Below are positions 1-28,131 of a stretch of 28,131 bases of DNA, piece by piece. The notes under the pieces are model-generated. The model saw nothing but the letters and a program-made list of their open reading frames with translations, made no database searches and had not been told where the DNA came from. Numbering within the stretch: the first letter of the stretch is position 1; each line of letters opens with the position of its first letter. Source of the DNA: an uncultured Verrucomicrobiota bacterium. Its GTDB lineage: Bacteria > Verrucomicrobiota > Kiritimatiellia > CAIKKV01 > CAITUY01. The translations under genes were made by a program, and so were the position numbers. Location: assembly GCA_964609375.1 (NCBI GenBank), contig CAZSSA010000026.1, positions 1 through 28,131 on the forward strand, given 5' to 3'.

Positions 1-73
1 CGAGCGGTGCGATTTTCATAAAGTTCGGGCGCGCGCCGACGACAGACATGATTTTAAGTTTTGTGGCCCCCAT
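1..73 (-). CDS. UDP-N-acetylglucosamine 2-epimerase-like protein, N-terminal fragment; the gene continues beyond the window start
   Basis: The reverse complement of 1..73 translates to MGATKLKIMSVVGARPNFMKIAPL. This matches the conserved N-terminus of non-hydrolysing UDP-GlcNAc 2-epimerases (KIMTVFGTRPEAIKMAPL). The frame is open to the window edge. An alternative start is the ATG at 49. Confidence 0.45.
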   Translation of the reverse strand, partial: MGATKLKIMSVVGARPNFMKIAPL

Positions 74-123
74 AGGACGAGTTTTATACTCCACGGGAGG
101 GTGGTTGTCGAGTATTCGGGCGG

Positions 124-1143
124 TTAATGGTGGTCGAAGATGGAGTCGGCCAGACGGGTCCCCGCTTCGGTGCCGATGCCGCCGGTGAAGGCGCCTGTGG
201 CGGCGCCGATGGTGGCGCTCAGGACGCCCTTCAGTTTGTTGCCCCAACTGTTCTTGCGTTGTTCAAGCGCCTCGGTTTCCGTGGAGGCGAGTTTATCCGC
301 CTGGCGCTTGATGGCCTCGGCTTCGACTTGAGCGGCGGCGGTCTTCTTGGAGGCGAAATCCCGTTCGGCGGCATCCCGCTCCGAAGCGACCTGCTGCATG
401 CCGGCTTGGGCCTCATCGACGGCACGCTGGCGGCGGTCCTGATGGGATTGCGAAAAGGCGTCAAGCGCTGCCGGTGTCTCTGTGGGTTCGGCTGTGAATG
501 AGCCTGTCTCCGCTTCGGCATCGCGGAGTGAGTTGAGGCGGGAGGGTGTTGGTGGAACGGATTGGGCCGGTGTGGCGGCTACCATTTTTGAATGGCGGCC
601 AAGCCAGCCTGCCAGCGGGGGAGCGTTGGTGTTTTTAGCGGAGACGTCCAGCCATGTCTGGATTTCGCCCAACAAGGAGGCGCCGGCCTCCATATCGGTT
701 TTCAGCCATCCATCGGTGACCATGCGGTGAAATTCGCCGTAGGTGGTCGGGAGCGGACTGGTCAGGCCGGCCTCTCTTGCCAGATTTCTAAGATAAGCAA
801 TATCACGGGCCTGTTCTGCGGTGGTATAGGTGGCCACGAAGGACTGGAAGCGCCCGCGGGCCGATTCTCCGAACTGCTGTTCCAGAGCGGTGCGTAGCCG
901 CTTGACCAGGTCGCCTGTCCATTGGGAGGCGGCTTCGCCCACCTGGGGGCGGAGCGCGGGTGGAGCCTCGGCGGCGAGGCCGGCGGCCTGGGTAGGAATC
1001 TGCTGACTCAACACATAGCGGAAATAGGAGGAAACGAGGATCTGGTTATCCTGCACACTGGCGGCGAAGCACGTGTGAGATCCAGGGCCAGTGAGCAGAC
1101 CCATAGCCAGGGCGATGCTTGGCATAACCGTTGCGAATTTCAT
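124..1143 (-). CDS. secreted hypothetical protein with an N-terminal signal peptide, C-terminal coiled coil and glycine-zipper tail; last gene of the five-gene operon
   Basis: 339-aa ORF. The signal-like N-terminus is MKFATVMPSIALAMGLLTG. A charged Ala/Glu/Gln-rich helical segment is followed by GAATGAFTGGIGTEAG (GxxxG repeats). The ATG at 1143 overlaps the stop of the upstream gene (ATGA at 1140-1143). No family was recognised. Confidence 0.55.
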   Translation of the reverse strand: MKFATVMPSIALAMGLLTGPGSHTCFAASVQDNQILVSSYFRYVLSQQIPTQAAGLAAEAPPALRPQVGEAASQWTGDLVKRLRTALEQQFGESARGRFQSFVATYTTAEQARDIAYLRNLAREAGLTSPLPTTYGEFHRMVTDGWLKTDMEAGASLLGEIQTWLDVSAKNTNAPPLAGWLGRHSKMVAATPAQSVPPTPSRLNSLRDAEAETGSFTAEPTETPAALDAFSQSHQDRRQRAVDEAQAGMQQVASERDAAERDFASKKTAAAQVEAEAIKRQADKLASTETEALEQRKNSWGNKLKGVLSATIGAATGAFTGGIGTEAGTRLADSIFDHH

Positions 1144-1985
1144 TGGGGTTTCTCCACGATTGTAACCTTGAGGTTGATTTTCCCGGGGGTAATTTCCAGA
1201 ACTTGCATCTTGAGCCCATCGGGGGGATTCAGGACGAGTTTTTCTGAGAGTTCTTCGGCGGAAATCAGTGATTCCAGGTTAAACAGAGCCAGGCCGGCTG
1301 AGTATTGTTTCTGCGTGGAGGTCTGGATGGACTCGGACATCCCGCGCAGGCGGTCGCGAATGGCTTTGAGTTTCCAGAGCTGATCCACGCCGCCGATGGT
1401 CAATTCCACTGGAACCGCCTTGCCGGCGGCTGACGGGGCGGTCTTTTCCGTCCACGCCTTGAGCATGGAAGGAATTAGGACGGCGAGGCATTTTTGTCCA
1501 CAGGCCTTCAAGGCTTTGGAACTGCCGGCGACGTCGTCGAGGCCGACGATGGAGGCGTCCTCGGAGGAGGCGGCGATGGTGGCCGAGTTGTCGGTGCGGA
1601 CGGCACGGAGGGTGGTGACGGCCTGATAGGTTCGGAGATTGCTGTCGCCGATGCGGCGCGCGGAGGGTTTGGCGACGGCCTCGCCGATGATAATGACGTC
1701 AGCGCCGAATTGCTGACCGAGGGCGGAGGCGCCGCGGTTGTCCCCGGCGTTGCGGAGGGATTGCTGGGTTTTTTGAAGGTTGGACTTGATCATATCCTGA
1801 TCAACGACATTGACCTGTTGATCCAGGAGCAGGCGGGTGGCCAGCGCCTCCACTTCGGCGGTGGGGATGGTGCCGAGGCTTTTTTCGTCGATCAGGAGCA
1901 TGACCTTGGGTGTGTCGGCCATGGTGGTGCCAGCCAGAAGAGAGAGGCTGGCCAAGAAGCGATAAAAGGTTTGTCGTGATGTCAT
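1140..1985 (-). CDS. periplasmic protein with a CsgG/TolB-N/LPP20-like fold (inference)
   Basis: 281 aa with signal peptide MTSRQTFYRFLASLSLLAGTTMA. The segment VMLLIDEKSLGTIPTAEVEALATRLLLDQQVNVVDQDMIKSNLQ...GADVIIIGEAVAKP...RTYQAVTTLRAVRTDNSATIAASS matches the repeat pattern of the CsgG/LPP20/TolB-N/FlgT superfamily. ATGA overlaps occur at both ends (1982-1985 and 1140-1143). Confidence 0.55.
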   Translation of the reverse strand: MTSRQTFYRFLASLSLLAGTTMADTPKVMLLIDEKSLGTIPTAEVEALATRLLLDQQVNVVDQDMIKSNLQKTQQSLRNAGDNRGASALGQQFGADVIIIGEAVAKPSARRIGDSNLRTYQAVTTLRAVRTDNSATIAASSEDASIVGLDDVAGSSKALKACGQKCLAVLIPSMLKAWTEKTAPSAAGKAVPVELTIGGVDQLWKLKAIRDRLRGMSESIQTSTQKQYSAGLALFNLESLISAEELSEKLVLNPPDGLKMQVLEITPGKINLKVTIVEKPQ

Positions 1986-2272
1986 CGTTTTGCCTCCAGT
2001 CGTTTCACTCGTGAGTCGAGTTGATCAAGATCGCGTTCCAGGGTTGCTATTTTCTTTTCGAGATTTTGCAGCCGACGCTCGACGCTGTTCATGGCGGTGG
2101 GGGTTTGTAACGGGCGTCCAAGCCGGGTTTCCAGTTCCCCTGTGCGTTTTTCCAGTTTATCCAGGCGGGGGATGGTGGTGTCGGTGGTGACGGGCTCCAG
2201 TTCCTGGGCGACGACGGGCAGGGTCAGCAGAGCGGCCAGGATGAAGAGAAGCGGTGTTTTTTGTCGTTTCAT
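1982..2272 (-). CDS. small secreted coiled-coil protein
   Basis: 96 aa. Signal peptide MKRQKTPLLFILAALLTLPVVAQE, followed by heptad-like LDKLEKRTGELETRL...LQNLEKKIATLERDLDQLDSRVKRLEAKR. The start overlaps the stop of the giant upstream ORF (TAATG at 2270-2274). The stop overlaps the next gene's start (ATGA). Confidence 0.5.
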   Translation of the reverse strand: MKRQKTPLLFILAALLTLPVVAQELEPVTTDTTIPRLDKLEKRTGELETRLGRPLQTPTAMNSVERRLQNLEKKIATLERDLDQLDSRVKRLEAKR

Positions 2273-5200
2273 TATTGATCTCCTGCGGCGGCAGCCGCCG
2301 CTGCCGCCCGTTCCGAGCAGACTTTACAGACAATGCTACCGGTGGGTTTGTTGGCTTCGGAGCCCTGATACAGGATGGAACCGCAGCCTGTGCAGCGGAT
2401 GCGGATGCAGTTCGGGCATGGGGATGACTGTTGGTCGCGACGTGCATAACCGGTGGCACCGCAGAGGCTGCAGGTGGTGGTGTAACACATGGGGCAGCTT
2501 TCCGGTTCCTGGCCGCGCGGATAATTTTTGGAGTAACTACAGCGGGGGCAGGTCAGGGAAACGCAGTTCGGACATTCGACGCCCTGGCCGGCGATGCCCT
2601 TAAAGGTTTTTCCGCAGCCGGGACATGTGACCATGGGGCCCCCGCCGGCGCCATCCCCGCCATTTCCATCGTCCCCTTTTCCGCTGCCCTTGTTCTTCGA
2701 TGAGCCCCCTGATTTTGTCACCTTGGGCCCCCCGCTGCCTGTACCGCCGGACTTTGGATTTCCGCCGGAGCCGGGGGCCGTGACATTGGCGCTGCCATTG
2801 GCCTTGCCGCCATCGGGAGACGATGATTTATTGTTGTCGAAGATAATCCCGGTTGTCTTGTCGGCGGCGGCGGCTCCGACGGCTTTGCCTGCGGCTGTGG
2901 CCCCGGCGGTCAGTCCTTCGGCGACGGCGTCGCCAACCTTGGTGCCAAGGGATTCCTTTCGGTCACCGGCGGCGACCTGCTTGCTGGTTTGATTTTGTTT
3001 ATCCCCGGCTTCCTGGCCGGCCTGGTCGACTTTGCCCTTGGCGTCGCGGGCTTCCTGGTCGCCGGCGGTGGAGCCTTGGGACACCTGATTATTGGCTTCC
3101 ATGTTACCCATGGCGTCGCGGGTTTTATCTGCGGATTTCTGATTACGGGTGCCGGTCAGCTTGTTGAGGGCGGAACCGTTGGGGTTCTGATTATCACCGT
3201 CCTCGTGACGGGAATCGTCTCCTTTCCCTTCGGCGTCCTTCAGGCGTTTTTTTTCGTTCAGGTTGGAGACCAGATCATGGAGGGGGGCTGAGTTTCCCTT
3301 GGCGAGGGCATCGGCGGCGTGGCGGGCTCCGGCATCGGAGGCGCCACGGGCGCGGAGTTTGTTGTAGATATCCTCGGCATTTCCCTTGGCGATCTTGTCG
3401 GCGTCGGTGGCGTTCTGTTCGTTTTTCTGTTTATCCTTCCAGTTGTCGTAGGCTTCCTTTTTCTGGCCGACGAGTTCATCGACGACGCCCTTTTCGGTGA
3501 GGCCGGCGCCGATTTCCGCTGTGTCCTTGACGGCGTCCTTGACGAAGGTTCCGGCGCGAACCCCGCCGTGAACGATGCCTTTGCCGAGGTCAACGGTGCG
3601 GTCGATGGCGGAGTCGTCACCGGAGACGGTCTCGATTTTTGGTTTCTCGGGAAGCTTGTCGCCCTTTGGGTCGCGGATCCCCTTGGATTTTTGCTCGTTC
3701 AAACGGTCCTCATAGCCCTGGGTGTTACCGGAGGAGTAGTCCTTGGCGAGTTTCCCGGCTTCGGCGGGATCCACGCCCATGCGGCGGAGCTTATTCTCGA
3801 GCTGGGTCTGGTAGGCCTGCTGATTCATTTTGTTGGCCTGATCGGTATCCTTGCTGGCCCCGGCGTAGTCGGAGCCTTTGTTGCGGACATCACCGGTCAT
3901 GCCGTCAAATTGCTGGAGGGCTTTTTTCTTGGCCTCGTCGGCGGGATCGTCGGCCGTGAGGATTTCCTTGATGTCCTGGGCGGTGTTCATGATTTGCATT
4001 CCGGTCATGGCGGTACCGGCAGCGGCCTTGATCTTGGCGCCGCGAGTGGTTGGGGTGGTGCCGGCCTTGGGAGCGCCACCCGGGCCATCGGCATCGGGGG
4101 ACGGGCGGACACCCGGACCATCGGCGTCGGCAGTGGGGCCCTTGTTCAATTTGTCGCGTGTGGTTTTGTTTTGTTCGGCGGTGGCCGCGTTGCCTTCCTT
4201 GACCTTACTGACGCGATCCTCGATGGCCTCGGAGGTGGTTGGCTGGTCGCCGTAGTTGGCTTTTTTCTTGGCATCGGCCCATGCTTTATCGCCTGCATTT
4301 TCGGTTATTTTTGCCTGATCGGCGATCTGCTGGCGAGTTTTTTGGGTTTTAGCCCCCTGTTCGACGCCAGCCTCCTTGATTTTTCCCATTTCGGTGTCGG
4401 CGGTCTTTTGCCAATCCTGTATTTTTTTCTGGCGGACTTCCGGGGTGTCGCCGAGATCCGAGATACCTGCGGTGACGTCATCGCCATAGTTCTTCAGTTT
4501 CTTGGCTTGATCGTAGAATTCCGGATTCTGCTTGGCGACGCCGGTGGCCTCGCCGGCCTTGGTGACGGCTTTGGCCTGATCCTTGATGTTGCCTCGTTTT
4601 TGGCCGTCGAGGTATTTCTTCTCGTGGTCGAGGGTCATGCCCTCGGCATCGGTGATGCCCCCGGCCTTATCGCCGACGGACTTGCGGCCGCCAGCGGTTC
4701 CGACGGCGTCAGGGTCCTGGATCTTGGCCTTGTCGTGCTGGCCCTTGGGGTCGTTTTTCCACATGGTTTCATCGGTGGTTTCGTTGACCACCTTGTGCCC
4801 CTTGTCGACGACCTTATCGCCGCGGTTTTGCCATTCGCCCTTTTTCTTGTCGAAGGCGGCATCGGAGTCGGGGGTCAAGTCGCCGTCGGAACGGACGTCT
4901 TTCTGGGCGCTGCCTGTGCTTTTGACGCCGCTCTTTTTGTCCATGTTGTTGTATTCCGAGACTCGGGGATCCTGAGCGGTGTATTTTTCGCGGACCTGAG
5001 TATGCTTCTGGGTGTATTCCTGTTTAAGTTTCTGGTACTCGGGGCTGTTTTTGTTGATGGAGCCGTCGGGATTCTTCGGGGCTTCCTTGCGGGCACGCTG
5101 GTCGTATGTGTTGCGGAGGTCGTCGAGTTCGGCCTGTTGCTGGTTGCGGAGATTGCCGAGGGTGGAGTTTTCCCCGGGGGTGGTCGAGGGGGCTTCATTC

Positions 5201-5625
5201 CTGCCGCTACTTGAATTCAGGAGGATGGTGCCGCCGATGCCTACAGCGGGATTAAGCGGTTCGTTATTGCTTTCCGGGGGCAGGGAGGAGTTGTTGTCGA
5301 GGCTCCGATTGGAGTCTCGATGAATGGCGGAGCCGGCGTTTTCATCGAGGGGGCGGTCGGTGGCGGAGGGGAGACGGCTGGCTTTATCCAGTGGCCGGTA
5401 GGATTGTTGTTGGATCGGCGAGCCGCTGTTGGCGTCGTTGTCGAGATTCCGGCTGGAGTTTTCATCGAGGGGGCGTGCGGTGGTGGAGGGGAGCCGGCTG
5501 GCTTTATCCAGCGGCTTGTAGGATTGCTGTTTGATTTGTGCGCCTGAGGGCAAGGGTGCGGTCAGGAGTGCCAGGGCGGCGAGGAGGTGGATCGACGGGG
5601 TGTGATGGCGAACAAAGCGTTTCAT
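2272..5625 (-). CDS. giant secreted low-complexity (Lys/Asp/Glu/Gly/Ala/Thr-rich) protein with N-terminal tandem repeats and a C-terminal cluster of eight CxxC zinc-ribbon motifs
   Basis: The ORF is open from 5799, but the likely start is the ATG at 5625. That ATG is preceded by GGAG with a 6-nt spacing, and it gives the signal peptide MKRFVRHHTPSIHLLAALALLTAPLPSGAQ. The protein has two ~40-aa repeats (QQSYKPLDKASRLPST..RPLDEN), then about 900 aa of charged, hydrophobic-poor sequence. The C-terminus reads CPGC..CPNC..CPRC..CPMC..CSLC..CPNC..CTGC..CKVC followed by poly-Ala. It lies 26 bp downstream of the lipoprotein gene. Confidence 0.7.
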   Translation of the reverse strand: MKRFVRHHTPSIHLLAALALLTAPLPSGAQIKQQSYKPLDKASRLPSTTARPLDENSSRNLDNDANSGSPIQQQSYRPLDKASRLPSATDRPLDENAGSAIHRDSNRSLDNNSSLPPESNNEPLNPAVGIGGTILLNSSSGRNEAPSTTPGENSTLGNLRNQQQAELDDLRNTYDQRARKEAPKNPDGSINKNSPEYQKLKQEYTQKHTQVREKYTAQDPRVSEYNNMDKKSGVKSTGSAQKDVRSDGDLTPDSDAAFDKKKGEWQNRGDKVVDKGHKVVNETTDETMWKNDPKGQHDKAKIQDPDAVGTAGGRKSVGDKAGGITDAEGMTLDHEKKYLDGQKRGNIKDQAKAVTKAGEATGVAKQNPEFYDQAKKLKNYGDDVTAGISDLGDTPEVRQKKIQDWQKTADTEMGKIKEAGVEQGAKTQKTRQQIADQAKITENAGDKAWADAKKKANYGDQPTTSEAIEDRVSKVKEGNAATAEQNKTTRDKLNKGPTADADGPGVRPSPDADGPGGAPKAGTTPTTRGAKIKAAAGTAMTGMQIMNTAQDIKEILTADDPADEAKKKALQQFDGMTGDVRNKGSDYAGASKDTDQANKMNQQAYQTQLENKLRRMGVDPAEAGKLAKDYSSGNTQGYEDRLNEQKSKGIRDPKGDKLPEKPKIETVSGDDSAIDRTVDLGKGIVHGGVRAGTFVKDAVKDTAEIGAGLTEKGVVDELVGQKKEAYDNWKDKQKNEQNATDADKIAKGNAEDIYNKLRARGASDAGARHAADALAKGNSAPLHDLVSNLNEKKRLKDAEGKGDDSRHEDGDNQNPNGSALNKLTGTRNQKSADKTRDAMGNMEANNQVSQGSTAGDQEARDAKGKVDQAGQEAGDKQNQTSKQVAAGDRKESLGTKVGDAVAEGLTAGATAAGKAVGAAAADKTTGIIFDNNKSSSPDGGKANGSANVTAPGSGGNPKSGGTGSGGPKVTKSGGSSKNKGSGKGDDGNGGDGAGGGPMVTCPGCGKTFKGIAGQGVECPNCVSLTCPRCSYSKNYPRGQEPESCPMCYTTTCSLCGATGYARRDQQSSPCPNCIRIRCTGCGSILYQGSEANKPTGSIVCKVCSERAAAAAAAAGDQ
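5287..5530. repeat. two ~120-bp tandem direct repeats, imperfect (roughly 85% identical), inside the 5' part of the giant gene
   Basis: The unit ...ttttcatcgagggggcg(g/t)(t/g)cggtgg(c/t)ggaggggag(a/c)cggctggctttatccag(t/c)ggc... appears starting at ~5337 and again at ~5458. It encodes the duplicated peptide QQSY(K/R)PLDKASRLPS(T/A)T(A/D)RPLDEN. Confidence 0.6.
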
Positions 5626-5650
5626 AAGCGTCTCCGAATGGGATGTTGAA

Positions 5651-7834
5651 TTAACGGCGTATTTCCAGCGGTTCGCTGCGCTGACTTTCGAGACCGTCGA
5701 CATCGATGGATGATATTTGAACGTTGAGTTTCGCGCCCACATTGGTTGCGTGCAGGGCGAATTCCGTTCCATCGGTATTGCCGAGCGAGGCGGCTCCAAG
5801 TCCCAGAACCCCTTTTTTCCATACCCGATACTGTTTGATGTCAGGTTGAGGCGGGGCGTTCCATGACAGCAGCGCCTGATTGTCGTTCCATGTGACTTTC
5901 ATGCCAGTTGGCGGGTGGGGGGCGGGCTTGGTGGCGCCTTGGACGGGGGTTGTCCATTCGCTCTCCAGGCGATCACCATCCAGGGCCTTGAGGCGGTATT
6001 CATAGGTCTTGCCGTCCGCCAGCCCTTCCTGAGTGGTTTCGACGGTCATGTCGCCCGAGGAGTCCACGCGGGCGATTTCATGGAACCGCCAGGCGCCGGT
6101 TTCGCGTCCTTCGACAATGTATTTCCTGATATCGGGTTCGGTGTTGGAGTTCCACTGCAGACGGATTTTGCGTGCGATGCCCCGTCCAACGGAAAGTCCG
6201 GCGGGGGGGCGGGGGGCGGGTTTTGTGGTGACGGTGACTTCCTGGCCGGGGCTTGAGCGGGTGTCGCCGAGATTGATCGCGGTGATTTGATAGCGATACA
6301 GGGTCCCGTCCTTCAGGTTGCCCAGATCGGCGGCATTCCGTACGCCGCCCCGATCCAGCCATGTGGTGCGGTTGCGGTCATGGAGGGTTTCGATTTCCGA
6401 GAAGGAGCCGTTGGCGCCTTCGGCGCGGGAGATGACGTAGCGATCCACTTTTTCATCGGCGGAGGCATTCCAGGAAAGGGGGACTTCGCGGGGGCGGGCG
6501 TCTTCGGCTTTCAGGCCGGAGACCATGGGCGGGGGAGAGCGGGTGGTGGCGGCAACGGCGGGGATGTCATCGCTGACGGCGCCGACTTCGTTCACGGCGC
6601 GGATCCGGTAGTGGTAGGTTTTGCCATCCTTGAGCTTACCCGGCTCGCGGCCGCCATCGGTAAAGGAGGTGGTGGCGGGGCCGCGGACGGACTCCACTTC
6701 GGTAAAGGGGCCTTCGTCCGACTCGGCACGGAGGATAACGTAGCGGATGATGCCGGGATCGGTGCTAGCGGTCCAGTTCAGGGGGACAATGCGAATCCAT
6801 TCACTTTCTGCAGTAAGACCGGCGACCGGGGATGGTGGAGGGGCTGTCATGGTTTCATGGATGACTGTGTAATCGCTTTGCAGGCCGGATTCGGCGATGG
6901 CGGCCATGCGATAGTAATAGGTGCTGCTGTCCTTGAGGGGGAGTGTGGAGCCTTTATCTATGAATGTGCGGCGGGAAGGGGCGACTTCGGCGATGGAGAT
7001 GAAGGTGCCGTTGCGGTTATCGGCGCGCTCGATACGATAACGCGAGGCGGTGGCATCGGCCGGGGCGTTCCAAGAAATCGTGGTCTGACGTAAGCCCATA
7101 TCCGACACCTTGAACCCGGACGGGGGAGGAGGGGGGAGGAGGCGCGGGGCTGGAGACGAAACGGCGGCCGACGGTGCGGGCGCCGGAAGGGCAGGAGAGG
7201 AGAGGGGTGATGGGCTGGCGGATACGGGCGCCCGCAGCGGGGAGGCCTTGATGCATTTCCATTTCTGATACAAGCCGGCGGCCATACTGTGGACCACGAT
7301 GCGTGCCTGTTCCGGGAGGGTGACATCGCTGTTATCCGCCCGCTTGGCGAGATCCACGCTGCACAGGACGCGGCCGCTTTTGCAGTCGATCATGCGCACG
7401 GAGACGCCCACGACGGGGATGGCGTTGCCGCGGCGGGCGATGGTGTTGTATTCATCCACGGTTCCGACCAGCACGGCGTCGGCACCCAGCATATTGCCCA
7501 CTTCGGCGGCCTTGCTTTCCGACAAGCCGGCGAGGGCGAGTTCGGATTCGCCCAGAACGTTGGCCATCTGACTGCGTTCGACGAGGTGGAACCGGTTCAT
7601 GTGCAGGAGTTCGGTGACGAACATATCGGAAACGGAGGTGCCGATGAGTTCAGTGGGCGCCTTGAACGGCATGATGGCCACTTTTTCCACGGGTGAGCCG
7701 GTGGGCGCCACATAAACGTTTGTTTTTGGATCGACGTTTTTAAAGTAGGACTCAAGGTTGTCGGTGGCGCAACCTGCCAGGTAAACAGCCGAGGCGATGC
7801 CGGTGGACAGTAAGAAAGCCCTATAAAACCGCAT
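5651..7834 (-). CDS. outer-membrane lipoprotein with an N-terminal CsgG-like domain followed by a Pro-rich linker and five fibronectin type III (FN3) repeats; first gene of the operon
   Basis: 727 aa. Lipobox LAGC (MRFYRAFLLSTGIASAVYLAGCATDN). The segment VAIMPFKAPTELIGTSVSDMFVTELLHMNRFHLVERSQMANVLGESELALAGLSESKAAEVGNMLGADAVLVGTVDEY matches the CsgG family signature closely. Five ~95-aa repeats of the type xxSWNAxxDxxxxRYxIxRAE..G.F..I, ending in Y.YR..A, are FN3-like. A good RBS (AAGGAAGGAG) precedes the ATG at 7834. Confidence 0.75.
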   Translation of the reverse strand: MRFYRAFLLSTGIASAVYLAGCATDNLESYFKNVDPKTNVYVAPTGSPVEKVAIMPFKAPTELIGTSVSDMFVTELLHMNRFHLVERSQMANVLGESELALAGLSESKAAEVGNMLGADAVLVGTVDEYNTIARRGNAIPVVGVSVRMIDCKSGRVLCSVDLAKRADNSDVTLPEQARIVVHSMAAGLYQKWKCIKASPLRAPVSASPSPLSSPALPAPAPSAAVSSPAPRLLPPPPPSGFKVSDMGLRQTTISWNAPADATASRYRIERADNRNGTFISIAEVAPSRRTFIDKGSTLPLKDSSTYYYRMAAIAESGLQSDYTVIHETMTAPPPSPVAGLTAESEWIRIVPLNWTASTDPGIIRYVILRAESDEGPFTEVESVRGPATTSFTDGGREPGKLKDGKTYHYRIRAVNEVGAVSDDIPAVAATTRSPPPMVSGLKAEDARPREVPLSWNASADEKVDRYVISRAEGANGSFSEIETLHDRNRTTWLDRGGVRNAADLGNLKDGTLYRYQITAINLGDTRSSPGQEVTVTTKPAPRPPAGLSVGRGIARKIRLQWNSNTEPDIRKYIVEGRETGAWRFHEIARVDSSGDMTVETTQEGLADGKTYEYRLKALDGDRLESEWTTPVQGATKPAPHPPTGMKVTWNDNQALLSWNAPPQPDIKQYRVWKKGVLGLGAASLGNTDGTEFALHATNVGAKLNVQISSIDVDGLESQRSEPLEIRR

Positions 7835-8020
7835 GAGTCAAACTCCTTCCTTTTCCTGTGGGAGCCCCCTGCGGGTGATAGCAGAGGCCGCCAAAATTAT
7901 GGGTTAAGATAGCATGAGTCGGTGTGTGGCGGTAGCGGAAAAGGACGGATTCCGTAGGGGTATCTGCCGCCGGGAGGGAGGGGGGGTAGGGTTCAGGGTT
8001 CAGGGTTCAGGTTTTGTGGG

Positions 8021-8794
8021 CTACGGATAATCCTGGCGGGTGGGGCGGATAACGATGTCGCCGACATGGACGTGGGGCGGGCGGGTGACGATAAAGTGGA
8101 TGGCGTTAGCCACGTCCTGACCTTCCAGTAAGGGGCCGTATTTATCTTTGAAATTCTGGACCATGTCGTCGCTATAGCCTGCCGCCGCTTGAAATCCACT
8201 TAGGACAAAACCAGGTTCCACCAGTGAAACACGGATTCCCTTGGGCCCCATTTCGCGGCGCAGGGCCTCTGCCAGGGCGTGGACGGCGAACTTGGTGGCG
8301 CCATAGACGGCACTGAAGGGGGAGATATGCCGCCCCACGACGGAACCGATGATGACAATATCGGCCGCTGTTTTCGGATAGGCGTGTTGCTGATCCACCA
8401 TTTTCTGTGCGGCTTTTTGCAGCAAGGCGAGGGTGGCGGTGACGTTGGTTTGCAGTACCTCGTTGAGTTGGGAGAGATCGGAGTCCTTGACGGACCCGCC
8501 AAGGCCCCGGCCTGCGTTGGCCACGACGATGTCAGCCGGCTTGCCGAAATGCTCGATGGCCAAGGCAAAGAGTTGTTCCAGAACGGCGTTGTCCGCCGTG
8601 TTGCCGGCGACGCCGCGGAAAGCGGGCCCCAGTTCCTTTTCAAGGGCGGCAAGTTTGGCGGCATTGCGGCCATTGCCGATAACGCCAAAGCCAGAAGAGA
8701 TGAAGGTACGGGCGGTGGCTTCGCCGATGCCGGATGTGGCACCCGTGATGATGGCAATGCGGGAGTAAGGGGTAGTCATAGGGGGTTGATCCAT
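8021..8794 (-). CDS. short-chain dehydrogenase/reductase (SDR) family oxidoreductase
   Basis: Carries the TGATSGIG NAD(P)-binding motif, NAG, and the catalytic Y..K pair (YGATKFAV). It aligns along its length with classical SDRs. The alternative start at 8779 (MTTPYS) forms an ATGA overlap with the vapC stop at 8776-8779, so 8779 may be the true start. Confidence 0.9.
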   Translation of the reverse strand: MDQPPMTTPYSRIAIITGATSGIGEATARTFISSGFGVIGNGRNAAKLAALEKELGPAFRGVAGNTADNAVLEQLFALAIEHFGKPADIVVANAGRGLGGSVKDSDLSQLNEVLQTNVTATLALLQKAAQKMVDQQHAYPKTAADIVIIGSVVGRHISPFSAVYGATKFAVHALAEALRREMGPKGIRVSLVEPGFVLSGFQAAAGYSDDMVQNFKDKYGPLLEGQDVANAIHFIVTRPPHVHVGDIVIRPTRQDYP

Positions 8795-9201
8795 CGTACT
8801 GTGGGGAAACGCGAGAAATCAGAATCCGTGGAGGCGAGTTCGCAACCGTTCTCCACGGCGAGTGATGCAAGATGGGCGTCGGTGACAAGATTGGCGACAG
8901 CTTGCCCCTCGCGAAGCATCTTTTGAAACAGGGTCCAGTGTTTCTCTGTCGGATGAATGATTCTGGTACAGGGCTGGTCAATCCAACTTTGCACACGGGT
9001 GAGTGCTTGATCAAGGGACAGAGGGTGTTCAAAGACGCGTGGGTTGGTGCTGATGCGGATGAAGGCGCTGAGGACCGTCCAGCAGAGACACACGGGTGAA
9101 CTGCCGGATAATTTGGCATCCCACCAGGCGACGGCCTTGGAATGGAGCGGGCTGAGTTGATCTTCTGCGTATAGAAGGATATTGGCGTCCACAAGGATCA
9201 T
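8776..9201 (-). CDS. vapC: PIN-domain ribonuclease toxin VapC
   Basis: 141 aa. MILVDANILLYA...TDAHLASLAVENGCELASTDSDFSRF carries the conserved PIN acidic residues (D5, E, D, D). The start overlaps the upstream antitoxin stop (ATGA at 9198-9201). Confidence 0.85.
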   Translation of the reverse strand: MILVDANILLYAEDQLSPLHSKAVAWWDAKLSGSSPVCLCWTVLSAFIRISTNPRVFEHPLSLDQALTRVQSWIDQPCTRIIHPTEKHWTLFQKMLREGQAVANLVTDAHLASLAVENGCELASTDSDFSRFPTVRWINPL

Positions 9202-9443
9202 GGCTGGTTCTCTCCTTCAACTTGCGCGATCAATTCCTGGATATTGTCGAGATTCCGTCCGGCTTTCAGGCCAAGTTTACGGGGTTGGGTGTGATAGGGG
9301 CGGGTTATGGCGGGTGCCTCAACCGACTGCAATCCTGCCCGAAGTGCTTCATTGACCACTAAGCGGAACGGGGCGTGAAGTTGCGCGGCGACGGATCTGG
9401 CCCTATCCAAAACATCGTTATCTAAGGTAAGCGTTGTTCTCAT
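9198..9443 (-). CDS. vapB: VapB-family type II antitoxin
   Basis: 81 aa. The N-terminus MRTTLTLDNDVLDRARSVAAQ matches the MRTTLxLDDDLL antitoxin family (RHH/COG4423-like) that pairs with VapC. Its 4-bp overlap with vapC supports the pairing. Confidence 0.7.
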   Translation of the reverse strand: MRTTLTLDNDVLDRARSVAAQLHAPFRLVVNEALRAGLQSVEAPAITRPYHTQPRKLGLKAGRNLDNIQELIAQVEGENQP

Positions 9444-9449
9444 GGTGGC

Positions 9450-9477
9450 ATCATAGCATCATCATAATTGATGTCAA
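9450..9477 (-). promoter_or_regulatory. sigma70-like promoter (TTGACA-16 nt-TATGAT) with an internal inverted repeat, immediately upstream of vapB; predicts a leaderless or near-leaderless transcript
   Basis: Read on the minus strand, the sequence is ccTTGACAtcaattatgatgatgcTATGATgccaccaATG. The -35 is at 9472-9477 and the -10 at 9450-9455. The CATCA..TGATG inverted repeat in the spacer (9462-9475) is a candidate VapB operator. A further 7-bp inverted repeat ATGCGGC/GCCGCAT lies at 9501-9531. Confidence 0.4.
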
Positions 9478-9691
9478 GGCATCAATAATTAACGCAAATT
9501 ATGCGGCGATTAAGAGTGGTAATTGCCGCATGATGGATAGTTAATGAAGCGTAAAATCTTGCTGGTCAATTTGTTAGCGGTGGTGGAGTCCGGGGACCGA
9601 ACAGGGCTTTGATGGAGTCCTTGCTGAGGGCGATGAGCGTGAAGATGCCAAGGATGGTTCCCAGCGGCATGAATATACATTTTTAATGCCA

Positions 9692-11263
9692 CTATTTTTT
9701 CGGCTCTTCTTTTTTCATGTCTGGCTGGAGCTTGCCCAGAAAATCGGGAAGATCCAGTCCCACCTGCTTGGCCAATTCGTGCATCGGGGGCAGGGCGCCC
9801 ATCAGCTTTTTGCCCAGGTTTGACATGCCGCCATTTTCCGACCCGCCGTCCCAGATCACGACCTTCTCGATGGGCAGGTCCTGAATGGCCTGCGCCTGGA
9901 TATGGGCAATCTCCGTCAGGCGTTCGATCAGCAGCAAGGAAGCGGCGACCTGAGGCTCGCCCGCCGACTTGATGAGGTTGCGATACCCTTCCGCCTTGCC
10001 ATCGAGGACCGCCTGCAAGCCTTTACCCTCGGCCACCATCTTGGCCAACGTGGCTTCGGCTTGTCCCTTCGCCCGCAGGACAGACTGCTCGCGCTCGGCG
10101 TCGGCGGCGATAACCACCTTTTTCTTCTCGGCTTCGGCTGGCACGACAATTTCGGCATTGAGGCGTGACTGTTCGCGCAAGGCGCGTGCGTCTTCGGCGA
10201 GCTTCTGCGCCGTTTCCTGAGCCACACGGATGGATCCATCCGCCTCGCGGGAAGCGGTTTCACCCTTGTTGCGGGCCTCTTCTTCCGCCACCTTCTGGGT
10301 TGCCCGGTAGCTGGCCTTCTGGGCGTTGGCGGCGGTTTCCGACTGCACGGCATCGGCTTCCAGTTTCGCGGTCTGTTGACGCTTGTTCTTGTCCGCCGAG
10401 GCTTCGCCGATCTGGGCTTCCGCCATGGCTTGCGACACTTGTTGGCGTTTTTTCCGCTGGGCATCCGCTTCGCCGATTTCGGCCTCGGCGGTAGCGGCGG
10501 CCACGGCAATACGCTGATCGCGCTGGCGTTCGGCCACGCCCATCTGCCCATGCTTTTCCTGTTCGGCCACGTCCACGTTGGCCTGATTGATCGCCTCGGC
10601 GGCCGCCTTGCGGCCGATGGCCTTGATGTAGCCGGATTCATCCTCGATGTCGCGGATGTTGACGTTGATGACCGCCAAACCGATTTTCTCCAGTTCGCCT
10701 GCCACCGATTCATTCACCTTGGACATGAACACCTGGCGGTCGCGATTGATGTCCTCGATGCGCATGGTGGCCAGCACGGCGCGCATCTGGCCGATGATGA
10801 TATCCTGGGCCAATGCCTGGATCTGCTGGGAGCTCAAGCCCAACAGGCGGATGGCGGCATTTTCCATTATTCCCGCCTGGGTCGAGATGGCGGCGGTCAC
10901 CGAGGTGGGCACCGTGACGCGGATATTTTCCTGAGAGAGTGCATTCGACAGGTCGATGGGAACGACAAACGGTTCCAGATCGAGGTAGTCGTATGATTGA
11001 ATCAGCGGCATCACGAAGGCGGCGCCGCCGTGAACGCACTTGGACGCCCCGCTGCTCGTCTTGCCGTAGATCACGAGGATCTTGTTGGACGGACACCGCT
11101 TGTAGCGGCGGACGAACGTCATGAACAACACAAAGACGATAACGGCGAGCAGGATGCCCAGAAAAATAGCAATGGGAGAGACACCGCTTGTGTTCCGCGC
11201 TGCATTGAATTGAGCCAAAAAGAGTCCATTCATGATCGTATTCATACCGCTGATTCCTTTCAC
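9692..11263 (-). CDS. flotillin-like SPFH/band-7 domain protein (YqiK/FloT-like)
   Basis: 523 aa. It has an N-terminal TM helix, an SPFH domain (VVPIDLSNALSQENIRVTVPTSVTAAIS...), a long Ala/Glu/Gln-rich coiled-coil flotillin repeat region, and the C-terminal flotillin tail. It is paired with an upstream NfeD-like gene, as in yqiJK. Confidence 0.9.
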   Translation of the reverse strand: MKGISGMNTIMNGLFLAQFNAARNTSGVSPIAIFLGILLAVIVFVLFMTFVRRYKRCPSNKILVIYGKTSSGASKCVHGGAAFVMPLIQSYDYLDLEPFVVPIDLSNALSQENIRVTVPTSVTAAISTQAGIMENAAIRLLGLSSQQIQALAQDIIIGQMRAVLATMRIEDINRDRQVFMSKVNESVAGELEKIGLAVINVNIRDIEDESGYIKAIGRKAAAEAINQANVDVAEQEKHGQMGVAERQRDQRIAVAAATAEAEIGEADAQRKKRQQVSQAMAEAQIGEASADKNKRQQTAKLEADAVQSETAANAQKASYRATQKVAEEEARNKGETASREADGSIRVAQETAQKLAEDARALREQSRLNAEIVVPAEAEKKKVVIAADAEREQSVLRAKGQAEATLAKMVAEGKGLQAVLDGKAEGYRNLIKSAGEPQVAASLLLIERLTEIAHIQAQAIQDLPIEKVVIWDGGSENGGMSNLGKKLMGALPPMHELAKQVGLDLPDFLGKLQPDMKKEEPKK

Positions 11264-11274
11264 ACTGCCGATGT

Positions 11275-11877
11275 CTATTCCACTTGCACTTCAACTGAAT
11301 TATCGCCAAAAACGCGGAGCACTTTAACGGGTGTTCCGGCGGCAATGGCTTCGCCGTCATTTGCCCGTGCTTTTACCATGGTGATGATCCCGCCGCATAA
11401 CACCCGAATTTCGCCGGTGCCGCCTTTGGGGATGTTCAGGTAGACCGTGGCCGAACTGCCCACGCAGGAGCCGATCCGAAGATTACCGGTCTCGGACATA
11501 CGGCGGAGCAGGTGCATCAGATAAGAGACAATCACCATGGCGACCAAGCCCCATCCCAAGGCGTAAATCAACGCGAGTGTCTGAGGGACGGATCGGCTCA
11601 TGTACAATCCACCAGCCCAGGTGAACAGGGTGAAGAAGGCGAGGATGGAGCGAACGGAGAGAAGCTTGAACGCCTCCACGGAGTCCTGGGCATCATGGGG
11701 AGCATCATGTGCGAGGGTGGATCCGATATGAGTATCGAGTTCGGTGTCTCCGCTGCTGAGCCCTGCCAATGACATGACCAGTTGAATCAGGAAAAAGACG
11801 GTGAAAAATCCTGCCGCCACGAAAAACCATTGATTCACTGGCTGTAACGTTATCCACCATGCCGTTAGTGATTCCAT
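11275..11877 (-). CDS. NfeD-like membrane protein (YqiJ-like) with a C-terminal OB-fold
   Basis: 200 aa. It has multiple N-terminal TM helices and a C-terminal soluble beta domain (GTGEIRVLCGGIITMVKARANDGEAIAAGTPVKVLRVFGDNSVEVQ) typical of NfeD short homologs. It ends 12 bp before the flotillin start. Confidence 0.75.
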   Translation of the reverse strand: MESLTAWWITLQPVNQWFFVAAGFFTVFFLIQLVMSLAGLSSGDTELDTHIGSTLAHDAPHDAQDSVEAFKLLSVRSILAFFTLFTWAGGLYMSRSVPQTLALIYALGWGLVAMVIVSYLMHLLRRMSETGNLRIGSCVGSSATVYLNIPKGGTGEIRVLCGGIITMVKARANDGEAIAAGTPVKVLRVFGDNSVEVQVE

Positions 11878-11956
11878 GACCAGCCTCCTTGCTTGCTGTT
11901 CGGTTGTCGGCGCATGTTGTCACTTCGGCTATTTCAATGCAACAGGAATTGGGTAT

Positions 11957-13156
11957 TTATTCGTTTCGCAAGGCTTCGGCGGGGGCGATGCGGGCGGCGG
12001 TTTTGGCGGGCAGATAACTGAACGCCAATCCGAGAAATAATCCGGCGACGGAGGGCATGAGGAGCACCATGGGACTGGTGGCGACGGGGATTGGAAGTTG
12101 TCCGCCGATGAGCGTAAGAATGATGACAGCGACGACGGTCCCGAGAAGGGTGGCGGAGAGGGTAAGCAGCAGCGATTCCATCAGGAACAGAAGACTGATA
12201 TCGAGCGTGGAAGCGCCCAGGGCGCGGCGGAGCCCGATTTCGGGGATGCGGGTCTGGATGTTGGCGAGCATGAGGCTCCCGAGCGTGATGCCTCCCATGA
12301 ACAGGCACAGCATGACAATGGCGCCGCCGGCAAGCATGATTAATCGGCGCAGGCTCAACAGGCGCGCTACCAGACTTTGGGGCGTTACCCATGAAACCGG
12401 TTCGGCGGTTTGCTCCGGATCGGCAAGCAGGTTGCGGGCGGACCGGAGTGTGGCGTCAAAGGTCCCGGCTTGTCCGCTGCGGATAAAGATGGCGTCGAGC
12501 CGTTCATCGGGAGGAATGGAATCGGATCGCCAGTAAGGCGGGACCGTCCACGGGATGATGATCAGGCGTTCTCCGGGGGCCAGGGCTTTCGATCCTGTTC
12601 CCGACGTGCTGCCTTCGGCGGTGATAATGCCAATGATACGGAAGACGACAGGGCCAAGGGTTATGGTATTGCCGAGGCCGAGGTGGAGTTCCCGGGCGAG
12701 TGTTTCTGAAAGTACCGCCACGGAGGAATGGTTGCGGATATCGGCGGCATCCAGCGGTCGACCGAGGCGGAGGGGCCAGGGGCGAACAGCAAAGCAGTTT
12801 TCATCGGCACCCAGGATGGTGGCGATGTGGCGGGAGGAATCCATTGGATAGGATTCCGAACGAATACCGGCGACGGTTGCGTCGGAAAGCGTTTGGCGCA
12901 GGAGGACGGCATGGCGCCGCGTGAGGGGTGCGGGGGATGGGGTCGTGGCTCCGGATGAGTCTTGAAGGATCGTGAAGACGTTTACCCCCAGCTCGGCGAT
13001 GGCGGTTTCCGTCTGGCGTTGCAACCCGACGACGAGGGATAGGAGCGTGGTGAGTGCCAGCATGCCCATGGCAATACCCGCGAATGGAAGGACGACCCGG
13101 ACAGGGTGGCGCCGGGCGCCTTCGCAGACATCCTGAAGCATGGGACGCCAGCGCAT
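11957..13156 (-). CDS. ABC transporter permease of the FtsX/MacB/DevC family
   Basis: 399 aa. It has an N-terminal TM, a large periplasmic domain, and three C-terminal TMs ending in the FtsX-like signature (...GLAFSYLPAKTAARIAPAEALRNE). Its start overlaps the ATPase stop. Confidence 0.85.
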   Translation of the reverse strand: MRWRPMLQDVCEGARRHPVRVVLPFAGIAMGMLALTTLLSLVVGLQRQTETAIAELGVNVFTILQDSSGATTPSPAPLTRRHAVLLRQTLSDATVAGIRSESYPMDSSRHIATILGADENCFAVRPWPLRLGRPLDAADIRNHSSVAVLSETLARELHLGLGNTITLGPVVFRIIGIITAEGSTSGTGSKALAPGERLIIIPWTVPPYWRSDSIPPDERLDAIFIRSGQAGTFDATLRSARNLLADPEQTAEPVSWVTPQSLVARLLSLRRLIMLAGGAIVMLCLFMGGITLGSLMLANIQTRIPEIGLRRALGASTLDISLLFLMESLLLTLSATLLGTVVAVIILTLIGGQLPIPVATSPMVLLMPSVAGLFLGLAFSYLPAKTAARIAPAEALRNE

Positions 13157-13848
13157 CAGGATGTCCTCCGTTCAGTCAGTGACCCGGCGTGGCATTCGAT
13201 GTGGCGGGTGGTGTGTTCCGCGAGGGCGGGGTTATGGGTGGCCATCATGATGGTGATGCCGGACTGATGGAGCCGCAGGAAATGATCCATGATGGCGGAT
13301 CCCGTGGCGGGATCGAGATTGCCGGTGGGTTCATCCACAAGCAGGAGGTCGGGAGGGAGGGCGATGGCGCGGGCGATGGCGACACGTTGCATTTCGCCGC
13401 CGGAGAGGAGCCGGGCCGGTTGGTCGGCGTGGGGCCCCATGTCCACGTGGGCAAGGGCGAGGCGGGCAAGGCGGAGCACCTCGTCGGGGGGGGTATCCAG
13501 ATAGCGGAACCGGAAGACGACATTTTCGAGAACCGTCCGGTGCGGGAGGAGGCAGAAGCGCTGGAAGACCATTCCGACCCGGCGCTTGCGCAATTCAATC
13601 CGTGCCGGTTCATCGACGGCCTGGACATCGTTGCCGGCAAGCAAGAGGCGGCCGGACGACGGTTGATCGAGCAAGGCGGCGAGGTTGAGGAGGGTGGTCT
13701 TGCCGGAGCCGGAGGGTCCCGTGATGGAGACGAATTCGCCGGCGTGGACGCGGAGGTTTATATTGCGGAGGACGGTCACCGGGCCGCGCGGCGAGGGGAA
13801 CGCCTTGGAGATATTCTCCATATGAAGGATCGGGTCCGGCGGGCTCAT
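13156..13848 (-). CDS. ABC transporter ATP-binding protein (MacB/LolD-like)
   Basis: Carries Walker A (GPSGSGKTT), the ABC signature (LSGGEMQRVAIARA) and Walker B (LLLVDEPTGNLD). Confidence 0.9.
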   Translation of the reverse strand: MSPPDPILHMENISKAFPSPRGPVTVLRNINLRVHAGEFVSITGPSGSGKTTLLNLAALLDQPSSGRLLLAGNDVQAVDEPARIELRKRRVGMVFQRFCLLPHRTVLENVVFRFRYLDTPPDEVLRLARLALAHVDMGPHADQPARLLSGGEMQRVAIARAIALPPDLLLVDEPTGNLDPATGSAIMDHFLRLHQSGITIMMATHNPALAEHTTRHIECHAGSLTERRTS

Positions 13849-15062
13849 GGGAGCAGGATCCGTTCGCCCGGTTTCACGCCGCCAAGGATCTCGAAGGAGG
13901 TTTCGTTGCCGATGCCAAGATCAAGACGGCGGGATTCGGTGCGACGAAACGTGCGTACCTTGCAGGAGGGGATCCCGCTCTCCCATTGCACGGCCTGGCG
14001 TGGCAGCAACACGGCGTTGGTGCGGGTGTGGGATTGGATGTTGATGGCGACGGACATACCGGGGCGGAGCCGGGAATCGGCCTGACCGATGCGGAGGGTG
14101 ACGAGAAAATATTTCTGCCACGACGGATAGCCGGGGCGGGACTGGGCGGTGGCGCTGACGTTTTCCACGGCACCCTGAAGGCGGAGGGAGGGATAAGCCA
14201 GCGGGGTGATGATGGCGGGGGCGGAGGGGGGAACGCGGGCGAGATCGGCTTCGGGGATAAAGGTTTGTGCGATGAACTCCCGGAGATCAGGGAGGCAGAG
14301 GAGGGGCTGGTTGGGGAAGACCGAGTCGCCGACGCGGATGGTGCGGTATTCCGTGCCGACGGGGACGGGCAGGTGAACGGCCAGCCCGGCGGCCGGGGCG
14401 CGGATGACGGCGTTGGAGAGTTGGCGGCAGGCGGCGTCGTATTGCCGCTGGGCGGCGTTACAGGCGGACCGGGCGCGGGCGAGGCGTGCGGGATGCAGAT
14501 GTTCCAGGGTCAGGGTGTGCTGCGATTCCAATTGATCGGCCTTGGCCTTGGAGACGGCGACACGGGACTCCTGTTGTTCCAGTTCGCGGCGGGCAAGGAG
14601 ATGGCGGTCCACAAGTTCCCTGGTATCGGCCAGTGCCTGTTGTTCGGAAACGGCGAGCGCGCGGAGTTCGCCGAGGCGCGCCTCGATATCGGCGCGCTCA
14701 ATCGGGATGTCCGCTTTTTCGAGGGCGTCCAGTTCGGCGCGGGAACGTGCAAGGTCATTGTTGAGTTTGACGAGATCGTTTTCGATATCCGAACTATCGA
14801 ACCGGAGAAGGACGTCGCCTTCGCGCACCTCGGCGCCATTGGGGATGATTTCGACAACGGTGGCCCGGCCCTGGAAGCGGGAGAAAATGGTTTCGGTGCG
14901 GCGTGCGTCCATGGTGCCGGTGCAGGGAGTCCAGACCTCAAGGGTGCCGCGGGTGACGGTGGCCTCACGGGGCCCCGAGGCTGATGCCGACGGGTTGGGT
15001 CGGCATGAGGTTAGCGGCAATGTGAACGCGAGGAGCAGGGTGGTCAGGAGTGCAGGGTTCAT
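13845..15062 (-). CDS. HlyD-family membrane fusion / periplasmic adaptor protein (DevB/MacA-like)
   Basis: 405 aa. It has an N-terminal signal/anchor and a long coiled-coil hairpin (LNNDLARSRAELDALEKADIPIERADIEARLGELRALAVSEQQ...). A C-terminal beta-barrel/MP domain follows. ATGA-type overlaps occur with both neighbouring genes. Confidence 0.85.
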   Translation of the reverse strand: MNPALLTTLLLAFTLPLTSCRPNPSASASGPREATVTRGTLEVWTPCTGTMDARRTETIFSRFQGRATVVEIIPNGAEVREGDVLLRFDSSDIENDLVKLNNDLARSRAELDALEKADIPIERADIEARLGELRALAVSEQQALADTRELVDRHLLARRELEQQESRVAVSKAKADQLESQHTLTLEHLHPARLARARSACNAAQRQYDAACRQLSNAVIRAPAAGLAVHLPVPVGTEYRTIRVGDSVFPNQPLLCLPDLREFIAQTFIPEADLARVPPSAPAIITPLAYPSLRLQGAVENVSATAQSRPGYPSWQKYFLVTLRIGQADSRLRPGMSVAINIQSHTRTNAVLLPRQAVQWESGIPSCKVRTFRRTESRRLDLGIGNETSFEILGGVKPGERILLP

Positions 15063-16504
15063 GGCATTGGTTCCATGGCGTTGGGTTTGAGATCGTTCGG
15101 AGAATCCGTAAGGGTGCCCATGAGCCGGAGCAGGGTATAGCCGGAAACGCAGACGGAGGCGCGGGCGGCGAGGAGAACCGATTCGGCTTCCACGTAGGCG
15201 GTTTCGGCGTCGGTCACGGAAAAGCTATCGCCGCGCCCCATCTCGAAAAGGCGGCGGGCGAGTTCCGAGCGGGCCTCGGCGGCGGCATAATTGCGGCCGG
15301 CGATGGAGAGTTCGCTGCGGGACTGACGGTAGGCGGATACGGCTTGTTGAACTTCGCGGGCGATGGAGAGGGCGCGGATGCCGATGGATTCCCGGGCGGC
15401 CTGGACGTCCACCTCGGAGATGTCGACCAGCGGTTTATTCCGTTTGCGGTTCAGATCGATTTGTCCGGCGAGTCCGACGGTCCAGAGGTTGTGATCCAGG
15501 TCCCTCGAGTCCTTGAAGGTGACGGCTTGCCCGTATTGTTCGTTGCCGGCGACGAGATTGACATCCGGTTGAAGGCGACGGCGGGCCAGTTTGGCGCCGC
15601 GGATGGCCGCGTGATAGTCCTGGATGAGCTGAGCGTAATCGAGGCGGTTGCTCAGGGCGGTCTGGACGGCGATATCCATGGGAGGGACGTCGAGATCCGG
15701 TAGCGGGGAGGGGGAGGGGGAGCAGTCGGTTTCGGGGGGGAGGCCGAGGAGTTCGGCGAGATTACGACGGGTGACGAACAGGGATTCGCGGTGATTTTCC
15801 AGGCGTGTTTCGGCCTGCCCCCGTTGGAGTTCCACACGGAGGGTATCCACGCGGGAGGCGCGGCCCTGTTGTTCCCGGGCACGGGTGAGTTCCAGAAGGC
15901 GGTTGGCGCGGGCGAACATGGCGGCGTCGCACGACACCTGTTTTTCGAGGCGGACGATGGATTCGAACTGGCGGGCGACGTCGACGATGAGGTCGGCCTT
16001 TTGAAGTTCCCAGTGGCGGCGTTCGGCGCGGTGTTGTTCGCCGGCGGCGGTCAGGGGTTCCTCATGGACGAGTCGTCCGAACCGCCGGAAGAGGGGTTGG
16101 CGCACATCCACTTTGACGGCTGAGCGCCAGGGTTCGTCCACGAAGGAGGGATAGCGGAGGACGCTGGCATCGACACCGATTTCGGTGCCCCAGACGAGTT
16201 TGCGTTCGGCGCGCATGCCATAGCGCCATTCGGTGTCGCTGTCGGTGGTGTTCACGGCGCCATGCGGGATGACGCCGGTGGCGAATTCCTCGCGGGCGGC
16301 CTTGACGCCGAGTTCAGTGCGGGTGACCGCAAGGGCGCCGCGGGCGAGTTGGCGATTATGATTGAGGGCGGCGTTAATGGCGGCGTCGAGGGTGAGTGGA
16401 GTTGAATTGGTGGGAGCGGCGGCGGCCAGACAGGTAGAGAGAATAAGTGCGGTGGCGAGGAGGCGGGTGACCCTGTGGATTCTGAATGGTTGTATGGCGG
16501 GCAT
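15059..16504 (-). CDS. TolC-like outer membrane efflux factor
   Basis: Two tandem OEP repeats with the typical LTLDAAINAALNHNRQLA start and coiled-coil helices. The ATG at 16504 is the likely start. It yields the signal peptide MPAIQPFRIHRVTRLLATALILSTCLAAAAP and is preceded by GAGGAA. The track ORF begins at an upstream TTG at 16543. Confidence 0.8.
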   Translation of the reverse strand: MPAIQPFRIHRVTRLLATALILSTCLAAAAPTNSTPLTLDAAINAALNHNRQLARGALAVTRTELGVKAAREEFATGVIPHGAVNTTDSDTEWRYGMRAERKLVWGTEIGVDASVLRYPSFVDEPWRSAVKVDVRQPLFRRFGRLVHEEPLTAAGEQHRAERRHWELQKADLIVDVARQFESIVRLEKQVSCDAAMFARANRLLELTRAREQQGRASRVDTLRVELQRGQAETRLENHRESLFVTRRNLAELLGLPPETDCSPSPSPLPDLDVPPMDIAVQTALSNRLDYAQLIQDYHAAIRGAKLARRRLQPDVNLVAGNEQYGQAVTFKDSRDLDHNLWTVGLAGQIDLNRKRNKPLVDISEVDVQAARESIGIRALSIAREVQQAVSAYRQSRSELSIAGRNYAAAEARSELARRLFEMGRGDSFSVTDAETAYVEAESVLLAARASVCVSGYTLLRLMGTLTDSPNDLKPNAMEPMP

Positions 16505-16564
16505 TTCCTCATGGCGGGTGTTGACCCGCACTCCAACTCTCAAATGACAGATTTCAGGTCCGAT

Positions 16565-17374
16565 TTACTGGACGCCTTCCTTCATGGCCGTGCGGTCGGG
16601 CAGTTCCTTGAAATAGACTTTGTGTTTAAGGTTCAGTTCCCACTGCTTGGCGTACTTGAGAAAGGCGCCGTAGGAGGACATGAGGGCAATGGCGAGACCG
16701 TGGCGGCCATCCATGAAGCCGGCCCGGAGGATATAGCCCTTGATGAAGCGGCAGATGGGGTGCAACAGCATGTCCGTCCAATGGAAGTGTCCGCCCTGGA
16801 CAAAGCGTTGCTGGGCGGTGATGGTGGAGAAGCGGTTCAGGGTGTTGATGTGATCGGCGAGATCGTCATAGGTGTAGTGCCAGATGGGGTTCTTGAGCCG
16901 TTTGACGGGGCCGCGGACGATGACCTTGTCGTGGGGTTCCTGGCCTTCGGTGCGGCCAAGATCCTTGCGGAAGAGACGGAGTTTGATATCGGGGTACCAT
17001 TCGCCGTGGCGGATCCAGCGTCCGAGGTAATAGACCTGGCGGGGGAATTCGAAGCCGGCGTGTTTAATAACGGGGGCGTCGAGTTCGCGGAGAATTTCGT
17101 CGCGCAGGGCAGGGGAGACTTCCTCGTCAGAATCCATGAACAGGAGCCAGGGGTGGGAGGCGAATTCCCGGACGGTGTTGCGCTGGCCGACATAACCCAA
17201 CCACTGGCGCTGGAAGAAGCGGTCGGTGTATTGGCGGCAGAGTTCAGGGGTGCGGTCCGTGCTGAAGCTGTCGAGGACCACGATTTCGTCGCACCATGTA
17301 AGACTGGAGAGACATCGTTCGATTTTGGCTTCCTCGTTGAAGCATAGCACGCAGGCCGAGATTTTATCGCGCAT
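16565..17374 (-). CDS. family 2 glycosyltransferase (lipopolysaccharide-core / KdtX-WaaE-like)
   Basis: Contains ISACVLCFNEEAKIERCLSSL...DEIVVLDSFSTDRT...LFMDSDEEV, the GT2 DxD/DSD signature. The likely start is the ATG at 17374 (MRDKIS). It is preceded by GGAAGGAA and lies 17 bp after the upstream gene. The track ORF extends to 17458. Confidence 0.85.
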   Translation of the reverse strand: MRDKISACVLCFNEEAKIERCLSSLTWCDEIVVLDSFSTDRTPELCRQYTDRFFQRQWLGYVGQRNTVREFASHPWLLFMDSDEEVSPALRDEILRELDAPVIKHAGFEFPRQVYYLGRWIRHGEWYPDIKLRLFRKDLGRTEGQEPHDKVIVRGPVKRLKNPIWHYTYDDLADHINTLNRFSTITAQQRFVQGGHFHWTDMLLHPICRFIKGYILRAGFMDGRHGLAIALMSSYGAFLKYAKQWELNLKHKVYFKELPDRTAMKEGVQ

Positions 17375-17391
17375 GGTGTTCCTTCCGCAGG

Positions 17392-18930
17392 CTATCGTGA
17401 ACGGGATTCCGGGGGCGCCATTTGAACATCCGCAGGCAGATCCTTGGGTTGCATCCATTCATCCTGCAAAGCGCCGTAATAATGAACCCGCACGAGGCAT
17501 CCGTAAAACTGGGCTTTCCGCTGGAGACCGGCAGGAACGCCATACGAGGCGGAGACGGTTTTGCTGGTCTTTTCGGGCCAGGCGCCCTGCAGGGGCGGGG
17601 GCGGTGTGATCGTGGCGGTCGTTGGGTGGATGAGGCCGGTGGCGAGGTCGCGGTCATAGAATCGGACGGTGATGGTGACGGCGGCGGCATCGATCATTTT
17701 TTCCTGGCTGGTGGCTTCGAGCGTGGTGGAGAGAATTCGCAATTCACTTTGTCCGGCGGATTCGGGGAATTTATTAATTTCCGTGGAGGTAATCTTGATG
17801 CGTCCTGAGAAGGGGAAGACATAGTGTTCGCGGGCGTTGGAAAGCTTTGTCAATTCAGCGCGGGCTTTTCCGGCGGCGGGGGAATCGGGTGCGCGGCGGA
17901 CCAGGGAGCTGAGCTGGGACATGGCCGGTTCCAGGCGTCCACGCTCGGCGAGGAGGCGGGCACGTTCGATATAGGACTCGGCGAAATCGGGGTCAACGCG
18001 CTGGATTCCGGCGAGGACCTGCTCGGCTTCGTCCGGTGACTGGTTGCTGGCGGCGGACCGTGCGTCGCTCATCATATCCCGAACGCGGGACTGCAGAATT
18101 TCGTTGGCGGCGGACTCGATTTCCTTTTTGGCCCGTTCCATCTCGGCGGCAGCGGAGTCGGTTCGCGACGTGGCGATGGCGGCCTCGGCGCTGATGAGGT
18201 CGGAAGAGGAGTTGGCTTGGGCGGCAATGGAAGAAGGGGAGGGAGAGCCGGAGTCTGCCAGCGGAATTGATGGAATATTGGTGATGGGGGATGTGGAAAT
18301 GACAGGGTTCAGGGTTGAGGGTTCGGGGTTGAGGGAGGGGAGGGGTTCCGTCTCGGGCTCGACTTCTATTGGAGGCGCCATGTTGACTGAGGCGGCGGAT
18401 GATGAGGTTGTGGCGGTCGGAGCAAGGGTTGGGGCTTTGCTGGTGACGACAGGCGGCGCCATTCGGGTGGTGGCTGGTTTTGTGCGGGAGCGAGCGGGCG
18501 GCGGGGTTATCTCGCGGCGGCAGCGCTGGGTGATGGAGGCCAGGATAATCAAGGCGATGACCACGCCGACGACTTTTTTCCACAGGCGGCGTTTGGCTTC
18601 CTGGGCTTCGCCGAGGACTTCTGCCTGGACGTATGCCTGGATCAGAAAGCGGGTGCGGCCGACTTCAACGACGTCGCCATGTTTGAGCTGGGCCTCGCGG
18701 GTTTCGCGGTTGTTGACGAGGATACGGTTCATGGAACCCAGGTCTCGAATGCGAAGGCCGTCGGGCGTGTGGGTGATTTCCGCATGCAGGGAGGCGATTT
18801 CGGTATCTTCAAAGCGGATGTCGCAGGCGGCGTCGCGTCCGATTTGCATGGGATCCGGCGCCACCGTGATGCGTTCCCCCCGGCGTTCCCCGTTTAAGAT
18901 GATGAGCCTGAAGATCATAGATGCGGGCAT
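17392..18930 (-). CDS. FHA-domain membrane protein: cytoplasmic FHA, single TM, Pro/Ser/Thr-rich periplasmic linker, and a C-terminal helical (TPR-like) domain
   Basis: The FHA signature is ITVAPDPMQIGRDAACDIRFEDTEIASLHAEITHTPDGLRIRDLGSMNRILVNNRE...GDVVEVGRTRF. The TM helix is KKVVGVVIALIILASI. The linker spans about 120 aa and is rich in P/S/T/A. Likely start ATGs are at 18930 or 18918. The track ORF begins at 18990. Confidence 0.75.
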   Translation of the reverse strand: MPASMIFRLIILNGERRGERITVAPDPMQIGRDAACDIRFEDTEIASLHAEITHTPDGLRIRDLGSMNRILVNNRETREAQLKHGDVVEVGRTRFLIQAYVQAEVLGEAQEAKRRLWKKVVGVVIALIILASITQRCRREITPPPARSRTKPATTRMAPPVVTSKAPTLAPTATTSSSAASVNMAPPIEVEPETEPLPSLNPEPSTLNPVISTSPITNIPSIPLADSGSPSPSSIAAQANSSSDLISAEAAIATSRTDSAAAEMERAKKEIESAANEILQSRVRDMMSDARSAASNQSPDEAEQVLAGIQRVDPDFAESYIERARLLAERGRLEPAMSQLSSLVRRAPDSPAAGKARAELTKLSNAREHYVFPFSGRIKITSTEINKFPESAGQSELRILSTTLEATSQEKMIDAAAVTITVRFYDRDLATGLIHPTTATITPPPPLQGAWPEKTSKTVSASYGVPAGLQRKAQFYGCLVRVHYYGALQDEWMQPKDLPADVQMAPPESRSR

Positions 18931-19138
18931 ACTACACAAGGTGGGTGTGTGGGGGAAAGAGCGAAAATCGGGCAACGGCGATTCAGGCACTGGGGAGGGG
19001 CCGACCTAGTTCTGTCCCTGCGGCCTGGCGATTCGAGTCGCCGGAGCCAGCGTGACGATTGGGTAGTGTTACTTGTTGATTCCGCTGACCCTAGCGCCCG
19101 CTCACCGCTCACATAACGGATAAAAGGATATTGCCATT

Positions 19139-19435
19139 TTGCACATCGAGTCTATCATTAAGGGCATGATAAGCGTAGACGACAGCAAGACAATTAGGGA
19201 ATTGGCGGCAAAATACTCGCTGAAAAAAGTTCTCCTGTTTGGTTCGGCCGCCAGGAAAGACAGCGGATATGGCGACATTGATCTCGCCATTGAAGGTATC
19301 CGCCCACAGGAGTTTTTCCGCTTTTATGGGGAACTGATGAGTCGCCTGTCTGTGCCGGTTGACGTGATGGATTTGTCCAAGCCCAAGCGATTCTCCCGAA
19401 TGGTGAGCCGGGAAGGGATTTTGATTTATGGCTGA
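19139..19435 (+). CDS. MNT-type minimal nucleotidyltransferase (antitoxin partner of HepT)
   Basis: Contains LLFGSAARKDSGYGDIDLAIEG, the GSx9-13DxD nucleotidyltransferase motif. It is about 98 aa long. The track start at 19139 is a TTG. It overlaps the downstream HEPN gene by 8 bp. Confidence 0.8.
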   Translation: MHIESIIKGMISVDDSKTIRELAAKYSLKKVLLFGSAARKDSGYGDIDLAIEGIRPQEFFRFYGELMSRLSVPVDVMDLSKPKRFSRMVSREGILIYG

Positions 19436-19868
19436 ACTAAGGGAATGTGTGGAGGCGGAGGAGGAAAATATTCGGTATGCGTTAAGGCAACTGCCGAATG
19501 TTGATCGACTAAGCACATTGTCTGACTTGGAACTCGCTGGTACGGCGGCGTTATTGCACAGCATCTATAACGGCCTTGAAAATGTATTGAAGCAGGTGAT
19601 TCAGGGAGTGGGTGGCGATGTTCCGACAGGGTCAACTTGGCATCGGGATTTGTTGCTTCAAGTACAGGCTTGCCACATTTTGGCACAGGTGACGGTGGAT
19701 GCCCTTCGGCCATTTATGGCGTTTCGGCATTTTTTCAGTCATGCCTATGTATTGGATTTGGACCCCGCCCGTATGGAGTTATTGGTTGGTACGGCTAAGC
19801 AGGTTGTTGATCAGGTCCTTATTGAGGTATTGGCGCATATCAACAGCGCAAAAGGTTCTGGAACCTGA
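19428..19868 (+). CDS. HepT-like HEPN-domain toxin
   Basis: 146 aa, all-helical, carrying the RHFFSHAY (Rx4HxY) HEPN catalytic motif near the C-terminal third. It sits directly downstream of, and overlapping, the MNT gene. Confidence 0.75.
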   Translation: MAELRECVEAEEENIRYALRQLPNVDRLSTLSDLELAGTAALLHSIYNGLENVLKQVIQGVGGDVPTGSTWHRDLLLQVQACHILAQVTVDALRPFMAFRHFFSHAYVLDLDPARMELLVGTAKQVVDQVLIEVLAHINSAKGSGT

Positions 19869-19934
19869 TTGTTGCAATCATGCCCTAATTGATTTGGATA
19901 TGGCGGAGACAAGGAAACTGGGTATGATGGCCGC

Positions 19935-21620
19935 ATGATGAAAACGGCGCCTGCATCCATTCGATTGACGTTTAACGATGGTCGCGCGGCGGAGTGTCCG
20001 CCACGTACCGTCATCCGGGATATTCTCCCTTCCATGACCAGCCCGGAGGGGCGGCCCTATATCGCCGCCCTGGTGAACAACGACATCACCTCGCTGAGTT
20101 ATCCCGTGGAGCATGATAGCGAGATCCGGCTATTGACGATGGATGACTCGGAGGGCCGCCCTGTTTTCCAGCGGTCCATGGCCTTCCTGCTGGCGAAAGC
20201 CGTGCGGGAGCTTTTCCCTGAGGCGGCGTGGTCGGTGGATTATGCGGTGGGGAGCGGGTTGTATTGCACATTTGAGAGTCAGCCGGGAAATGGCAATGGG
20301 GGCATTACAGAGGAGCAGGTTCGCGCGATTCAGGAGCGCATGAAGGCATTGGTGGCGGATAACCTGCCGATCGAGCGGAAGAAGATTTCCTTCAGGGAAG
20401 TGACCCGGCGGCTGACGGAGGCCGGGCAGACCGATAAGCTGAATCTTCTCCGGTTCCGTAATCCCCCCCGGGTGGTGATTCATGAGTGCGACGGATTTTA
20501 TGATCTGGCGCAGGGGCCCCTGGCGCCGGGAACCGGGGCTCTGGACTTTTTCAACCTGATCCATTATCCGCCGGGCTTTGTCCTGCAGCTTCCGGCGGTG
20601 GGCGAGACCCGTGTGGCCCCGTTCAAGGATCAGCCGCACTTATTCAAAATCTTCCGCCAGCATAAGCAGTGGGGGCGGACGATGGAGGTGAATACGGTCG
20701 GGCGGCTCAACGAGATTATCGTCAACGGCAATATTGGTGATTTCGTCAAGGTGGCGGAAGCGTTGCACGAGAAGAATGTGGCGGGGATTGCCGATGAAAT
20801 CTACCGGCGACGGGACCGGGCGCGGATTGTTCTGGTGGCGGGACCCTCCTCGGCCGGCAAGACAACCTTCTCGAAGCGGCTGGGGGTGCAGTTGCGTGTC
20901 AATGGTTTCCATGTCTCCATGATTTCGCTGGATAACTATTTCTTTGGCATGGATCGCACGCCCAGGGAGGCGGACGGGAAGCCCGACTTTGAGCATATTG
21001 ACGCCATTGACCGAACGTTGTTTGAAGAGCATATGCGGCAGATTACAGACGGCAAGGAAGTGGAGTTGCCGGAGTTTGATTTTGAGACCAAGCAACGGGT
21101 ATACCGCGGGCAGCGCATCAAGTTGGGGAGAAACAGCGTATTAATCATTGAGGGGATACACGGGCTCAATCCGGGACTGGCGCCGATGGTTCCGGCGGAG
21201 GCGCAGTTCAAGGTTTACGTCAGTGCGCTGACGCAGCTCAGCGTGGATGCGAACAACAGGATTTCGACGACGGATAACCGGTTGTTGCGGCGGATGGTGC
21301 GTGATCACAAGTATCGGGGGAATTCAGCCTTGCAGACCATGCGGATGTGGGCTTCGGTGCGGAGGGGGGAGGAGCGGTGGATATTCCCGTTCCAGGGCCA
21401 GGCGGATGCCACGTTCAATTCCGCGCTCGATTATGAGATTGCCGTGTTGAAACCGTTGGCGGAACCGTTGTTGATGGAGGTGACGCCCTTTGAGCGGGAA
21501 TATGCCGAGGCCCGGCGGCTGACGGGATTCCTGCAGAACTTCATTGGCATGTCCGACCGTGAGGTGCCGAACACGTCGATGCTGAGGGAATATATCGGGC
21601 GGAGCAGTTTCAAATATTGA
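19935..21620 (+). CDS. uridine/nucleoside kinase family protein with an N-terminal TGS/ThrRS-like domain
   Basis: The C-terminal half has a P-loop (VLVAGPSSAGKTTFSKRLG), ISLDNYF, IIEGIHGLNP and a uridine-kinase-like lid. The N-terminal ~230 aa resemble the ThrRS TGS domain plus second additional domain. This fusion architecture is known. Confidence 0.8.
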   Translation: MMKTAPASIRLTFNDGRAAECPPRTVIRDILPSMTSPEGRPYIAALVNNDITSLSYPVEHDSEIRLLTMDDSEGRPVFQRSMAFLLAKAVRELFPEAAWSVDYAVGSGLYCTFESQPGNGNGGITEEQVRAIQERMKALVADNLPIERKKISFREVTRRLTEAGQTDKLNLLRFRNPPRVVIHECDGFYDLAQGPLAPGTGALDFFNLIHYPPGFVLQLPAVGETRVAPFKDQPHLFKIFRQHKQWGRTMEVNTVGRLNEIIVNGNIGDFVKVAEALHEKNVAGIADEIYRRRDRARIVLVAGPSSAGKTTFSKRLGVQLRVNGFHVSMISLDNYFFGMDRTPREADGKPDFEHIDAIDRTLFEEHMRQITDGKEVELPEFDFETKQRVYRGQRIKLGRNSVLIIEGIHGLNPGLAPMVPAEAQFKVYVSALTQLSVDANNRISTTDNRLLRRMVRDHKYRGNSALQTMRMWASVRRGEERWIFPFQGQADATFNSALDYEIAVLKPLAEPLLMEVTPFEREYAEARRLTGFLQNFIGMSDREVPNTSMLREYIGRSSFKY

Positions 21621-21696
21621 ATCCACTACGGCAAGAAGTGGTGGTTACTCCAATATAATTATAGACTAGTTCTTTTACTAATATTACCTTGCCGCC

Positions 21697-23166
21697 ATGA
21701 ATGGGTGGTTTGCAGGCGAGGGATGTTTTTCGGGGGCGGAACGGTATCGTGCGTTGCGCGAAAACCGTGGCGGTGTGGTGCGGGAACGTAGCGGCGCGCC
21801 GGATCCCTTTTTGTGGTCTGAGCGGCACTTGCGTTGTGTGTGGGCCGACTCCCGGTGGCGTCCGGCTGACTTGATGACGCTGGATCGGCAACGGGTGGCG
21901 GTTGAGGATCCCGGACGGTGGAATCTTGAGGCGGGGCCTGATTTTCTGGATGCGGTGCTGCGGGTTGAACCCGGTGCCCGCCTGATCCGGGGAGATGTGG
22001 AACTGCATATACGGCCGCACGACTGGATTCAACATGGGCACTCCAGCGATCCTCGTTATCAGCGGGTAGTGGCCCATGTCACGTATTATCCCGGCGCGAT
22101 GGAGGGCGGATTCCTGCCGAAAGGCGCCATTGAAGTTTCCTTGAGCGATGCGTTGCGCCGCAATCCCCTTTTTTCCTTCGAGGCCATGGATGTGAGTGCT
22201 TATCCCTATGCGGAATCTGATCCGCATCCGCCTTGTGCGTTGACCTTGGCGGGATGGAGTCCGGAGCGGCGGATCTCGTTGCTGGAGTCGGCTGGGGCTG
22301 AGCGACTACGGGTGAAGGCGGCGCGCTTGCGGGCTGAGATGGCAGAGCGGCATCCCCGTCAGGTGTTGTACGAGGAAGTCATGAGCGGGCTGGGATTCAA
22401 GCATAACCGGCAGGCGTTCCGGTCGCTGGCGACAAGGGTGTCGTTGGAGAGCCTGTGGCATGACGTGGAGGGGCAGGGCGTGGTGGCGGCGTATGCGTTG
22501 TTAAGCGGTGTGTCCGGGTTGCTGCCTGCCAAAACGGCTCCACAGTGGGATGAGGAGGCGCGGCGTTTTATCCGGTCGGTTTGGGATATCTGGTGGAAAC
22601 AGAAGGCTGGCTGGGACGGGCAGGTGATGGAAAAGAGCGAATGGCGGTTGGCGAATCTGAGGCCTCCGAATCATCCCTTGCGGCGCCTGATGGCAGCGGC
22701 GGAACTGTTTTGCGGGGAGCGGGCGTTATTGGGCGAGGCTGGGAAGTGGCGGGGGGAGGGCGAAGGGTTGTGCGGTAAGGTTATGGATTATCTTGGTGAG
22801 ATTGGTGGTGAAGGGTTTTGGGGACGGCGAACGGCGTTGGGAGCGGCGCCGTTGGAGCGTCCGATGGCCTTGATCGGGCCGGGTCGGGCGGCGGCATTAC
22901 TCTCCAATGCGATCCTGCCGTGGATGGCGGCGGGAGAGGATGGGGATTGGCCGGGTGAAGAGGTCTTGAAAGCGCTACCGGCAGAGGATGACAACCGCTT
23001 TATCCGGCATATGGCGCATGCGTTGTTCGGGCATGACCATAATCCGAACCTGTACCGGACGGGATTGCGTCAGCAGGGGTTGCTACAGGTGTTTCATGAT
23101 TTTTGCCTGAATGGAAGCGGCGGGTGCAAGGCCTGCCGGTTACCTCGAATTCTCGGTGAGGGTTGA
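21697..23166 (+). CDS. DUF2851 family protein
   Basis: Contains ERHLRCVWADSRW...GRWNLEAGPDFLDAVLRV...GDVELHIRPHDWIQHGH..DPRYQRVVAHV. These match the conserved DUF2851 N-terminal motifs (fLqfiWq / NtdaGPDF / GnVEiHlkaSDWyrHgH). Confidence 0.7.
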   Translation: MNGWFAGEGCFSGAERYRALRENRGGVVRERSGAPDPFLWSERHLRCVWADSRWRPADLMTLDRQRVAVEDPGRWNLEAGPDFLDAVLRVEPGARLIRGDVELHIRPHDWIQHGHSSDPRYQRVVAHVTYYPGAMEGGFLPKGAIEVSLSDALRRNPLFSFEAMDVSAYPYAESDPHPPCALTLAGWSPERRISLLESAGAERLRVKAARLRAEMAERHPRQVLYEEVMSGLGFKHNRQAFRSLATRVSLESLWHDVEGQGVVAAYALLSGVSGLLPAKTAPQWDEEARRFIRSVWDIWWKQKAGWDGQVMEKSEWRLANLRPPNHPLRRLMAAAELFCGERALLGEAGKWRGEGEGLCGKVMDYLGEIGGEGFWGRRTALGAAPLERPMALIGPGRAAALLSNAILPWMAAGEDGDWPGEEVLKALPAEDDNRFIRHMAHALFGHDHNPNLYRTGLRQQGLLQVFHDFCLNGSGGCKACRLPRILGEG

Positions 23167-23218
23167 ACGTAGTAGGTAGGGGCGTCCCTGTCATCGAATG
23201 ACGACGAGACTGGTTTTG

Positions 23219-23962
23219 TCACCAGAATTGGTAGGCGGCGAAGGCCAGGACGTAGAGGCCGAGCAGGAAGTTGGTCGTCATATGCGCGATGACGGCGGCG
23301 GTGAGATCGCGGGTACGCAGATAAAGGGCGCCATAGGCCAGACCGGCGAGGATTCCCACGAGCCAGCGATCATGTTCCATGCCGAACAAGACGGCGGTCA
23401 GCAGGAACATGCCGAGGTGGATGGGGCGTTCGGGGACAGAGAGGAAGGAGCGGTTGATCATCCACCGGTAGAGGAATCCGCGCCAGAAGTATTCCTCGGC
23501 GGCGGCGATGACGAGGGTGGAGCCGGTGAGACGGATGAGGGTCAGGGTCCAGCCGCAGATTTCGGGGGCGGAGGGGTGGGTGGCCTCGATACCGGTGATG
23601 ACGCCGAGAGGGCGGATGCCGAACCGGAGGTAGAGGTCATTGAGGTAGGGGTAATGGTAGATCCAAGGCAATTCAGGGCCGATCCATACGATGAAGACCC
23701 CGATGCCGACAGCGATGGCGAGGGGGAGGTACCGGATGTTGAGGGGACGATAGAAGCGCCAGGGGCGGAGCGTCAGGAGCAAACAGGCGACGACAACGGT
23801 CTGGAGGGCATAGCGCCAGGGCAAGGACGGCAAAGGGATCATCATGATGCCGAGCCAGGCGATGAATGGCGCAGCGTGGGCCCATATGGCTTGATTACTG
23901 TTCGGTGTTGGAGCTGGCGAATCCATACGCGGTATGATGCGGGAAGTGATGGAGAAAAACAA
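23219..23962 (-). CDS. CPBP (CAAX/Abi) family intramembrane metalloprotease
   Basis: Multi-TM protein with motif 1 AAEEYFWRGFLY, motif 2 FGMEH, and motif 3 AVIAHMTTNF. Confidence 0.85.
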   Translation of the reverse strand: MFFSITSRIIPRMDSPAPTPNSNQAIWAHAAPFIAWLGIMMIPLPSLPWRYALQTVVVACLLLTLRPWRFYRPLNIRYLPLAIAVGIGVFIVWIGPELPWIYHYPYLNDLYLRFGIRPLGVITGIEATHPSAPEICGWTLTLIRLTGSTLVIAAAEEYFWRGFLYRWMINRSFLSVPERPIHLGMFLLTAVLFGMEHDRWLVGILAGLAYGALYLRTRDLTAAVIAHMTTNFLLGLYVLAFAAYQFW

Positions 23963-24327
23963 GGGGATCTGGATGGTGCCAAATCCCCGCCCAAGAACGT
24001 TTTGGCGATGCCTTGATATAATTGAGGTATAAGATAAGGTTCAAGAACGGGTGAGTCCTGGAGAATCTAGAAGGAAAAGCCGTTGCCGACGAGGAGGTTC
24101 AGTTGATAGATTTCGCGCGAGACCGGCAGGCATCACGCTGCGCGATCGGAGCATAATCAACGGGGCGTGAGCGTGATTAAATGCGGAGTACGCCGCGGAG
24201 GGAGTCGGAAGATAACATCCCGAACGGTGTCGCAGAGTACGCTCGCAAGCTCGCGCCCGTGAACGCCAATGTTCCTGGTGGATGTCGTCATTTGTAGAAA
24301 CACAACGTGGAGGCCTACTTGAATACG

Positions 24328-25629
24328 ATGAAATGGATGATTGTGACAGCCGTGTTGGTCGTGATGGGGAGAATGGCTGGAATGGCCGGAGAAAAGGATT
24401 TGTCTCCCGGGCAGGTGACACGCGTGGCCTGTGACCTGAACGCCAAGCCGAATGCTGTTGTTATTTTCAAGGGCACATCGGAAGACACCGGAACCGCCAG
24501 GCAAACGAAGGATTTTCACTACGATGTGTATTTGCCTTCCGACTACGGGAATGACAGCGCGGCATTCCATCCCGCCATGTTCATCGCCTCGCCCGGCGGA
24601 AATGCCGGAATGGGCGCGATGGGAACGCGGCTCAAGAAGGACGGATGGATTGTCATCATGCTGGTGGAATCGAAGAACGGTAATCGCGAATGGCTGAACA
24701 ACTTCCTGGCCGCCCATGATGACGCCGTCCAACGTTTCCGAATTGCCCCTGGCGCGAAATTCGCCACTGGCATGTCTGGTGGCGCCCGGTGCGCATCCAT
24801 GTATCCGCTGACGCGGCCTGGATTTCGCGGTGTCGTATTGCAGGCGGCGGGTTTCGCGGACGGGTTCATCCATCTGGAGTTCACTACCCGCAAGAAGGAT
24901 GTGTTTTCGCGGTATCCTCCGCACACGCTGGTTGCCGCAACATTTGGGGACAAGGATGCCAATCTGTTTGAATCTTTTGAAATTCGCAGGCTGTTGCCGG
25001 CGGGATGCCAAAGGCATGTGGAGGTGTTTCAGGGGGGGCATGAGTGGTGCCCCGCCACTGTTTTTGACCGCACCCTGGATTGGATCGAGGACCAGGCGTT
25101 TTTAGCAAAACCGGCCATGACAGGACCCTGCCGGTTGCTCGGACTTGACGTGCGAGCCGAGCCAATGAGCCAGGCTGGCTACCTTTGGTTCTTTCGCTTG
25201 ACCCAGGCCAGAGCCGAAACCGCCCAATTACCGGCGGCGAAGTATCGGCAACTTGAGCGTCTGCCCATCATCGCCAGGAATGGCAATTTGAGTGGTGTGC
25301 CTGCGGTTCGCGCAACGCTTTCCCAGATCGAGCCGCTGCTGAGAGAGCTGTCGCTAACGCCGGAAGTTCAGGAACTGGTCAAAGCCAGACAGGCACATGC
25401 CCGCGCCATGCAAGCATACAGCAAGTTTGAAACCTCCTTGATGAGGGGGGGCTGGGAGTTCCGCTCCACTCGTGTTTCAGCGATGGAACTCAAGGATTTG
25501 CAGGCCTTTTTCTCCGAGAGCGGAAAGGTTCTCGCCAAGTACGCGGAATCGCCAGAAGTAGCTCAACTGCGTTGTCTGAACGATTCGTTGAAGCTGGAGT
25601 TTTCCGGACCCGGGGCAAAGCAGTTGTAA
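24328..25629 (+). CDS. secreted alpha/beta-hydrolase fold esterase-like protein with a C-terminal helical extension
   Basis: Signal peptide MKWMIVTAVLVVMGRMAGMAG. The nucleophile elbow is GMSGG (GxSxG). The candidate Asp lies in FGDKDAN and the candidate His in QGGHEW. The track ORF begins at an upstream GTG at 24307. GC content is lower than in the flanking core genes. Confidence 0.6.
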   Translation: MKWMIVTAVLVVMGRMAGMAGEKDLSPGQVTRVACDLNAKPNAVVIFKGTSEDTGTARQTKDFHYDVYLPSDYGNDSAAFHPAMFIASPGGNAGMGAMGTRLKKDGWIVIMLVESKNGNREWLNNFLAAHDDAVQRFRIAPGAKFATGMSGGARCASMYPLTRPGFRGVVLQAAGFADGFIHLEFTTRKKDVFSRYPPHTLVAATFGDKDANLFESFEIRRLLPAGCQRHVEVFQGGHEWCPATVFDRTLDWIEDQAFLAKPAMTGPCRLLGLDVRAEPMSQAGYLWFFRLTQARAETAQLPAAKYRQLERLPIIARNGNLSGVPAVRATLSQIEPLLRELSLTPEVQELVKARQAHARAMQAYSKFETSLMRGGWEFRSTRVSAMELKDLQAFFSESGKVLAKYAESPEVAQLRCLNDSLKLEFSGPGAKQL

Positions 25630-25632
25630 TGA

Positions 25633-26505
25633 TGGTTTTTTTCCTATGATGCCAACGGGAACCTCACGGACCTTGTGGGGATGGACGGCGCCGTGGCCGC
25701 CCACTACGAGTATGATCCTTATGGGAACACGATTGCCAAGTCCGGCGCACTCGCCGATGTGAATCCGTTCAGGTTCTCGACGAAGTATTTCGATTCTGAG
25801 ACTTCGTTCTACTACTACGGCCACAGATATTACAGCCCGGGGTTGGGGAGGTGGGCCAGTCGCGATCCTATCGAGGACTCCGGATTTAGGCGCATGAGGT
25901 CGCTTCAGGGTGCTATCTCAAAAACAAAGCGAAGAACAAGAGATGATCATGACCGCCTGGCTAGCAAGATGTCGCAACTAGTTGCACTTCTTCAGAAGAA
26001 CGGTCAAATCCCTGCAGTAAATTGGTTGCGTCAGCATTTCCCGAGTGCTTCACGTAACTGCAAAGCACCGAACATGCGGCGCAGTCTGCGGCTTTCTCTG
26101 GATCCCTATGTCTTTGTGTCTAATCGGCCTGTGCTCTGGGTTGACCCGCAGGGACTCATCCGTTTCGTTTGGGGGCCTGTGCCTTTGCCGAATGATGACC
26201 CATGGTACGAAGAACCAAGTCCTTGGCCGTCTGATCCTCCCCCTCCCCCCGAACCAGGAACCTGCGATGATCCAGCCACATGTGCAGGTGGCTCAGTAGG
26301 ACCACAAGACGACCTGTGCAGTGTGCCCTTTATTGGATGTTTCATGGATCTACATCCAGGAATCCTGCAGTGCTGTAAGGATCACGATAACTGTTACGGC
26401 AACAATGACTGCAACGCCTGTTCCTGGTTTTCGGACTGCGGCAGCGAGGGGTGTAAGGACTGCAACAGGACAGTGGTTGACTGTATTATCGATGCAATAC
26501 TATGA
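25633..26505 (+). CDS. orphan RHS C-terminal tip: the end of the RHS repeat-associated core (YD repeats, DPxG motif) fused to a phospholipase-A2-like Cys-rich toxin domain
   Basis: The frame opens right after a TGA at 25630, with no upstream rhs body. The first in-frame starts are GTG 25675 and ATG 25681. The sequence is FFSYDANGNLTDLVGMDGAVAAHYEYDPYGN...NPFRFSTKYFDSETSFYYYGHRYYSPGLGRWASRDPIEDSG, which is the canonical RHS core end. A ~215-aa C-terminal domain follows, ending CCKDHDNCYGNNDCNACSW...C..C. The CCxxHDxCY motif is the secreted PLA2 His-Asp active-site motif. Confidence 0.7.
   Translation, partial: WFFSYDANGNLTDLVGMDGAVAAHYEYDPYGNTIAKSGALADVNPFRFSTKYFDSETSFYYYGHRYYSPGLGRWASRDPIEDSGFRRMRSLQGAISKTKRRTRDDHDRLASKMSQLVALLQKNGQIPAVNWLRQHFPSASRNCKAPNMRRSLRLSLDPYVFVSNRPVLWVDPQGLIRFVWGPVPLPNDDPWYEEPSPWPSDPPPPPEPGTCDDPATCAGGSVGPQDDLCSVPFIGCFMDLHPGILQCCKDHDNCYGNNDCNACSWFSDCGSEGCKDCNRTVVDCIIDAIL
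25819..25870 (+). repeat. direct repeat (copy 1) shared with 27794-27845; a likely homologous-recombination substrate for RHS tip displacement
   Basis: By eye, 44 of 51 nt are identical between the two RHS core-end segments. The repeats flank the toxin-immunity module. Confidence 0.6.
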
Positions 26506-27692
26506 GCCACCGTTATAACGTTATATCCATACTGGCAGAGAGAATTCGATGTGGTTTTGCGTTGCTTCTAGCCTTCTGCTCCGTCTGTCTTGCCCACGAA
26601 CCGCAAATGCCGCAAGACGGTGCTGAACTCTGCAACAAGCTTGGCTACGATGCCACTCTTTTCTACACTTCAACAAAACTTGAACTTGTTTACTCCATGA
26701 GGATGCTACCCTTGGGAACTATGCCATCAAGTGGTGTCTTGGCCGCCACAAAAGGTGGCGTCTGCTGGTTCTCCGAACAAGGGCAACTCATCAAAACCAT
26801 CCAATATGCAACTCGCGAGCGTCCATGGGACGTCACGATTCTTAATGCTCTATCTGAAAACGAGATTCGCTTTCTCGGGACTCTCCCGGATCAAGGTCGT
26901 ACGGTTTTGTATGGTATCGATGGGGATGTCGTCATTAATCTGGCGGGGGGTTACTATACCCATGCCCGCATGGGAGATGTGAATGGTGACGGTTTCCAAG
27001 AATTCGTAGTCTCTTCAAAGCATGGCCTCACGATATTTGATTCTTCTGGAAAGTGGATCGGTTTCACCTCAGTTCCGAATTTGGACGTCGACTTTCATCT
27101 CACAGATGTCGATGCAGATGGGTCGTGCGAAATCATTGTGCGAACCTACGAGAAACAACGTAGAGATTGCATTCGAATTATCGATGCGCAAGGGAAACTT
27201 GTCAGTTCGTGGGTTCCCGACTTCCGTTTCTACAGTTTTGAGGTTGTACGTTGGCCCTCTTGGGATAAGGCGAGACTGCTCTTCCTCAACGGCGACGCGA
27301 TTGTCTTGACGGACACCGACGGCAAGAATTGTATGTCATTAGTCGCGCCAAAGGGGAGTAGGGTTGCCCGAGTCGTTGCCGAGACGTTGAACATTGGCGA
27401 ATCCAAGGAAGCATTACTGTGTGTGGCATCGGCTCGTGTCGGTGGCCCGCATATTGTATACATTTGGTCAGGTGATGGTGAGTTGCTCTATCAACGGCTC
27501 ATGGTGGATAGCGGGCTTTCTATTCTCGTGCCATCACGCATTGACACGAAAGCAAGGCAGTGCTTCTTTGTGGGGAGTAGGAATCGCATTTGGAAATACG
27601 GGCCGGGTTTGAAGCAGCAACCGGGGCCAATGGGGTCGCCCATCACTTCACAGAGTAATGAGGCGGACAAAGCGGATGTCATAGCTCACTGA
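26502..27692 (+). CDS. putative cognate immunity protein, FG-GAP/beta-propeller-like, with an N-terminal signal/lipoprotein-like segment
   Basis: The ATG overlaps the toxin stop (ATGA at 26502-26505). It is 396 aa long. The N-terminal hydrophobic segment is GFALLLAFCSVCLA. Repeated motifs MGDVNGDGFQEFVV and DVDADGSCEIIV are FG-GAP/VCBS-like, about 50 aa apart. GC is visibly lower than the core genome. Confidence 0.55.
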   Translation: MSHRYNVISILAERIRCGFALLLAFCSVCLAHEPQMPQDGAELCNKLGYDATLFYTSTKLELVYSMRMLPLGTMPSSGVLAATKGGVCWFSEQGQLIKTIQYATRERPWDVTILNALSENEIRFLGTLPDQGRTVLYGIDGDVVINLAGGYYTHARMGDVNGDGFQEFVVSSKHGLTIFDSSGKWIGFTSVPNLDVDFHLTDVDADGSCEIIVRTYEKQRRDCIRIIDAQGKLVSSWVPDFRFYSFEVVRWPSWDKARLLFLNGDAIVLTDTDGKNCMSLVAPKGSRVARVVAETLNIGESKEALLCVASARVGGPHIVYIWSGDGELLYQRLMVDSGLSILVPSRIDTKARQCFFVGSRNRIWKYGPGLKQQPGPMGSPITSQSNEADKADVIAH

Positions 27693-27694
27693 TT

Positions 27695-27916
27695 ATGTCC
27701 TACACATACACACTTGAACCCCAAAACGCCTGGCCTGCAAAATCTTTTGCAGGGCCGAAAACGCATACCCCCGGTTCACGGGTGAAGAATCTCGGCCACA
27801 GATATTACAGTACAGGGTTGGGGAGGTGGATCAGCCGCGATCCGTTGGGGGAGGAAGTATTTCTGCGGGGGTATGTAGAGGCAAGCGGTTCCCGTACCAC
27901 ACGTTCCTGCGGCTGA
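27695..27916 (+). pseudogene. second orphan RHS core-end remnant, truncated after about 19 aa of C-terminal tip
   Basis: Encodes ...KNLGHRYYSTGLGRWISRDPLGEEVFLRGYVEASGSRTTRSCG*. The DNA is about 86% identical over 51 bp to 25819-25870 of the first RHS tip (ggccacagatattacag...gggttggggaggtgg...cgcgatcc). It abuts an integrase fragment. Confidence 0.55.
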
Positions 27917-28131
27917 TCCATGCCACGGCCCGGCGCGCCGGCCTGCCGGCCAACGTCACGCCCCACACGTTGCGTCGCTCATGCACCACCGAGTTGTTGC
28001 GCGGCGGGGCCAACATGTACCACGTCAAGGAACTGCTCGGCCACGAGTCGCTCGACACCCTCAAGCACTACGCCAAGCTCACGATCCTCGACCTCAAGAA
28101 GGAGCACCAGCGCTGCCATCCCAGGGAACGG
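27898..28131 (+). pseudogene. tyrosine recombinase / phage integrase C-terminal catalytic fragment; the 5' end is missing and the 3' end runs off the window
   Basis: The frame reads ...HTFLRLIHATARRAGLPANVTPHTLRRSCTTELLRGGANMYHVKELLGHESLDTLKHYAKLTILDLKKEH. It contains the HxLR box, the LLGH box and the catalytic Tyr region (KHYAKLT) of XerC/D-type recombinases. In-frame sequence upstream of about 27895 is unrelated and has no start codon. Confidence 0.6.

What the first reader, a model, noticed from the sequence alone, without database searches (positions are those of the whole stretch)
2272..5625. Giant signal-peptide-bearing intrinsically disordered protein ending in four tandem zinc ribbons (8 CxxC) and a poly-Ala tail
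About 900 residues are dominated by K, D, E, G, A, T, N and Q with almost no hydrophobic core. This predicts disorder. The N-terminus has two 40-aa tandem repeats encoded by a 120-bp DNA duplication. The last ~110 aa hold CPGC, CPNC, CPRC, CPMC, CSLC, CPNC, CTGC and CKVC. Zinc ribbons are unusual on a Sec-exported protein, so the localisation, or the metal/disulfide state, is worth settling. The high GC and low complexity also generate a 631-aa antisense ORF, which is an artifact.
Basis: seen in the sequence. Interest (0 to 1): 0.6.

Follow-up and report, generated by a model that had tools for sequence, protein, structure and literature searches.

The report
Folded modular exported envelope protein
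The 1117-residue gene is real and Sec-exported, but about 60% of it is predicted to fold into conserved domains of a large, uncharacterised family of bacterial envelope proteins, most of which end in a flexible tether and a cysteine-rich knob.

Summary
This covers the ORF 5625..2272 (-), the signal peptide, the 120-nt-period repeat, eight CxxC, the Ala tail and a 631-codon antisense ORF.

"Giant intrinsically disordered protein" is wrong for most of it. The protein is modular:
- a signal peptide and a variable leader (aa 30-151);
- module N (152-520), modelled by AlphaFold at pLDDT 92 and pTM 0.89;
- a helical module M (525-790);
- module C (795-932), a long helix ending in a Gly/Ala zipper;
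- a Gly/Ser tether;
- module Z (995-1106), four zinc-ribbon-like hairpin pairs at pLDDT 82-93.

A profile search found 373 representative clusters. They include Kiritimatiellota, Desulfobacterales, Sulfurovum and Sedimenticola. None has a Pfam, NCBIfam or PDB relative.

Across the family, the C module is followed by a tether of about 84 aa and a Cys-rich tail. So the exported cysteine knob is the rule, not an oddity.

The gene sits in a five-gene, all-exported operon. One partner is a CsgG-like lipoprotein that lacks the pore hairpins, so it resembles PelC or LpoB. Another is a 339-aa protein that shares the C module.

Function is unknown. My best guess is a tethered periplasmic or envelope enzyme-and-stalk complex.

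The parts
2272..5625 (-). Complete gene, 1117 aa plus stop
   Evidence: The ORF is intact in the independent assemblies L007, L008 and L001.
5539..5625 (-). Sec signal peptide, aa 1-29 (predicted cleavage SGA|Q)
   Evidence: Read from the sequence. The maximum KD19 is 1.43 here against 0.97 or less in the mature chain. A hydrophobic N-terminus is conserved in homologues.
5173..5538 (-). Variable low-complexity leader, aa 30-151. It was not modelled and is presumed disordered. It contains the two repeat copies at 5332-5424 and 5452-5544.
   Evidence: Repeat. Identity to homologues is 30%, 14% and 10% or less. Thirteen of the 20 strain differences lie here. P0002 has only one repeat copy.
4066..5172 (-). 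N module, aa 152-520. It is a confidently folded alpha/beta core plus a helical domain. Invariant residues are G238, S239, D247, D249, W289, G329, K337, K352 and K356; D285 and D333 are nearly invariant.
3256..4053 (-). M module, aa 525-790. It is helical, with aa ~590-660 and ~720-800 modelled confidently.
   Evidence: It occurs on its own in 20 representative proteins.
2830..3243 (-). C module, aa 795-932. It is a long helix ending in the Gly/Ala zipper ...SLGTKVGDAVAEGLTAGATAAGKAVGAAAADKTTGIIFD.
   Evidence: pLDDT 61-77. It is homologous to the C-terminus of the 339-aa operon partner (hhalign probability 92%, E 6e-7).
2644..2829 (-). Gly/Ser-rich flexible tether, aa 933-994
   Evidence: pLDDT is below 50 for aa 902-993. 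Gly is 29%. Across the family the median linker is 84 aa and 69% G/S/T/P/A/N.
2308..2643 (-). Z module, aa 995-1106. Four tandem units of the form CxxC-x13-18-CxxC (zinc-ribbon or rubredoxin-knuckle type).
   Evidence: positions. (eight short strands, pLDDT 82-93). Identity to P0002 and P0003 is 84% and 79%. Pfam gives only sub-threshold FYVE, IBR and Zn_ribbon hits.
2272..2307 (-). Ala-rich C-terminal helix (AAAAAAAAGDQ) and the stop codon. The stop overlaps the ATG of the next gene (TAATG).
   Evidence: model helix 581-593, i.e. aa 1101-1113.
5651..7834 (-). Upstream operon partner, a 727-aa lipoprotein (lipobox LAGC). It has a CsgG-family domain that lacks both transmembrane hairpins, followed by five FN3 domains.
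   Evidence: Pfam CsgG 2e-16 and fn3 1.6e-27. Alignment with full-length CsgGs. PDB profile hits to CsgG 3e-7, PelC 1e-5 and GNA1162 2e-4.
1982..2272 (-). 96-aa signal-peptide plus coiled-coil protein. Its start and stop overlap the flanking genes.
   Evidence: Orthologues are present in L001, L007, L008 and L011.
1140..1985 (-). 281-aa exported protein whose N-terminal half is weakly CsgG/LpoB-like
   Evidence: BLASTP 0.006. (hhalign probability 63%, E 7e-5). It is conserved in L001, L003, L006, L007, L008 and L011.
124..1143 (-). 339-aa exported protein that ends in a copy of the C module
   Evidence: Its orthologue in the distant locus L006 scores E 1e-60.
3319..5214 (+). 631-codon antisense ORF, a compositional artefact

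Best explanation
The gene encodes a Sec-exported, modular and largely folded envelope protein. It is the founding example here of a large uncharacterised family.

Shown by computation:
- The domain order is: signal peptide, variable disordered leader, N module, M module, C module, a roughly 60-90-aa Gly/Ser tether, then a Z module with four Cys4 sites.
- The N module is an alpha/beta core plus a helical lobe with an invariant acidic and basic residue set.
- The M module is a helical stalk. The C module is a long helix with a Gly/Ala zipper.
- The gene is the second of five overlapping, all-exported genes.
- Its partners are a CsgG-family lipoprotein without pore hairpins carrying five FN3 domains, a small coiled-coil protein, a second CsgG/LpoB-like protein, and a 339-aa protein with its own C module.

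Inferred mechanism:
1. After Sec export the chain folds outside the cytoplasm.
2. The N module acts as a metal-dependent enzyme head of the Pol-beta nucleotidyltransferase type, carrying out phosphotransfer or hydrolysis on an envelope or extracellular substrate.
3. The M and C helices form a stalk that pairs with the C module of the 339-aa partner.
4. The cysteine knob loads Zn2+ in the periplasm, or is oxidised to disulfides. It sits on its flexible tether and docks the assembly to the lipoprotein scaffold, which would be a PelC/LpoB-like ring or spacer under the outer membrane.

The cysteine knob is therefore an extracytoplasmic anchoring or docking element, not a cytoplasmic nucleic-acid-binding zinc finger.
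For: Export:
- The signal peptide is conserved.
- There is no transmembrane segment in the mature chain.
- The partners all carry a signal peptide or lipobox.
- One relative fuses the N module to extracellular-type domains.
- Cys is almost absent from the N, M and C modules family-wide: 0.2%, 0.02% and 0.02%, against 0.94% elsewhere.

Folding and modularity:
- AF2 gives pLDDT 92 and pTM 0.89 for N.
- It gives confident helices in M and a confident Z.
- The modules occur independently in other proteins.
- 373 representative clusters score E<=1e-3 and 273 score E<=1e-10.

Enzyme-like head:
- G238, S239, D247, D249, W289, K337, K352 and K356 are invariant, and D285 nearly so, in 56 diverse sequences.
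- The strand order is beta1, GS, beta2 (DxD), helix, three strands with D285 at the last.

Shared C module: hhalign probability 92%.

Tether plus knob as a family rule: of 84 representatives with a C module and a tail, 67 have at least 4 Cys in the tail and 61 have at least 2 CxxC. The median linker is 84 aa.

Operon:
- Stops and starts overlap.
- No terminator-like site lies on the - strand in 1..9000.
- The same gene set occurs in L001, L003, L006, L008 and L011.

Scaffold rather than pore: both CsgG transmembrane hairpins are missing.
Against: - No activity, localisation or metal content has been measured.
- The G-S to DxD spacing is 7 residues with no helix, shorter than the canonical 9-13.
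- ATP and other NTPs are not expected in the periplasm, so a classical nucleotidyl transfer lacks an obvious donor.
- I could not inspect model coordinates to confirm that the invariant residues cluster.
- Docking of the knob to the lipoprotein, and pairing of the two C modules, are pure inference.
- The lipoprotein partnership is not universal. Planctomycete-like, Sulfurovum and Sedimenticola loci have TPR or other partners instead.
- The C module and part of M are modelled with only moderate or low confidence.
Confidence: 0.45

Rival explanations
1. The protein is essentially one long intrinsically disordered exported polypeptide, acting as an entropic brush, hydrogel or matrix protein. Only the C-terminal zinc ribbons are structured.
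For: Hydrophobic residues are 16% of the chain, and K, D, E, G, A, T, N and Q dominate. Every module except Z falls on the disordered side of the charge-hydropathy plot. About 330 residues do look disordered, counting low-pLDDT and unconserved stretches.
Against: The N module is modelled at pLDDT 92 and pTM 0.89. It has invariant Trp, Gly, Asp and Lys positions across 56 sequences that are only 21-88% identical to it. Parts of M reach pLDDT 91-97. N is 45-87% identical among homologues whose leader is 1-30% identical. Disordered regions do not keep such position-specific conservation.
Confidence: 0.08
2. A curli-like (type VIII) secretion substrate. The unfolded, Cys-free, hydrophilic chain is threaded N-terminus first through a CsgG-family outer-membrane channel. 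The C-terminal knob folds quickly in the periplasm and cannot pass, so it acts as a stopper. The protein ends up displayed on the cell surface, with the ~80-aa tether lying in the pore.
For: CsgG-family genes flank family members in Kiritimatiellia, in L006 and in Desulfobacterales. The Desulfobacterales CsgGs are full length, with segments that look like both hairpins. Cys is depleted in N, M and C while a Cys knob sits at the extreme C-terminus behind a tether of nearly constant length. One relative fuses the N module to cell-surface-type domains.
Against: In this window and its close relatives the CsgG-like domains lack both transmembrane hairpins. They score almost as well against PelC and GNA1162, which are soluble lipoprotein folds. 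No other outer-membrane channel is in the operon. Several lineages have no CsgG gene within 10 kb.
Confidence: 0.17
3. A partner of a MacB/FtsX-type ABC transporter. Like EnvC, PcsB or CwlO with FtsEX, the long helical M and C stalk would dock on the periplasmic domain of a MacB-type pump. The pump would then be activated, or drive export, by mechanotransmission powered by cytoplasmic ATP.
For: ABC plus FtsX genes lie within 10 kb of family members in four lineages: the window (11957-13848, with HlyD and OEP at 13845-16543), Desulfobacterales L005 (directly downstream), Sulfurovum L014 and Sedimenticola L015. The model has long helices.
Against: MacB-type transporters are common, so chance co-occurrence is plausible. 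None lies within 10 kb in L001, L003, L006, L012 or L013. In the window the pump is separated from the operon by the SDR, SPFH and NfeD genes.
Confidence: 0.1
4. A polymorphic toxin or effector. The nucleotidyltransferase-like N module would be a toxin delivered to competitors, and the hypervariable downstream genes would provide immunity or specificity.
Against: The putative toxin module is the most conserved part and sits at the N-terminus. In polymorphic toxins the variable toxin tip is C-terminal. The candidate immunity proteins are themselves exported. No known toxin-delivery machinery (T5SS, T6SS, T7SS or Rhs) is nearby. The variable cassette is under purifying selection, with dN/dS about 0.13-0.25.
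Confidence: 0.07
5. A type I membrane protein. The Gly/Ala-rich end of the C module would be a stop-transfer anchor, so the tether and zinc ribbons stay in the cytoplasm, where zinc ribbons are usual.
For: P0002 and P0003 have 19-22 uncharged residues in this segment.
Against: The highest 19-residue Kyte-Doolittle mean in the mature chain is 0.97, and it lies in the Ala tail, not here. The segment contains K, D or E in this protein and in most homologues. AF2 models it as the continuation of a long soluble helix. The same module ends the 339-aa partner, with nothing after it.
Confidence: 0.05
6. An assembly or sequencing artefact that fuses several smaller genes, or a wrong start codon so that no signal peptide exists.
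For: The gene is low-complexity and GC-rich with an internal 120-nt repeat. The window is a metagenome-type contig.
Against: An independent MAG gives the same 1116-aa ORF at 98% identity, with both repeats. Orthologues at 76%, 61% and 37-42% identity are collinear single ORFs of 981-1175 aa. GC3 is 0.72, the same as neighbouring genes. A ribosome-binding site and ATG lie directly after the upstream stop.
Confidence: 0.01

Closest known systems
Pol-beta-type nucleotidyltransferase fold, minimal ANT(2'')/LnuA-like enzymes (PDB 4XJE, 4WH5) and RelA/SpoT-type synthetases (5DEC, 7QPR, 6OX6)
Zinc-ribbon / rubredoxin-knuckle domains (for example DZR PF12773, Zn_ribbon families, IBR, FYVE)
   Same: There are four units of two CxxC knuckles, 13-18 residues apart. 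Each is modelled as a beta-hairpin pair. Weak hits to FYVE, IBR and several Zn_ribbon models are found.
   Different: Every Pfam hit is below its gathering score, and DZR does not appear at all. The four units are tandem, at the C-terminus of a Sec-exported protein, and follow a long Gly/Ser tether. The metal or disulfide state is unknown.
CsgG (curli channel), PelC, LpoB and GNA1162 lipoprotein fold (operon partner, not the giant protein itself)
   Same: The 727-aa neighbour passes the Pfam CsgG threshold (60 bits against a cut-off of 20.8). Its profile hits CsgG, PelC and GNA1162 structures.
   Different: It lacks both transmembrane hairpins that make the CsgG pore and carries five FN3 domains. 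No curli subunit or CsgE/F homologues are present.
FtsEX-EnvC, PcsB and CwlO type extracytoplasmic coiled-coil effectors (analogy from general knowledge)
   Same: Both are exported proteins with long helical stalks and an enzymatic domain. A MacB/FtsX-type ABC system is nearby in four lineages.
   Different: There is no sequence or fold similarity, the enzymatic domain is different, and the association is not universal.
Curli subunit CsgA and other hydrophilic secretion substrates
   Same: Both are Sec-exported, hydrophilic, Cys-free over most of the length, and encoded next to CsgG-family genes.
   Different: The protein has no amyloid repeats, is ten times larger, and is predicted to be alpha-helical or alpha/beta with a folded head. 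The local CsgG-like protein has no pore hairpins.

Membership tests
Intrinsically disordered protein (whole mature chain) | Low predicted structural confidence over most of the length | tested here: not met
   663 of the 1088 mature residues have pLDDT >= 70. Only about 330 are low-confidence or unmodelled.
Intrinsically disordered protein (whole mature chain) | Composition conserved but not position-specific sequence | tested here: not met
   The N module has invariant columns across 56 sequences. N, M and Z are 84-87% identical to P0002, against 30% for the leader.
Sec-exported protein | N-terminal tripartite signal peptide with a small-x-small cleavage site and no twin-arginine motif | tested here: met
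   MKRFVRHH / IHLLAALALLTAPL / PSGA|Q. An equivalent N-terminus is present in all 9 homologues and in most representatives.
Sec-exported protein | Experimental export or cleavage | not testable with these tools
   SignalP and DeepTMHMM were not available, and there are no wet-lab data.
Zinc ribbon | Two CxxC knuckles, each on a beta-hairpin turn, forming one Cys4 site | tested here: met
   Four pairs with spacings of 13, 14, 14 and 18 residues. Eight short strands at pLDDT 82-93.
Zinc ribbon | Significant match to a curated zinc-ribbon model (DZR PF12773, Zn_ribbon_*) | tested here: not met
   The best hits are FYVE at 18.8 bits (cut-off 27.8) and IBR_1 at 16.8 bits (cut-off 27). DZR is absent.
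Zinc ribbon | Bound Zn2+ rather than disulfides or another metal | not testable with these tools
   This needs metal analysis and thiol-state assays on exported protein.
Pol-beta nucleotidyltransferase fold | hG[GS] motif after beta1 | tested here: met
   The consensus is N-T-G-S. G238 is invariant. Position 239 is S in most sequences, G in P0125 and T in P0103.
Pol-beta nucleotidyltransferase fold | [DE]h[DE]h on beta2, 9-13 residues after G[GS] | tested here: inconclusive
   D247-x-D249-L lies on strand 97-101 of the model and is invariant. However, the spacing is only 7 residues and no alpha2 helix is modelled.
Pol-beta nucleotidyltransferase fold | Third carboxylate on a later strand of the same sheet | tested here: inconclusive
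   D285 is nearly invariant and sits at the start of strand 135-138.
Pol-beta nucleotidyltransferase fold | Significant structural or profile similarity to known members | tested here: inconclusive
CsgG secretion channel (727-aa neighbour) | Match to Pfam PF03783 above threshold | tested here: met
   60.4 bits against a cut-off of 20.8.
CsgG secretion channel (727-aa neighbour) | Two transmembrane beta-hairpins that build the 36-strand pore | tested here: not met
   Both segments are deleted relative to the Desulfobacterales CsgGs and E. coli CsgG.

The most novel reading that the evidence does not exclude
This operon is one instance of an undescribed, widely distributed machine of the diderm cell envelope.
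- A nucleotidyltransferase-fold enzyme would work outside the cytoplasm, on a polysaccharide, a protein or an extracellular nucleotide.
- It would be held on a helical stalk and fixed to a lipoprotein ring by an ~80-aa tether that ends in a periplasmically metallated Cys4 knob.
- It might be energised or gated by a MacB-type ABC transporter.
- The partner genes (281 aa and 339 aa) would be exchangeable specificity cassettes.
Probability: 0.15. Interest if true: 0.85.

Novelty: categorically new. Interest (0 to 1): 0.62.

Why it matters
- It corrects a tempting misreading. A protein whose composition says 'disordered' contains a very confidently predicted, deeply conserved domain with no detectable relative in Pfam, NCBIfam or the PDB.
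- It exposes a family of at least 373 clusters (at 50% identity) spread over several phyla of diderm bacteria. The family has a rule-like architecture: a Cys-free set of modules, a tether of about 84 aa, then a Cys-rich knob. Nothing is known about it.
- If the N module is an enzyme, it would be an extracytoplasmic nucleotidyltransferase-fold activity with no obvious nucleotide donor. That would raise a clear biochemical question.
- If the knob binds zinc in the periplasm, it would be a general solution for anchoring or docking exported proteins.
- One member is in a cultured isolate, Sulfurovum sp. CS9 (WP_415407895.1). The questions can therefore be tested at the bench.

Tried and rejected
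Searches that found nothing useful:
- Pfam and NCBIfam on the whole protein and on each module gave nothing above threshold.
- Pfam on 35 long relatives gave only extracellular beta-sandwich and TPR domains in single members.
- PDB sequence-profile searches with A1 and A4 gave only low-complexity helical or zinc-finger noise.
- Foldseek against the PDB for both models had no hit with E <= 0.001.
- Word-indexed homologue searches returned only 9 and 15 proteins, with no useful names.
- Four literature searches found no description of such a system or of exported zinc ribbons.

Tools that failed or were unavailable:
- The afdb50 library was not available.
- TRF did not report the 120-nt repeat; the repeat finder did.

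Hypotheses rejected:
- The C-module Gly/Ala segment as a membrane anchor. Hydropathy is too low and the segment contains charges.
- A genuine CsgG pore in this operon. The transmembrane hairpins are missing.
- The antisense ORF as a gene.
- Positive selection as the cause of divergence in the 339-aa gene between strains. dS is also about 1.0, so recombination is the better reading.

Full report
**1. The observation**

- The minus-strand ORF runs 2272..5799. The upstream gene stops at 5651, and the first ATG after it is at 5625, preceded by GGAG. This gives a protein of 1117 aa.
- The N-terminus is MKRFVRHHTPSIHLLAALALLTAPLPSGA|Q. It has basic, hydrophobic and small-x-small regions and no twin arginine.
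- A, G, K, D, T, S, N, Q and E make up 72% of residues. V, I, L, M, F, W and Y make up 16%.
- A 93-nt core occurs twice (5332-5424 and 5452-5544), at 84% identity and a spacing of 120 nt. TRF missed it.
- All 16 cysteines lie between aa 1001 and 1103, as eight CxxC. The protein ends ERAAAAAAAAGDQ.
- The 631-codon ORF at 3319..5214 (+) exists.

**2. One gene, not an artefact**

- An independent Kiritimatiellia MAG (L007, JBIJCW010000031.1) encodes a 1116-aa protein that is 98% identical. It has both repeat copies and all eight CxxC. Thirteen of the 20 differences lie in the first 150 residues.
- Orthologues at 76%, 61% and 33-42% identity are collinear single proteins of 981-1175 aa; a ninth, P0009, is a shorter 690-aa homologue.
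- GC3 is 0.72, the same as in neighbouring genes.
- The antisense ORF is the exact reverse register of the sense codons. The sense gene uses no TTA or CTA codons and only seven TCA codons.
- The 98%-identical strain already has a stop in the antisense frame.
- Antisense ORFs of 639 to 1027 codons occur in the GC-rich homologues (L007, L001, L003) and shorter ones (239-439 codons) in L005 and L006.

**3. Not a giant disordered protein**

Composition does place the leader, N, M, C and linker segments on the disordered side of the charge-hydropathy plot. Three other lines of evidence contradict that reading.

- *A large family exists.* A profile of the nine close homologues, scored against 1.84 billion representatives, found 373 proteins at E<=1e-3, 273 at E<=1e-10 and 87 at E<=1e-30.
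- *The protein is modular.* Cutting the profile into pieces shows four modules: N (aa 152-520), M (525-790), C (795-932) and Z (995-1106). Each occurs alone or in other combinations in other proteins. Counts are N alone 37, C alone 37, M alone 20 and MC 11.
- *The models are confident.*
  - AlphaFold2 on the N module with a 56-sequence alignment gave mean pLDDT 92.1 and pTM 0.89. It shows an alpha/beta core and long helices.
  - For aa 521-1117 the mean pLDDT is 68. Helices at about aa 590-660 and 720-800 reach 91-97. The C-module helix is at 61-77. Residues 902-993 are below 50. The Z tail is at 82-93, with eight short strands and a terminal Ala helix.
  - In total about 663 of the 1088 mature residues are at pLDDT >= 70.
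  - About 330 look disordered: the unmodelled, unconserved leader (aa 30-151), aa 503-549, some loops, and the Gly/Ser tether.

**4. The N module**

- Across 56 sequences that are only 21-88% identical to it, nine residues are invariant: G238, S239, D247, D249, W289, G329, K337, K352 and K356. D285, D333 and G387 are nearly invariant (confirmed on a second set).
- The family consensus reads NTGSxPKDVRADVDL ... TTDTTLW ... DxDAxxTxGG ... DPxGxxLDNEKKF ... LKTxxKSVxKA ... LRNYGDxxEAGI.
- In the model, G-S follows the first strand. D-x-D lies on the second strand, a helix follows, and then come three strands with D285 at the start of the last.
- This is the pattern of the Pol-beta nucleotidyltransferase fold: hG[GS], then [DE]h[DE]h, then a third carboxylate.
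- Foldseek found nothing. No Pfam nucleotidyltransferase model matches, even at E<=10.
- The G-S to DxD spacing is 7 residues, shorter than the canonical 9-13.

I therefore treat 'nucleotidyltransferase-like metal-dependent enzyme head' as a reasonable hypothesis. It is not a family assignment.

**5. The C module, the tether and the cysteine knob**

- The C module ends in a Gly/Ala zipper: SLGTKVGDAVAEGLTAGATAAGKAVGAAAADKTTGIIFD.
- The last 130 residues of the 339-aa protein encoded at 1143..124 are homologous to it (hhalign probability 92%, E 6e-7). That protein stops exactly at ...IFDHH.
- Across the family, 84 representatives have a C module followed by at least 40 residues. In 67 of them the tail has at least four Cys, and in 61 at least two CxxC.
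- The stretch before the first Cys has a median length of 84 residues and is 69% G/S/T/P/A/N.
- The Cys tails differ in sequence between lineages. The Z type seen here also occurs in P0002-4, P0015, P0026 and P0106. Other lineages end in motifs such as YKCxxCG or HCPHCKG.
- The N, M and C modules are almost free of cysteine: 0.2%, 0.02% and 0.02%, against 0.94% in the other regions of the same proteins.
- 'Cys-free modules, then a tether, then a Cys-rich knob' is therefore a rule of the family. Since nearly all members carry signal peptides, the knob functions outside the cytoplasm.
- Here the knob consists of four units of CxxC-x13-18-CxxC. It has no significant match to any curated zinc-finger model, and DZR does not appear at all.
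- Whether the knob holds Zn2+, another metal or disulfides cannot be decided by computation.
- A membrane-anchor reading, with the zinc ribbons left in the cytoplasm, is unlikely. No mature segment exceeds a 19-residue Kyte-Doolittle mean of 0.97, and the Gly/Ala segment carries charges in most homologues.

**6. Genomic context**

The gene is the second of five minus-strand genes.

| Window coordinates | Product |
|---|---|
| 7834..5651 | 727-aa lipoprotein (lipobox LAGC); CsgG-family domain plus five FN3 |
| 5625..2272 | the giant protein |
| 1985..1140 | 281 aa; signal peptide plus a weakly CsgG/LpoB-like half |
| 1143..124 | 339 aa; signal peptide plus C module |

- The last four genes overlap stop to start; the giant's ATG lies 26 nt after the lipoprotein's stop.
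- No terminator-like site lies on the minus strand in 1..9000.
- The same set recurs in L001, L003 (reordered), L006, L008 and L011. The L006 copy of the 339-aa protein scores E 1e-60.
- The CsgG-like domain is not a curli-type pore. Compared with full-length CsgGs from a Desulfobacterales locus and with E. coli CsgG, both transmembrane hairpins are deleted. Its profile also hits PelC and GNA1162.
- In other phyla the partners differ. The Desulfobacterales locus has two full-length CsgGs, a second giant protein, and OEP, HlyD, ABC and MacB genes directly downstream. Planctomycete-like contigs have an overlapping upstream TPR gene. Sulfurovum and Sedimenticola have unknown or TPR genes upstream, with CarboxypepD_reg, VWA and ABC/FtsX genes nearby.

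**7. Mechanism**

*Shown by computation:* the protein is exported, modular, largely folded, and part of a conserved exported operon.

*Inferred:*
- The N module is a metal-dependent catalytic head.
- The M and C modules form a helical stalk. The stalk pairs with the C module of the 339-aa partner.
- The knob on its tether docks the assembly to the PelC/LpoB-like lipoprotein scaffold beneath the outer membrane.

*Rivals:*
- Surface display through a CsgG-type pore, with the knob as a periplasmic stopper. This is attractive for lineages with full-length CsgG, but the hairpins are missing here.
- A MacB/FtsX mechanotransmission partner.
- A polymorphic toxin.
- A membrane-anchored protein with cytoplasmic ribbons.

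**8. Novelty**

- No Pfam, NCBIfam or PDB relative was found.
- Source annotations give no functional name: the named members are 'hypothetical protein', apart from one JGI label 'Cys-rich repeat protein'.
- Four full-text literature searches found nothing.
- Individual pieces resemble known things: a nucleotidyltransferase-like core, zinc-ribbon knuckles and CsgG-family lipoproteins. The protein family and the operon match no described system.
- The family includes at least one cultured isolate, Sulfurovum sp. CS9 (WP_415407895.1).

**9. Limits**

- I could not read the model coordinates.
- SignalP, IUPred and the AFDB fold library were not available.
- Nothing here measures localisation, metal content or activity.

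Noticed in passing
window ~300-1950 (C-terminal part of the 281-aa gene 1985..1140 and most of the 339-aa gene 1143..124) compared with L007 3921-5765: Between this window and a strain whose giant gene is 99-100% identical in DNA, identity drops abruptly to 63-85% across the two downstream genes. It recovers to 87% in the last ~190 nt. dS is 0.02 in the giant gene, 0.60 in the 281-aa gene and 1.0 in the 339-aa gene, with dN/dS about 0.13-0.25. This looks like an exchanged or recombined partner cassette inside the operon.
   Followed up: partly
Its ATG overlaps the giant gene's stop (TAATG) and its stop overlaps the next start (ATGA). It is conserved in L001, L007, L008 and L011.
   Followed up: yes
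window 11957-16543 (-); L005 11641-16438; L014 1-1062; L015 21570-22985: A MacB-type tripartite pump lies about 4 kb upstream of the operon: OEP 15059-16543, HlyD 13845-15062, ABC 13156-13848 and MacB/FtsX 11957-13156. ABC plus FtsX genes also lie next to distant family members in Desulfobacterales, Sulfurovum and Sedimenticola. I did not test whether this exceeds chance.
   Followed up: partly
L008 13297-16320 (+): The sister species, whose orthologue is 76% identical, carries a second paralogous giant protein (P0010, 1007 aa). It has N, M and C modules and a different four-CxxC tail, and lies directly after the first. The window lacks it. The Desulfobacterales locus L005 also has two giants.
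   Followed up: partly
L012 10001-14374: In a 7.19-Mb planctomycete-like contig, the family gene is split by an IS1595-family transposase into a 175-aa fragment and a 937-aa fragment.
   Followed up: no
window 1-9000, + strand: All 28 terminator-like sites fall on the + strand, against 16 +/- 4.6 expected from shuffles. That strand is antisense to the A-rich coding strand and is therefore T-rich. AT skew reaches -0.50 at 4001-5000. This is a compositional by-product, not regulation.
   Followed up: partly
window 9692-11877 (-) and 16565-18990 (-): Between the pump and the operon lie an SPFH/Band-7 gene (9692-11263) and an NfeD-like gene (11275-11877). Beyond the pump lie a GT2 glycosyltransferase (16565-17458) and an FHA plus TPR protein (17392-18990). 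These are envelope or polysaccharide-type neighbours. Related loci likewise carry Wzz, Poly_export, GT and Wzy genes.
   Followed up: no
family-wide (155 representatives): The N, M and C modules together contain 52 cysteines in 53,520 residues. The regions outside the four modules in the same proteins have 0.94% Cys. This is strong avoidance of cysteine everywhere except the C-terminal knob.
   Followed up: yes

Follow-up and report, generated by a model that had tools for sequence, protein, structure and literature searches.

Organization of the locus

The window analysed here, a 28,131-nucleotide stretch of DNA from an uncultured Verrucomicrobiota bacterium, carries on its minus strand a gene for a predicted lipoprotein in which a short alpha/beta domain is fused to a Pro-rich linker and five predicted FN3 domains (Table 1). 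A preliminary description of this DNA had picked out this open reading frame, and it is present as described. More than 120 homologous protein clusters share the same architecture, with 3 to 10 FN3 copies (usually six), and the median identity of the N-terminal domain (N-domain) among homologues is 59%; this is therefore a conserved gene and not a chance open reading frame.

The protein begins with MRFYRAFLLSTGIASAVYLAG directly followed by a Cys, a classical lipobox, and most homologues keep an xGC lipobox. The product is thus predicted to be a lipoprotein, as first described, and with Ala as its +2 residue (Cys22 being +1) it would be of the outer-membrane type by a sorting rule that is that of E. 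coli and may not apply in PVC bacteria.

The fused gene belongs to a conserved cassette that encodes exported proteins, and it is probably the cassette start, because a 186-nt intergenic region separates it from the SDR gene that precedes it. The first partner is a giant protein with a Gly/Ala-rich segment and eight CxxC motifs in its last ~120 residues; its likely start is the ATG at 5625, with GGAG 6 nt upstream and 25 nt past the stop of the fused gene. The cassette partners were additionally scanned against NCBIfam, and the giant protein matched no Pfam or NCBIfam family. At most related loci a giant open reading frame comes next after the fused gene; these proteins evolve fast, and C-terminal CxxC clusters recur among them.

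About half of the homologues of the third partner, p281, are lipoproteins. The N-terminal half of p281 weakly resembles the N-domain lipoprotein fold (BLAST E-values of 1e-4 to 1e-3 against paralogue N-domains; hhalign probability 12%), and LpoB matches occur in 3 of 22 members. These weak likenesses hint at a possible second PelC-like domain and do not amount to a finding. The fourth, p339, combines a helical bundle with a disordered linker, one long helix of 91 residues and a Gly-rich end. Its C-terminal module (long helix plus Gly-rich end, residues 228-339) is common to the giant proteins of other loci; the window giant did not reach E 1e-3 against the corresponding HMM and is tied to the other giants through BLAST only. 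A stand-alone copy of the N-domain, ~195 aa long, is an optional member of the cassette at related loci, as at positions 15948-16538 of locus L001.

The conserved neighbours encode proteins other than sugar enzymes and include no gene for a PelB-like or other barrel. Two candidate associations were discarded: a nearby MacB/ABC/HlyD/OEP pump has a place near the cassette in just two close relatives and at locus L005, and exopolysaccharide genes are neighbours at locus L001 only.

Table 1. Features of the fused lipoprotein gene and its cassette in the window.
Feature	Coordinates	Strand	Residues or size	Description and basis
Fused lipoprotein gene	5651..7834	(-)	727 aa	PelC/CsgG-superfamily N-domain, Pro-rich linker and 5 predicted FN3 domains; ORF list, Pfam, homologues
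Stop codon of fused gene	5651-5653	(-)		
Ribosome-binding site	7843..7850	(-)		GGAAGGAG, Shine-Dalgarno-like, 8 nt 5' of ATG; sequence inspection
Lipoprotein signal peptide	7769..7834	(-)	1-22	Predicted; lipobox L-A-G-C, Cys22; translation
N-terminal alpha/beta domain	7253..7768	(-)	23-194	PelC-like short form of the CsgG/PelC/LpoB/TolB-N lipoprotein fold
Long beta-hairpin	7385..7477	(-)	120-150	Basic tip ARRGN; DSSP of model, hhalign to CsgG, PelC alignment
Pro/Ser/Ala-rich linker	7133..7252	(-)	195-234, 40 aa	Translation; pLDDT 64-77 where linker begins
FN3 domain 1 (predicted)	6848..7132	(-)	235-329	Pfam fn3, repeat alignment
FN3 domain 2 (predicted)	6530..6847	(-)	330-435	Pfam fn3, PDB chain matches, repeat alignment
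FN3 domain 3 (predicted)	6221..6529	(-)	436-538	Pfam fn3, PDB chain matches, repeat alignment
FN3 domain 4 (predicted)	5927..6220	(-)	539-636	Pfam fn3, PDB chain matches, repeat alignment
FN3 domain 5 (predicted)	5654..5926	(-)	637-727	Most divergent copy; Pfam fn3, repeat alignment
Giant protein, partner 1	2272..5625	(-)	1117 aa	Exported; K/D/E/Q/G-rich low-complexity
Small coiled-coil protein, partner 2	1982..2272	(-)	96 aa	Exported; start codon overlaps giant stop by 1 nt
p281, partner 3	1140..1985	(-)	281 aa	Exported; start overlaps preceding stop by 4 nt
p339, partner 4	124..1143	(-)	339 aa	Exported, all-alpha; start overlaps preceding stop by 4 nt

The linker and the FN3 array

The Pro-rich linker and the five FN3 modules of the preliminary description were both recovered. 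Pfam fn3 (PF00041) matches the fused protein in five separate stretches (E 1.6e-27), an HMM built from its own five repeats finds five copies, and PDB chains of the titin and RPTP FN3 arrays match it with E-values of 3e-9 to 1e-3. The repeats are ~90-100 aa long, and their core Trp and Tyr-x-Tyr/Arg positions are conserved. By these profile and repeat analyses, the C-terminal part of the protein is predicted to consist of five FN3 domains. The C-terminal FN3 domains carry conserved motifs specific to the fused-lipoprotein family.

The N-domain is a PelC-like lipoprotein domain

The N-domain is only ~173 aa long. Pfam CsgG (PF03783) matches residues 64-173 of the fused protein (E 2e-16; 60.4 bits, cut-off 20.8), in a partial match that covers only profile positions 36-159 of 210. 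CsgG is the top-scoring Pfam family, above its cut-off at 60-66 bits, in all 22 members tested. PF05643, the Pfam family of PelC and GNA1162, scores 22.2 bits against the window N-domain, below its gathering threshold of 25.9, and matches 22/22 family members at E<=0.01 (best 2.4e-7). LpoB (PF13036) remains below its cut-off of 22.3 at 18.9-22.2 bits. In the opposite direction, a profile of the N-domain family retrieves PelC and GNA1162 chains with E-values of 2e-6 to 8e-5, whereas CsgG obtains no significant match (E ~0.9). A profile search of this domain thus returns the CsgG label from Pfam, as first assigned, while the family's own profile favours PelC/GNA1162.

By fold and family profile combined, the closest solved relatives of the N-domain are PelC and GNA1162, and as in lipoproteins of that kind, the domain is a compact alpha/beta fold without membrane-spanning segments. 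A long beta-hairpin at residues 120-150 lies where CsgG has TM1 and PelC its D-loop (Asp119). The consensus of its tip in the family is A-x-R-G-x, with an invariant Gly, and the window protein has A-R-R-G-N. An N-terminal Y-F...N-V-Y-V segment is also conserved and specific to the fused-lipoprotein family. Within the CsgG/PelC/PqiC/LpoB/TolB-N lipoprotein fold, the N-domain is a PelC-like member that lacks a pore.

Comparison with the CsgG channel

CsgG, the curli secretion channel (PDB 4UV3, 6LQH; Pfam PF03783), served as a comparison system, and its defining features and those of PelC were taken from PMC4594475, PMC7304575, PMC13631591 and PMC12141448. In CsgG, two beta-hairpins (four strands) per subunit build a 36-stranded barrel (PMC4594475, PMC13631591); PelC and GNA1162 are periplasmic rings without membrane-spanning segments (PMC13631591).

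Mature E. coli CsgG has 262 aa, in agreement with the compact size of around 260 aa given for the family in the preliminary description, against 173 aa for the N-domain. The TM1 hairpin has 37 residues in the N-domain and 51 in E. coli CsgG (-14), and the segment from strand 5 to the C-helix, which forms TM2, has 19 residues against 40 (-21), so that the N-domain has no second hairpin. The CsgG constriction loop (ETGQFKPYPASNFSTAV) comprises 17 residues, with stacked rings of Phe56, Asn55 and Tyr51, whereas the corresponding beta1-alpha1 loop, KAPT(ELIG), has 4-8 residues without an aromatic or Asn motif (no Tyr, Asn or Phe). The C-terminal ~30 residues of CsgG are absent from the N-domain.

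These differences bear on whether the protein could be a channel. The consistent Pfam ranking favours one, as do the name 'CsgG/HfaB family protein' that NCBI gives to relatives, the long hairpin still present at the TM1 position and the adjoining giant, unfolded-looking exported protein, which could be a substrate. Against it stand the partial Pfam match, the cut-back hairpin and missing TM2 segment, the reduced constriction loop, the charged hairpin tip and the insignificant family-profile match to CsgG. PelC, moreover, has the same short hairpin and does not span the membrane, and Pfam found no curli families (csgA/B/E/F-like) among the window ORFs scanned (nearly all >=150 aa). The 'CsgG-like secretion-channel domain' proposed earlier therefore holds as far as Pfam's filing of the domain goes, and its secretion-channel part does not, with both hairpins cut back and the constriction loop reduced. 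The term 'channel-forming lipoprotein' is likewise not supported; the nearest relatives, PelC and GNA1162, have no membrane-spanning segments.

Comparison with PelC and other ring lipoproteins

PelC assembles as a dodecameric ring at a porin's periplasmic rim; the oligomeric states of PelC, PqiC and CsgG are 12-mer, 8-mer and 9-mer, respectively. PelC (Pel exopolysaccharide export; PDB 5T0Z, 5T10/5T11, 9H80) and GNA1162 (4HRV), with Pfam PF05643, are the closest known proteins. PelC has no C-terminal extension, whereas the protein described here adds the Pro-rich linker and the five predicted FN3 domains. In P. aeruginosa PelC, a conserved acidic residue of the D-loop, Asp119, contacts PelB (PMC12141448); it is replaced here by Arg/Lys-Gly. 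No pel-like genes, including one for the PelB TPR-porin, were found in the window or at loci L001-L006.

PqiC, XCC0632 and PA3214 are octameric outer-membrane lipoprotein toroids of MCE systems. Sequence similarity between these toroids and the present protein is undetectable and MCE/PqiA genes are absent; a helix docked in a ring serves here as an analogy only. LpoB, the TolB N-domain, FlgT (H-ring) and Chlamydia CT253 differ in domain order and partners; in LpoB the linker lies between the lipid anchor and the domain, whereas here it follows the domain. No cell-wall, Tol-Pal or flagellar genes lie near the fused gene.

Distribution of the fusion

The fusion is neither unique nor rare; it recurs as a family among PVC MAGs. 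Each of the 77 genome loci fetched has a title that marks it as metagenome-assembled or uncultured, and nearly all belong to the PVC group; the family and its cassette have so far been seen only in MAGs of uncultured Kiritimatiellia and Lentisphaerae. None of the 80 genome hits came from a cultivable Kiritimatiellia or Lentisphaeria strain with the cassette. The search for homologous fusions in this group, suggested in the preliminary description, was thus productive. Several paralogous loci can occur in one genome, such as L017/L018/L033 in one MAG and L015/L020/L046 in another. JGI names relatives 'fibronectin type 3 domain-containing protein/TolB-like protein'. A literature search for CsgG-like or PelC-like proteins with FN3 domains or in PVC taxa returned nothing relevant, in keeping with the initial remark that the architecture was not recognised as characterised.

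Proposed role and alternatives

The best explanation, which we consider about as likely to be right as wrong, is that the protein acts as a PelC/PqiC-like oligomeric collar at the periplasmic face of the outer membrane, bearing an FN3 stalk. A collar or ring under the outer membrane is likelier than a channel because the domain is of the short PelC type, without the pore-forming parts. Like PelC, PqiC and CsgG, the N-domain would oligomerise into a ring. Its acyl chains would keep this ring on the periplasmic side of the outer membrane, and the short, basic tip of the hairpin (ARRGN) would face the membrane or the pore. From there the Pro-rich linker and the FN3 domains would reach down into the periplasm, forming a stalk or palisade that is roughly 20 nm long if extended. 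The fused protein would not itself be a channel, and the ring would work with the other exported proteins of the cassette. In the most concrete version, the collar would dock the long C-terminal helix and Gly-rich module of the giant family and p339, analogous to the PqiC toroid that receives the PqiB helical needle, and the FN3 array would form a cage or spacer in the gap that separates the membrane from the peptidoglycan or inner membrane.

Several observations count against the collar: Pfam still ranks the N-domain highest as CsgG, the PelC D-loop Asp is replaced, no barrel gene is a conserved neighbour, the window giant falls below the threshold of the p339 C-terminal HMM, and the likeness of p281 to the N-domain is weak.

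Alternatively, the protein could be a surface-exposed lipoprotein adhesin or stalk, with the N-domain as anchor or plug and the FN3 array projecting outside to bind polymers or surfaces. Bacterial FN3 arrays are mostly extracellular, and the variable FN3 copy number (3 to 10), the several paralogous loci per genome and the fast-evolving giant partners would fit such a role. However, the solved relatives of the N-domain all work on the periplasmic side of the outer membrane, the fused gene has no linked machinery for exporting lipoproteins to the surface, and the family-specific motifs in the C-terminal FN3 domains point to a fixed protein partner. The stand-alone N-domain forms also lack any adhesive part, yet belong to the same cassette. 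This role is possible and, on balance, unlikely.

Less likely still is a genuine PelC-type accessory of exopolysaccharide export, in which a ring round a porin guides the polysaccharide and the FN3 domains bind glycan. PelC is indeed the best structural and profile match, the L001 cassette is flanked by Wzz/GNVR and Poly_export genes and by a GT2, and about 9 kb upstream in the window there are a GT2 and an FHA-TPR gene. Such sugar-gene neighbours are not conserved across loci, however; the conserved neighbours are of the other kind described above. A PelB-like TPR-porin and pelA/D/E/F/G were not found in the window, and the residue replaced by basic ones in the D-loop, Asp119, is functionally important in PelC.

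A monomeric role in the manner of LpoB or TolB-N, as a regulator or as a tether from the outer membrane to peptidoglycan enzymes with the FN3 array as a ruler, is improbable: the domain order (lipid, domain, linker) is reversed relative to LpoB, PBP or Tol-Pal genes are absent from the cassette, and PelC scores much higher. A true CsgG-type nonameric beta-barrel secretion channel bearing an FN3 stalk was rejected on the E. coli CsgG alignment and fold searches (missing strands, constriction loop); the missing strands largely refute it, and it is very improbable.

A broader reading concerns the cassette as a whole. The fused lipoprotein and its partners may constitute an undescribed envelope apparatus, known so far from PVC-group MAGs only, in which PelC/PqiC-like lipoprotein rings with a palisade of FN3 stalks would anchor, cage or export giant unfolded proteins at the outer membrane; we hold this reading to be speculative and rather doubtful. 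Its parts would be the disordered giant with its zinc-ribbon-like C-terminal CxxC clusters, the coiled coil, the stand-alone PelC-like lipoprotein, p281 and p339.

Significance

The analysis corrects an easy over-reading of a family label, since the Pfam 'CsgG' match reflects here a shared lipoprotein core and not a pore. Each of the ring-forming outer-membrane lipoproteins with the same fold (CsgG, PelC, PqiC, LptE) marks a different transport system across the envelope. The fused-lipoprotein family is a further branch of this fold, equipped with a predicted FN3 array of periplasm length and tied to giant exported proteins outside known families. If the reading as an undescribed apparatus is true, it would represent a new use of the ring fold, and possibly a new route of protein secretion or anchoring. 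Should the cassette turn out to function as a unit, a phylum whose envelope is almost unstudied would gain a further envelope structure or export route.

The fused lipoprotein belongs to a family

The fused protein begins with a lipoprotein signal (MRFYRAFLLSTGIASAVYLAG-C; lipobox LAGC, Cys22, +2 Ala), followed by an N-terminal domain (N-domain), a Pro-rich linker and an FN3 array (see table). Pfam assigns CsgG (PF03783) to residues 64-173 (E 2e-16, 60.4 bits) and fn3 (PF00041) to five stretches (E 1.6e-27), with weaker matches to GNA1162-like, LpoB and FlgO over the N-domain stretch. Among PDB chains, the FN3 arrays of titin and receptor tyrosine phosphatase match the protein at E 3e-9 and weaker. 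The features named in the preliminary description, namely a lipoprotein, a CsgG-like domain, the Pro-rich linker and five FN3 domains, are therefore all present. This is a genuine, uncharacterised fusion, but its N-domain is no channel and the architecture is that of a family.

Features of the fused gene, its cassette and its neighbourhood
Feature	Position	Strand	Remarks
Fused gene	5651..7834	-	ORF of 727 residues
Ribosome-binding site GGAAGGAG	8 nt upstream of fused-gene ATG		186-nt intergenic gap precedes
N-domain	residues 23-194		
Pro-rich linker	residues 195-234		
FN3 domains 1-5	residues 235-329, 330-435, 436-538, 539-636, 637-727		
Giant protein, 1117 aa	5625..2272	-	signal peptide; GGAG before ATG; 25-nt gap after fused gene
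Coiled-coil protein, 96 aa	2272..1982	-	downstream of giant gene
p281, 281 aa	1985..1140	-	downstream of coiled-coil gene
p339, 339 aa	1143..124	-	last cassette gene
PIN-domain toxin (141 aa) and overlapping 81-aa upstream ORF	8776..9443	-	between SDR and flotillin genes
MacB-type tripartite efflux set	11957..16543	-	MacB_PCD/FtsX permease, ABC ATPase, HlyD-like adaptor, OEP/TolC
GT2 glycosyltransferase and adjoining 532-aa protein (FHA/YscD-like N-terminus, TPR repeats)	16565..18990	-	

A word-indexed search found 171 proteins, and almost all of the 120 matches listed carry CsgG plus fn3 (560-1215 aa); the architecture is not a one-off. Their names are all automatic ('CsgG/HfaB family protein' or 'fibronectin type 3 domain-containing protein/TolB-like protein'). 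Among the listed relatives, 84 have six FN3 copies, 32 have five, 4 have three or four and 1 has ten; the window protein is thus a five-copy form in a family where six copies prevail. Conservation is highest in the N-domain, with a median identity of 59% versus 37-44% for the FN3 domains. Restricted to the N-domain, an all-against-all search retrieved 56 representatives (clustered at 50% identity) at E<=1e-30, 153 at E<=1e-10 and 2553 at E<=1e-3.

Scanning a single genome for each species yielded 89 loci, 77 of them distinct and fetched. All 77 are titled as metagenome-assembled or uncultured genomes, with no cultured strain among them, and are labelled Kiritimatiellia, Lentisphaerae or Verrucomicrobiota, bar a few odd bins. 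The N-domain lies in 24 stand-alone ORFs of <=260 aa, most of them also lipoproteins, in 8 of 261-600 aa, 31 of 600-900 aa and 6 of >900 aa. Some stand-alone copies (loci L070, L078, L080, L083) place CC(C) followed by 5-8 consecutive Gly between the lipobox Cys and the domain (e.g. LAGCCCGGGGGGGSS).

Many MAGs hold two or three N-domain loci, the fused gene or cassette recurring as second or third paralogous copies within one genome. MAGs CAITZM01 and JAPLSZ01 each have three such loci, and at L003 a 691-aa CsgG+fn3 paralogue (19861..21936, 29% identical) lies 7 kb downstream. In a Lake Mendota Kiritimatiellia MAG (L008), the N-domain is 100% identical to that of the window while neighbouring genes are 62-87% identical, indicating much stronger constraint on the N-domain than on its surroundings.

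The N-domain is PelC-like and lacks the CsgG pore

An AlphaFold2 model of residues 1-215 (58 sequences, mean pLDDT 91) shows a beta-beta-alpha-beta unit, three helices, a long hairpin (120-134, 137-150), a third strand and a C-terminal helix. In Foldseek, PelC and GNA1162 take the first 20 ranks (E 4e-10 to 5e-8; TM 0.68-0.81 on target), and the first CsgG appears at rank 21 (TM 0.32-0.47). The family profile likewise finds GNA1162 and PelC among PDB sequences at E 2e-6 to 8e-5, but CsgG only at E ~0.9. Since both comparisons rank PelC first and CsgG clearly behind, the N-domain is assigned to the short PelC type, which has no pore, within the lipoprotein superfamily of CsgG, PqiC, LptE, LpoB and the TolB N-domain. 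This superfamily has been described, and the PelC and PqiC rings lack the membrane segments of CsgG (PMC13631591).

In CsgG, each subunit contributes four strands to a 36-stranded barrel pore in which rings of Phe, Asn and Tyr are stacked (PMC4594475; PMC7304575; PMC13631591). A profile built from the N-domains of 22 family members was aligned by hhalign to E. coli CsgG (mature form 262 aa, with Tyr51, Asn55 and Phe56 in the expected positions), and the pore-making parts proved to be missing from the N-domain. The TM1-forming hairpin has 37 residues versus 51 in CsgG, and the segment between the following strand and the C-terminal helix, which holds TM2 in CsgG, has 19 versus 40. The beta1-alpha1 loop, seat of the Phe/Asn/Tyr constriction in CsgG, is cut back to 4-8 residues (KAPT/ELIG) versus 17 (ETGQFKPYPASNFSTAV). 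The Pfam match spans only profile positions 36-159 of 210. Together, the partial match, the shortened TM1/TM2 segments and the reduced loop largely exclude CsgG channel identity, and the "secretion-channel domain" proposed initially is not supported.

The fused gene heads a cassette of exported proteins

Four further genes follow 3' on the same strand, with overlaps of 1 or 4 nt at the last three junctions. Each of the four products carries an N-terminal signal sequence, and none (0/4) matches a Pfam or NCBIfam family. In unrelated contigs the same order recurs: fused gene, giant ORF (800-1700 aa), small coiled coil, then a stand-alone ~195-aa N-domain lipoprotein followed by p281 and p339 homologues. 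Stand-alone and fused N-domains are 55-57% identical. Cassettes exist with the fused form only (the window, L052, L074, L076), the stand-alone form only (L019, L027, L035, L041, L060) or both (L001, L005, L048, L079, L082); what all versions share is thus the N-domain, to which an FN3 array may or may not be added.

The giant proteins evolve fast and are polar, with few hydrophobic residues, and CxxC clusters terminate most of them. The window giant is extremely polar and of low complexity, with two IKQQSYKPLDKASRLPS... repeat copies near its N-terminus, a hydrophobic stretch rich in Gly and Ala, a G/S/K linker and eight zinc-ribbon-like CxxC in its last ~120 residues. Such clusters are unusual on a signal-peptide protein. 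C-terminal CxxC clusters recur in giant neighbours at other loci. A G/V/L/A-rich 631-aa ORF (3319..5214, + strand) is most likely a spurious product of high-GC, low-complexity sequence, since it lies wholly antisense within the giant gene and lacks support.

About half of the p281 homologues are lipoproteins, and p281 resembles the N-domain only weakly. p339 has no informative relative in the PDB; its C-terminal ~110 residues form a long helix with a Gly-rich GAFTGGIG end. This module also occurs inside 16 giant proteins, 150-350 residues ahead of their C-termini (L027, L046, L051, L058, L060, L061, L064, L066, L069, L075, L076, and further L079, L081, L082).

Other neighbours, namely the window SDR, VapBC pair, flotillin, MacB-type pump, GT2 and FHA-TPR protein, and the Wzz and Poly_export genes of L001, are not conserved across loci. 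The PIN-domain and 81-aa ORFs look like a VapBC-type toxin-antitoxin pair. A set similar to the MacB-type one also adjoins the cassette in L005 and in the close relatives L008 and L009, and not elsewhere.

Proposed arrangement and alternatives

For the fused gene, a lipoprotein with a PelC-like fold devoid of pore elements, an FN3 array and a conserved exported-protein cassette are established. Its solved relatives form rings (PelC 12-mer, PqiC 8-mer, CsgG 9-mer; PMC12141448; PMC13631591; PMC10897342). [quoted passage not shown] An FN3 domain is ~3.5-4 nm long, so the linker together with the five-domain FN3 array would reach about 20 nm, on the scale of a periplasm's depth. An n-mer ring would thus have n such stalks suspended from it.

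Alternatively, the protein may be a surface-exposed FN3 adhesin. A PelC-type polysaccharide export accessory is a rival suggested by the fold, but the window revealed neither a porin gene nor pel genes, and the D-loop has the opposite charge. In PelC, the conserved Asp119 of this loop contacts PelB (PMC12141448); the loop is the tip of the hairpin equivalent to the long hairpin of the N-domain, where the tip is instead basic (ARRGN; family consensus A-x-R-G, invariant Gly). An LpoB/TolB-like tether would require a different domain order, and its partner genes are missing. A true CsgG-type channel is largely excluded by the missing strands.

Returning to the periplasmic ring, PqiC receives the helical needle of PqiB (PMC10897342), and by the same analogy the ring may dock the long-helix module common to p339 and the giant proteins. 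The fused lipoprotein is a variant of a known lipoprotein kind.
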